This document shows, in pieces, positions 1 through 64,000 of a DNA stretch of 64,000 nucleotides; position 1 is the stretch's first letter, and the number at the start of each line of letters is the position of its first letter. Position numbers and translations under genes: made by a program. The stretch lies in assembly GCF_035084215.1 (NCBI RefSeq), contig NC_090356.1, positions 16,616,001 through 16,680,000 of the forward strand, written 5' to 3'. The notes beneath the pieces were generated by a model. The model was not told where the DNA came from, did no database searches, and saw only the letters and a program-made list of their open reading frames with translations. The stretch comes from Heptranchias perlo. Lineage: Eukaryota.

Positions 1-1198
1 GACTCCAGCAAGGGTCGGTGCCAGTCTCTGTAGAACAGGACTCCAGCAAGGGTCAATACCAGTCTGACTAGAACAGGACTCCAGCAAGGGTCGGTGCCAG
101 TCTCTGTAGAACAGGACTCCAGCAAGGGTCAATACCAGTCACTCTAGAACAGGACTCCAGCAAGGGTGAGTACCAGTCTCTCTAGAACAGGACTCCAGCA
201 AGGGTCAGTGCCAGTCTCTCTAGAACAGGACTCCAGCAAGGGTCAGTGCCAGTCTCTCTAGAACAGGACTTCAACAAGGGTCAGTGCCAGTCTCTCTAGA
301 ACAGGACTCCAGCAAGGGTCAGTGCCAGTCTCTCTAGAACAGGACTCCAGCAAGGGTCAGTGCCAGTCACTGTAGAACAGGACTCCAGCAAGGGTCAATA
401 CCAGTCTCTCTAGAACACGACTCCAGCAAGGGTTGGTGCCAGTCTCTCTAGAACAGGACTCCAGCAAGGGTCAGTGCCAGTCACTGTAGAACAGGACTCC
501 AGCAAGGGTCAATACCAGTCTCTCTAGAACAGGACTTCAGCAAGGGTCAGTGCCAGTCACTGTAGAACAGGACTCCAGCAAGGGTCAGTGCCAGTCTCTC
601 TAGAACAGGACTTCAGCAAGGGTCAGTGCCAGTCACTGTAGAACAGGACTCCAGCAAGGGTCAGTGCCAGTCTCTCTAGAACAGGACTCCAGCAAGGGTC
701 AATACCAGTCTCTCTAGAACAGGACTCCAGCAAGGGTTGGTGCCAGTCTCTCTAGAACAGGACTCCAGCAAGGGTCAGTGCCAGTCTCTCTAGAACAGGA
801 CTTCAGCAAGGGTCAGTGCCAGTCTCTCTAGAACAGGTCTCTAGCAAGTGTCAGTACCAGTCTCTGTTGAACAGGACTCCAGCAAGGGTCAGTGCCAGTC
901 TCTCTAGAACAGGTCTCCAGCAAGGGTCAGTGCCAGTCTCTCTAGAACAGGTCTCCAGCAAGGGTCAGTGCCAGTCTCTCTAGAACAGGACTCCAGCAAG
1001 GGTCAGTGCCAGTCTCTCTAGAACAGGTCTCCAGCAAGGGTCAGTGCCAGTCTCTGTAGAACAGGACTCCAGCAAGGGTCAGTGCCAGTCTCTCTAGAAC
1101 AGGACTCCAGCAAGGGTCAGTGCCAGTCTCCGTAGAACAGGATTCCAGCAAGGGTCGGTGCCAGTCTCTCTAGCACAGGACTCCAGCAAGGGTCAGTG
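1..1198. repeat. 38-bp tandem minisatellite, about 31 copies, runs off the window start
   Basis: The unit GACTCCAGCAAGGGTCAGTGCCAGTCTCTCTAGAACAG recurs with period 38 (starts at 1, 39, 77...) with few substitutions. Confidence 0.97.
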
Positions 1199-1818
1199 TT
1201 GACAGAAGAGGACAGGGAAATACTTTTAAATGGGCAAAATATAACCAAAGCAGTTTAATAATGTGAATATTACTGAAAAGGGATTGAAGTATCAGTAGTT
1301 TGTTCAGATGATGGCTGCCGTGAGTGATTTTGTTGTTTATTGTTGTTGTGTCATGTTTTTTGCTTTTCCACTTTCCCAAAGCAGAGGACATTAATTCCAC
1401 GACAGGAATTATTTTGTTGGCAGGTCCTCTAATGTGTTTACGAGCCATCCTACAAATTGTACTGATTTTTGGAGGGGAGGGATGGCTAGGTTTAGATTTT
1501 GTGTTATACTGTGCCTTCATCATACTGCATGCAAGGTTCACAGTAAGTGGTTTGCTTATAACCTCGTCAATTGAAATCACTGATTAGACAACAAACTCAG
1601 CAGTGTTCATGTGCAAAGCATATTTGTCTTGTATGCTGAAGAGGTTGATGTTGCCAGCAGTCCTTGCGCTGTTATGCAAGCCAGATGTTACAGCTGTGAG
1701 TCTTAAACAGATGTCAATGAATGTGTTTATTTAGCAACCAAATCTTGAAGCCTCCTGGAGGCTAAATCGTGAATTGTCATGACAACCGTAAAAAGCTGCC
1801 TTTTGTTTTGTTTTACAG

Positions 1819-1850
1819 ATCTTGAAGTGGAAGAAAGCGTAATTCAGTGA
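1819..1850 (+). other. Candidate short terminal coding exon of an upstream + strand gene (possibly PUSL1 by synteny)
   Basis: Strong acceptor ttttgttttgttttacag| followed by (D)LEVEESVIQ*. No recognisable protein similarity; identity rests only on the PUSL1-INTS11-CPTP order in other vertebrates. Confidence 0.2.
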
Positions 1851-2563
1851 TTGTGGATGGGTCAACGAGCTCAGTGAATTGTCTTGGAACAGACTTCAGG
1901 CTCCAAAGTCTGTTGTAGCAAATGGCAATTATTAACAAGAATGGATTGGCTTAGTTGTGCAAAGACATGTTTATGTTACGTAAACACTCTTGAATGGGTT
2001 ACAAATTATGGAGAAACAACAATATTGGATGAAGGCCAATTTTTTATTAATCTTAGGGACTGCCAATAATAATCAGCTTCGAAAAAAAAATCACCAGCGT
2101 TGCGTATGAAAGTGAGTGGGAATAAGAACATGAAGCAGCCTGGAGCACAATAAAGGCCACTCAGCCCATCAGGTCCATTTCTACCAAAGCACATGCCCAA
2201 TACACTCCATGATGGACTCTACCATCTCCTGAGGAAAGGTCAACAAAGGTTTTTCCAGCCTGCAAAAGTATATCTGTCCATCTAGTCTTACATCACCATT
2301 GACATGATATATCCATTGTCCCAACGTCCTGGGAACCATCGCATTCTACACAGCGTTTCATTGTCTCTATCTGTACTTCTAACCCCTAGGATTCATGGAT
2401 GTACAATATACGTTACCAGCTAAAGTAGTTTGCACCTTTTAAAAAAATAGCTGGATGAATATCTAGTTAGAACGGGATTGGAGGCTATCTAGATAGCTAC
2501 AAATAATGGTCCATGGAACCAGGAGATAAGTGAGTTATCTGTGGAATGGAACAAGGACAAGCC

Positions 2564-2631
2564 AACGTCTCCCCAACACCAAGAGAAATCAGTACAAATT
2601 TAAAGATTTCTCTTGGTGTTGGGGAGACGTT
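2564..2631. repeat. Perfect 27-bp inverted repeat with 14-nt loop
   Basis: aacgtctccccaacaccaagagaaatc (2564-2590) is the exact reverse complement of 2605-2631. Confidence 0.92.
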
Positions 2632-5159
2632 TTACAGAGTTTTATCAACTTGAATACAATGAACTAGGAATATTATGAACCATGAATATAATGAGCTAGG
2701 AATAGATACTGTTGGCCCTCAGAAGGCAAGTCTAGTGCGTAGAACAAGGACAAACCAAGGTAGAAAAGGATGAAGCGAGTATAGGGGGTGTTTATGTTTT
2801 ATCTTTGGTGAATTAGATCAGTACGAGGGGAAGAGTACATAAACCATATATGGATCAGCTCTATATTGGTGTGAGATATTTAAAGCAATAGCAAACTTCA
2901 GTGAAAAAAAGAAAACCCAAATGCTCTTCAGAATTATTGGCTTAAATCTTTAGATCTCCAGATAAATACTAATTCCTGATTCAAAGAAAATGTTCCCCAA
3001 GTTCCAGCTTGTTCCTGACTTTGTGCCTCTCCAATCATTCTAGTACATGGAGACCTGGCACAAACATTTTTTGTGGATCTCTCTATTTATTGTATATAAC
3101 TGCATTCTGCTGTAATTCTCAGACTCATTCCCGATCCCTAAGAGTTTTTTTATTCGTCAACTTTGAGACCCAGATTTAAATTCTATTCTTGATAATATCC
3201 ACACTCAGACGTTCCTTAGCAGGTACATTTTAGCAGTTTGTGCCAAGTCACCTGCAAGCATGAGAGGGAGTCGCTCTTTTAAGTAATTTTAAAAAAAAAT
3301 GTAGTGGGCTTCAAACGACAAGATGTGAGGAGACAATAGAAATGATCAATCACATTGAATGAAAGGTCATAGAGAAATCTTAGTGATAGGCCATCAATTG
3401 GAGTAACAGATTGAACAAGTTAAGATGAAAAAAATCTGAAGTTGTTTGCATTTGTGTGACCATTAGAAGACTACAAAAATCTATGAGTTTAAAAAAATAC
3501 AAACACAAAATCTGAATGATAGGAAGTGGATTGAAAGTGGAGAAACAGGAAGATTTCTATTTAGAAAGTGAATTGTCGACTTTAATATATTAAATCTGTA
3601 CATATGTTTTTTTGTGCTTATTTTAAATATTTTTATCAGTCGAGGGCCACCACCCTCTGCTTTTATCAACTTTTATAAACAGATTGCAGTCTCCACCACA
3701 GTTTGATGCTAATTCCACTCAGTGTCCCACAGGATGGTTAAGTATTACAGAGATGATACAGTTACGTAGAAGGCTCCTGCAACTCTGCATATTGGTGTCT
3801 GCTAACTGTACAAGTGCATTTGTGACCACAGTTCACTTCCTCTTCCTTCACTGGCTCTTATACTGACCAAGACACACAAATTGTTCTACTATAACTAAGT
3901 GGAATAGATACCAACTGTAGCACAGTTCTACAAAAACAGACAGCACTCGTTCCATAAACTATTGGGTGTCTTGTTGCATTTCTCTCATGAAGTTTGAGAG
4001 CGCAGCGTTTTATAGAGAAGTGGATTTTCTACAGCATTGCTCAGGGTAAGTGAGAGGATACATTGTTTGAGAGAGAGGTGCTGGGTTTGCAGGTAAGGAG
4101 TAGTTACGACAGGATGGTAAATAGTTTGGAAAGAGGCATGAATATTATGGGGAAGTGGGTACTTGTGATAGTGGAAGTAGTGAACGAGCTGTGAGAGGCA
4201 GTGAGTAATCAGGGAATAATGAGTATTTGGACAGTTTGGGATAATGAGTATTTGGGTTTGGGGTGAGAACTCGGGATGGTGGCTGGAACAAGGGATAATG
4301 CGTAATTTGGGGAAGGGTGATGATGGGAGAGTGAATGGTTACGGTGCAGGCAGTTGGTAACTGATAATGTGGAGAGTAGGGATTTGTTCAAAACAGCTTA
4401 CATACACACTGGACCTAGACACATAGCTATCACAGCTGTGATTAGTTAGATTGTTTACATTTTCTATCAATAAAACACAGATAATTATGATCAAAGCCTT
4501 TGCGTTTGCTTGAGATGCTTTCAAATCTAAGTTGTATTTTGTTTTTGCAAAAAAAAATCTTTATTTGACTGCATAAGAAAAGACATTATAAGGTGGATTT
4601 ATACCCCATCAATGGACATTATCAGGGCCCAGTTGAGCAGAGGCATGGGTGGAGATCACTTACACTGGATCTCCATTCATGACATACATTTCCAGTAGGA
4701 TTTAAAACTGGCGTTAGAAGTTCTCACCAGAAATAAATGAGAGCTTAATTTCAATATGTTAATGCAGCAGATGTGATGTCCTTTGGACATCAATGATATT
4801 TCCTTGACTTTATATGAGAAGTAGCCTGAATTAATTTTATCCCTAGATCTTAGGTGTCCAGGATTGCTATGCTGTACCTTTGAAAACAAACTTATTTAAA
4901 GGACAGTCTGCAAATTCACAAATATTATTTTCAACTGTCTTTAGTGGAATTTTTCTTTCTTTCTTGGGGGAGGGGCTAACTCTAGTGGTGAAAGAGCCTT
5001 TGCAACAGAGGTTTTGGCCCTCAGTTTTTTCCTGTCAGCCTACTATTTGAGATAATGGTGCTCCTATTTATGCTATTTGAAGGAAGAAGTGAAGCAGGAA
5101 TGAAGGATGCCGGACGTGTCAGATTATTCTTGGAAGAGGATTGCAGTAATCCACCAATA

Positions 5160-5620
5160 CTCCCCCACTGGTAAAGCAAAGGTGGATTTACCTGGACTTG
5201 TCTGAGGAACAGCGACTATGTAGATTAAGGTTCACCAGGGAGGCTGTGACAGGTTTGTACCAAATGCTGTAAGCAGGCCCAAAGCCAAACTCCAGGTTTG
5301 GCATGGCATGCCAGTGGCTATGAAGGTAACTTCAGCTCTGGACTTTTATACCTAAGGCTCATTCCAGTCTGCCACAGGGTATATCAGCAACATCAGTCAA
5401 TCTGCAGTGCACAGATGTATCAAGCAGACCTGCTGCATTATTTGCCAGAGCTTGCAACTTTATTCCTTTCCCGGTGACCACTGGCAGGAACGTGAGAGGA
5501 AGCTGTACTTTTTTTTCAAATCGCAGGATTCCTCCAAGTCATTGATTGCACCTATGTATCCTTACATGCTCCTGCACACAATAACCGCATTCACAAACTG
5601 GATGGAGGTGGCCCTCAATC
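5160..5620 (+). mobile_element. Degenerate PIF/Harbinger (HARBI1-like) transposase remnant
   Basis: Translates to YLDLSEEQRLCRLRFTREAV and PVAMKVTSALDFYT*GSFQSATGYISNISQSAVHRCIKQ. These are colinear with FMDLSEEQCIRRLR and PVAVKVTTALNFFASGSFQGATGDITGVCQSSAHKCIRQV in the intact copy at 57317-58540. Stops and frameshifts are present. Confidence 0.8.
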
Positions 5621-7388
5621 TCTCTGATCATAGACTGCAGGCTGTACCACCTCAGAAACAGAGAGGGCAACCTGCCTGCTTGCTCACACATCAACAAAAA
5701 GCAGTGGCGGGAGACTCCAAAAGTGTTGTCATCCTGAAAGGAAGCACCATCATTATTTCATGCCTGCCGCCCTGCTGGGCACAGCCTCACCAGGCCCACT
5801 GATCTACTTGACAGCAGACGGATGGTAGCAATGAGATTGTTGAAGCCCCTATCAATGGCTCTCTCCATGCAATTGCATGGAGCCTGCCCAAATAGAAGGA
5901 GATAGCCTGTTGAGTAATGGAGTCGAAGGCCTCTATGGCAGCAGTCTAAGTATTCACTAGGGCGGTTACCATTGGCATTTGGGCTTCTGCCACAGAGCTG
6001 GGTCTCTAATGTAGATGTTTCTGGAGTTACCATACACTCCATGTTGAAGTGGTATTTCGATTCCATGCATTATCACAGTTCAAACGTGAGTAATGGACTG
6101 AACCACACAAACTGTCATCTGTTGAAAATTGCTTGGTACAGTCTCAAATAACTGCAGCAAGCTTTGATGCCCAGAAAGCATCCCTCTTTTAAAAGCAAGT
6201 GTCCAGTAGTCTGGATCCCTATCACCTGAGAATTGACCCCGGATTGTCACTTTCAGAACAGCAAGTTTCTGTACCTCCTGTGCCACCATTACCTGTTCCT
6301 GCTCACTTGTGTTGTTAGTATCATTCAATGCACTCTCCTCGCTCTCACTCACCACATCCCTTGGTGTGGGTGTCTCTGAGCTGGTACTATGCAGAGTTTG
6401 AGTGTGGTATGATGCATGCTGTGAGATGGAAACTTACTCCCGGTTCCTGGCCCCCATCTCTGCTTCATGTGGTTCATTTAGAGAAAAAGAGTAATATATG
6501 ATAATATGGTGTTTTGATGCTAACTCTTCAAATGTATCTTTCTACTGAATGCATTGGAATTGTATGTCATGTTGCCAGTGAGTGAATAGGAAGAGAAAAA
6601 TGAGCTGCAGAAATTTAGTATAAACCTGAACAGCACCAGGCCACCAATTTCCCTATCCCTTGTTTCCTCTGTGACTCCTCGGTCCTTGGTCTCAGTGGCT
6701 TTATTTACCTGCACTTGGACTTTCAGGGATTTACTTATTTGAACCCCTCGGTCTTTATGTTAAATCGAAATCGTCAGCATCTTTCCTTGTTCTTCCATCT
6801 TCCTTTACTAGGGACTAAATTTTTAACTCTTACTTTTTTTTTAAAAGCATTGGATAAACAGCAAGTGGTAAGAAAGTTGCATCAGGTTGAGGGGATTTAG
6901 TATTTAGCAGAACCTGGCAGGAGGAGTCATGGGGTTTAGTGGTACAGGAGCGGGGTGCTGGGCTTTAGTAGCAGTGGAGGTGTTCATGGGTTTTGGCAGA
7001 ACTGGGTGCTGGAAGATTGTGTTGAAAGCAAAGAATGGTGAGTGACCCAAAAGGATTTACATTGTAATGGTCAGATTTTGTGAGTTGTTATAGAATGTGG
7101 CTGGAAACCTTTCTTATCCATATTAAGAGGGTTGGATATCATGGTGCGTAATCTCTTTCCCTTGTTGAAGTTTTCAAGATTATGAAAGGAATTGATAAAG
7201 TTAATCTAGGCAAATTGTTCACTGTGGTAAAGAGATGAAATATCAGGGAACTCAAGTTAAAAATCAGTAGTTAGGAATGAGAAAGGAAGTCACCCAGGGA
7301 AGACACTGAACATAAATGGGTTTAAGAGGCAATTGGATACATTTCTGGAGAAAGGATTGAGGGAGATAGTCTCTGATCATCTGTGATC

Positions 7389-7606
7389 ATAGCTGATGAC
7401 AGGCTCAATGCATGAAAAAAGGTCAGGCTTTTAATAGGCCTAGTGTCCTTTTTCTGTTCCTAAAATGTTTAATGTTCTTTGTTGTGAGTTTTGCCACTCA
7501 CATTCTCAGGCAGTCCAATCATTCAGATTGTAAAAGCATAGCAACATTTTACATCATGAATCTGTGACATAAAATTATGTTTTCAATTGATCTACCAATA
7601 ACACAA
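7389..7606. repeat. Outer inverted repeat, left arm (partner 9275-9492)
   Basis: About 218 bp, reverse-complement identical to 9275-9492 with one mismatch seen. Confidence 0.92.
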
Positions 7607-7779
7607 TTGAAGGTCAGTAATACACTACAATCAAAAGAGATTAAACTTATCATCTTCCACCTGTTCTCATGAAAGCAATATTGCAAAGTCACAGGGGCTT
7701 GGACCTTTAAGAATTATTGGTGTTGTCACCATTGCGGTCTAAAAGGATTCAAATATTCCAAGATATTGGACACGAAACA

Positions 7780-7870
7780 AGCAGAAACAAGCAGCCTCCT
7801 CACAGGAAAAGTGGTTCATTCATGTATTTATTGACACTGCTGCATAAAAACCTCATGTTTCTTAAACGGG
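7780..7870. repeat. Inner inverted repeat, left arm (partner 8887-8977)
   Basis: About 90 bp, reverse complement of 8887-8977 with a few differences. Confidence 0.88.
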
Positions 7871-7876
7871 GATGTC

Positions 7877-8194
7877 CATAACCTGCCAGATTATGGGGAC
7901 CCTCTATTTTGCCAACATATACATAGCGTCACTTTTCTTAGCCTCATTGGCATGGATCGTTGTATCGCAGTGATCCACCCAAGAAAATACATCAGGATGA
8001 GAAACACAAACTGCTCGAAGATAACCTCGGCTCTGGTGTGGCTTGTATCTCTGGCCATCATGCTTCCCTTAGTCTTTGCAGGTTCACTGAACACCACTTT
8101 CAAAAACAACAGGACAGCTTGCTTTGAGAATTTCCTCCCTGAGACCTGGAGCAAGAGGATGGCAGCGTATAAAATTGTGGCATTCTTGTTTGGC
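7877..8194 (+). pseudogene. Partial duplicate (TM3 to TM5) of the P2Y/LPAR6-like GPCR
   Basis: Near-identical to 14448-14766. It has a 1-nt deletion (acattagc to acatagc), DRY changed to DRC and CpG transitions, lacks the N- and C-termini, and hits a stop at 8198-8200. Confidence 0.93.
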
Positions 8195-8886
8195 ACGTAA
8201 CTGTTTCTAATTGTTTGTGATAGTTGAGTTCGATTTTGTAATGAACAATGTATTTACTTAAGAGGAAATTAAGTGAACCAAACGGACTCGGGTGCCGTGG
8301 TCCGAGAGCTATTTTTATGTTACACTTGCTGTGTGGGTGAGACAGAAATTAATTTAAAGGTTAGGGGATATCCTGAAGGTGCTGAATCTCGTGTCAGTTA
8401 GTTCTGTTCAGTGGTTAGCTCTTCAGTTTGCTCAGTTCCCACCTACAAAGCAATTTGTTTAACGCACTTTCCATTTGCAGAGGCAGTTGTCTGTGATGGA
8501 AATCATTTGTCGCTGTTGAAATGTGTGGAGTGCAGTTTCCGTCTGAAAAGTGGAATAAATCTATTTGTATCTGAGACACGATTCCTGCTTACTGCATGGG
8601 ATCCCGATTCTCAAAACAAATTCAATCAGTGAAATTACTGCAGAGCTGTGAAGGATCGTATCTGAAAAACTGTTAGCCATACTTGGTGAGTGCTATACAA
8701 TATATTGCTTTTTCTTCTATCATAGCACAGGTTTATCCTATAAGACAGATATCCAGAAAGTAAAAATGTCAATGCTTTTATAAGCAAACAAGTGGACTAT
8801 ATAAAAAGAACTGAAAGTGTTTCATGCCACTTGTACCCATGTTAGATCCTGGTGTTTACTACAGGATCACTGATCCACAGACCTTT

Positions 8887-8977
8887 CCCGTTTAAGAAAC
8901 ATGAGGTTTTTAATGCAGCAGTGTCAGTAAATACATGAATGAACCACTTTTCTTGTGAGGAGGCTGCTTGTTCTGCT
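8887..8977. repeat. Inner inverted repeat, right arm
   Basis: Reverse complement of 7780-7870. Confidence 0.88.
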
Positions 8978-9274
8978 TTTTGTACTGCGCAGATTTAATC
9001 ATACTGGCGATAAGAACGTTTTGCGGCACTGCTGTGGCTTTTGGATAAACGAGTTAAAGATACAGAGATGACCAAATGTTAGTGGATCATTACATCTAGC
9101 TGGAACAACGAAATCTACAGATTTTGTACATCAAAGCTACTGGTTTATGAAGAATGCTTCAACTGTAGAAACTGTGCTGAAAAAATGAAAGTAAATATGC
9201 ATCTGTACAAGTATTGCAGGTCTAACATCTGATATTGGATTGGAACTGACGTGTGATTCAGACTCACTGTACTG

Positions 9275-9492
9275 TTGTGTTATTGGTAGATCAATTGAAA
9301 ACATAATTTTATGTCACAGATTCATGATGTAAAATGTTGCTATGCTTTTACAATCTGAATGATTGGACTGCCTGAGAATGTGAGTGGCAAAACTCACAAC
9401 AAAGAACATTAAACATTTTAGGAACATAAAAAGGACACTAGGCCTATTAAAAGCCTGACCTTTTTTCATGCATTGAGCCTGTCATCAGCTAT
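9275..9492. repeat. Outer inverted repeat, right arm
   Basis: Reverse complement of 7389-7606. Confidence 0.92.
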
Positions 9493-10115
9493 TTTCAGAA
9501 TGTTTATTGCCCTGATTAAACTAAACTATCAGAAGGCAAATACGTGGGAGTCATTTCACTCTTTCTCCTTAACAAGCAAATGTCCATCAGCTAAATAACG
9601 GAAATCACTACATTTACAGCAATTTCGATGATGGCTTCCACCCACCAGAGCAGTGGCCATTGAGGTGGCAGACCAGCATGAGACACTCAGTGTACCCGAG
9701 GAGTGGCTCATGCTGGTGTAAAATTCTGAGCAATTTACTTGGGGAAATGTAACTTAAAATATTACTTGCATTTTTTTAAAAAAGCAATCAATCATTGAAT
9801 CAATGATCTATCTTCTAAATCCAGGCCCTGCGTTTCCTCTGATCCCACTCTGCCACTATATGCATCGCAGGGGCCGCACTCCTGCCCGGCCACTAGTTGC
9901 CTCTCTGACTCCTGGGTTCAGGGGCATATGTCAGGCAGGCACCTGCGTCGTTGGCAGCACAACTGAGGCGCACACCTCAGGTGGGGAGTTGAGTAAACTG
10001 GTTGTGGTGCCTTGCTTCCCGAGTAAGAGGCAGCTGACGGTTTTGAATAGGCGAGTTACCCTGTGATTGTTGCAGTAGGGCAATCCCAGACTTTTAAATG
10101 TCCTATCACCCTGAG

Positions 10116-10430
10116 GGTACGGTAGCATAGTGGTTATGTTACTGGACTAGTAATCTGGAGTCATGAGTTCAAATCCCTAGCAGCTGGGGAATTTAAATTC
10201 AATTAATTAAATAAAATCTGGAATTTAAAAAATACTAGTTTCAGTAATAGTGGCCATGAAACTACAGGATTGTCGTAAAAACCCATCTGGTTCACTAATG
10301 CCCTTTAGGGAAGGAAACCTGCCATCCTTACCTGGTCTGGCCTATATGTGACTCCAGACCCACAGCAATGTGGTTGATTCTTAATTGCCCTCTGAAATGG
10401 CCTAGCAAGCCACTCAGTTGTACAATCTTG
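10116..10430 (+). mobile_element. tRNA-derived SINE-like head forming the 5' end of the adjacent LINE
   Basis: A box TAGCATAGTGG at 10123-10133, B box GTTCAAATCC at 10167-10176, and an anticodon-like loop CT-AGT-AA. A related head lies at about 49500-49683. Confidence 0.8.
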
Positions 10431-13322
10431 CTTAAAAAAAGTCATTAATAAGAATAAAACCGGACGGACCACGAGGCACCAGACACGAAAAGGCAAACCA
10501 AGCCCAATCGACTCTGCAAAGCCCTCCTTACAAACATCTGGGGACTTGTGCCAAAATTGGGAGAGCTGTCCTGCAGACAAGTCAAGCAACAGCCTGACAC
10601 AGCCATACTCTCAGAATCATACCTTTCAGCCAACGTCCCAGACTCTTCCATCACCATCCCTGGGTATGTCCTGTCCAACCGGCAGGACAGACCGACCAGA
10701 GGTGGTGGTGCAGTGATATACAGTCAGGAGGGAGTGGCCGTGGGAGTCCTCAACATTGTCTCTGGATCTCATGGCATCAGGTCAAATATGGGCAAGGAAA
10801 CCTCCTGCTGATTGCAGTCCTCCCTCAGCTGACGAATCAGTCCTCCTCCATGTTAAGCACTGAGGGTAGCAAGGGCACAGAGTGTACTCTGGGTGGGGGA
10901 CTTCAATGTCCATCACCAAGTAGTGGCTCGGTAGCACCACTACGGACCAAGCTGGCCGAGTCCTGAAGGACATAGCTGCTGGACTGGGCCTGTGGCAGAT
11001 GGTGAACGAACCAACACGAGGGGAAAAACCTACTTGACCTCGTCCTCACCAATCTACCTGTCGCAGATGCATCTGTCCATGACAGTATTGGTAGGAGTGA
11101 CCACCGCACAGTCCTCGTGGAGATGAAGTCCAATCTTCGCACTGAGGACACCATCCAACGTGTTGTGTGGCACTATCACTGTGCTAAATGGGTTAGATTC
11201 AGAACAGATCTAGCAGCTCAATACTGGGCATCCATGAGGCGCTGTGGGCCAGCAGCAGCAGCAGAATTGTATTCCAGCACAATCTGTAACCTCATGGCCC
11301 GACATATTCCTCACTCTACCGTTACCAAGAAGCCAGGGCATCAACCCTGGTTCGTAGAGGAGCCTGCCAGGAGCAGCACCAGGCTTACCTAAAAATGAGG
11401 TGCCAACCTGGTGAAGCTACAACTCAGGACTACATGCATGCTAAATAGCGGAAGCAACATGCTATAGACAGAGCTAAGCGATTCCACAACCAACGGATCA
11501 GAGCAAAGCTCTGTAGTCCTGCCACATCCAGTCGTGAATGGTGGTGGACAATTAAACAACTAACGGGAGGAGGAGGCTCTGTAAATATCCCCAACCTCAA
11601 TGATGGTGGAGTCCAGCACGTGAGTGCAAAAGACAAGGCTGAAGCGTTTGCAGCCATCTTCAGCCAGAAGTGCCGAGTGGATGATCCATCTCGGCCTCCT
11701 CCCGATATCCCCACCATCACAGAAGCCAGTCTTCAGCCAATTCGATTCACTCCACATGATATCAAGAAACGGCTGAGTGCACTGGATACAGCAAAGGCTA
11801 TGGGCCCCGACAACATCCCGGCTGCAGTGCTGAAGACTTGTGCTCCAGAACCAGCCGCGCCTCCAGCCAAGCTGTTCCAGTACAGCTACAACACTGGCAT
11901 CTACCTGACAATGTGGAAAATTGCCCAGGTATGTCCTGTCCACAAAAAGCAGGACAAATCCAATCCGGCCAATTACTGTCCCATCAGTCTACTCTCAATC
12001 ATCAGCAAAGTGATGGAAGGTGTCGTCAACAGTGCTATCAAGCAACACTTACTCACCAATAACCTGCTCACCGATGCTCAGTTTGAGTTCCGCCAGGACC
12101 ACTCGGCTCCAGACCTCATTACAGCCTTGGTCCAATCATGGACAAAAGAGCTGAATTCCAGAGGCGAAGTGAGAGTAACTGCCCTTGACATCAAGGCAGC
12201 ATTTGACCGAGTGTGGCACCAAGGAGCCCTAGTAAAATTGAAGTCAATGGGAATCAGGGGGAAAATTCTCCAGTGGCTGGAGTCATACCTAGCACAAAGG
12301 AAGATGGTAGTGGTTGTTGGAGGCCAATCATCTCAGCCCCAGGACATTGCTGCAGGAGTTCCTCAGGGCAGTGTCCTAGGTCCAACCATCTTCAGCTGCT
12401 TTATCAATGACCTTCCCTCCATCATAAGGTCAGAAATGGGGATGTTCACTGATGATTGCACAGTGTTCAGTTCCATTCACAACCCCTCAGATAATGGAGC
12501 AGTCCGTGCCCGCATACAGCAAGACCTGGACAACATCCAGGCTTGGGCTGATAAGTGGCAAGTAACATTTGCGCCAGACAAGTGCCAGGCAATGACCATC
12601 TCCAACAAGAGAGAGTCTAACCACCTCCCCTTGACATTCAACGGCATTACCATCGTCGAATCCCCCACCATCAACATCCTGGGGGTCACCATTGACCAGA
12701 AACTTAACTAGACCAGCCATATAAATACTGTGGCTACAAGAGCAGGTCAGAGCCTGGGTATTCTGCAGCGAGTGACTCGCCTTCCGACTTCCCAAAGCCT
12801 TTCTACCATCTACAAGGCACAAGTCAGGAGTGTGATGGAATACTCTCCACTTGCTTGGATGAGTGCAGCTCCAACACCACTCAAGAAGCTCGACACCATC
12901 CAGGACAAAGCAGCCCGCTTGATTGGCACCCCATCCACCACCCTAAACATTCACTCCCTTCACCACCGGCGCACTGTGGCTGCAGTGTGCACCATCCACA
13001 GGATGCACTGCAGCACCTCCCAAACCCGTGACCTCTACCACCTAGAAGGACAAGAACAGCAGGCACATGGGAACAACACCACCTGCACGTTCCCCTTCAA
13101 GTCACACACCATCCCGACTTGGAAATATATCGCCGTTCCTTCATCGTCGCTGGGTCAAAATCCTGGAACTCCCTTCCTAACAGCACTGTAGGAGAACCTT
13201 CACCACATGGAATGCAGCGGTTCAAGAAGGCGGCTCACCACCACCTTCTCCAGGGCAATTAGGGATGGGCAATAAATGTTGGCCTTGCCAGCTACGCCCA
13301 CATCCCATGAACGAAAAAAAAA
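10116..13322 (+). mobile_element. Near full-length non-LTR retrotransposon (CR1-like group; APE endonuclease + reverse transcriptase), disrupted
   Basis: APE motifs NIWGL, ILSESYL, RQDRPTRGGG, GDFNVHH, LDLVLTN, SDH. RT motifs [26 protein letters not shown] in ORF 11620-12711. The 3' tail GGGCAATTAGGGATGGGCAATAAATG...CACATCCCATGAACG is followed by an A-tract. Several stops and frameshifts. Confidence 0.93.
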
Positions 13323-13331
13323 ACCCTTAGT

Positions 13332-13688
13332 TAGAGTTGCCAACTCTGGTTAGACACGTCCCTAGCGATTTCATCACATGACTACCTGACTCTAATTGCT
13401 CCTGCCATCGGTCACCCAACATGTCCATCCTCGTGGAGCACTGCCTTTCCACGCCAACTGGAAAGCAAACAGACTCTTCATTAGCTGATTGGATGATTCC
13501 CGACTGTGTGTCAAACTGCATTTTTCCCATCTCCAATATTTTTATCAGTAGTAAATGAAGATGAAAAAACACACCATTTTTTTAAATGCCTCTATGATTT
13601 TTCTCCTGGGTTGCTCACAGCAGTGCCCAGGAGATTAATCTTTAATTCCTGGAGACGCCAAGACAATCCTGGAGGGTTGGCAACCCAA
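13332..13688. mobile_element. Non-autonomous DNA transposon (MITE; hAT-like termini)
   Basis: Imperfect terminal inverted repeats tagagttgccaac ... gttggcaaccca; no coding capacity. Confidence 0.6.
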
Positions 13689-14175
13689 CTCTTGCCAGCA
13701 GGGCATAACTTGTGCCCAGTGTTGCTAGAGTGCAAAATTACATATGACGTCATTCCCATATTTGCATAGCAACATAATACACACGCCCTTTTGTGAGTTG
13801 GTGTATTATGTCCTTGCCCCCATGTCACCCTCCCCCATCTTTCAAAATATCCAGATGTTTCCTAATATGGTACCCTTTCACCCAAAGTACATTGTGACGA
13901 CTTTCCTACATCTATAAATGTGTGTTGTTCCCTGGCACACACTTCCCAATACTTCTGTCATTGTCTGTTTGTGATGACGTATGCTTTGTTTGCTTTTTTC
14001 TGTATGATAAATCCTAAATAAAACAATGTTAAAAAACAGCCATTTTCATTGTGTTCCATAAAGATGGATAACAATTCTATTAACATTTAATTTCTGCTTT
14101 ATTATGTGTCCAGATCTCCTGAGTATTACCTTAAAATTCACTCCACTCAGAGGACAACTGGAGGAGGACGAAAAC

Positions 14176-15147
14176 ATGAACAGCTCACAAGAGTTTTTCT
14201 CGCCCTCGAACTGCAGTTACGAGGCTCAGTTCCAGTACTATTTATTTCCAGTAGTCTTCAGCATTGTGTTCATTCTGGGCTTGATTGGAAATGTCTCGGC
14301 CTTGTGCCTACTTACCAAGAAAATGAAGAAAGCCTCCCCATCCTATGTGTACATTACAAACCTGGCTGTTGTAGACATCATTTACATTTGCACCTTGCCC
14401 TTCAGAATCTACTACCACATAAAAAAGAACGACTGGCCCTTTGGGGACATAACCTGCCGGATTACGGGGACCCTCTATTTTGCTAACATATACATTAGCA
14501 TCGCTTTCCTTAGCCTCATTTGCATGGATCGTTACATTGCAGTGGTCCACCCAAGAAAATACATCAGGATGAGAAACACAAACTGCTCGAAGATAACCTC
14601 GGCTCTGGTGTGGCTTGTATCTCTGGCCATCATGCTTCCCTTAGTCTTTGGAGGTTCACTGAACACCACTTTCAGAAACAACAGGACAGCTTGCTTTGAG
14701 AATTTCGACCCTGAGACCTGGAACAAGAGGATGGCGGCGTATAACATTGTGGCATTCTTGTTTGGCTTCATCATTCCGTTTACAGTCATTATGATATTTT
14801 ATCCTTTAGCAGCCAAGCAAATAGCCCAGCTTCAAAGTAGCATCCACAAGGAAAAGGCTTTGACAATGATCCGGGTCATTTTGGTGATCTCAGTTGTTTG
14901 TTTTGTCCCTTATCATGTCACCAATTTATTCTATTTCCTCACACGCTTGGACTTTATTCAAAACTGTGCATTCAGCAGCTTTCTCTACAAGACCCGGCGA
15001 GTTACCATGGCCTTAGTCAGTCTCAACAGCTGCTTAGACCCTCTGATATATTACTTTACAACCTCCCATTTTCAGCTAAATTATGATAGAAAAAAGAGAT
15101 CGCTTCAACAGGTTTACAGCATTTCCTGGCGCAAAACTGTAAGCTGA
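14176..15147 (+). CDS. Class A GPCR of the P2Y/non-EDG LPA receptor group (LPAR6/LPAR4-like), single coding exon, 323 aa
   Basis: Seven hydrophobic segments with GN (TM1), NLAVVD (TM2), WPFG..C, DRY, FIIPF, CFVPYH and NSCLDPLIYYF (DPxxY is typical of P2Y-like receptors). N-glycosylation sites at MNSS and NCS. ATG at 14176 is preferred; an in-frame ATG at 14104 lies upstream of a likely acceptor at 14150. Confidence 0.92.
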   Translation: MNSSQEFFSPSNCSYEAQFQYYLFPVVFSIVFILGLIGNVSALCLLTKKMKKASPSYVYITNLAVVDIIYICTLPFRIYYHIKKNDWPFGDITCRITGTLYFANIYISIAFLSLICMDRYIAVVHPRKYIRMRNTNCSKITSALVWLVSLAIMLPLVFGGSLNTTFRNNRTACFENFDPETWNKRMAAYNIVAFLFGFIIPFTVIMIFYPLAAKQIAQLQSSIHKEKALTMIRVILVISVVCFVPYHVTNLFYFLTRLDFIQNCAFSSFLYKTRRVTMALVSLNSCLDPLIYYFTTSHFQLNYDRKKRSLQQVYSISWRKTVS

Positions 15148-15164
15148 AACAGATGGACACATAC

Positions 15165-15595
15165 GAACGTACAAATTAAGAACAGGAGTAGGCCTTTCGG
15201 CCCCCCGAGCCTGCTCTGCCATTTAATAAGATCGTGGCTGATCTGATTCTGACCTCAACCCTACTTTCCCATCTACCTACTATAACCTTTGACTCCCTTG
15301 TTAATCAGGAATCTATCTAACTCAGCCTTAAAAATCTTCAATGACCCTGCCTCCACCGCTCTCTGGGGAGGGGAGTTCCACAGACGCCCCTCAGAGAGAA
15401 AAGGTTTCTCCTCATCTCCGACTTAAATGAGGGACCCCTTATTTTTAAACTGTGTCCCCTAGTTCTAGTCACTCCCACAAGGGGAACATCCTCTCGACAT
15501 CTACCCCTTCTAGTCCCCTCAGAATCTTACTCTCATTCTTCTAAACTCCAGTGTATACAGGCCCAACTTGTCCAACCTTTCCTCATAAGATAATA
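15165..15595 (-). mobile_element. CR1-type LINE 3' fragment
   Basis: The tail motif aacaggagtaggcc...gagcctgctc...gctgatct is shared with copies at about 29700-29810 and 37341-37545. Confidence 0.75.
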
Positions 15596-16235
15596 CACAT
15601 GTATAAAACGGTAACTCTGAAAAAATGCTTGCTTCGCAATGGTCTTTGCCGAGTTCTGTAGTCTAAATGACAGTTTTCTGCCTTTCTACCCTGGTGCGCT
15701 GGTTAACCTCTGAAACCATGGAACTGACACTCAATAGGTGGTGATCTGTGATTTGGTCACTGGCACCCAGTACCATTTTTCCAAGTCTCTCTGTTCTTGT
15801 AGCAAACACTGTGGTCAAATTTGTCACAGCTCAGTCTCCATGGCAGCACCCTGTGGCTGTGCTCAGTTATCCCACAAAAAGAAAATAAAAACGTGTAATA
15901 AAATAATTATTTACGGTAAGAAGTTTAATTTCACCTGTTAGGGTGTCACAGGTTTATCACAGCTGTTAATTTGTTTTTTTACCTATTTAAAAGTGAGTTA
16001 GCGTTAGATTCATAAGACCAAGGGTTGCTAATGTTCATTAAGGCTAATTACCATTTTAGATAAAATGGATACAACCGAGTACCTACTGACCAAAGTAGAA
16101 TTAGAAAGGTTTCAGGGAGGAAAAGAATGGTAATAAGACAGGAGTACATTTTCCTATGTGCAAAGTTTAACAAAATAGTAGGTGCAGTTACACTGGGGAA
16201 GAAAAGCAGTTATAGAAATTTGTTTCTAAAACAAA

Positions 16236-16378
16236 ATCAAACTACTGCGGAGGCTGGAAATCCGAAATAAAAACAGAAAATGCTGGAAACACTCAGCAGG
16301 TCAGGCAGATAACGTGTTTCTCTCTCCACAGATGCTGCCCGACCCGCTGAGTGTTTCCAGCATTTCCTGTTCTTATTA
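16236..16378. mobile_element. Penelope-like terminal-repeat remnant in fold-back (inverted) arrangement
   Basis: aaatgctggaaacactcagcaggtcaggcag pairs with ctgcccgacccgctgagtgtttccagcattt. Same repeat family as 47016-47155 and 50975-51294. Confidence 0.7.
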
Positions 16379-16489
16379 TGTAAATTTATTTTATTACGAC
16401 TTCTAGTCCCAGTTTTCCTCAAGGCCTGAAATGAGAGTAGAGCAATGGTTTCAAACTTGTCTGTAAGAGCGATGCCTGAATATTTTAGC

Positions 16490-17040
16490 AGATTGTACAA
16501 ACCATCAGCCCTCTCCCCCACCCCTGCAAGTATTACCAGATTCTGGTGACAATCTCTGCAAATATGCCGATATGGTTAGATGAAGTAGGGTGGGGAGGAG
16601 GCTCGTGTGGAGTATAAACCCTGGCATAGACCAGTTGGGCTGAATGGCCTGTTGCTGTGCTGTAAATTCTATGTAAAATATTAGCAGATTCTGAAGAGCT
16701 CCCCTGCAAATACTAATTAATTGCTGGTGAGCTCTGCAAATGGTAACAAATTCCATTCAACCCCTTGCAAATAGTAATAGGCTCCCAGAACGCTTGGAAA
16801 TAATTCATTCCGGGTAACACCCTGCAATATTAAGATATCCCATTGCACCCTCTGCAAATAGTAACAAGTTTGAGTGACCCCTACAAATATTAACAGGTTC
16901 CATTACACCCTGTGCAAATATTAATACGCTCCTGGTGATAGTTTGCAAATATTAACAGATTCCTGGGGATCAACTTGAAAACATAAACACCTGCCTGCCT
17001 GGGGTCCCCCTGCAAATATCAACACACTCCAAGGGGCCCT
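16490..17040. repeat. Degenerate ~31-bp tandem array with CTGCAAATA core, interrupted by a CR1 tail (about 16566-16675)
   Basis: Recurring ccctgcaaatattaac-like units at roughly 30-33 bp spacing. Confidence 0.6.
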
Positions 17041-19393
17041 CTATCTTAATTTTAAAAGGTAGTGTCAGCTAGCCAAAGGAATGCAGTGCTATCGTTGCAG
17101 AAAGCATTTTCTATATCTGTAGCTACAGAAATAATGTGTTACTAAGTCAACAAAGCTGATGATGGATGAATAGAAATCTGATCTCAAGCACCCCTTGCAA
17201 AGTCCGTGCTGGTGGGACCTCAATTTGAAAGCCTAGGGAGGCGGCATTTAAAGGAGAGAAGAAAACCTTGTTAAAGGCGTGTTGTTAATTGTGAAGAACT
17301 TATTAAAGAGTTATATTCTGTGCATTGAAGAGAATGGAGTAATTAAAACCCATTCAGGGTCTCTGCTATTTTACTGATGACATAGATTACTGCAGTATTG
17401 TCCTGTTATATGCACAGTGATTTGCTCAGTACTAAAGTATGAAAACATTCCAGAACCAATCTTACTAATCTGACCTCCAGGTGGTTGGCATTTTGGCCCT
17501 CAAAATAATTTTAGTTTCATTCTTGACTCTTTATTTGAAATGTTAGCCTTATTTTAATTTTGTCTTCATAGGAAATTTAATCCTAATTTTTGTCTTTAGT
17601 TCCCAAGTTTTAGTTTGTATTTTAGTTTTTGGGAAAATGTTAATTCAAAAAAATATTTTGCTTCCATCTTTTCAGGAATTTATGTTTCAAAAATGTCATA
17701 TTTGTTTAATGTCTCAAAACTTATAAGAGTGCAAGAAATATTAAGAAATAATAAACTGGGGTTTGAATGACAACTAAGGTCTTTGTTATGTTTCAGGAAA
17801 TTCTGACTATTTTTCCCACAGAAAGGATTTGAAAGAAAAGTTTCTTTAATGTTGGGTTTAAAAGCAAAGTGTATTCTCACACGTTTTAAAAAGGGCACCT
17901 AGACATAAGGCGGTTAATATGCTAAATAAAAGTTGCTTTCTTGAGAAACTAAACAATGAACAATTTTTTTAGTTTGGTTAGATAATTGAAATATATCTCA
18001 CACCCATTGTGTTGGAATGTCATTTGATCCCTATCTGACTTTGAACAAGAGATAGAAAGATAGAGGCTGAGACACATGCTGGCAAAGAGGCTTTTTGAAA
18101 CAGGATGCCGTGCGGGCAGTCAGATTTTTAAACAGAGAGCTCAAATAGAAACTGAGAAAGTTTAAAAGGCACTCCTCCCATAAACCTTACTTCCTGTTGT
18201 CACAATTTTTAAGGTAACGACTGGTGCCAGATGTAGGCACAACGTTCTAAGAGGCAAAATACCAAAAGCGATGGATTTTGCTCCTGAATCTAAGGCTTGA
18301 GCTATTGCTTGTGGTGGTGAATGTTTGCCAAAGTTCACCTGGATGCGACCAGCTCGTGTCAGGACCCTCTTCAGATTGGAGGGTGTGAGGACAGCCTGGC
18401 AGCAAGTGGAAGCGGACTCAGTCGGAGGGGTCTTACCTTTATTGGGGACCTTGAAGCCTCCCCAGTGATTGTGGCCAGCAGCAAAGTCTCATGAAAGCCT
18501 AAGTGCCGGCAAGAAAAGAAACAAAACACAATTACCAACAAGGGCCCAGAAAAGGTCTCAAAACATTGACCTTCAACATCTGGGGGTGTTTTAAAGGCCC
18601 TCCTGCCTGAAGGTCCACTGAGGGACCGCATTCCCATCAGGTGTCCTAGGAATGTTGGGTACTTGACATACAGCATGCCTGCTGGCCACAAATTGGAGCA
18701 GCGTCCTTTTCCGTCCTCTTTTGAATAGCTTAATAAAGCTTACGCCTGCTTCAGACAGGAGTTTCAAACACCCAGCCCAGGCTGACTGGAAAATGGAATG
18801 GAGTTGAGTTCAGATGGCAATAAAGCAGGATTCCTTGCCACATCATTTCCCATTCCATTAATCCCTGTGTCCAAAATCAAGGAGTAAGGGACACAAACAT
18901 TGGCCTTGAGTTCTCAAGGATACAGATATCCAACAGACTGCAATGTTTACAAAAGCCAACCAGCCCATCTCTGCACAGCAGAGGGCATCATGAAGAACCA
19001 CAAAATTGACCACAAAATCCAAACTGTACTTTTTAATTTTTTTTTTTGCAAACACATATCATATATCATGAGTTTCGGTAAAATAACAAACTGAAATAAA
19101 TCAGTGTGTGAGCCACATCCCTTCTCAATTCCCAACCCAACCCACAGAAACATACCTGATTAGAAAAGCAAAACGGAACCACAGCACAGTACATTCATTA
19201 ACCAAAGGCAAAAAGTCACTCGTGTTGTGTACCTCGGCCCCCATCTCCAATTTTCTATAAACTATAGCGTATTTAACATAACTCCTTGGATCCTAATATG
19301 CATGTTTCTTTTGAATAGGAGGCAAATATAAAAATATCAAAACGGTAATCTTTTGATGCTGGTTTATTTTATCTGTTTCTGCAATCCTGTGGA

Positions 19394-19462
19394 TCAGAGA
19401 GCAATAGACTGAGGCAGCCCTTTCTTTAATAGGGTTATCAGGTAACTGCCCAATTCTTCATC
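19394..19462 (-). CDS. INTS11: INTS11 coding exon 17 (terminal)
   Basis: [22 protein letters not shown]; AG acceptor; AATAAA on the minus strand at about 19363-19368. Confidence 0.92.
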   Translation of the reverse strand, partial: DEELGSYLITLLKKGLPQSIAL

Positions 19463-22400
19463 CTAGAAAAATAAAAATAATGAAGAGTCAGTAAGTAGTG
19501 CATTGTTTACTGCATAAATTCACAAGCACCATCGAGAGCGGGGCCTGTTTCTGGCTGGGGCAGAGATCTCCTTGTACAAGAGGTTGAAACCTGGTAACAT
19601 TAATCACGGCCAATGTGGTCTCCTGGACTAGTTTCAATTGTCTAAGGGGCTGGCGAGGAATTTACCAGATTTCCCCCCCCCCCCAAATTGGCCTGGGTTT
19701 TTAATCTGTTTTTTCACCTGTCCCAAAAGATTGCATGACTCCGGCTCCATGGCTGGATGGACCAGGTGGTCTTTTTTTGACTGTTGTGTATATTCTAGAA
19801 CAGCTCTGTTATTAAAAAGTTTTCTTTTTCATTACCTCTGTGAATCACTTTGAGGTGATTTTCTACGTTATAGGTGCTAAGCAAATGTAATTTATTGTTG
19901 AAACAGTTCATCAAACAGAATGCAATGTGTTAACTAATAATTGTACTTTAGTTTCACTGTGTAGGAATTCCTTTCCTGACCACAGCTTTAGTCAGTTAGA
20001 AACTTTATAAATCAAATGACTTTTCAACTTGTACTTTACTCAAACTTGACTGGGTTAAACTTTAGTAGAAATGTACTAGGTGTAATTTGCATTTTGTTGC
20101 AGATAACCATTTGATTATTTTCTCAATGTGCTATCACATAAAATGTTTGAAAGACTTCTCTGGTGACTACATTGTACAGTCACCGTGCAGCCATACCTCT
20201 GAATAGCTGAAATGGTGACAGGAAAGGACTTCTGGCACAGCAGCAAAGTGGGAGCCAGAAAAATGAAACATGTTCAAAGAGCAGTAAAGTCCTGGCCAGT
20301 TAGCAGATAAAATAAACAATGTGGCGACTGCTGGGATGGTGCAAAGAGGAAGAAATCCTAATCGCTCCACATATTATCAACAGCCAAAGTCAGAAACAGG
20401 TGGCAATTCCACCAACCCACCTCCAAGTAACGGATCACCCAGTCAGTATTATTGTGGGTACCTTGCCTGACCGATTTCAAATGCATGCAGTTGCTTACTG
20501 GAAAATTCCACATTTTCTCATTTAAGTAATAAAACTTGTCTTGGGTCACACAAGTTTATGCAGCACTACAGATTTCTAATTACATAATTTACACATGTCC
20601 CTGAGCAGGTTAAAGACATTGTGGGAATTCACATCTAAATAAGTGAACCAAGCATCTTGACAAAAACGAACAAAAGACAAGCTGAGAGACAGCCAGGCCC
20701 AGTAATTAAACAAAGACATGACTGAGCAACGTGATGAAAAAAATAAAGTTACTCCTGGGTTTAGTTCCCTTTTAATATTGCTGTCACCGGTTTTAAAAGA
20801 TTATAAGGTAGGGGGAAGAAGTAATCACTGTAAATCATCTGTGATCTCTTTGGGGAATTGAGCAAGTAAATTGTCGTGTTGGTGGAGCGAGTTAACAAAC
20901 TACATAGTGAAGAGTCAATCGTAATCATAATCACAAAACTTCCAAGAAACACAATCCAGGTGGTATAATTTCAGAGGACGTTTTGTAAATATAAATAACT
21001 GGTTAAATGGTCAACAAAAAGAAGTGTTCAGTCAGCACCAATTCCCACTGAGGTGACCAGGAGAGATGAGTCAGTTCTGCTCTGTTGCACACTTTAATCC
21101 AGCTGTCACAATCTAATCAGCAAATGGCACAATCACTCACTCAAATTTAATAACACTAATATGGAATTACCATCAATCTACCAATTTTCCCAGAGATGGT
21201 TGCTTCTTAGTTTGAGCGACGGGAAGACACCAACTATATCCAGTCAGCTGTAATCTTTTATACCTTCATTATAAAGAATCGGTTTACGATTCCACTACAC
21301 CTAGCACGCAGCAGAAATCTTCGTCTCATATGGGAAACCCTTAAAGGAGAAGTTCTCTCAATATAAAGTACAACACCTGATTAGCTTAATTTAGAAACTG
21401 TGTAAAATCTGCATTTCAGTGCCACTTTTAAGCTCACACACTTCCCATTAGGTATCCATGTTCTTAAAACCCAAGCATGCAATCAGCTAATCACATTTGC
21501 TGATTTATATGGTTTTGTCTCCTCTTTTCAACCTTGCTGGTGCTCTGCACCTTGGGGCTCCCTCCTTCTGACTTGTCAATAAATGAAAAACCAGTAAGGA
21601 AGCCAATCAGTTTCAGAACTGCTCACTGTAAGGGGCATTCACTGGTAACAGTTAACCAATGAGAGGTCTCTGTGGAATGAAGACATTTATATTACACAGC
21701 TTCTATCAAACGTGACTCTTTGCACATTTTTTCACTTAACTAGAGGGGAGGACTCAACATTGAAACGACTCCCTGTGCACCTGCATATCTTTTATGTACC
21801 AACTTTAAATAAATAATACTTGCATTTATATATTTCCCCTCCTCTTCTCCTGGAGGTGTTAGCTGTTGACTTCTGCTGAGATATAATTTACTTTCCCCTT
21901 TAAGCAGCTATTCAAACTTTTAATATATTGAAGCAAATTCAGCATCCAGAATAACAGTGTTTGCTGGAAGCTTCCAGCCTTATGATTTAAATACAGCTAC
22001 CAAACAAAATGGTCACATAATGGATAAGTGCAAATATGACACAGGACTCTAGAAAGATAAACTATCTACACGGCAAATTACTAAAATTTGTTTTTGGAAA
22101 TGCAAATGTCAGAGTTGCAGGAACTGGGCCTCGTCTCCATGACAGAATAAATTATCCAAATTAACTGGTCTCCCATGAAATTGCTCACAGGTAGTCTGGG
22201 GTCTGATGTTTAGTTACTAACCTGACCTGTCCCTTTCAGGCCACTTGAGTATTTCTATGGCGAGCTGGGTCTGGATTTTCCTTCACTATACCATCCAAAA
22301 GTGGGAGAGAAGGAGGATAAATGGGGCAGGGAAGCTTATCACTGGATCCCCAGAGGAAAATCCAGAAGCTGGTCTATACAGGTCTTGAGATCATTTAGAT

Positions 22401-25400
22401 GTTAATTGTTGTTAGTGAGAGAAATGTACAGATTGTCAGGTGCTTGTAAATTCTGTCTCTAGGTCAATCTGCAAACTATCTCACTAACAGAAACTAACTT
22501 GCAATTGATCTCAGAATGAAATGACTGCCTTTTTTTAAATAAATGATTCTCACACCCTTTTGCAGTGAGAGAAAGATAGTATTCACAGACGTATGGACTG
22601 TGCCAGAGAAGATCCCCGTGTCACTATTTGAGGGTATGCGCCTCAACTTTTGGCTCCACACCTTGGCAACCATTTCTGATCATCCTGTGGGTAGACCAAG
22701 CAGATCAGAGAACTTATACTGGTGGGTCTGCTCCTGCTCTTGGCTAACTCAGCCATTCATAGACGAGTTGGGTGATATGTTGGTTCATTGGCAAAGATTT
22801 GCCATGTTTCAAGCCCTGGGTGATCTTGGAGTACTAGCACAGAATGTCCAGCAGTTCGCTGGAAGCATACGGCAATGGTGGGCATTGAAAGGGATTGGCT
22901 GATTCCGTCAATGTAATTTGATAACTGCAATTTAAGTCACATTTCTTTACTTGAGGATGTTAGTTTGGATTTTAGTTAGTGGTGTCCTCTTCCTTCTTGG
23001 AGGTGGGGGAACACTTTTAGATGCTTGTGGCGGCTTTGGATATTACCCAATCTCGCCAATCACTGATCTGTACAAAACAGGACACTTGAGAGTGTGACAG
23101 ACATTCTCAGAGCCTTTATCGGGATACATGATAATGTGTGGAATATTCTAAACCGAAGGCTAGAGTTTGCAGGATTCCTCAATCCACATGAAAATCACTG
23201 ACTCTCCAAAGTAGGTTTACTCACCTGGTAGGTCCAAGAAACGAGCACATCTTTAGTACTCTGATCATCAGACATTGCACTGATTTTAATGAGAATGGAC
23301 TCCACCATCACAGAGCCATCAGGGAGGTGCTGAATGGGATAGTCTTTCAAAATGCTTCAAAAAGATGATCAAGAAAGAAAAGAAGAAATAATAACTTGTT
23401 AAAAATTGACTGGTTGAGTTATCTTGGTACCGTTCGTATTTTAATGCTTTATAAACAGTAACTATTTCAAGAAACATTCTGATCAAGTACTTTCATGTCC
23501 ATTAAGCCTCTCTCAGTTGTGAGAGTAGATATCTGAGCTACAGACATCTTCACAACATTGGTGATGAGGATTGTTATCAGTCCAATTTTCAGCCAACAGT
23601 CTATTTTTTTGAGCTGGCTGTTTATTATTTATTTTTAATATAAACTGAACAGCAAAAGCCCAGACTTTTGAGTTCTTGTCCTGTTTTTAGCTAACTTTTT
23701 CTGGTATTGTGAAGTTTACAGTAAAGTATTAAAATCAGAGCAATATGAACTGTTCCCGTGACTGTTAAACTACGATGGCCTCAAAATAAAGTTCAGTGGC
23801 ACCAGCAATTATCACAACTGGACTAACTCTCTTTCCCTTCATTAGCTCATTGTCCTTTTTCATTTATCCCTCGCCTTTGCTCCTGGACAACAATATTCAG
23901 GCATATTATTGTTATCATTTATGCAAAACACAGTCAGATATATAATACCGAGAGCTCCAGTCCTTCTCTTCCTCCACCCGCTAAACAAATGGACATAAGT
24001 GCAAATTTCTATCATGAAGATAACAACATTTTCCCTCAATTTGCTACAGATGAAAAATTAACAAATGAGTCTGAGGTACTGTTCTCATCACCCAATTAGA
24101 GCAGCATTCACAGGGTAACTGGCCACCTATTGGAGAATAGGCAATTGTCACATTTTGGGATTTCTTTAAACATTTTCCCACAGGAACGATTTGGAAAGAA
24201 GCAACATTTAAATATAGGGGTTTTAAAGCATAGAGTATTCACTCAAGTTTTTAAAAAAGCACGAGACGAAAAATGGTTAAAATGCTAATGAGTTTGGTAT
24301 TTAAGTGATTTCTACAAAGATTTAAAACAATAACCAATTTGTTAGACTGGCTTGGTAATCGATAAAAACCTCAAACCCATTATGTTGGGATGTCCCTGGT
24401 CCCAGGTGTGTAGCAGGGGTTGTCTGGAATAGGCCCACCCCTCTGGTTGTGTACACAGGGTGATAAAATAGGGACAGTAACACAAATTGGCAGTTATCTT
24501 TTTAAACAGAAATCTGTTAGGACAAGCTTTTGCCTACACTCGGAAGGTTAGGATGCAGGTAGGTAGAGAGAAGTTATTTAAGTCAAGCAAGACAACCAAC
24601 TGATGTGGGGAATTGTAGCGTATTCATTATTTTGTATTATTACAAAAGACAAGTTGTACTGATTGAATTAAGTGAGACCAATCATAACTGTTGCTCTGTA
24701 TGTTCATTTGCTATCTGAGAAATAAAACGGCTAAGTGTTTTGTTCTGGCATCGCTAAAAGTGTAAACAGTCCAGCTACTTAAAGATTGCAGAAGCATATG
24801 TGAAGGCACATGTGAAAGACACAATATCCAGTTTCTATACCAAGGGGGACGCATTGTTACATCTCTTGGGTAATGCTATCGTATAAGTAGATACTAGGGA
24901 ATCCGAGTCAACTCTAGCACGGAAGGGACATGGGATCCAGTCATTGGAGCAACTGACACCACCAAACCTGAGACTGTATCTACAGCAGACCCCAAATTGC
25001 AACAGCAATGGAGAAAAAATACAGAGAAAATTGTCTTCATTACACCTCCTGCACTTTATCAATCGATCAGAAGAATAATTGGTTCTGAATCATATTTTGT
25101 TCTTCAGTTTTGATAAATCCTTATTATTGTGTCTGTAAATTTGGTGGGGTTTCTTGGTTATCATCTGGCATTTTCTATCTGTTTCAGCTGCTGCTCTGAA
25201 TGACATTTTTCCTCGTGTAGCATATCTAACTTCACCCCTGCATTTTGCTACGGTTGCAATAAACACAAATGAAGCTAGTTATTGCCTCAGTTGACCTAAG
25301 TATGGCAATGTACTCACTTTTTCAGATGGTTGTATATTCGGTTTAAGGTGTCCTGTTCTGAGTGGTGGTCCTGTATCTGAACTTTGCATGTATAACGAAG

Positions 25401-28400
25401 ATGGTGCTCACTGAGACCCAACTCTTTAACAGCCTGTTCAGGTGAAACCAGGCGAAGGCTCTATATGTAAAAGCAACAAGAGCGACTGACATTAATTTTT
25501 TTTTGCTTTCAAGTAAACCCCAAATTTACTTTAAAAATACATGAAACATACATTACTCACATTATCCTTTATAATCAGTGTACCATGCATTAGTTTAGGT
25601 TTCTTTGGATCAGGTAACGGACCTATAGAACAGGAAAAAAGTCATACAGACATCACAGCAAATATCAATCTCAGTAACTGTGTTTACATATCTAATCACT
25701 CACATTTCATGAAAACTTTGTTTTGTTACATTATTTTATTACATTGAAGTTTTGGTTCCAATGCTCTGCATAAAATTGTAATGAACTTTATTTTAATGCA
25801 TTGAACCTCATTATAACAATGTAATTTTGTGGCTTCTCAGCTGCACTCACTAGATCCTGGTCAAGACCCATGTTCCTGGATCTCCAGGCTGTTACTTATG
25901 CACCTGAATTGTGTTTCAAACTAGCCCGGTCTCTGAATACAAATAGAGTGGTAACCTCCTGCATTACTGTCCAACACTGGCCTGCAACTCTGCTGTCTTT
26001 GAGCCCTGGTCAGTATGCTGAACAATCAAAATGCCAGTGATGGAAATGGAAAGTTCTTCAATTTGTGCTCCGAGTGTCGGCATCAGCTACTCTCAAGTCA
26101 GCTAATATACAGTGAAGCTATTTCTATATTACCTCAATAATGTTTCTTAACCTACACACAATAACAAAACTTCCACTGCACTTATGAGATATTTCCATTT
26201 CTGATTTCTTCTATTCTTGTGGTCGCACAGTGTTAATGAAACTTGGTCTCAATTGGTGCAGATAAGGGGATGTTTTTTATTGTACAGATTCGCTCTCGCT
26301 AGAAACTGAATTGAAAATACCCAAACTATTTCACTTAGGTCCCTTGCAGATATCAGAGATGATGTTAATTCCATTAGCTACACTGGAATCCAAGCCTCAG
26401 AGGTGAAAGGACAATGCACTAAAGTGTCACTTACTCTACCACCCTTGATTTCCTGCATTCTTAGACTTACTTTCTGGAACACTCCATTGATATCACCCCT
26501 GTAGTTATAAAACCGCATATCATCCAAATCATTGTGAACAATGCCACGGGAGATCGACTGCTGTCTAAAACGTTTTGCAATGCATCCATCACACTTTAAA
26601 CTGAACATCCTTTAATGAAATATATCAAAAAAGAAAGTCGGTCATTAGCCACTAACTGACCTCAGAATATACCTAGCAATTAGACCTTGGACCTTAAAGG
26701 GACAGGCCAAGTTATAAACTGCTCCACCTTTGCAGAATAATATATTGTGCATTATCTTGTATAACGTTCCTCTCCTTATTAGACTATCATCTAATTTACT
26801 ATAGCAATATCATGTGAGATCTGCCAGTGGTTTAAAAATAACACCTCCCTTGAACTCTTCTGAAGACAGCAAAATTAAACCATCTGCTCATATCTTTATT
26901 GGAATTTAATTTCTAAATTTTTACATTGTATTTATTGCTTTTAGTTGGTGTCAACCTTGGCTCAGTGGTAGCACGCTCGCCTTTGATTCAGAAGGTTGAG
27001 GATTCAAGTCCCACTCTAGAGACTTGAGCACGTAATCCAGGCTGGCATTCAGTACAGTACTGAGGACTGTCAGAGGTGCCACCTTTTGGATGAGACGTTA
27101 AGCCAAGGTCCCATCTGCCCTATCAGGTGGACATAAAAGATCCCATGGCACTATTCGAAGAAGAGCAGAGGAGTTCTCCTGCTGTCATGGCCAATATCCT
27201 TCAACCAACGTCACTAAAACAGATTTTCTGGTCATTATCTCATTGCTGTTTGTGGGACCTTGCTGTGCGCAAATTGGCTGCTGCATTTTCATTACAACAG
27301 TGACTACACTTCACAAGTACTTCATTAGCTGTAAAGCACTGTGGAATGTCCTGGAGTCATGAAAGGTGCTATATAAATGCAATTCTTTCTTTAGTTTGCC
27401 CCCCGTTTCTGAAGCGAGGACTCTTGCTGGGAAATGTTTCCACAGGTGCTGGTCGTCCTCTGATACCTCGCTCAAGTAGTTCTCCTTCATAAGTGAGTGC
27501 CGATAATAAGCGCTGGCCGGCTATTCGACACTGGGGAGCATCACTGCTGAACCCCAGCCTTTCCTCGGTCAATATCCCAATGCATCCATTTTCCAGTAGA
27601 TATTACTGGAAAGTGGTCATAAACAGAATGCCTACACGATTATTTCCCTGGAGCAAGCTGTAGCCCCGCCTAGCTGAGTTCAGCTAACTCAGCACAGACC
27701 AGTGATCAAACCTCGGGCCTTCTTGGCCTGCGTGGTTCAGTTCCATAGCGGGCAACTGGCCAACTAAGCCATGAGCCAACCATACTTTTATTTATAAATA
27801 CAATTTCAGGTCTTTAAAAAAATGAGGCCATTTTCTAAATCTTAAGGAAAGACCAATTCTATTACCAAGAGTTGAATCCCTCTTCAGCAGGCCGAGAGAA
27901 ATATCCACAGGAATATTGGGATTAGTAACTATTGTAGCTGTCTCTCCATTGGCTGGCATGTAGCAATTAATACCTAGACAAAAAACAGGTAAATAAATAT
28001 TAAAAGTCTTCTTTCCAGGACATTACACTAAAAGTGTATTTAAAATTACACTAGCAACAAAATATAGTTTACAAAGGTTAAAAGTATGAGGGAAATTTCA
28101 CCCTGGCAGTGGCATGGCAGGACATGGCATGTGGAAGTGCAAACTGCTAGGACAGATAGGCCAGCAATAATGATACTGGGAAGGGCTTCCATCTGCTGGA
28201 GGAATGAGTGGGCTTATTCCTCACTGGGGATGGGAGGAAATTGCACATCTGAGGGGCATGTGTGGGCCCAGCAACATCAGATAATATTCATGAACTAATT
28301 GCTACTCAACAGGAACAAAGAAAAAGCAACATCAAAGATAACTTTTCAACAAGCAGAAGTGTGTGAGGTACATACGGTTTCCGCTTCATTTCAGCTGCGC

Positions 28401-31400
28401 AGTGAAATGGTTCAAACTGGTATTTGTAGGAGAGAAAAGGTCACTACTTCTAAAGTGTGTTTTTCTGGTTCATTTTTGTGCTTATTAAGGTGATAGATAT
28501 CAGTGTTCAAGAACAAAAAATGTTTTTATTTTGGGCACAATTTGCTTATATCACACATATTCAAGGTGGGTATAGCAAGACCAAATACCCTGCCAGAGAA
28601 CAGCACTCCTCCTATATCAGTGTGATTTTTTTCATTTCACACACCAGCCATCCCGATGGCCTCTCAGTGAGCTACCGAGTTAGTGCCAATCCATCCCATA
28701 TTGTGGGCTGTTCTGGGCTTCGCAAACATTAGAAACTAGGTTGACACTACTCAAATTCATTTCACTGGGATCGTTACAGTTGTCAGAGAGAACACTTTTG
28801 TCTCAGCGGTCTGGGCAGGATTCAAATCCAGGTCTCTAGAGATGAAAGGGAAATGAGCTAATTCACATAGTCAGTCAAAGCCCACTAAATATCACAAATT
28901 CTAGCTAGAGTCCATTTGGATAAGGTTGTGCATAAGAGATTGCTGGTTAAAATTGAGGCATATGGAATTGAGGCAACTTTGTGGTATGAACAGCAAACTG
29001 GTTGGGAGGTATGAGACAAAAATTTGGGATAAAAGGAATATTGTTGATTTGAAAGGAAATGGCAAGTGGTGTCCCACAGAATTGCTGTTAGGACCCCAGC
29101 TTTTCACTTTATAATAAATGACCTGGCTTTGTACATAGAAGGAAGTATATTCAAGTTTGCAAATGATGCTAAGTTAGGAGGTATAGTGAACTATTAAGAG
29201 GAGGACAGATCAATTGTGAATGACAACAATTGTCTAATGTAATGAGTCTTACAACACCAGGTTATAGTCCAACAGCTTTATTTGAAATCACAAGCTTTCG
29301 GAGGCTTCCTCCTTCGTCACCTGATGAAGGAGGAAGCCTCCGAAAGCTTGTGATTTTCAAATAAAACTGTTGGACTATAACCTGGTGTTGTAAGACTCCT
29401 TACATTTGTCCACCCCAGTCCATCACCGGCATCTCCACATCACAACAATTGTCTAGCCTAACTGTGAGGTAGTACATTTTGGACTTAAGAATGGCAAATG
29501 GGAATCCAGTCTAAATGAGGAAGCACTAAGGGGTGTAGACAAACAAAGGAATTTAGTGTTCCAGGTATATAAATCATTAAGAGGGATCAAATAAACTGAT
29601 GGGGCGCTGGGCTTCATCACAAGACGTATAGAATATAAAAGCAAAGTGCTTAAAGTATTATGTTGGCTGTCCTACCTCAAGGAGGACAAACCGGTCTTAA
29701 ACATAGAAACATAGAAAATAGGAGCAGGCCCTTCGAGCCTGCTCCGCCATTCATTCAATATGATCATGGCTGATCCTCTACCTCAATATCAAATTCCTGC
29801 TCTCTCCCCATAGAGACACAATTTGGAGAAAGTACAGCAATAATTCACCAGGATGATACTTGAGTTGATGGGATTTAGCTATAATAAAAGATTGGATAAA
29901 CGTGGGTTATATTCCCTTGAGAATAATTACCTTGAGGTTAAGGGGTGATCTGACTTAAGTATTTGTAATGATGAAGGGAATAACATGGTACAGAGGGAGA
30001 AACACTGCCCTCTTATATGGGAATCTAGATCAAGGGGACATAAATTTCAAATTTGAACAAAGCCAATTAAAAGTAACTTCAGAAACAATTTCTTCATGCA
30101 AAGGGTTGTGAGAATGTGGAATGTACAGAGCCAGAAGCAGAACCAATTGAGATGTATCATAGAAAAGTATCAATAAGGGATATAGAGAAAAGGGAAGGGA
30201 ATTGGGATTAAAAAGATAAAAACATGGTTAACAAACAGGTGGAGCACGCTGATTTGCTGAATGCCTTGTCTTGTTCCTATTTTTATATAATCCTTAATAT
30301 TTGCTTCACATGAAAAGATCAGATCTGGGCACTGAAAGATCTCGTTAGCCTACGTTTGCATTGCAGAGGATAATATAATACATGAGATTTAAGTGAGACT
30401 TACCAAACTCCTGCTCAATTTTCTGTTTAAGGAATCCCATTTTCTTAGCCTCCCCATGGACCAGCAGCACATTTTGCGGTTCTGCTTGACGGATAAGTTG
30501 CATGATGCCTTTGGCGTCAGCATGTGCACTGAATGACATGTATTCCACCTGCATCTTCACTTCTAGCTGGGAAGGATGTGTTAGCAACATAAGTAACCTG
30601 CAGTATCATAAACGTTATTTTCAATTGAATTGAAATGAAATTATTTTTAATAAAGAAACTCAAAATCTCAATTTCAAATTTAGATTTAATGCTAAAAAAT
30701 TCCTGAAGATGAAGTATTATGTTTAAGATGCATTGAACCATAAATCTATTTTGTAACATATATTTTAACTCCCAATGCCCAACAACTCTAACAATAGCTC
30801 ACAAGGAGACTAGATCAGCTTGACTAATGATATCAACTTGCTGAGAAATAGGCCTCCTCAGCTAGTTTCAGCACATAAAAGCATTTGGCATCTCACGATA
30901 TACAGTTACAATTTACAAATTACAGTGCTCGTTTACTAACAGAGGAGTTAAGAACATAACCTTCCTCGAGTATAAATCTACAGAAAGATCAGGGACAGAG
31001 ATGGATATAAAATAGGTTAAAAAATGGTCAGAAAAACTAAAATAGAGAATGATATTAAGATGGTGGGGTATATAAAGCGCCATTAATTTGAATGGATTTT
31101 ATAAATATATTCAAAGCAAACACTTAGTCAGTGAAACAGCAGCAGCCCTGAAGGAACCCCTGCAGTAAGTCAGAAATTGGCTCAATCAGAGGAAACAAAG
31201 GACATAGAGGGAGGTGATTAGTGGGTGCCTGAGGATCAGTGTTGAGGCTTTTTTTCTTTTTTTAACAATGTACATAAATGATTCAGGGTGGGGACAGAAA
31301 CAATGCTGCTTAAGTTTGTTAATGATATGAAATTGGGCAGAGGGGAAGGAAGAGCTACAAATAACAGGGAATAAGCAGAACAATTACAGGGAATCTGGAT

Positions 31401-34400
31401 AAATTAAGGTTTGGACTAACAACTGCCAGATGTGAACAAACACTAGGTTATGAGAGTGGAGATGGGGAATAAGCATTGGAATTATATGATGGATAGTAGC
31501 GGACTACAGGACACAATACAGAAGTGGGATCTGGGGCTACTGGTAGATAGCTCATTAAAATCATCAGCACACCATGCGACAGCAATAAGAAAGGCAAGCC
31601 AGACCTTAGCGTGCATAGCCGGAGGAACAAAAAGTCCCTGGGGTGATAGTGAACTTATAAGAGCACCAGTTCTGCCACACCAAGAGTACTGTATACAAAT
31701 CTGTTCACTGTACTACAATCAGGATATCCTGGCTTTGGAGAGGGTACAGAGGAGCGCAAATGAACTCAGAGGAGATTAGGCACCCGTGCAACGAGAGCAA
31801 AGAAGCTGGGAATGTTACACTGGGAGAAAAGGTTAGGGAATTGAAGTTTTCAAGACTCTAAGGGGTACAAATAAACTGAACCCTAATAATTTATTTGACA
31901 CATCTGTCACAAAAGTGAAGTATTTTTGTCGAAGGTGTATCATGGGATTGGTTTCTTTCTTTCTGACACGGTACAAACCAGGTCACTCACAGGAAATGAT
32001 CCAGCTTGTTTTGATCTGCACTAGCCTCGGAATATTGATGTTATGCTGGTCAGGTAGCCAAGAGAGGGGCCAAGCATCTTGTGGGTTTTGTTTGTCTTTA
32101 TGTTTGATTGGCAGCTTTATCTGAATTCAGGAGTTGCCAGGACTGTCGCATTGTCATCCTGCAAATGGGACATTAAACTAAAGCTCCTTCTGCCAGTTGA
32201 GGAGGATATTAAAGATCCCATGGGACTTTTTGAAGAAGTTCAGGGCATTTGCCAGATGTCCTAATAAATTACTTCCTCAAGTAATACTGCCAAAAACCAG
32301 ATGAACTGGTCATTCATCTCATTACCGTTTGTGGGTTCTTGCTTTCAACAGTCACTACACTGCAAAGCAATTCACTGTACTATAATGATGTGAATCATTT
32401 TGATAAGGTAGCATATAAATGAAAGTCTTTCACTTTGGGACTGGCTAGATAGACCGCCATGGTCTATTCTGATCCTGTACAATCCAGAGTGCCTAAAAGC
32501 ACAATTCATTAACGTATTCAAAGGAACACTTACAGTTTGTCTCCCCTCCAGTTCAAGTTTCCGTTGTCCATTTAGGATTTTATGTCCCACCGTTCCTTGT
32601 ACACAGTACCCCGGCATAATGACCTGAGACAACAAGTGCACATCTTAGAGCCCAGATGATATATAGTGTAGAACTTATAGGTGAGAAAAGTTGTAACTCC
32701 ATGTATTGAAGCCTCAGTGTAAGTGGATCTGCTTTCCCTTACCATATTTTTATCATTGCCTGCCCATTTCCTGAAAATCTGCAGGGACTGTCCAGCGTGA
32801 AGCATGCCTGGTGTAGCAAAGACAACCTGGAAAAATCAACTTTATCATGACTAACTTCATCAAGTATTTCTGTACAAACCCTTTACGTTTTAATTTTCAA
32901 GTCAAATTTCCAATGTTAAAGCACAATTATGAAAATAATAAAGTCGTCACTAAACAAATCAAAATGCTAAAGGCAGCTAAAGTACAATTATAAATTGTAA
33001 TTAAGGACAGGTAAACACTTCTAATACAGACAATTCAAACAATTATGACGACTGTCAATAAATGCAAGTGATCAATGCCAACTCTAAACCTGAACCCCAA
33101 ATTCTGGCTCAACTCAATTGTATTTTTTTTGTTGTATAGAACAAGGTACTGAAACCAAAATATTGTGAGATTTTGCCAGTTCTAATTCAAGATTGGGTAT
33201 TTTTGCTCAAAGCTCCTAGTAGGATTTTGTACACATGAAACATGCAGAACAGCTTTAGAAGAATCTGATTTTCTTTCCAAATGCACAACTACACATTTGT
33301 AAATTCCCATGTGCTAGTACAACAGCATCTGCTCCTTCGATTGCTCAGTGTGGTAAACTACTCAGCCATATTCTCAGGTTTGGTCTATAGCGCATTAGCT
33401 AATATCATTAAAGTGGTAGCTGGGTCACTGCAATTGGCTTCAGTGTCACCAGGCTAGAGAGGAAGAAAACAATGCAACCAATGTTCCTGTACCTGAACTC
33501 TATCTAGTGACCCCTGCTGGAAAGTAATCTATGGTTGTTCGGTGAGTATAGGGATGGGTTTGACAGTTATGCCCTCTATGGTTGAATAGTCTGCCAACAC
33601 TCACACATAAAGAGTGGTCACTCTATTAAACTACCAGCACCCATGGAACTACACCTTTGGAGTCACTGCCTCCAGAATAGGATAGAGGAAATGAAGAAAA
33701 AACATACAGTGGCAGGGTTGATTCAGGTTTGTTCAAATAAATCTGAGATAAACCAGCTAGACATAGCTAGAGAATCATAGAATTTTACAGCCCCCAAGGC
33801 CACTCGGCCCATTGCACCAGTTCTCTGAAAGACCTATCCAGTATTATTCCCTTGCCCTTTCCCCACACCCTTTTACATTTCTCGTTTCCAAATATTTATC
33901 CACTTTCCTTTTAAAACAGTTGTGAAATCTGCTTCTATTACGGTTTCTGGGCGGGTATTCCACCTCTTAACAACTCACTGCACAAAAGAATTTCTCCCAT
34001 CCTTTCCCTTCATTCTTTTAGCCATGATTTTAAATTAAGGGCCTCTAGTCACCAACTAAATTACCACTGTGTTAGTAAAATCAATGCATTCATGCTTTTT
34101 TCCCTTTTTATCTTATCAAAATCCCTCATAATTTTGAGCACCACTATCAAATCCTCTCCTAACCTCTGTTTTCATGAAAAGAACCCCAGTTTCTCTAGTC
34201 TCCATTTGTAACTAAAACCTCTCATCCCAGTAAACCCTTAGTAAGTACCTTCTGTACCATTTGGGTTTCAAAAACCTCATGACTGGAGGCATATATAGGC
34301 TTTCGTAGTTCAAAATATGAATCTAGTCTATGTTAAAATGTTTGTAATAACAGCTCAAACAAGGGAGGAAAAAAAAGTTTTTAGAACCGGAAATTTTTGT

Positions 34401-37400
34401 GCACAACCAAATGAATTGAAACAAATCAAAACAACAGAGCAAAATACAACAGCAACATACCATTGGTCCGGGGTTGTCAGCGTAGGTCCTATCAAATGTC
34501 TTGATGTGTTTGAACTCAAACATATTTCTCTGCACAAATGTCTTCCTAATTTTTTGATTGGTCCACGTAATAAATAATTTATAATAATGATTGGCTTTTT
34601 CAGTCAGTCCAGTTGAGAAGTAAATGGGTGCCTTCAAGTTCATTCGCTCCCTGCATGTAGAAATGACAATCAAATTCTGAAACAGTCTTTATCAGTTACT
34701 GTATTATCATGGATGTTTTAGCTGTGGTAAGTAATCTTCCTCAGGTTATTAAGTTATTTTCGTACAATCCATAGTAATGCAAATTATATGTGGTCTGTGG
34801 AAGGAGTGGGTTTAATGATCTAAATGGTCTTTTCTCATTAAGTTCTTAGGACATTTCCAATCTCTGCCTCTGAGAATGTTGGCTGTGCTACTAGAAATTT
34901 CTTTATGGTTGCAAAAGATTTCAGAGCTCCTATTGCCATTCTAGATATAGGTGTCAGCCTTGGCTCAGTGGTAGCACTCTCACCTCCAAGTCAGAAGGTC
35001 ACAAGTTCAAGTCCCACTCCAGAGACTTAAGCACAAAATCTAGGCTGATACTTCAGTGCAGTACTGAGGGAGTGCTGAGGGAGCACTGTCAGAGGCACCA
35101 TATTTCAACAAATTGCATTTTTATAGCACCTTTAACATAGTAAAAGGCGCTTTCAGATGAGTCGTTAGTTCAAGGTCCCATCTGCTCTCTCAGGAGGACG
35201 TAAAAGATCTCATAGTACTATTCAAAGAAGAGGAGGGGAGTTCTTCTGGTATCCTGGGCAATGATCATCCCTCAACCAACACCACTATAACAGTGTTTTT
35301 CATTGCTGTTTGTAGGACCTTGCTGTGTACAAATTGGCTGCATCATTTCTCAACATTATAACAGTGACTACATTTCAAAAGTGCTTCAATAGCTGTGAAG
35401 CACTTTGGGATGTCCTGGGGTTATGAAAGATGCTATATAAATGCAATTTCTTTCTTTTTAACTCTACATCTAAGTTGGCACCCGATCAACAAGATCTAGA
35501 TCAAGGACAATTCCACGGCCAATATGGAGTCATGAACAGGCTTGGCAATATAAGCTGGCAACTAGAGTCTCCAATCAAATGTTGTGAATCTCAGACCTGC
35601 ACAGTGGTTTCTCTATCACCTACTGCTGCTGTACCTTCAAATAACACCTTACAAAAACAACAATTTTTAAAACTAGCACTTAAGCTCAAACCTACAGCCT
35701 AAAAGCCTTGCCAGCGACACCCATTTCCTGAGAATGAATATAGTCATTTTTTTAAATGACGAACAGACAGTGTTCTAACACAAAGTAATGCAGTCCCTTG
35801 TAAATTTATTTTAGTAGTTCTCACCCCTGGATGTAAAAAGTTTTACATTACTAGTGGATCTCCCAAACGTTGATTCATGGTGAGATGGAGGATATAATGT
35901 GTTTTAATAACAGGGTGTTATGCCACTTAACGTACAATATATTATTACACAATAATCTTCTCTGCAGTCAGTGCTGGAGAAAAATAAAAAATAAAAACAC
36001 ATTCAAATAAAAGAGCAAGTACTGGGCTGGGAGGAAATGGCAGGAAGTAGGGGATTGGTTTGTGGGAAACAGTAGGTGCAAAAACCAGACCCGTGAGGGA
36101 ATCGGGGGGAGGAAGTTACCATCTGGAAGTAATCATGGGAGTACTTGGAGACCGGGGACATGATTTTAGCTCGGGGCTAGGAACCCAGCACATGGGTAGA
36201 CATTCGCACGGGGAACCCAGAAGTCAAGTGAGTGTGTTGCAATCTCTGATCACAACTCAACTGAAGGTAAGTATTTGTGCTTCTGAGTTTCCCACCCGCC
36301 AGGCAGCCAGATTGACAGGCTGGATGCCTGTCGGGAGGGAAAGGAGCCGCAAATCAGAGAGGAAGGAGGGAAAGAGAGATCGAGGACCGTGGAAGTAATT
36401 GGTGGGTAGGGGCGTGGACGACATTAGGTGGGCCTTGGAGAAGATCGGGGCGGGGGGGGGGGGGGGTCGGTCGGCCGATTGCGGGGGTCCTGTTGGTCTA
36501 GGTGAGCTTGTTGGGCCTGGATGAAGCACTCCTGCTATTCCTGGCCCACAAGCATTGTAATAAAGGCACTCACCTCATGGATCCAGCCTTTCTCGCCTGC
36601 TTTCACGTGACGTGAATCAGAAGCGATGGGAAATCCAGGCAGGTACGGTTAAATTAGTTTTACATTTCTAATACACGAAAAATTAGTGCCTCAACTATCG
36701 CAATGAGGTACATTGCCCCTTTGAGTATCGACCCGCCTGCTTTAAGTCGGGATGGGACTTCCGGGTTTCTGTTGCGCGGACATCCTAATGCGCCTGGGTT
36801 AAATCCGGAAGTTTTTTTTTATTTGTTCATGGGATGTGGCCGTCGCTGGCGAGGCCAGCATTTATTGCCCATCCCTAATTGCCCGAGGAGGTGGTGGTGA
36901 GCCGCCTTCTTGAACCACTGCAGTCCGTGTGGTGAAGGTTCCCCCACAGTGCTGTTAGGTAAGGAGTTCCAGGATTTTGACCCAGCGATGATGAAGGAAC
37001 GGCGATATATTTCCAATTCGGGATGGTGCGTGACTTGGAGAGGAACGTGCAGGTGGTGTTGTTCCCATGTGCCTGCTGCCCTTGTCCTTCTAGGTGGTAG
37101 AGGTCATGGGTTTGGGAAGTGCTGTCGAAGAAGCCCTGGCAAGTTACTGCAGTGCATCCTGTGGATGGTACACACTGCAGCCACTGTGCGGCGGTGGTGG
37201 TGAGGGTGAATGTTTAGGATGGTGGATGGGGTGCCAATCAAGCGGGCTGCTTTATCCTGGATGGTGTCGAGCTTCTTGAGTGTTGTTGGAGCTGCACTCA
37301 TCCAGGCAAGTGGAGAGTATTCCATTCACAATCCTGACTTAATAAGAACATAAGAAATAGGAGCAGGAGTAGGCCAATCGGCCCCTCGAGCCTGCTCCGC

Positions 37401-40400
37401 CATTCAATAAGATCATGGCTGATCTGATCCTAACCTCAAATTTAAATTCATGTCCAATTTCCTGCCCGCTCCCCGTAACCCCTAATTCCCTTTACTTCTA
37501 GGAAACTGTCTATTTCTGTTTTGAATTTATTTATTTAATGATGTAACCTTGTAGATGGTGGAAAGGCTTTGGGAAGTCAGGAGGTGAGTCACTCGCCACA
37601 GAATACCCAGCCTCTGATCTGCTCTTGTAGTCACAGTATTTATGTGGCTGATCCAGTTAAGCTTCTGGTCAATGGTGACCCCCAGGATGTTGATGGTGGG
37701 GGATTCGGCAATGGTAATGCCGGTGAATGTCAAGGGGTTAGATTCTTTCTTGTTGAAGATGGTCATTGCCTGGTACTTGTCTGGCACGAATGTTACTTGC
37801 CACTTATCAGCCCAAGCCTGGTTGTTGTCCCCATTTCTGACCTTATGTTGCAGGGAAGGTCATTGAGGTGTTGGTGCCGGGATGCAGTCCCGCTGAAGAA
37901 TTCAACAATTTTTACTACCCACTCGCCTCCAGCCCACCCATTCTTGGGGATTAAAATGACCCCCCTGGAGTCTGTGACTTGGAAGCATTCAGTGTGGCTG
38001 GGTCTTCAGTGCATGTGGTGGGGGAGGAGAAAGATAGTGTCAACAGTTGGAGGTACAGAAGGCTGGAGTATGGGTTCCATCAGGACTCATTGGAAGCTCG
38101 TGACTCATCAGAAGCACGTGAGATTGCTGAGGTTCAGCAGCACTTCAGCAAGGCCTATGGTTTGATTTGCAAGCATGGTGGAGGGATGGGGAATAGAGGG
38201 GCTCCTGGGTTTGGTAATATTAGAGGGGAGGATCTTGGGATTTAGCGGCATTGCTCCTATTTTCCAAAGTGCTGTTGGATATTTTTTATAGCTTTATAGC
38301 TATCCCCTCTCACACTTTCAGAGGACATATTTCAACAGCTAGGTGGGGCGGAGGGAGAGGGGGCCTCATAAGAGGCCACAGTATGAGGAACAGTAGGTAT
38401 ACGAGGGTTGTAGATTGGAGGAGGACTGCAGGAGGATACAAAGATAGGGAGTGGTAAGGCTATGAAGGGATTTAAACACAAGGAATAGAATTTTAAACTT
38501 GAGGTGTTGGGGGACCGGGAGCCGATGCAAGTTAGAAAGGACAGGGGTTATGGGTGCTGGATAGCATAAGAGCAGCAGAGTTTTGGATGCGCTGGTGTTT
38601 AGAGAGGTTGGAGGATGGGAGGCCAGCCAGGATAGCATTGGAATTGTTGAGGCAGAATGTGACAAAGGCATGGATGAGGGTTTGGACAACAGGTGGGCTG
38701 AGCAAGGGAGCAGAGGCGGGTGACGTTATGGAGGTGAAGTAGATTAATCTTTGTGATGGAGAGGACTTGAGTTGGAAGCTCAGCTCGGGGTCAAATAGGA
38801 CAGCGAGATTGCAAACAGTCTGGTTCAGCCTAAAACAATGGCCAGGAAGGGGAGAAAGAATCGGTGGGGGCTGAAGACGACGGCTTTGGTCTTCCCAATG
38901 TTTAACTGGGGCAAACCACGACTCATCCAAGACTGGATGTTGGAAAAGCAGTCTGACAACACAGAGGCAGTGGGAGGGTCGAGCGAGGTGGTGATGAGGT
39001 AGAGCTGGATGTCATCAGTGGATGCTGAACCCGTGGCTGTGAATGATGTCAGCCAAGAAACATATTAAAACTTAAAAAAATAAAAAGCTATAATATCACA
39101 TTTAACTAACGAGCGAGAACAGGAAAGGGGGGCGGAGACAAATGCAGCTGAAAGGAAATTGTTTAAAACAATATTTTTTGCTACACTTTATATAAAATAT
39201 ACCAGCATTTAAAACAGTATATTCAAACAATATAAAGTTAATACTGCAGTAAAGGGTTAGTGCTAACATGTGAACGGCTTTATTTGTTTGAGCACCAAGG
39301 TGAATTAACTGATTTTTTTGTAAGTGACTGCTCCTGGAAGCCTGGTACTGTCGCGATCTAAGGGTTAAGGCAGGATATATGAACAAATACAACTGATTGC
39401 CAGCTGGTTTTCATAACTTTCAGAATTTTTGTAAACTTGGGCAGCAAATGCTGGCCTGAATTTTTACTCCCTCTGTGACTAATCTCCACCCACCGCCTTT
39501 CAGCCCTCATGGAAAATAATCTCCAACATCTTTAACCACGCCATTTTTTTGAAAGCTGACAAAAATTACCAGAAGGTTTCCAGCAGAATGCAAAGCTCCT
39601 GGGCTCGTCCGAGGGCAAATACAGGAATCAGCACCTATTAAAATGAAGGCCTGTCAAAATGCATTCGTCACAACATTCCACGTTTTGTTAAAAATTCTAA
39701 ACAAACATTTTTTAAAAAATTACATTAATTCACATTTTATTCAGGGGGTTTCCCTGGCTGCCTAGTGGGTAAAGGCACTGTCGGGTGTAGCACTAAGCCA
39801 GACAGCCCATTGAATCCCAGTTATACTTGCTGGTCTATGCCGAGAGTTAGCTGATCTCAGTCCAGTTGCTGCAGTTAGCCTCAGTAGCCCCAGGCTAGGG
39901 AGGGGGGAAAAAGACAGGGTTTCTGCTTCGAGTTGCTGACTCATGCTGGAAAGATGGCGGGAGAGCAAAAGCTCAGGCTCCTCCATGCAATAACCTGCTC
40001 AACTTGGCTTTCATTCCCCAGGTACAAAGCCACAGGAGATCCACTAGTAATATATTAAAAATCTTACATCAGCACGAACTTCCTGTCAACTATTTAATTA
40101 TAAATGGAACATTTAAAATGGTAATTGCAGCACCACTACTGACAGGAGGCTGTGATCACCACATGACAGGTTTGCAGAGGCCGTTTCCATTTTAAATGTG
40201 GACACAAGCATTTATAATAGAAGAATACATAAAAATAAGGACAGAATGTATAACTTTAAAATGGGAAATGAACTACATCTGCTCACTCTGGTCCAATTAC
40301 CCCTCCCCCACCCCATGCTCTAACCCTGCTTCATTAGAAGACTATGCTTAGTTTTGACTACCTGTGTGCAATGCCATGGGAGATTGACTAGTACACGTTA

Positions 40401-42700
40401 AACTTTGAACATTTTTGTTTCTTCTTTTCCCACTAATTGTCCTTCATCTGTCCTGAAGGCATTAACTCTGGGACTATGGACACTGGTCGCCCTCTTGTAC
40501 CTCACTCAAGGGGCCATACTTGACAGCAGCGAGTCTTGGCAGGTTATTAGGCCCAGCTGAGCCGATCCTATCCTCACCCAACATCAGCACACAGTTCCAG
40601 CAGTGATCCAAGGGCCTGGAGGCCAGGTATAGCATTAAGGCTGTGATCGGTTAGCTCAACACAGACTGGGAATCGAGCCTGGAGACTACAGTAAGGCTCA
40701 GTTACTCACTACCTTAATCACTTGAACCATCGGGAGAGCTTGCATGAACACAAAAAAAAACATTCTGAAAGAATAATAGAGTATTCAGGAAACACATTTA
40801 CATTTTGCCTATTGCAGAGTACAATATTTATATCATACCTTTCCACCCTTTTCTATTGCATCATGCACTTTCTTCAGAAAGTCTCTTTCTCGGCAACGCT
40901 TTGAGTCTCGGATTGTCGTAGCATATGTAGATTCAGAAATGAATAAATCAGGGCGACACTTGTCAATCCAAGCAGCCCTAAAACAAGGAAAGGCAAGTCA
41001 GGGTTTGACACATTGCTTTTTAAAAAATTATTCAAATCATAGAATCATTGAACGTTACAACATAGAAACAGGCCATTTGGCACATATACTCTGCACTGGT
41101 GTTTTTCTCTACATGAGCCACAGTCTATCATAGAATCTTATAGTACAGAATGCCATTTGGCCCATCATGCCTGTGTCAGCTCTTTGAAAGAGTCCCACTC
41201 CCCATAGCCCTGCAATCCCACCTACCCGCTCACTCCCCGTATACTTTAATATTCCTCTTTTTCAAGAAACTATTTAATTTGTTACTCTAAATAGTTTCTG
41301 TTTGCATATATGCCCCTAAAAAAGCATTTTTCTTCTATAGAGTAGGATATGTTATACTTGTGAGATGAATCCAGCAAGATATTTTCTAACTATCAACAAA
41401 ACACAAGTGAGGTAACCAAAGAATGAGGTAACCAAAGCCTTTGTATTTACCTGAAAAGGTTTTATTATTTAATACATTGAAAATGAAAATGGAACTCAAA
41501 TTAGGATGAGGAAAAGCACTGTCTGTTTGAGTAGCTGTCTTGCTGAGCTAAAAATTAAACAACTGATAACCAATGTTCCCTCTAAATTTTTTTGGCCATG
41601 TGTGGATTGAATTTGGGTTTGTTCACTGATATAAAGGCTGTGTGCGCCACCGTAAAAAAAAAATCACAACTTTGAATAGAACATCTTTTTAGAAAACATT
41701 ATTCAGGGTATAGAACAAATGTACAAAATAATGGATAATTGTAACAATTTAATGTTATATTGGCTGATAAATTTATATAATTTATGAAATGGGTTTCTTA
41801 AGTTGCACTATGATTGAGCAGACCAGTCTTGTTTATATTTTATTAAAAATTATCTGACCGGAACGATTCCAATCAGCTTTTTGTTGAATCAGCTTAATGA
41901 CTCTGATTCAAACAGAAATAAATCGTGTGCAATCAGAATTTTTAAATTGGGTCAGAAATACAAAACAGCTGTGAAATCAGTCAGTGTGAATTTGGGGATA
42001 GGGAACAGTTTAATTAAAGCTTGCTCCACCCTGCCCCCCTCGCCCCATTGAATCCTCAGCAGAGTTTAAAAAATTATTGCATTACAATTGTACATCTTGC
42101 AGGTCTTATTAGTTTTGGCCGCCTCTATGTAAGGCAGGGAGCTGTTTGGTCACGAAGAACCTGAACTGAGGGAGGCAATGGACAAAGATAAAAGGAGACA
42201 ATCCTTGGGGCAAATGAGGGCTTTTGGATAGCAGTTGTATAAAACAATTTAAATTAACTTCATTGTTTTAATTACAATGTACCAATGTGATTGGAAAGTA
42301 TATTTTAGCACAATTGTGGAAGGATCGTTAATAACAGTATTAGGCATTATCTGTGTCAGAATTACTTAATTTGTAAATATAAAATATGGAAATTCATAAA
42401 CAATTATTACAATACGCCCGGTAATTTGGGTTCATTTGTAGTTTACTTCAGAAGCTAACGTCGAATAGGATGGTGTCAAAAACTGTTAATTGCACTAATC
42501 GTAGACTCCCTCCAATGTTATTTGCTACCAATGCATTAAATATGTTTGTCTTTAGACTAAAGTAACAGTTCTCCACAATTCGCACTAGAGGTGAAAAGCT
42601 TTCATTTAATTGAAGCATCTCCTCACACTTTACTGAATCCTCGTGTCCTGAAGTTTTCTGATTGGAAACTCAAATCAGTTATATCATGAAGGGATGGAAA

Positions 42701-42745
<45 letters not shown>

Positions 42746-45700
42746 AAACATTTACACTATATATATATATATATAAAAAAAATATATATAAACTTTTACA
42801 CTTTTTGTCAAATTAGTATATATTTTTATATAAACTGTTTCTTTAATATATTTTATACATTTACACTATTTGTCTGATGAATATACATATATAGATCTCC
42901 ATCCATCGGACAGTATACTATTTGTGGACACTGGTCTCTGAGCAGCTGTACCACTGACCCGCACTAGACGCCAATATCCGCAGTACAATGCTCCCGTCCA
43001 ATCTAACTTTAACTCCCTCCCTTGCTGCAAAGTGATTGGTAGCTGACGTCACCTCAGCAGCATCTCCACCAGAGAGCAGTGGTTTGGTGCGCGGACGGAA
43101 TGATGGCGTGCGCGGCACACAACAAACTGCTGTGCAGCCACGCACGCGCGCAGCTTAAAGGGAACAGTGCTGATAACATATTAAACTTAACCTGAAAAAT
43201 TAATTCTGCGGCTTCTTTTCAAATCATCTAGAAAAACTCAAAGAAACTCAGACATCGATTTACACCATGAGAAAATAAAGCCTTCCAGTTGTGAGTCAGC
43301 ATGTCACTCACTCTGACAGAATCCTACTGATATATGACTATGCCATCGCCCTGGAATCAATCGAGTGATCATTCTGGTGCTTATGAGAATTGCACAAGAA
43401 GCTATGCCAACTACAGAGACAGCAGTCATGCAAGACCTGCCATTTCTTCCCCACCTCCCCTCATTCACCTGCAGGCTTGCGAAACAGATTATAATTTAAA
43501 CTGGGTAATTTCATGAGTCAGTGGTATGTGGGTTTCAGATCCAGCTAATGAATCTCGTATCTTGCATCCAAATCAAAAGCAACAGGGTAACACATTAAAA
43601 GTGGCCAACTGGCTTGAAGACAAGAAATCTGTGAGCTGCTCCATATGAAAAAAACCAAGCTGGTTGAGAGATGACAAAGTCCATTATAGATGTGAATTGC
43701 CAAACTTCATTGTGCCCCCTTTATAAGACAGTACTGCTCTGAACAGAAATATATCCCATTTATGTTGAAGGGTGGATTCCATAAAACCTGTGACAACTGG
43801 GGCATATGCAATCTTGGGCATGCATTGTTCGAAAGTTCACTTCTGGCCACAGAATGGAGAAAGTCCACAGCTGTACAACTGGTCTAATAGACAGGCTGAG
43901 TCCTCAGCTTCCCTGAGACCAGGAAGAAAGGCTGGCTAGGCCAGAAGCAAGTTTTTACATTTAATGCTGGTGGCTCCGGTGAAGAAGCCAAGCACAACCT
44001 CTTCAGTGGGTTTCCGTAGTCCTCCAAAAGCAGTAGCACCAACTCATCTACATTCAGCAATGCTGTCGAATTTGGGTCAGCTACCAATGGCGGTACAATA
44101 AAAAGGACATATACGGAATGTAGGGTTATGTACCCTTATAAAGATGTGTGCTACTGAGACACCTCCTGGATGCCTGTGGTATTACAAATATTCCATGTTG
44201 CACCATAAACATTTTCAATAAAATAGAAAGTATAGTGAAGGGTATACACCCAAAACACTGGCCTGGAATTTCCTCTAATGGTGTAACTGGCAAGTTACTC
44301 ATGAACCTTTAAATATCTATGCACTAGAACGCCCAGGTCTCTCTCTTTCTCCACCTGCTTTAATGCTTTTCCCTAAAGGGTGTACGTATGTTCAGCATTC
44401 ACCCTGCCCACATGCATAACACTGCACTTTTCAAAGTAAAACATCATTTGCCAGTCACAAGCCCAATCCCCCACGCATTAAGATCCGCCTGATGCAATTG
44501 AGCATCGTCTACAGTCCTGACACTCGCACAAATCTTAGTATCATCTGCAAACTTGCAGATCGTGCCCCTAACACCTACACCTACATCTAGATCAAGATCA
44601 AGATCATTAATAAACATAGCAAAGAGCAACGGTCCTAACACCGATCCCTGCGGGACACCACTTTTTTTGTCCCTTTACCTCTTTGCTCATTGAAAAGTAA
44701 TTTCCCTCAGAAGGTTCGGTCTTTCCCGGGTTTATTTTCTGCTCAGCATTTGCTTAAGTTCCTTTTTTGTGCTCCTCCCTTGAGTTAGAAAGAACTCTGT
44801 TGTTGCCAATACATCTGTAGTTTAAAATGTCTCCTGCAAGTTGGAGGCTTTGACTCAGCGCCCACCTCCGCCAGTACTCAGCGATCTGAGCGGAAAGCAG
44901 TGGGCATGGAAATTCAGCATCCAGCCCTATCACTGCAAAAACAAAATCACCTGACACAATATAGTGGCTCGGGAGAGTGCAATCAGAGGGTGGAGACTGG
45001 TTTAAAAAAAAATTATGAGCCTCAGGGAAGCTCTGGGAGGCTAAGTTATATCCATTGCTCAGCATTGAGGAAAAGCAGTAATGTTGTAACATACAGAGTC
45101 ATTCGCCCGCAAACTGCAATTGAAGTAAATAGGATTTGAAGCACAAAAAGAATGAGACGCAATTCAGACTCACCCTAAATGTCGATCTGGTGTCATGTTG
45201 TAATCGCCCTGCAGATATTTTAAAACAAAATAAATACAATGAGAGAGAAAAAAAAAATTACAGGCCAACTTACAAGAAAACTCAAGTAAATTTTTATATT
45301 TTGTTGATGAGGCTTGTGACCCGTTCTCAGCGTCCTTGTACTTTAAATAAATTGAAGACCCAGTCTTTGCTTTCAGTCAGGCTTCAGTGGAGCGCTACAA
45401 ATAACCTCAGCACATCCTGGGCTAGGCAGGCAGGAAAGGCCAGCCTAAGTTCCACCCCTGATTGCTATCCAGTGGCTCGTGCTGGAAAGTGTGGATGTGT
45501 GAACGCTGAGTGCGAACATGATTTAATTTGGTTGTGATGCCCCCCACGACTCAGTAGCCTGCCAGCACTCACAGTGTAAACTCGCACGTGACAATGGCTA
45601 TTGCAGGCCACCAAATACCGACAGAACCATAGTCCAGCATCAGTCAACGGCTTCAGTAAAGGTGAAAGTAAATAAAAAAATAAACGGGACAAAAGTGGCT

Positions 45701-48410
45701 ACTATATGTGATCACTCAGAATATTGAGTATCACAGCATGTGGATCTCTCAGCGTATCTGGCACTATGATTCCCACAGTACACTATACAAGTAGTTCAAT
45801 GTAATGAGAGATATTATAGTACCTCAATGATGATTAGTATCCAAGATGGCACGGCCAATTAAAAAAAAATAACATTTAAATCAAAATAATTAACTTTGAG
45901 CCTTGAAGCAATTGCTTGGCATTACTCTCTTGTAGTAATAAATGAATAGTGTAGTTGCCTGAGGTTCATTCATACTCACAGTATACACCACCGATTCTGA
46001 GCCCACCCGGATGTGAACCATGGCTGCACCGAGCACATGTCCAGCGTAATATGCTTTAATTTCGAGCTCATCATCAACCTAGAAGATCATTTCAAAAATA
46101 CGAATCAGTATCTTCCAATTCAGGCAGACAATTCTAGAAGCCCTGTTTGCAGTGTAGCACCAGGATATGCTGGCAGGCAGTATAGCATGGGAAGTCAGTG
46201 AATCATTCTGTACTTGGATCAAGAGGCAGAGTAGAAAAACCTTTTATTGTAGCTAACATTACGACAAAAACCCTATACAGGCCTCACCTAAAATACTATA
46301 AGCCTGGACATCAAGGTCAGATTGGTATATTATCTATGTACCCCGTGCATCTATTCCTCTAGTACAAGTTAAAAATATTTTCTTACTTTTTAAACAAAGG
46401 AGTGTAACCAATACATTGCTTACCTGTACTGTTTGATGCAGATGAACAGCTACAACTTTCTTCATGCAGTCTTTTATCATCTGAGAAGTAAAGAAGTTGG
46501 TCTCTCCTTTCTTATCAACTGTAATCTTCCTATAATCTTCTAAAAGGATTGGACAAATGGCTTTTGTAGGGTGTGTCATGTATATAGGACCATCGTAACC
46601 AATCATCTCACTCATGTATGGAAGGGCACCACAGTGGTCCAGGTGAAAATGACTGTTAAGAACAAAGATTATATTGTAAACACTACAATAAGTGCACATT
46701 TTTTTAAATCTCAGAAATTTAGGATTAATTTTGTAAAATGCTTGCTTTGAGATCAAGGCTAGGACATTAACAGTTCATCTATCACCTACATTTTTCAGGA
46801 ATCCCTTTAGGATTCATCCAGTCTCTTCTCTCTATAGACTCTAAATGGAGGATGATTTTTACAGGCCGCAAAAAAGAAAACAGATTCTATGTGGAACTAA
46901 AGAAAATCTGTCACAGCGCACTAAAATAATCCTTACATTTGGAAAATAATAGTGAAACCTATTTTAAATCTTTTGGGACTAAAATAATTGTTTGTGACAG
47001 ATTGCTGACACATCAAGCAAAATACTGCAGATGCTGGAAATCTGAAATAAAAACAGAAAATGCTGGAAACACTCAGCAGGTCAGGCAGCGTCAGTGGAGA
47101 GAGGAAGGTAGGGTTACCGTTTCAGGTCTAGGACCATTCGTTAGGGTTCTGACAAACTACAGTTTTTCCAGAATGCCGTGGATCATGTCCTCTCCTACAC
47201 AAAGTTCCACATCGCATTCTTACCAAGCTACACTGGCTTCTTGTACCTGAACAGATCAATTACAAGGTTCTTGTCCTCATGATTAAATCACTATGGCCTC
47301 ACTTCACTACACCCTATCACCTCTATTGTGCATGTACCCTCCACTTCTCCAGCTCTACTGTCATTCCCTACTCTCGCCTCTCCGCCATTAGATGTTCCTT
47401 CAGTACCTACTGGAATCAGTGGAATGAAAATCGAGCTGGTTCTGTAACAGCGGGTGATCTGCAGCGCCAGATTACCGCCCATGTGGTGAAGGAGAAAATT
47501 TACCTCGAAGTCTCCAAGTGATCAGTGCTTTAATAATGTACGTTGATTTTTGGTCAAAAAGAGGAAAATATGGCCCTTTATTCCTTACTTATTTCCAATA
47601 AAATTCAAAATAAGCACTACAGCCAGGAGCCATGCCTCCTCTATACCTCTACCTCTGCTCCAATAATCTATGAGAGAAACATTTACCTGATGATGACACA
47701 GTCGAGGAATTCTGTCAGTCTTCCATTTTGAGTTATGTAAGAGAAATCAGGAAAGCGTCTCTGAAATAACAATAAGAAGCAATAAATCACAAACTACCGT
47801 ACTGAGCCACACGGACCAGGAAAGTTCTGGTTCAACTCCCAGTCTGTGCGACTAGAGCAGCTGGGGAGCAACAATTGGCCTTAAGTGTCCCTGGTTGACT
47901 AGAATTCCTTTTCATCATCACTATCAAGTGACGCCTAGTGCACGTGTGTGGGTGGGTGAAGAGGGGGATCAGGCTTGGCTATGATGCTCCCTAATGTCAA
48001 ATATCCTGCCAGTATTCCAGGCTCACACTCGCAGACTGGCATCTTGGACAAGGCACCAGAGGCTGTGAAACTTTATCCCACAGAATGAGTCAGCAGCATC
48101 CAGGTCTGTACAGGATATTCCTTTATATAATAATTGCTCAGCCAGTGAATACTGCACTATTTTCTCACATTTTTCTGCTATTCTATAAATACATTTACTT
48201 ACATCATCATTATATCCCATGTGCATTCCACAATCCAGCATCACGTTTTTCCCACCAATTGTGACCAGGATACAGCTACGGCCCACATCCTGGCCCGCCC
48301 CTGAAAAAGCAAGGACTTGTCACTTTGTGAGCTCATTGTACTATGAATTACATCCCTTAAATCTTAATGTCTGAATTCTTACCCAACGGTGTGACTTTTA
48401 TTTCAGGCAT
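19394..48410 (-). CDS. INTS11: Integrator complex subunit 11 (CPSF3L), MBL/beta-CASP endonuclease; 17 coding exons, 601 aa
   Basis: Exon lengths of 28, 98, 74, 229, 99, 35, 139, 65, 190, 84, 90, 163, 108, 62, 143, 130 and 69 nt total 1806 nt in one open frame, with all introns GT-AG. Peptides [52 protein letters not shown] and DEELGSYL match vertebrate INTS11. Confidence 0.97.
22550..23060 (-). mobile_element. Highly degenerate RTE-like LINE fragment in an INTS11 intron
   Basis: Broken minus-strand peptides [22 protein letters not shown] resemble the RTE motif WTLT...LNAFHHRCLRRILGI; ISKAATS resembles RIGKAAT. Confidence 0.45.
23225..23354 (-). CDS. INTS11: INTS11 coding exon 16
   Basis: [43 protein letters not shown]; AG/GT flanks. 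Confidence 0.93.
25318..25460 (-). CDS. INTS11: INTS11 coding exon 15
   Basis: [31 protein letters not shown]...IYNHLK; AG/GT flanks. Confidence 0.93.
25561..25622 (-). CDS. INTS11: INTS11 coding exon 14
   Basis: [20 protein letters not shown]; AG/GT flanks. Confidence 0.92.
26945..27390 (+). mobile_element. tRNA-derived SINE (Deu-domain/SacSINE1-like family)
   Basis: A box TGGCTCAGTGG, B box-like GATTCAAGTCC, and tail AAGGTGCTATATAAATGCAA. Colinear copy at 34950-35455. Confidence 0.75.
27400..27775 (-). mobile_element. Second SINE family, old copy (others at about 33340-33700, 39745-40020, 40430-40740, 45340-45690, 47800-48070, 52900-53275, 55020-55370, 56130-56700)
   Basis: Shared blocks such as gctaactcagcacagacc and gttagctgatctcag...ccccaggctagggaggg recur on both strands. 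Confidence 0.6.
27866..27973 (-). CDS. INTS11: INTS11 coding exon 13
   Basis: [35 protein letters not shown]; AG/GT flanks. Confidence 0.93.
29237..29441 (+). mobile_element. Non-autonomous palindromic Penelope-type element with 14-bp TSD
   Basis: Direct repeat ACAACAATTGTCTA at 29223-29236 and 29442-29455; internal ~170-bp palindrome 29236-29406. Confidence 0.85.
29316..29354 (+). ncRNA. Minimal type I hammerhead ribozyme
   Basis: GUCAC-CUGAUGA-A-GGAGG-aag-CCUCC-GAA-AGCU-U-GUGAU: core CUGAUGA and GAAA, 5-bp stem II, stem I GUCAC/GUGAU, palindromic AGCU stem III, as in Penelope-associated minimal hammerheads. Confidence 0.8.
30404..30566 (-). CDS. INTS11: INTS11 coding exon 12
   Basis: [54 protein letters not shown]. 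Confidence 0.95.
31215..31900 (+). mobile_element. Degenerate CR1 LINE fragment
   Basis: Peptides [11 protein letters not shown]...[12 protein letters not shown] and EYCIQICS...[10 protein letters not shown] are typical of the CR1 ORF2 C-terminus. Confidence 0.75.
32534..32623 (-). CDS. INTS11: INTS11 coding exon 11
   Basis: [30 protein letters not shown]. Confidence 0.95.
32743..32826 (-). CDS. INTS11: INTS11 coding exon 10
   Basis: [28 protein letters not shown]. Confidence 0.95.
33775..34260 (-). mobile_element. Degenerate CR1 3' fragment
   Basis: The atcatagaat...ggccactcggccc tail motif and body resemble the other CR1 copies (about 41030-41300 and 48770-49480). Confidence 0.55.
34461..34650 (-). 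CDS. INTS11: INTS11 coding exon 9
   Basis: [63 protein letters not shown]. Confidence 0.95.
34950..35455 (+). mobile_element. tRNA-derived SINE (same family as 26945-27390)
   Basis: TGGCTCAGTGG A box, GTTCAAGTCC B box, colinear body and tail. Confidence 0.75.
36811..37870 (-). mobile_element. 3' part of the same APE-RT LINE family as 10116-13322, interrupted by a CR1 tail at about 37341-37545
   Basis: [31 protein letters not shown] and [19 protein letters not shown] on the minus strand; same 3' tail and A-tract. Confidence 0.9.
38365..39050 (-). mobile_element. L2-type LINE fragment
   Basis: LIHAFVT...[10 protein letters not shown]...QRIQNSAA and [31 protein letters not shown]. Confidence 0.8.
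39570..39634 (-). CDS. INTS11: INTS11 coding exon 8
   Basis: [22 protein letters not shown]. Confidence 0.95.
40839..40977 (-). CDS. INTS11: INTS11 coding exon 7
   Basis: [46 protein letters not shown]. Confidence 0.95.
41571..43169. mobile_element. Non-autonomous hAT-superfamily DNA transposon, 1599 bp
   Basis: TIRs caatgttccctctaa / ttaaagggaacagtg (13 of 15 match); perfect 8-bp TSD CTGATAAC at 41563-41570 and 43170-43177. Confidence 0.88.
42701..42790. repeat. (TG)n(TA)n microsatellite
   Basis: Directly visible dinucleotide runs. Confidence 0.9.
44290..44662 (-). mobile_element. CR1 RT fragment
   Basis: [21 protein letters not shown]...CKFADDTKI. Confidence 0.8.
45174..45208 (-). CDS. 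INTS11: INTS11 coding exon 6
   Basis: [12 protein letters not shown], 35 nt; AG/GT flanks. Confidence 0.93.
45980..46078 (-). CDS. INTS11: INTS11 coding exon 5
   Basis: [33 protein letters not shown]. Confidence 0.95.
46424..46652 (-). CDS. INTS11: INTS11 coding exon 4
   Basis: [42 protein letters not shown]...HQTVQ, containing the HxHxDH metal-binding motif. Confidence 0.96.
47016..47155 (-). mobile_element. Penelope-like terminal-repeat remnant with decayed hammerhead core
   Basis: Same repeat as 51159-51294; the minus-strand core reads CUAACGA...GAAACGGU. Confidence 0.65.
47687..47760 (-). CDS. INTS11: INTS11 coding exon 3
   Basis: [24 protein letters not shown]. Confidence 0.95.
48203..48300 (-). 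CDS. INTS11: INTS11 coding exon 2
   Basis: [32 protein letters not shown]. Confidence 0.95.
48383..48410 (-). CDS. INTS11: INTS11 coding exon 1 (start codon)
   Basis: MPEIKVTPL(G) followed by a GTAAG donor; likely acceptor at 48427-48428 just upstream. Confidence 0.93.
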
Positions 48411-49499
48411 TCGCAACCAGGTTTCCCTGCACTATGAGCTTGTGAGATCTCAGTGATGAAATCAGTCACTCATCCTAAATTTGGTAAAACACATCTGTTA
48501 AGTTTAAAGCAGACAATATCAGCAAAATTGCATCATGAGAGATCATTTGGCTCAGCTGTTGGCTGTCTCCCATACATAGGGAAAGGGGAGGGGAGAGTGT
48601 CTCTGTGTACTGGGGAGAGAGAGGGGAAAGGAGTGGTAGTGTGTACTGAAGGGTGGGGAAGAAAAGTGCCTCCATGTCACTGTGATAACCTTAGAAACAA
48701 TTTTACAACAGCTTAATAATCGGATTTAGTAACTGAGCGTACTAATATATATCCATAATTGCCGCTAAATAAGTGGTGGAATCATAAAATTTACACCATG
48801 TGGAGTTGGATCTTCAACGAAAGCTATTTATTCTAATCACATTCCCCTGCCCTCTTCCTATATCCTTCTACAAATGTCCTTTTCAAATACTTATTCAATT
48901 TCTTTTTTATGTGATGTTATAGTCTCAACCTCAAAAGCCACTTGTATAAAGCATTCCATGTTCTTATATGCCTGTGTGGAAAAGTTTATGCTAACTTTCC
49001 CCTTCATTCTTCCAGTTGTAATCCTCAATCTTGTTGCCCTATGCCAACCAGTGGAGATGATATTTCACTGTTGACCCTTTAAAATCTTTCATAACTTTGA
49101 AAACCTCTATTAAATCTCTACTTAACCATCTCTGTTCCAGTGAAAAAAGACCCAATTTTTGAGCCTATCTTCATTACTATAAGCTTCTATTCCTGGTATT
49201 TTTGACTGATTACAGCTCTGTGAAACACCTTGGGACATTTTTCAACATTAAAGGCACTAGATAAATGCAACTTGCTGTTGGTATCATTGTAGTGAACCTT
49301 CACCGTACCATTTCCATGGCTCTAATAATGGGGTGCCTCAAACTGCACACAATACTCCAACTATGGTCCAACTAATGTTTTGTACAAATTAACTTCCTTA
49401 CTTTTATATTCAATGTATAAAACCCAGAATCCCATTTGCTTTTCGTGGCCTTTTCAACCTGCACTCACTTTCACCTGTAAAAATCTACGCAAGATCTAT

Positions 49500-49683
49500 G
49501 GGTATGATAGTGTTGTGGTTATGTTACTGGACTAGTAATCCAGAGACCTGGACTAATTATCCAGAAAACGTAAATTCAAATCCCACCATGGCAGCTTATG
49601 AATTTGAATTCAGTTTAAAAGAAAACTGGCGTCAGTAAAAAAATGACCATGAAGCGGTCAGGTTGTTGTAACAACCCAACTAG
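49500..49683 (+). mobile_element. tRNA-derived head fragment, same family as 10116-10430
   Basis: gtggttatgttactggactagtaatccagag...ttcaaatccc; perfect ctgga/tccag anticodon-like stem. Confidence 0.7.
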
Positions 49684-50317
49684 TGCAGTCTCAATCTTTA
49701 TTCATATGCAATCTGCTCCTTCAAAAACTGAATTATCCAATTATTTAAAATTAAGCAACATAATTAACACTAGCATTTTTGAGTGCTTAAAAAATTAAAC
49801 TATCCGACAATTTGAATGGCTTTTGCCGCGAGTTTTGGAGAGGTGCAGCACAGATTCAGATAGTAAACCTGCACAGGGCAGAAAGGCAGATGAGGGAGGC
49901 CTCCTTTCATTGGTATTAATACAAAATCACAGCTAAAGCCTTCAGATTAACGTTCAGGTCATTTTAAGCAGTGCTGTTAAAAACACAACTCGCTTTATTG
50001 TCTCTTTCATCAGTTTACACCTTTATAAACAGGCACAACGTGCGATTTGTTGGAGGGGGAGGATTATAAATAACGGGGAACTTTTAATGATGAAGGTGAC
50101 AGACTGTGGGCTCGGGTCCGCTCTCCCCCACGACATCACCCGGTACCGTTTGGGACAGGCCGCCCCCCCCGCTGCGGGTTTTAAACACGACGGCCCGCTC
50201 AGTGACACACTCTCCCCCGGGCACAAGCCTGGAGCCCGGCCCGACCCGCTCCCCCTCACAAGAGGCAGCCACTAACTGACCAGAGCCGCCACTACAGTCT
50301 CCCAGCCTCAGGCCTAC

Positions 50318-50365
50318 CTCAGCCCAGCGCAGCGCAGCTCGGTTACCAGACAACCGCCAGCCCCT
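50318..50365 (-). other. INTS11: Putative non-coding first exon of INTS11
   Basis: GC-rich segment ending in a GAG|GTAGG donor on the minus strand, next to the promoter; 5' boundary approximate. Confidence 0.5.
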
Positions 50366-50497
50366 GTGACTGACGTGGGACTGAACCAATAGGACGTCCG
50401 ATTCCGAAAGACCAATCACGATGGAGCGAAGGCGGGACTTCCTGTCAGGGCGGCCAATAGCAGCCCCAGCGCTGCGGGGCCGGTTTCCGGTTTGAAG
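50366..50497. promoter_or_regulatory. Bidirectional INTS11/CPTP promoter in a CpG island (island about 50100-50600)
   Basis: CCAAT boxes at 50386, 50412 and 50454; TGACGT (CRE-like) at 50371; GC boxes at 50431 and 50448; ETS-like ACTTCC/TTCCGG; YY1-like AAGATGGC over the CPTP ATG. Confidence 0.8.
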
Positions 50498-50616
50498 ATG
50501 GCTGACGCGGAGAGGTTCAGTTTGAGCGAGGTCTTGGAGTCGTTCAGGAGCTGCCTGACTGACAGTGGGGAGGTGCTGCAAGAGCACTACTTGAATGGAT
50601 GGAAGGGGCTGGTAAA
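50498..50616 (+). CDS. CPTP: Ceramide-1-phosphate transfer protein (GLTPD1), coding exon 1
   Basis: MADAERFSLSEVLESFRSCLTDSGEVLQEHYLNGWKGLVK followed by a GTGAGT donor (phase 2); matches the CPTP N-terminus (WKGLV). Confidence 0.93.
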
Positions 50617-50787
50617 GTGAGTGATTTAAAACAACCTCGTCATTGTAATCAGCTTCACTTAGCGTGAGGGCAAAGTACAAAAACTGACCTTTTTTTTAAA
50701 ATGGTGTACGAAATACTGTTAAAGAGACAATGACTATTTGTTGGGGAGGGTGAGGAGATGTGTGTGCGGCCTCTCCCGGTAATCCTG

Positions 50788-50905
50788 TTCACCTTCACCG
50801 CACCGACTGCAGCGGTTCAAGAAGGCGGCTCACCACCACCTTCCCAAGGGCAATTAGGGATGGGCAATAAATGCCGGCCTCGCCCACATCCCATGAACGA
50901 ATTTT
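50788..50905 (+). mobile_element. Short 3' tail copy of the APE-RT LINE family
   Basis: accttcacc...gcagcggttcaagaaggcggctcaccaccac...gggcaattagggatgggcaataaatg. Confidence 0.8.
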
Positions 50906-50974
50906 TTAAAATGTGGAGATCACCTAGTTATTGTAAATTTTGTTTATTTGCTCAACACTCCTGTATGAAGATAT

Positions 50975-51102
50975 TCTGTTCTGACGCAAGGTCATCGAGC
51001 TGAAACCTTAACTCTGTTTCTTTCTCCACAGATGCTGCCTGACTTGCTGAGCTGCTCCAGCATTTTCTGTTTTTATTTCCAGTATCTGCAGTATTTTGCT
51101 TT
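50975..51102 (+). mobile_element. Inverted Penelope terminal-repeat copy with mutated hammerhead core
   Basis: Reverse-complement similar to 51163-51294; the core reads CUGACGC...GAAACCUU. Confidence 0.7.
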
Positions 51103-51158
51103 TGATTCTCTTGATATATAATCATACAATCCTTATCTCCCAACCTACTAACGGAATC

Positions 51159-52155
51159 AAAAGCAAAATACTGGGGATGCTGGAAATCTGAAATAAAACC
51201 AGAAAGTGCTGGAGAAGCTCAGCAAGTCGGGCAGCATCTGTGGAGAAAGGAACAGAGTTAACGTTTCAGGTCGATCACCTTTCGTCAGAACTGGAAGGTG
51301 TTAAAAGAGTTAAAGTTTTTGAGCAAGTACAGAGCCAGGGAAAGGGAGGGAGGAAAGAACAAAAGGGAAGGTCTGTGATAGGGTGGAGGGCAGGAGTGAT
51401 TAAATGACAAAAGGGATGATGGTGCAAGGCAAGGAAGGTGATGATGGGACAGGTTAAGAAATAAAAGATTGATCAGGAGTAGCTGTAAATGGCAGCAGCA
51501 GAACCATTACCAGCACTAGCTGACCGAAAAAATGGGAGCAGTGGTTACGATCTGAAGTTATTGAAGTCATTGTTGATTCCGGAAGGTTGTAAAGTGCCTA
51601 AACGAAAGATGAGGTGCTGTTCCTCGAGCTTCCGTTGATCTTCATTGGAACAGTGTAAGAGGCAGAGGACAGAGAGGTCAGAGTAGGAGTGGGAAAAGGA
51701 ATTAAAATGGCAAGCGACCAGCAGGTCAGGGTCACGCTTGCAGACAGAGCGGAGGTGTTCAGCAAAGCGATCATCCAGTCTGCGTTTGGCCTCACCGATG
51801 TAGAGGAGACTGCATTGTGTGCAGCGGATTCAGTATACTAAATTGAAAGAAGTACAAGTAAACCGCTGTTTCACCTGGAAGGAGTGTTTGGGGCCCTGGA
51901 CAGTGGGAAGGGAGGAGGTGAAGAGGCAGGTGTTGCATCTCCTGCACTCACACGGGAAGGTGCCGTGGGGAGGAGAGCGGATGATGGAAGAGTGGACCAG
52001 GATGTCACTGAGGGAGCGGTCCCTTCGGAATGCTGAAAGGGGAGCGGAGGGGAAGATGTGTTTGGTGGTGGGATCGTGCTGGAGGTGGCGGAAGCTGATA
52101 CGTCGAATGTGGAGGCTGGTGAGGTGGAAGGTGAGGACAAAGGGGAACCCTATCA
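51159..52155 (-). mobile_element. Penelope-like retroelement 3' part (Cys-rich linker + GIY-YIG endonuclease + terminal repeat), disrupted
   Basis: AFRRDRSLSDILVHS, PCECRRCNTC, FTCTSFNLVY*IRCTQCSLLYIGEAKRRLDDRFAEH, and RKLEEQHLIFRLGTLQPSGINNDF. Confidence 0.9.
51253..51294 (-). ncRNA. Minimal type I hammerhead ribozyme in the Penelope terminal repeat
   Basis: Minus strand AGUU-CUGACGA-A-AGGU-gaucg-ACCU-GAA-ACGU-U-AACU: intact core, stems I and II, palindromic ACGU stem III. Confidence 0.7.
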
Positions 52156-53471
52156 TAAACAAAATATTGGAACTATACAGAATTATAGAGAGCCTTTTGC
52201 ATCTGAAAAGACAGTTTAAGATTTTGGAGTGGACCTATTGCCAGAACCATGCCCTGCCCAAAACATTAGCCCATTGTGTACACCTGCATCTTCTACTTTT
52301 ATTTCAGATTCCTAGCATTCACAATTTTTCTATTTAATTCTATTCTTAATTGCCCTAATACTTAGAGTTCAATTTTTAGTTGAAGTTTCAGTTTTCGGTA
52401 AGTGTAGCGTTGTGTTGTTTAATTAATAAAGTTGTAGTGCAGGAGTGCAAATCAGTAATATTGTAAAATCAAATAAATATTGGTTAAATGTCCATGTTTC
52501 CACCACGTTCAGTACATCTATCCAAGCAGGTTGCACATTTATAACAAATCAAGGTTTTGAGTCACCAAATTTAAAATTTCTAAAAACAAATCCTCTTCAT
52601 TAGTAATTTTGTTTAGCCCAGTGTGCAACAGAGCACGATGACTGCTTATGGACATGACAGTGGATGTACTACATTTTATAAATCTATTGGTTAATAAAAC
52701 ACGTAAATATTTTGTGTGAAAACTATATTCAGCTGGATGTTACTGTGGAAAAATGCATACATGAAATGTGTACACAATGTGTGAGTGCCCCTTGATAAAA
52801 GTTTCAAAAGGAAATACCAATTTTGCTGTGGAGTAGCAGTAACACTAAAGTACATTATAACCTGGGGCATTTCATATCCACTTTTACTCTCGCCAATTTT
52901 CTTTCTTAATACTTCTCCTGAAGGTATTGATTCCATTCCTGGGATACAGTTCCTTGGGTGTTTTGGCACTCTTCAGTACCTCACCTAAGTAGCTAATGTT
53001 CAGCTGTGAGCCTTCACAGTTAACGTCGACAGACAATTCAACCACTTGTACCATCATAACTGAGCCTAGTCCCATCCCTCACGCAGGTACTTCTAGCAGG
53101 TGCTCACTGGCTAGCAATGAGTAGAGGGAACCCTGTTTTCCCCTCCCTAGCGAATGGATGCTTAAGTACAATTCTATTGCTTCTACTATCCCAGATCAAC
53201 TACCTCAGTGAAAATCAGGGATCGATCTTTAGACCTTCCCGCTGCACCGTACAGGATAAACTCACTGAGCCATTAACTGAATTCAAGTCGTACCTACTTT
53301 TCTGGCTTGGCAATGGACCAGATTTTGTGGTAGCCCTAGAATTAATGTTCCTTATCTCAGTTATGTTTTTTTTATTTTTAAATATTTTGTTAGATCAGTG
53401 AATTACTTCAACTTTTGAAACCAGAAGTTTTACTTTAATACTAAAGTATATTTATATTTAATACTTTTTAG

Positions 53472-53994
53472 GTTCATGAATAGTCTCGGGACAGTCTTTT
53501 CCTTTATTTCAAAAGATGCTGTCACCAAAATCCAAATTATGGAAAACTACAAAAGTGGCGAAAATGGCCAAGAGTATCTAACGATTCAGTCAATGGTGAA
53601 GTATGAGGTGGACCACAACCTTGTGGATCTGAAGAAGCGGGGCGACCACTGGGATTCTGGCTGTCGGACATTACTGCGACTCCATCGCGCCCTCCGGTGG
53701 CTGCAGCTCTTTCTGGAAAAGCTTCGGGTAGCTTCTGACGAAAGCAAAACTTCGGTCCTGTGTACGGAGGCCTATAATGTTTCCCTGGCAAACTATCATC
53801 CCTGGATAGTACGCAAAGCTGCAACTGTTGCCTTTTATATACTGCCAAGCCGAGCAGACTTTTTTGAGATTATGAATATGGGCACAACAGAAAATGTTGT
53901 GGCTGCACTGGGAGAAGCTGTGCCACTTATTTCAAAGGCCTATGGCATCACACAAGACTTATATAGTCAACACGGCTTACTTGATCTTCCTTAA
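53472..53994 (+). CDS. CPTP: Ceramide-1-phosphate transfer protein, coding exon 2
   Basis: FMNSLGTVFSFISKDAVTK...SGCRTLLRLHRALRWLQLFL...YHPWIVRKAATVAF...LLDLP*. The acceptor tttttag| is in phase with exon 1; total 213 aa; GLTP fold. Confidence 0.96.
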
Positions 53995-56577
53995 TTCTGC
54001 ACTTCTGAAAAACAGATGGTTGTTTAGTAAAATGTTGGGTATTCTAATAGTAGTATCTTCAAATGCAAACTTCAGCTGCTAAATGTTTCACCTTTGGTAG
54101 AAAATTAATATTACTTCAAAATCAATTAACCTGAAAACCAAATAAGAGTTGTTGACTTTAGTTAAACAGTACTCCCTTCACCCTATGAAACAGATTATTA
54201 AAAGGGCTAATATTGGCCTTTCATATCTTTGAGAGAGATTCAAATCCAGCCCAGACTGATGGGATGAAAATATCCCCTGTCTGCATGGATTCATTGTAAA
54301 GTTACTTTGGGAAATCTCAAACTAGTTGCTAGAGGACATGGACCCACAGCACAAAACTGATTTGGTAATCTTACTCTGAAAGGCTACAGGATGACTGGGG
54401 TGTAAAGTGAAAAATGCCATTAGGTACAGTAAGGGATGCTCCTCTAAGGTTGGGACAGAGTAGAGGGAGCGTTACTCTGCGTTTAACCATACTAAAGCTA
54501 ACCTGGGAATGATTGCAGACACTGCTTTCCAAAATGGAAAGCATTCTGTTCCGTAGGACTACTATCTGTAACCTCCATCATGTACTTTTGGAGTGACCGC
54601 AGCTCACAGAATGGCCTGCTTCAAAACCTCTATTTCCTAACAGCTGTTTTGGCTGCCAACAGTGTTGTCAGGCAGCAGCACAAACCACAGTAGCTTTTTT
54701 TAAGGAAGATTTACATTTCAACACAGACAGAATTGGTGACCTGATGATGCACATCTGTTTATAAATTGAGTAAAACAGTCTAGGTATAATTTTACCAGGA
54801 TGAAAATGATCCTTTTAAGAAACTCTTAACAACATTCCATTTGCAATACCTCAAGCTCCAATGCACAAGAGCAAGATTTTATTCAATCTCTATTGCTGAC
54901 CAAGAGCACACTTAATAATCTGATTGAAGTGCAAATGAGGCTCGCTACTGTTCAGTGAGAGAGGCTAACTCTCTATAAACTCCAACTCCAACCCCACCCC
55001 CCCCCCCCCCCCATTTTCCATTTTCTCTACTTCTCTCCTAAAGGCGTTGACTGTTGCAGGTATATTTTTCCCTTGTCCAAGTGTCCATTCTTCATGTGTG
55101 AATGTGGGCAGTGAGTGTTCAGTCTATTTGACTGTGGGATGCATCACGGCCCAGCCTGAATGTGGTGTCGATGACTTGAACATTTGCACATTATCCAGCA
55201 GGGCTAACTGGACAGTGATCAAGGACGAGAACCTTGGCTGACTTTTTTTGTTCCCCTCTCTCTTGCCCAAGGGCAGTGGGGCCAATTGTAGCACCTCACC
55301 TTAGCTCAGCACAAGCCATAGATTGAACCTGGGTTCCTCCCAGGCCAGCAATACCTTTACTAGCTGATGTATATACTTGTTATGTGAGAAGATAGAGCAT
55401 AAGGTGACGAGTCATCCCCTGTACATTTTCTTTAGGTTTGTTATATTCTGAAAACTGATAAGTTCAAAAAGCTTCCGTCCCACTTTCAAATTATAATCTT
55501 TACATTCAATTGCTCTTGACTCTGAGCAAATTTGTCCAACTAAGATCCAGTTCTGATGGATGCACGTCCAAAACATTCTCTTTTTAAAGATGCTGTCTGA
55601 CCTAGTGTGTATTTCCAGTATTTTCTGATCCACTGTCCTTTTCTAGTCTTGATGTTCTGTTTTAAATATGTTTAGTTAATCTCAGTCTGTCCTGCGATTG
55701 AAATAACTTGAGTGAAAGCTGTTACACGGAACAAACAGCAAAGCTATAAGATTACTAACGTAGTAAAAAGATCCTAAACATTTAGTGAGACCTGTCACCT
55801 GTATTGCTTTTACAAGAGAATTAGATGAAATTCAGAGATATCTGTAGTCCTTGTGGTACTAGAAAAATGTGGTTTACATAACTTTTTGCACTGCATATTT
55901 TGTTTGTATACTGTGTGTACTTTTTAACCATATATAATTTGGTTTGCAAGAATATGAAATGAAAAGGGAATGCATGTTTAAGAACACGTGGAAATCTTTC
56001 ATTGTTCTGTCAGGAGAGAATAAGCCATTTGTTTTATTTCCCTCCCTCCCTCTTTCTGGGTACAGTTCCACAGGCACCAGCTGTTTTCCAGTATCTTGCT
56101 TTAAGCGGTCAAACTTCACATGATCCTAGACAGTGTGTGTCGACAACGGGGCACGACATTCAAGGCTGATCCTAGACACCCAGACGTGCATGGTTTCCAG
56201 CAGGAGTCGCTGGATGATAATGAGCAGTGATTTTACCCCCTCCCCACCCAGCCCATGGGTATTAAGGCCACCTCAACTGAGTTCAGCAGATTTTGGATTG
56301 ATCTTTCTGGTCTGCAAGGGCAGTGCACTTACCAACTGAGCCACTTGAGCAGATTAGACATTTTTAACCCTTGTAGAAGACCGTAAGTTGGAAGGTATTG
56401 CAGACAGTGAATTCTGTTAACAGCACCAGTCTACCAGCAGGTTAGGGAGGGGAAAAATCAACCGGACATTCAGGCCAGGGAGAGGCAAAGTCAGTCACTG
56501 CTGCTGGAAACTGCACATACGGCATTTGGGTGAAAGCAAGATTAACTCAACTGTGTTGCTCCCTGTGACCTAATAAC

Positions 56578-56668
56578 CTGATGCTTAGTGTCCAGGCTGA
56601 TGTATGACGAATGGTTACAGTGGAACTGTAACCATTCGTCATTCATCAGCCTGGACACTAAGCATCAG
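56578..56668. repeat. 44-bp near-perfect hairpin (3-nt loop, one T-T mismatch)
   Basis: 56578-56621 pairs with 56625-56668 base by base except 56603/56643. Confidence 0.92.
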
Positions 56669-57316
56669 CCCAGGAAGAGTCATTGCTTTCTCAGCAGGAG
56701 AGAAAAACATGGAAAAAAAGGGCAACAAAAAAAAAATTGATTTCACAATTAAACATGAACTTTAATTTTGTTAGGAACACCAGGGGCTCGATTTTAGGGT
56801 CGGGTTACCTGCGGGTTTCCAGCGGGGGGGCCCCGAAAATCCCGATCTCCGATCACGTGACCGGATTCGGACGAAATCCCGGCCACTTCTGGGTACCGCG
56901 CTGACGTGCGGGGCTGCACGTGAAAGCCCCGCTGGTGGGAATCCCGCAGGCAATTAAAGCCAGCGGGGTTCCACTTGAGAGCACTTAACTTGCTCGTTGT
57001 GGTCAGTTAATGAGCTGAAGCAGCTGTCAAAAGAGGAAGTGTGGGATTTTAGGTTCAACGCAGTCAGTTTCCCACACTGGGGGAAACAGTACCCTTCAAA
57101 CCAGGCGTGTTGCAGCCAGCAGCCTGTGGCAGGTGCCAAGGTGCGCTCCACGGGGGAGAGCCCACACCCACGCAGGAGGCCACCGCGTCACATAGGGCAA
57201 CCCCTGCCCTCCACCAACCCCCGCCAAGCCAGAGGACAGACCGACACGAAACCGCAGCCCCAGTCCGAGGACCCACCCACCTACCCTGCACAACCCCTCA
57301 CACCAACACCTGCCAG

Positions 57317-58540
57317 ATGGGTGGTGCGTTGACATCGTCGGAGGACGAACAGGATGACCAGCCCCAGCAGCCACGCCGTCCGCCTCGGAGACGTGGGGCC
57401 CCCCAACACGGTGCGGTGGCACACCCACCTGCACAGCAGGAGGGAGGGCAACCGCAGAGAGAGATGCGTCGCAGGAGGCACTACCCTCCGCACAGGGTGT
57501 ACAGAGCGAGGCTCAGCTTCATGGACCTCTCCGAGGAGCAGTGCATACGGAGGCTCAGAGTCAATCGCCAGGTAGTCGCCGACATCTGCAGCCTCCTTAA
57601 CGACGAGCTGCTCCCTGATGGACCAAGCAGCATCTTCTTACCTGTCGCCGTCAAAGTCACCACTGCCCTCAACTTCTTCGCATCCGGTTCCTTCCAGGGT
57701 GCCACCGGGGACATCACCGGGGTCTGTCAGTCCTCTGCACACAAGTGCATAAGGCAGGTCACCGATGGGTTGTTCCGCAGGGCCTCGCACTACATCAACT
57801 TCGCCATGGACGAGCGCAGCCAGATGGAGAGGGCGGTTGGATTCCATGCCATGGCCGGCTTCCCACGGGTGCAAGGTGTAATCGACTGCACCCACATCGC
57901 AATACGGGCACCTCCGCATGAGCCAGGGCTGTTCATCAACAGGAAGGGGTATCACTCCATGAACGCCCAGCTCATCTGTGACCACCGCCAGAGATTCCTA
58001 CAGGTGTGCGCCAGATACCCCGGCAGCTGCCACGATGCCTTCGTCCTCAGGGAGTCCGCCGTCCCGCCCATCCTGCAGGCGCCCAACGCCGGCAACGGCT
58101 GGCTCCTCGGCGACAAGGGGTATCCCCTACACACGTGGCTCATGACACCTCTGAGGAACCCCATCACCGAGCCGGAGCGTCGGTACAATGACAGCCACAC
58201 TGCTACCAGGTCTACAATTGAGCAGACCATAGGGCTTCTCAAGATGCGCTTCAGGTGCCTTGATCGTTCTGGGGGAGCGCTCCAATACACACCATTCAGA
58301 GTGGGACGAATCATAGTTGTCTGCTGTGCCCTGCACAACATGGCCCAACAGAGAGGGGTGCCGCTGGAGGAGGCCCCATCCACACCCGCCACCCACATTG
58401 AGGAAGGCGAGGGCGAGGAGGAGGAGGAGGCGGAGGAGGAGGACGCGCCAGAGGATGTTGGACGACCCATGCGCCGAGCCGCGACTCACCAGGATGGTCG
58501 CTGGGCCAGGGACGCACTCATACGTCAACGGTTCTCCTAG
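57317..58540 (+). CDS. Harbinger DDE transposase (HARBI1-like), uninterrupted ORF
   Basis: GFPRVQGVIDCTH, NRKGYHSMNAQLICD, YPGSCHDAFVL, WLLGDKGY and RSTIEQTIGLLKMRFRCLD (D, D, E triad); acidic tail. The ORF is open from 57107; ATG 57317 is the likely start. Confidence 0.9.
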   Translation: MGGALTSSEDEQDDQPQQPRRPPRRRGAPQHGAVAHPPAQQEGGQPQREMRRRRHYPPHRVYRARLSFMDLSEEQCIRRLRVNRQVVADICSLLNDELLPDGPSSIFLPVAVKVTTALNFFASGSFQGATGDITGVCQSSAHKCIRQVTDGLFRRASHYINFAMDERSQMERAVGFHAMAGFPRVQGVIDCTHIAIRAPPHEPGLFINRKGYHSMNAQLICDHRQRFLQVCARYPGSCHDAFVLRESAVPPILQAPNAGNGWLLGDKGYPLHTWLMTPLRNPITEPERRYNDSHTATRSTIEQTIGLLKMRFRCLDRSGGALQYTPFRVGRIIVVCCALHNMAQQRGVPLEEAPSTPATHIEEGEGEEEEEAEEEDAPEDVGRPMRRAATHQDGRWARDALIRQRFS

Positions 58541-60516
58541 AGTCAGACACTGCGAGGCGCTCGCATCTCCTCACCTGCACATGCGAGCGGCCATACCAGC
58601 CCCCTCCACTGAAGAGTGCTGCCAGTAATCCTGCACCCACAGCAGTGTGCCCAATGGGTGGCAGCAGGTGTTCGCCGTCATGATGGCCTCCACGGAACGC
58701 ACCTATTGCACAGGCCGCGGAAGAATAGACGAGAGGTGGCAGGAGTGGTGGTGCTACCCCTGTGGCTCCAGCAGAGGTAGTGGCAGGTTGCTCGTCTTCT
58801 TGCCTTGACCGGGTAGATGCTTTTGGCGGACAGCCCCTGGGTTTCGGTGCCCGTGAGGGCACCTCCACAGACTGCTCCTCCTGCACCGGGGCAGGGGCAG
58901 ACTCGGCCACCTGGAGAGGAGGCACCATTGCGGGTACTGGTTGAGAGGTGGGCGACGGGTGGGACGTGGGGGCGCCTTGAGAAGCGTCCCCGCTTCCATG
59001 TCCCCGGTCACCATCATCCCTCTCTTGGCCTCGGCCCACATCACCCCTTGCACCCTGCTGGACGGCAGTTTGGATGGCATGTGTGAGGCCTTGCAAGGCC
59101 ACCCCTAGTGTATCCCTCAGCCTGTTGGTGGCGTCGGAATGTTGCTCACCCTGAATCCGTACAGACGTTGTCAGGGCCTGCAAGGACTCGATCTGGAGCT
59201 GTGCGTGACGCTCGAGGGAGGCCAGCCTGTCCTCCACCGCAGACAGTCCCGCACCTACCTGCGACACTGTGTCGCCGGTACCCTCCTGTGCCTGCGCCAC
59301 CAATGCCCACATGCAGGAGGTGGACTCCTCCATCGCCTGCGCTATTGTGGACAATGCGCGCGGCACCTCTGCCAGTACCTCAGCAATTAGCTCGACGACT
59401 CTCCTTTTCACTGGTGGCCCCCTGGGTTCAGCATCTGGGTCCGGCTGAGCAGAGCCTGGAGATGAGTGCTCCCTCCGTCGCGGACCCTCCGTGGCTGCCC
59501 CTGCCACCAGGGTCTGCTCATGCTCACTCGTGTGCAGTGACTCACCAAGTGCTACCCCAACTAGTTGGCGAGGGGGACCCATCGAGGTGCGTGTCTCTGC
59601 GCTGGTGGATGGTTGGCTCTGATGTGACGATGCACCCTCAGAGACCGCCATGTCCTCTGAGGAATCGCCCTCCACGCTCGCTTGACCCAAAGACGGACCT
59701 GCAAGAGAACAGAGGGCACTTTGAGGCATGTGGACCAACTTGACAGTGCGCCTGATGGCAGGTGATGAGACAGTAACTCGCGATCATGGGTGTTGAGTGT
59801 CAGCATTCCCTTACCGGCCGTTTCGGCAGCGACACACTCGCCATCGGCCACCGACAGGCAATGTCGCGTGCGGGCGAGGTCGAGCTCCACCACTTGCGGC
59901 GGCCCACCTCAGGTGCGTGCCCTTTCCCTATTGTTCTTGCTTCTCTTCTCCTGTGAAGGCAAAACACAGATGTGTGAGTGGGTGCGTCTTGCATCGTGAG
60001 ACGCATCGAGCATCGGTGTGGTTGGGTTGAGCGTGGCGCGGAACGGATGGGAGGAAGCGTGGGCCACGTGCCCATCCCATTGCATGGGGATTGGGGTGTG
60101 TGGTAGTGTTCGGGTGGGGTCAGGGATGGTGGGTACTTGCGTGCACGGCGAGGATGGTGAATGAGTGGCTGTGAGGATTGCTGATGGAGCGCAGTGGTGG
60201 CTGTGCAGGAGGGGGTTGTGATCTGCTTGGCGTGATGGTGGGGACGGGATGTGGGAGGGTGCGTTGGTGTACTCACCTTCCCAGACCTAGTCAGGTCATT
60301 GAAGCGCTTGCGGCACTGCTCCCAAGTCCTTGGGGTGTTGCCCCTGCTGCTCACCTCCGCCGCCACCTCTGCCCATGCCTTCCTGGTTGCGGCGGCAGGG
60401 AACTTGTGCCCATCTTCTGGGAAGAGTGTTTCCCTCCTCCTCTTCACGCCCTCCAGCATCAGCTGCAGTGCCAGATCTGAAAAACGGGGCGCAGCCTTTC
60501 CCCTTTGTTGAGCCAT
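58518..60516 (-). pseudogene. Harbinger Myb/SANT (trihelix) DNA-binding partner gene; 3 exons (60516-60277, 59950-59815, 59698 onward), premature stop
   Basis: Exon 1 RFSDLALQLMLEGV...KAWAEVAAEVSSRGNTPRTWEQCRKRFNDL is a Myb/SANT-like domain. Introns are GT-AG and in phase. TGA at 59911-59909 interrupts the ERART*GGPP motif. Confidence 0.8.
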
Positions 60517-61799
60517 TCTCCCAGACCTCTTGCTTGCAGCAGGAGGGGCTTTGGGAGACTGCCCCTTTAACTGGAGCTCCTACATCGCGTCGACGGTACT
60601 GCGCATGCGCAGCCGGCCGGCACGCAGCTGGGGAGCGCAGAACCCGGAAGCAGGGCTTAATGGGTCCAATTATCCCGCGATCGCGTGGGGGACGCACACA
60701 ATTAGCCGTCCGCGTTTTCCACGCTCCCGGAGGACCACCCGCTGGGAACCCGCAGGCCTGCTAAATTCGAGCCCCAGAAGTCAGTCTTCCTGGTTATTTT
60801 CACTGAGATCAACATTGTTAGTGGGATTTTTCTTGTTTAACCCTATTTGCTAATCAGCATTAGTCTTCGACTAGTCAAAAAAAATCAACTCTCGCCAACT
60901 CTTGTAGTCAACTAGTTATAATGTGTACAGTGAATGGGTTTGACCTGCATTTGGAGGATTTCTTCATTTGTTATTGGTAATCCAGTTATAAATTTGTCTA
61001 AGCAGTAAAACTAATACTGGACTATAAAAACTGTGGATGTTTGTAATGTCAGAAAAATCTTTACATTTGATCTTTGACCTGAAATGATTTATAATTTATA
61101 TAAAATTTAATATCTTTGTAATTTTGGAGTAATTATGTTCACTGTATAAAAGCATTAAATTGTGGTGTACATGTTTTGTGCCTGTTGTAACTCTAAAACT
61201 GTTTAGGCCCTGCAATCTTTGGGGGAAAAATAGCTAAGTAAGATGAATTTCTCAGCAGTATGCTGATGCCAAACATCGTATTGTCATCATGTATATGCTC
61301 ATAGTAAATTAGTAAAATATATAATTAATATATCGCTTTGGGTGACCGGATTACTGCAAATCACTCAGCACTGTGAGATTGGTGTCTCGCTGCTTGGGGG
61401 AATTATAGACTAAAGTATGTGTTCATTCAGCAGAACCTGAATCATGCTCCTGGTTCTTGCTCTGGGGCCCACAAAAATAATTTGACTCTTACCTTTGGCA
61501 GACCTCTTCGGTTCCATCACCCATGGAATTGATTGAAACCAAAAATTGCAATTTGGATCCTATTTAGGTCAGAGGACCCCGATTTCCATATTAAAAGGAC
61601 CTATCGCCTGAAGCAGGCGAGTGCTTTAGAAACCCGAGGGTAGGCCACTTATCAAAATGGAGCCAGCCACATCGCCGGCGTTAAACAGGACGGTAAGACT
61701 ACTGACCCCATTTTGAGGCTGTTAACGCCAGGCGAAAGCAGTCAAAATCGACTCCTACGAGTGATTTGATGGGAACAAAGGCATTGAGGGCAAAATGAG

Positions 61800-62290
61800 G
61801 AAGCAGTTTAACAGGTCAACAGAGAACGTTTTTAAATGTTTCTAATGGTCCAAACCTTTACTACCTCATCAAAAAGGTCCAGTTGCGCTGGTCTTGATAT
61901 AACTTTCACCTGCCTGTTTCATAGAATTCCCAAAGCCGTCTAGTACGGCAGCGAGTTGCAGTTTAGATATCGCAACAGAGGTGGGGAAAATGAAATGCTA
62001 TACAGATACCCGAGAGGCCACTTTGAAATCTTGCAATATTAACCCCCAACATCTGGGAAAACATAGACCCCCCCGATGGAAGTTGCGAGGTGTGACTGCT
62101 AAGCACCTGGTACGCAAGGCAGCTCATCTGTCCGCCTCATCTGGCTTTTAGTGTGATATGTGCAGCCAGGAATAGGCTCTTCTCCCATCAGCGCATCCAC
62201 AACAACTGAGATGTGACGGAGGACTCCCTCCATCACTGCCTCCTTAATGTGTAAAGATATTAGGTTCTGGCAAATGCAAACCACCGTCAC
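61800..62290 (+). mobile_element. Degenerate RTE-clade LINE 3' fragment
   Basis: Remnants QLRWS, RIPKAV.YG, RNRGG, YTDTREATLKSCNI, IWE and RIGLFSHQRIH-like across frameshifts. Confidence 0.65.
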
Positions 62291-62366
62291 ACTGTAAAGT
62301 TATTGGGAAAGAGAAAACTGAAGCCCAGATGAAAGTAATTATATTTAAAGATGCAGCATCTGAAAT

Positions 62367-63925
62367 TACTCCACGTAATATCAAGAAACGGCTGAATGCA
62401 CTGGATGCAGCAAAGACTATGGGCCCAGACAACATCCCGGCTGTAGTGCTGAAGACTTGTGCTCCAGAACTAGCCAAGCTGTTCCAGTACAACTACAACA
62501 GTGGGATCTACCCGACAATGTGGAAAATTGCTCAGGTATGTCCTGTCCACAAAAAGCAGGACAAATCCAATCTGGCCAATTACTGCCCCATCAACCTACT
62601 CTAATCCATCAGCAAAGTGATGGAAGGTGTCGTCGACAGTGCTATCAAGTGGCACTTACCAATAACCTGCTCACCGATGCTCAGTTTGGGTTCTGCCAGG
62701 ACCACTCAGCTCCAGACCTCATTACAGCCTTGGTCCAAAAATGGACACAGCTGAATTCCAGAGGTGGGGTGAGAGTGGCTGCCCTTGACATCAAAGCAGC
62801 ATTTGACCGAGTGTGGCACCAAGGAACCCTAGTAAAATTGAAGTCAATGGGAATCAGGGGAAAACTCTCCAGTGGCTAGAGTCATACCTAGCACAAAGGA
62901 AGATGGTAGTGGTTGTTGGAGGCCAATCACCTCAGCCCCAGGACATTGCTGCAGGAGTTCCTCAGGGCAGTGTCCGAGGTCCAACCATCTTCAGCTGCTT
63001 TATCGATGACCTTCCCTCGATCATAAGGTCAGAAATGGGGATGTTCGCTGATGATTGCACAGTGTTCAATTCCATTCGCAACCCCTCAGATAATAAAGCA
63101 GTCCGTGCCCACCTGCAGCAAGACCTGGTCAACATCCAGGCTTGGGCTGATAAGTGGCAAATAACACTCGTGCCAGACGAGTACCAAGCAATGACCATCT
63201 CCAACAAGAGAGGGTCTAACCACCTCCCCTTGACATTCAACGGCATTACCATTGCCAAATTCCCCACCATCAACATTCTGGGGGTCACCATTGACCAGAA
63301 ACTTAACTGGGCCAGCCACATAAATACTGTGGCTACAAGAGCAGGTCAGGGGCTGGGTATTCTGCAGCGAGTGACTCACCTCCTGACTCCTCAAAGCCTT
63401 TCCACCATCCATAAGGCACAGGTCAGGAGTGTGATGGAATACTCTCCACTTGCCTGGATGAGTGCAGCTCCAACAACACTCAAGAAGCTCGACACCATCC
63501 AAGACAAAGCAGCCCGCTTGATTGGCACCCCATCCACCACCCTAAACATTCACTCCCTTCACCACCGGTGCACCGTGGCTGCAGTGAGTACCATCCACAG
63601 GATGCACTGCAGCCAAGGCTTTTTCGACCCGCGACCTCTATCACGTAGAAGGACAAGGGCAGCAGGCACATGGAAACAATACCACCTGCACGTTCCCCTC
63701 CAACTCACACACCATCCCGACTTGGAAATGTATCGGCCGTTCCTTCATCGTCGCTCGGTCAAAATTCTGGAACTCCCTACCTAACAGCACTGTGTGAGAA
63801 CCTTCACCACACGGACTGCAGCGGTTCAAGAAGGCAGCTCACCACCACCTTAAGGGCAATTAGGGATGGGCAATAAATGCGGGCCTCGCCAGCGACGCCC
63901 ACATCCCATGAACAAATAAAAAAAT
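62367..63925 (+). mobile_element. 5'-truncated copy of the APE-RT LINE family (RT + 3' tail)
   Basis: Near-identical to about 11748-13322: GVPQGSVRGP, MFADDCTV, same tail and A-tract; frameshifts. Confidence 0.93.
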
Positions 63926-64000
63926 AATTTGCTGAGGGCCGAAAGATCCTATATTCATTATACTTTAATCTAAAATGGGTAACGTTTAAAACGATATCGT

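Follow-up and report, generated by a model that had tools for sequence, protein, structure and literature searches.

An elasmobranch Zenon LINE that shares a tRNA-like head and a body with its partner SINE: a coding retroelement that may be transcribed by Pol III

In descriptions of non-LTR retrotransposons, such as PMC10886601, transcription is split between Pol II for LINEs and Pol III for SINEs. Several described systems contain a short element made of the 5' and 3' ends of a longer partner, among them the bipartite LINE derivatives and SINEs Bov-A/Bov-tA, RIME and Vingi and the SINEs with RTE-derived bodies (PMC5786205), as well as the R2 SIDEs, composed of the two ends of their autonomous partner (PMC3414825). 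In these systems, as far as the available text of PMC5786205 goes, a tRNA head is found only on the non-autonomous element or is absent, whereas in the elements considered here it sits on the coding element itself. The sharks and rays have a tRNA-derived SINE, HE1, whose 3' tail is common with a CR1-like LINE (PMC3747384 and PMC4824008), and the latter source also has V-SINEs known from cnidarians to vertebrates. The Zenon LINEs of elasmobranchs have themselves been reported, and PMC13343379 describes Zenon as lacking ORF1 and ending in poly-A tails. Because the main text of that paper never mentions tRNA (nor HE1 or HER1, and SINE only once, in the title of a reference), the tRNA head of the coding Zenon appears to have gone unremarked; in the literature searched, to which Repbase, the Dfam notes and most subscription journals did not belong, no tRNA-headed autonomous LINE is described.

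The element at 10115-13323 of the 64-kb window (the whole stretch of DNA analysed) is a decayed 3.2-kb full-length copy of an elasmobranch Zenon LINE. It shares with the published elasmobranch Zenon elements a length of 3.2-3.3 kb, a single APE-RT ORF, the lack of ORF1, the poly-A and closely similar first 400 letters, and differs from them (PMC13343379) in nothing of substance, so that it is a member. Having poly-A and no ORF1, it does not fit canonical CR1, which is characterised by an esterase ORF1 or clustering with ORF1-bearing CR1 and by the lack of poly-A, and the 20 shark CR1 5' cells shown are, by eye, unrelated to it. Its parts and flanks are as follows.

10108-10115, plus strand: left candidate target-site duplication (TSD), ACCCTGAG, the last G common with the element head
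10115-10185, plus strand: tRNA-like head, with A box at 10123-10133, anticodon-like arm at 10142-10158 and B box at 10167-10175
10186-10266, plus strand: AT-rich spacer, common to the consensus heads and the lone head at 49500
10267-10422, plus strand: conserved body, present in LINE and SINE alike, with the SINE joints departing at 10419-10422
10423-10532, plus strand: LINE-specific A-rich linker and leader
10518-11380, plus strand: APE endonuclease region and linker, by tblastn with the related proteins P0002, P0005, P0016 and P0024
11449-12711, plus strand: longest open stretch, 420 aa, with the RT domain at 11947-12693 and in-frame stops at both ends
12712-13262, plus strand: C-terminal ORF2 region, with a deletion near 13011; the frame closes at TAG 13260-13262 within the shared tail
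13252-13323, plus strand: 3' tail common with the SINE, from contig joints, with A10 at 13314-13323
13323-13330, plus strand: right candidate TSD, ACCCTTAG, the first A common with the A-tail

The first 308 nt of the element consist of the tRNA-like head and the conserved body, both common to the LINE and the short partner SINE. The sequence-only reading had described the beginning as tRNA-like, and all the pieces it named were found within 10115-10185: an A box (TAGCATAGTGG) and a B box (GTTCAAATC) at a tRNA-like spacing of 44 nt, and an anticodon-like loop, CTAGTAA. Such a pair of boxes at such spacing occurs only twice on the two strands of the window, the second time in a different SINE at 34961; that SINE belongs to a second tRNA-headed family with two copies (34950-35448 and 26947-27384). 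The A box starts 8-9 nt from the 5' end of the family at 10115, the position of tRNA +1. Compared by eye with the SquAca consensus, this copy has lost ~22 nt between the boxes, and its body (10267-10422), which is presumably of the V-SINE/HE1 type, a type marked by an 80-bp V domain and the HE1 tail, is identical to SquAca_Zenon-1 in 151 of 156 letters. ARAGORN and Rfam called no tRNA at the element head or at 49500 and no cloverleaf was recognised; decayed SINE heads usually lack a recognisable tRNA cloverleaf. Folding of head, body and tail gave no significant structure (z -1.1 to -1.8).

The coding part holds APE and RT in one ORF2. The endonuclease match starts at 10500-10533, homology to aligned related APE-RT proteins reaches about 13260, and the RT is recognised by Pfam (RVT_1, E 6e-36). 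With frame changes near 10760-10870, 10921, 11020, 11355 and 13011 and in-frame stops at 11446 and 12709, the copy is dead. The distance from the 5' end to the endonuclease is 418 nt, matching the roughly 400 bp first estimated, and since no ATG-started frame longer than 31 codons begins in 10116-10620, there is indeed no ORF1. The initial view that this lack is unusual does not stand: PMC13343379 reports no ORF1 in any Zenon or Rex1 element surveyed, nor in L2 clade B, and the ORF1-less aspect of the locus is therefore not new. The RT search returned only relatives at 35-46%, none from the family of the element; a protein search with the endonuclease N-terminus gave no match, the 21-nt pattern of the endonuclease start was found in 0 metagenome stretches, and the viral collection yielded one weak 12-residue match.

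The flanking repeats had been proposed as a candidate TSD matching in 7 of 8 letters. They are present at the two ends of the element, and their support is moderate because the first A belongs also to the A-tail and the last G also to the head; among 20,000 random junction pairs, matches of at least 8 letters with at most one mismatch were found in 0.1-1.1%, and matches of at least 7 letters in 0.4-3.2%, depending on slack. Directly after the right TSD lies a short MITE-like element with inverted ends (13332-13687, by eye). This is the only full-length copy in the window, which also holds three 5'-truncated copies and a lone head.

62368-63924, plus strand: 5'-truncated copy, the longest of the three, matching the element in 1435 of 1546 aligned columns (92.8%), with 111 mismatches
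36814-37866, minus strand: 5'-truncated copy, interrupted by another repeat
50791-50901, plus strand: short 3' LINE fragment, starting at the equivalent of 13196
49500-49690, plus strand: diverged lone head of ~185 nt, without body or tail

The copies ending at 36814 and 63924 have A-rich ends as well. The solitary head at 49500 had been correctly picked out from the letters; what had been read as a solitary tail at 50788 is instead the fragment at 50791-50901, the end of a 5'-truncated LINE rather than a solitary SINE tail, because it starts upstream of the SINE tail junction.

The surroundings contain several other features. A single-exon rhodopsin-family GPCR ORF (Pfam 7tm_1) occupies 14062-15147 on the plus strand, and the middle of this ORF recurs 6.6 kb upstream as a 319-nt copy at 94% (7877-8194, plus strand), enclosed by nested inverted arms within 7389-9492 (7389-7606/9275-9492, 218 nt, 99.5%; 7776-7870/8887-8981, 95 nt, 95%), which represent an inverted duplication or a capture-type element. 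The repeat inserted into the minus-strand Zenon copy is short (37342-37545) and has a relative directly behind the GPCR ORF (15161-15258). A tandem array of a 38-nt unit runs off the left end of the window (1-1288), a short RT fragment of a different LINE lies at 44262-44674 on the minus strand, and a GC-rich promoter-like stretch at 50400-50620 is followed by an ATG-started exon-like segment, with the Zenon fragment at 50791 just downstream (by eye).

For the extent of the head-LINE junction we turned to the first 400 letters of the Zenon consensuses in Supplementary Table 2 of PMC13343379 and to public contigs. All seven elasmobranch Zenon consensuses, from five species (CarCar, white shark; RhiTyp, whale shark; ScyCan, catshark; three from SquAca, spiny dogfish; HypSab, a ray), start with the same head, body and GTTGTA-linker, and SquAca_Zenon-3 continues into an endonuclease start identical to that of the element. 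Two hagfish and one coelacanth Zenon consensuses lack head, body and linker in their first 400 letters. Six 10-mers from the B box matched in six rows of at least 909 consensus 5' cells, all of them elasmobranch Zenon; the B box of the ray contains a one-letter gap and was hence missed by the 10-mers. The head-APE junction thus recurs in seven of seven consensuses besides the genomic copy here, and neither a junction confined to this locus nor full-length copies with another 5' UTR and an ORF1 came to light. Together with the contigs, these comparisons indicate that the junction is a family-wide feature rather than a local accident, in line with the sequence-only reading of a chimera moving as one unit.

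Contigs from four of 24 runs, one each from organisms A-D, were aligned to 9900-13500. Those of all four runs cover the element; the left flank is spanned only in X1 (depth 34; a 675-nt contig with 2 differences), and for that reason X1 may be from the same or a close species and not independent at this locus. Foreign sequence before 10115 is seen in 526 contigs of X1 and 918 of X10, and 385 contigs of X10 leave the element at 13323; SINE copies may account for most of this accumulation of 5' ends at 10115. In X1 the linker at 10444-10488 reaches a summed depth of 72,000-84,000, the unique flank having 34 (depth here is not copy number), and the linker is multi-copy there, with two small indel variants carried by 82 and 35 contigs. 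The other three runs have linker depths of 300-460 (at 10444) and 0-90 (at 10488). Past 10422, 383 contigs of X10 continue with a diverged linker similar to those published. Among the contigs listed from the four runs, none bridges the head to the endonuclease.

The same contigs define the partner SINE. In four of four runs body-to-tail joints lead from 10419-10422 to 13251-13260, and the SINE is therefore the LINE minus linker and ORF. The joint falls exactly where LINE-specific sequence begins, which agrees with the earlier suggestion that related SINEs are internal-deletion derivatives; one SINE form retains GTA and 10 linker-like letters before the tail, and these retained letters suggest that this subfamily is a deletion product of the LINE. 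The head and body were more likely first derived from a SINE and then taken by the LINE, since V-SINEs span cnidarians to vertebrates and other Zenon elements are without the head. The SINE form in the contigs fits the description of HE1, being tRNA-derived with a tail common with a CR1-like LINE. The partner SINE is presumably HE1, and the LINE HER1; in work by Ogiwara from 1999 and 2002 the two reportedly have only the tail in common, whereas in the Zenon elements here the head and body are common to LINE and SINE as well.

Four or more T's in a row terminate Pol III. The T4+ check proposed from the sequence alone found no such run on the sense strand of the element (0 TTTT in 3,200 nt, against 16 A4, which are TTTT on the antisense strand, 9 C4 and 7 G4) and, by eye, none in the first 400 letters of the seven elasmobranch Zenon consensuses, while TTTT is present, also by eye, in the same part of 10 of the 20 shark CR1 cells shown. 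On the sense strand there are 11 runs of at least three T's where 23 would be expected (P 0.0007). The probability of zero TTTT is 0.007 by base shuffle and 0.044 by dinucleotide shuffle, and with codon permutation 0.055 for five pieces totalling 2,514 coding nt and 0.075 for the RT stretch alone. No other TTTT-free stretch on the two strands of the window is as long as 10096-13520, the first TTTT downstream of the element being at 13521; a T-poor, GC-rich repeat at 57033-59960 likewise lacks TTTT, over 2,928 nt of the minus strand. The copy at 62368 has one T5, probably specific to that copy. All of 80 related metagenome ORFs (the longest ORF per locus) contain at least 2 TTTT, and all 50 with at least 700 aa contain at least 5, these 50 being a lenient control because all are more T-rich (0.24-0.36 vs 0.20); the related ORFs, which are distant (31-44%), carry TTTT at a median of 1.04x their own codon-permutation expectation. 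The deficit is consistent and strand-specific, yet each strict test is borderline. The idea that T avoidance shows in a low Phe content was rejected, the RT stretch having 14 Phe and 29 relatives 11-24.

For a long mRNA made by Pol III, translation is a difficulty. As had been noticed, an in-frame ATG near the endonuclease is missing: none of the seven ATGs in 10116-10620 is in frame with it. Where related loci have a clear endonuclease start (28 of 80), 27 have an in-frame Met upstream. By eye, six of the seven consensuses have ATG where this copy has ATA (10454-10456). Only the ray consensus can be read through this stretch without gaps; there the ATG precedes the N codon of NIWG by 92 nt, is out of frame with it, and starts a short frame that overlaps the beginning of the endonuclease. 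In SquAca_Zenon-2, a consensus with gaps, the ATG appears to be in frame, which may be an artefact of consensus building. No start further upstream is conserved, as the A-rich linker varies in length between species. Two other candidates for a conserved start were rejected, ATG 10368 in the SINE body, whose frame differs among consensuses and meets stops in several (by eye), and an in-frame TTG at the body-linker boundary, in frame in three of five species. Judging from these sequences, initiation may be non-AUG or internal, or may proceed by a -1 shift or by reinitiation from the conserved upstream AUG. R2, whose endonuclease is of a different class, is the best analogue for how an uncapped single-ORF Zenon RNA could work. 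It too has a single ORF and an RNA that does not come from its own Pol II promoter (it is a co-transcript of rRNA), and IRES-type initiation has been proposed for it (PMC3414825); it differs in its use of host rDNA transcription and a ribozyme, in site-specific insertion and in having no tRNA-type promoter.

We propose, with a probability of about 0.55, that the element is a dead copy of a single-ORF Zenon whose full-length form has the head and body of the partner SINE and is likely transcribed by Pol III from that head. According to this scenario, an ancestral elasmobranch Zenon would have taken the 5' part of a V-type SINE, probably via template switch or recombination. The A and B boxes would recruit TFIIIC/TFIIIB, and Pol III would read 3.2 kb, meeting no terminator until the flank. 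The uncapped RNA would then be translated by one of the AUG-less, frameshifting or reinitiating routes considered above, ORF2p would bind the shared tail and insert LINE or SINE RNA by target-primed reverse transcription, and at least some SINE subfamilies would arise by internal deletion of the LINE. The parts of this proposal are not equally firm. The architecture of elasmobranch Zenon, with head and body joined to a coding LINE, we consider secure. Pol III transcription of the full-length template RNA is a motivated reading of the sequences, to which we give somewhat better than even odds. The complete version, an autonomous coding LINE family that would have been Pol III-driven throughout shark and ray history, with 3.2 kb purged of terminators, uncapped AUG-less translation and a SINE produced by internal deletion, falls a little short of an even bet.

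Some explanations would do away with a family-wide chimera, making the junction a chance neighbour, a nested insertion, a template-switch product formed anew at each insertion or an artefact of consensus building. The window does hold one full-length copy only, and the listed contigs include no bridging one; the same junction in seven independently built consensuses from five genomes, in addition to the genomic copy, largely refutes these explanations, and per-insertion switches would yield variable junctions on the LINE side. A rival with more weight, which we rate as less probable than the Pol III reading, accepts the family-wide chimera and has its LINE RNA made by Pol II, which would start either at a promoter within the head or body or in host introns and read through; the A and B boxes would then matter only for the SINE, and recombination or recurrent deletion would keep them similar. 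PMC10886601 describes autonomous non-LTR elements as transcribed by Pol II, 39% of whale shark CR1-Zenon-like LINEs lie within introns according to bioRxiv 443036, a capped RNA would ease translation, and codon-aware nulls leave the TTTT deficit no more than borderline. Against this, the 5' end coincides with tRNA +1, the two boxes can be recognised in the sharks as well as in the ray, and beyond composition the strand specificity of the TTTT deficit has no Pol II explanation.

A division of labour, in which Pol III makes the template RNA and ORF2p is supplied in trans from capped Pol II read-through of other copies, would avoid the translation of uncapped RNA, and the shared tail shows that the enzyme acts in trans on the SINE. 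It also explains, though only in part, why the RNA starts at tRNA +1, is poor in TTTT and has no AUG in frame. We think it improbable: it leads one to expect weak selection for an intact ORF, yet the family is found in five species, with intact-ORF2 counts such as 3/612 and 1/1419. Runs X15-X24, guessed to be RNA, contain at most 0.21 of the words and are not evidence of expression. An exact B box within up to 900 nt upstream was found in 0 of the 36 related loci (of 80) with an endonuclease-like motif, some of whose positions are false. ARAGORN called no tRNA in 53 of 80 related loci, a result that is uninformative because it also misses the head of the element.

In the textbook split LINEs are coding and transcribed by Pol II, and SINEs are non-coding and transcribed by Pol III; a LINE running from a SINE promoter would, if true, break that split. 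It would also mean a natural 3.2-kb Pol III message requiring cap-free translation, in a high-copy vertebrate LINE. The shared architecture lets a SINE that has a head as well as a tail arise in a single step, and would link what is presumably the HE1/HER1 pair of sharks to Zenon. Even if Pol II should turn out to transcribe the LINE, repeat annotation in sharks will confuse the 5' ends of Zenon LINEs with SINEs.

Follow-up and report, generated by a model that had tools for sequence, protein, structure and literature searches.

The window analysed here, a 64,000-nt stretch of Heptranchias perlo DNA, contains a 205-bp palindromic insert that lies between direct repeats and carries a hammerhead ribozyme motif, raising the question of whether the palindrome is itself a mobile unit, as a preliminary description had it, or a trace of the way in which a longer element inserts. 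The insert consists of a forward 125-nt unit (hammerhead, AATAAA and a 35-nt tail) to which an inverted copy without the tail is attached head-to-head, the pair being flanked by 14-bp target-site duplications (TSDs). We consider it very probable that it is the 5’-truncated end of a Penelope-like element (PLE) whose mirror half was made during insertion. Fold-back insertion of PLEs has been described before and is nothing unusual; this locus adds one example. A search of the literature on Penelope in sharks and elasmobranchs found no paper describing the family, and supplements may list chondrichthyan hammerhead families.

Layout of the insertion

29223..29236, no strand: left TSD, 14 bp, AT-rich (sequence repeat search)
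29237..29319, minus strand: inverted tail-less copy of the element end, missing C3 of the hammerhead and the stem I 5’ strand (self-BLAST, descriptor, contig termini)
29317..29324, no strand: fold-back centre TCA-CC-TGA, where the two copies overlap by 3 nt with a 2-nt loop (sequence, fold)
29317..29441, plus strand: forward copy of the element end, a pLTR-like unit of 125 nt (contig depth and loose ends)
29360..29365, plus strand: AATAAA, putative poly(A) signal (sequence)
29442..29455, no strand: right TSD (sequence repeat search)

The TSD reported previously is a perfect 14-bp repeat (ACAACAATTGTCTA; 29223-29236 and 29442-29455) that encloses the 205-bp insert, and beyond the satellite at 1-1200 it is the sole exact 14-mer direct repeat with 100-400 bp spacing in the 64-kb window. 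Ten of its 14 positions are A/T, marking an AT-rich site. The near-perfect palindrome, first put at about 170 bp, spans 171 bp (29236-29406; 94% identity by BLAST), with three substitutions and one indel over the 86 columns of its arms; the computed hairpin of the insert has a free energy of -138.5 kcal/mol (z -22.7), which none of 200 shuffles equals. The inverted arm halts at the inner, tail-less terminus of the family (the equivalent of 29406/7), and the 35 nt at 29407-29441 on the plus strand, which are rich in C and A (17 C and 7 A), have no mirror copy on the other arm; this unmirrored segment is the diagnostic portion of the insert. There is no ATG-started frame of note in the insert, in agreement with the earlier reading of a non-coding insertion with an inverted terminal copy and a TSD, and BLAST finds no second copy of the family within the 64-kb window.

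A typical Penelope insertion has an inverted pLTR overlapping a direct pLTR, a 31-bp tail on one arm and an 8-10-bp TSD (PMC3846280), and PLEs in general have an inverted 5’-truncated copy and a 30-40-bp tail at one end (PMC8557442; both papers, like the others compared below, are cited from excerpts of their text). Four of the five traits that define an EN+ PLE insertion are present at the locus: an inverted 5’-truncated copy adjoining the forward copy, an optional tail of 30-40 nt on one end (here 35 nt), a TSD of variable length at an AT-rich site (here 14 bp), and a minimal hammerhead inside the terminal repeat. The fifth is an end sequence attached to an RT plus GIY-YIG ORF; a search of the window found no RT/endonuclease gene for this family, so the case for PLE parentage is one of structure and analogy. 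The excerpted accounts of EN+ PLE insertions (PMC3846280; PMC8557442) share with the locus the head-to-head overlapping copies, the one-arm tail of 30-40 nt, the variable TSD and the AT-rich site, whereas the locus has the terminal 125 nt only and no ORF, and its TSD is 14 bp rather than the 8-10 bp of the rotifer examples. The link to Penelope-like elements drawn in the preliminary description is supported.

The hammerhead motif and its predicted fold

29317..29353, plus strand: minimal type I hammerhead with 4-bp stem I, CUGAUGA, an extra A, 5-bp stem II, GAAA, palindromic AGCU and a predicted cut after U29349 (descriptor, with features from PMC4209133)

The claim of an intact plus-strand hammerhead is borne out at 29317-29353, where the CUGANGA, GAAA and UH core elements, stems I and II and a palindromic stem III are all present. 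Positions C3 to A9 lie at 29321-29327, the extra A at 29328, the strands of stem II at 29329-33 and 29337-41, G12 to A14 at 29342-44, AGCU at 29345-48 and U17 at 29349, with stem I formed by UCAC and GUGA. The predicted cut, after U29349, falls where the preliminary description placed it, and the assignment to the minimal, dimer-type class is likewise right. The minus-strand copy reads GUGACGA, lacks C3 and stem I and fails to match the descriptor, again as described. A motif search had been suggested as a check: a strict descriptor matches twice in the window (29321 on the plus strand and 51288 on the minus strand) and never in 100 same-size Markov-1 nulls, while Rfam yields nothing at gathering score for the insert, with the hammerhead family absent among its 13 weak matches. 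The miRNA-type matches among the weak Rfam hits were rejected as hairpin artefacts; hammerhead-bearing fold-back hairpins can pass for microRNA precursors or MITEs.

The motif resembles the hammerheads of metazoan PLE pLTRs in its short loopless stem I, the extra base between positions 9 and 10.1, the G10.1-C11.1 pair and the palindromic 15.2-16.2, and also in the occurrence of dispersed single and opposite-strand copies in thousands, but differs in its 5-bp stem II and in having no Rfam match (PMC4209133). The same excerpts report thousands of dispersed minimal hammerheads with opposite-strand pairs 100-700 bp apart, and no cleavage of monomers and weak cleavage of dimers. Poseidon of Anolis (PAc; PMC11167929, excerpted) is similar in that two 3’ ends bound an A/C-rich tail and copies keep the whole hammerhead; it is unlike the locus in that the PAc ORF starts in stem II, whereas the ATG within the core at the locus opens a frame that stops after nine codons.

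The preliminary description suggested that the long hairpin could gate cleavage. Computed folds give -138.5 kcal/mol for the whole insert when free and -92.5 kcal/mol with the ribozyme stems forced, and because the hairpin outweighs the ribozyme fold by this gap of ~46 kcal/mol it is likely, on these models, to block cleavage rather than gate it. Gating is further disfavoured because the left arm would be transcribed first and because stem I is weak in the unit (computed probability <0.1 in the 125-nt unit alone). For a dimer, the double-hammerhead fold is computed at -18.9 kcal/mol, compared with -27.7 kcal/mol for the best dimer fold.

A second Penelope-like family in the window

51150..52102, minus strand: 5’-truncated PLE of a sister family, with CxxCxxC linker, GIY-YIG-type endonuclease remnant (one stop), 3’ UTR and a hammerhead at 51288 (descriptor, translation, relatives)
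16210..16391, no strand: fold-back stump of the sister family, with a one-arm tail and a decayed 16-bp flanking repeat (13 of 16 positions match) (self-comparison)

The only other hammerhead in the window, at 51288 on the minus strand, has the same layout as 29317-29353 and belongs to a sister PLE family. According to the excerpts of PMC8557442, PLE endonucleases are marked by a CxxCxxC linker and by two cysteines between GIY and YIG, and the frame at 51545-52102, interrupted by one stop, has both; the zinc finger of the linker is of the Neptune/Nematis type. The frame’s own Pfam match is weak (E 0.044), although five of its 11 relatives match 98% of the query at 60-64% identity, and two of the six relatives scanned have RT plus GIY-YIG. 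Comparison of the protein with viral contigs gives 26 pattern matches, none of which was confirmed. Because this family has a GIY-YIG remnant, a hammerhead and a like stump, in which head-to-head copies occupy 16229-16377, a true PLE in the genome makes the same stump shape as the insert at 29223-29455. The sister family also has a tail-to-tail neighbour at 50978-51110 (plus strand) and a decayed end at 47015-47144 (minus strand).

Copies of the family in public sequencing contigs

The family was surveyed in contigs of four of nine listed public runs (X1, X5, X6 and X7), with three runs coming from one sample. In X1, 20,865 contigs are placed on the element and 72% of these are at least 95% alike; their summed depth is 1.7-5.5 million on the element versus 17 and 26 for two flank contigs, and as summed depth is not copy number the ratio of ~2 x 10^5 gives no more than a rough idea of the scale. 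The family is clearly very large, and its copies are fairly uniform. It is also present in X5, which carries a second organism label, and in X6 and X7, and the locus flanks are absent from all three. X6 and X7 may be RNA, but none of the listed runs that contain the family is recorded as such. Pattern scans found no family loci in viral contigs or in prokaryote genomes, and none that is genuine in metagenome contigs, where the lone match (L001) was rejected as chance, having neither the CUGANGA box nor the remainder of the unit.

Figures for loose ends come from 24 of 537 records and those for joints from 15 of 148. Among the loose ends listed, mixed flanks follow 29406/29407 in 43 and 72 contigs of X1, and follow 29442 in 129 contigs of X1, 17 of X6 and 21 of X7, showing that the family has two 3’ ends ~35 nt apart, at 29406/7 and 29442. 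The consensus behind 29442 starts TGGCT in two runs and TGACT in a third, with agreement of ~0.4; many copies may run on into ATG GCT past this point, possibly the start codon of the parent or a ragged tail end. Contigs depart from the window sequence before 29317 in all four runs (126 in X1, and 5, 19 and 20 in the others), from which it follows that many copies do not share the centre of the locus. The pile of loose ends at 29317 was considered as a fixed 5’ end of the family and rejected, since copies extending further upstream would also depart there, and some do. No loose end falls at the predicted cut (29350) among the 24 of 537 listed, which hints weakly at uncleaved RNA as the source of the copies.

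Variants are listed at 16 of the 125 unit positions and at none of the 11 hammerhead core positions, an absence expected by chance with P 0.15-0.21. Within the CUGANGA box, variants are listed for N7 alone, which has three states (C 34%, G 57%), and conservation of the core while N7 varies is suggestive, within chance.

Twelve of the 15 joints listed (of 148) connect the left arm to the right, each at a different position, and represent other fold-backs with other centres, although central deletions of longer palindromes would look like such varied-centre joints; contigs cannot give the frequency at which the exact centre of the locus recurs. These 12 joints have depths of 76-643, or 3 to 38 times those of the flank contigs, implying that some palindromic forms or centres recur or were amplified as units. 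A small share of probability goes to a stand-alone, SINE-like, non-autonomous PLE derivative at very high copy in a cartilaginous fish, some of whose fold-back forms (those with joints 3 to 38 times flank depth) would move as whole hairpins with the ribozyme off.

Also improbable is a non-autonomous family of palindromes with a functional hairpin, whose full-length transcripts a PLE protein would return to the genome in trans. One TSD does bound the entire insert, fold-back joints reach a depth of 643 against 17-26 for the flanks among the joints listed, and pLTRs can mobilise sequence in trans according to the excerpts of PMC3846280. A fixed-structure, MITE-like palindrome has shared ends and one centre, however, and the 15 joints listed have 12 centres, while 126 contigs depart at 29317. 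Moreover, the unrelated PLE family at 51150-52102 produces the same shape, and in the computed folds hairpin formation eliminates the ribozyme structure. That the 205-bp palindrome is itself the mobile unit, as in the preliminary description, is not supported, other copies having other centres or departing from the window sequence at the centre.

Three records in X6 and X7 are contigs of 1.5-2.2 kb at depth 78-407 that end in the family unit; one of the three has ~2.1 kb upstream of a sense unit, which could be an autonomous element or a host 3’ UTR. At 29679-29740 the window has a short high-depth repeat (a AACATAGAA-type microsatellite plus tail), to which one listed joint ties the family tail.

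Origin of the palindrome

The preliminary description called the element retrozyme-like. Non-LTR retrozymes (PMC7229834; bioRxiv 10.64898/2026.07.22.740005) are likewise non-coding, hammerhead-bearing and related to PLE ends, with long TSDs if present, and they occur in a chondrichthyan and are related to pLTRs (bioRxiv 10.64898/2026.07.22.740005). Descent of the insert from such an element, whose tandem repeats are hammerhead-cut to circles, as a single monomer or a broken dimer would account for its hammerhead and for one listed joint that steps back 35 nt. We nevertheless regard this as very unlikely: retrozymes are tandem direct repeats giving circular RNAs, and the excerpted preprint defines them by two or more tandem units, whereas the locus is a single head-to-head palindrome with one complete hammerhead and no tandem direct repeat, and the head-to-head layout and optional tail are PLE traits. 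Least probable of all is a palindrome formed after insertion, by DNA-level fold-back repair or by a second copy landing head-to-head, for despite the 3-nt microhomology at the centre, the non-identity of the arms and the abundance of the family, a single perfect TSD surrounds both arms, the inner terminus of the family is precisely where the inverted arm stops, and both arms share a minority C at 29396 (family T 67%).

For the preferred reading, a truncated PLE end mirrored during insertion, we propose the following course. A PLE protein would nick AT-rich DNA and begin reverse transcription inside its RNA, using the outer one of two start sites and so producing the tail; this follows the excerpts of PMC11167929, in which two internal RT start sites delimit the tail and targets are AT-rich. 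Copying would proceed as far as the 5’ boundary of stem I, and on uncleaved RNA, as the whole ribozyme is retained in the copy; the template may have been a full-length PLE RNA or a short non-autonomous one. The centre sequence suggests that the 3’ TGA of the strand may then fold or switch back onto its own TCA and be extended as far as the inner start site, which would yield an inverted arm without the tail, and repair of the staggered cut would leave the TSD. The ribozyme would be a passenger from the pLTR of the parent, predicted to be locked in the hairpin in the locus copy. Hammerhead cleavage occurs only with protein and is dispensable for insertion in vitro in the excerpted study (PMC11167929). 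The inverted and forward arms, which differ at four places, could come from two templates. Junction palindromes have been read as self-priming (PMC3846280), and the excerpts of PMC3846280 and PMC8557442 leave open whether inverted PLE ends arise by self-priming or by template switch; a family such as this, whose very many young copies end sharply at two 3’ positions and fold back at many centres, is good material for testing how these ends form.

Host locus and age of the insertion

28890..30100, plus strand: decayed LINE RT remnant hosting the insert (translation of the site without the insert; 62% DNA match to the RT remnant at 44534-44663)
27974..30403, minus strand: intron of the host, a beta-CASP nuclease gene, flanked by exons 30404-30566 and 27866-27973 (RMMBL E 9.4e-19; GT/AG borders, in-frame join)

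The host gene is one that we take to be INTS11, and the LINE remnant is presumably CR1-like. None of three fragments of the remnant has a Pfam match, and a single-copy target could not be confirmed through the host LINE; the site appears to have been rearranged, and it is not spanned by any close LINE copy. Because the host intron is on the minus strand, host pre-mRNA would carry the copy without C3, and the intact ribozyme lies antisense to the gene.

Recent mobility, as first proposed, finds little in its favour. The arms differ at 4 of 86 columns, and a perfect TSD was rejected as proof of recency, having a ~0.52 chance at the divergence of the arms. Flank contigs cross both TSDs unbroken into the element (28950-29265 and 29423-29724) and no empty-site joint is seen among the 15 of 148 joints listed, which suggests that the one sequenced individual has no empty allele.

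Other elements in the window

The window also encodes a 7TM receptor, GLTP, LINE RTs and a Harbinger-type transposase, and one of its transposon proteins has its best relatives in rays and sharks. The GC-rich Harbinger-type DNA transposon lies at 57053-60579, with a 495-aa DDE_Tnp_4 frame (plus strand) and a Myb/SANT frame (minus strand). A young LINE family has three copies ~90% alike with RT frames (11449-13323, 62368-63924 and 36814-37830), and a tandem satellite with a 38/76-bp period and ~92% identity occupies 1-1198. Inverted repeats of 218 bp at 7389-7606 and 9275-9492, 99.5% alike and ~2.1 kb apart, are possibly those of a young DNA transposon, an inner fragment of which (7877-8194) is 94% like the 7TM gene at 14448-14766. 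Short palindromes are present at 56578-56668 and 2564-2631, the first of which has a TGAUGA/TGACGA-like stretch close to its centre and is possibly the stump of a third family.
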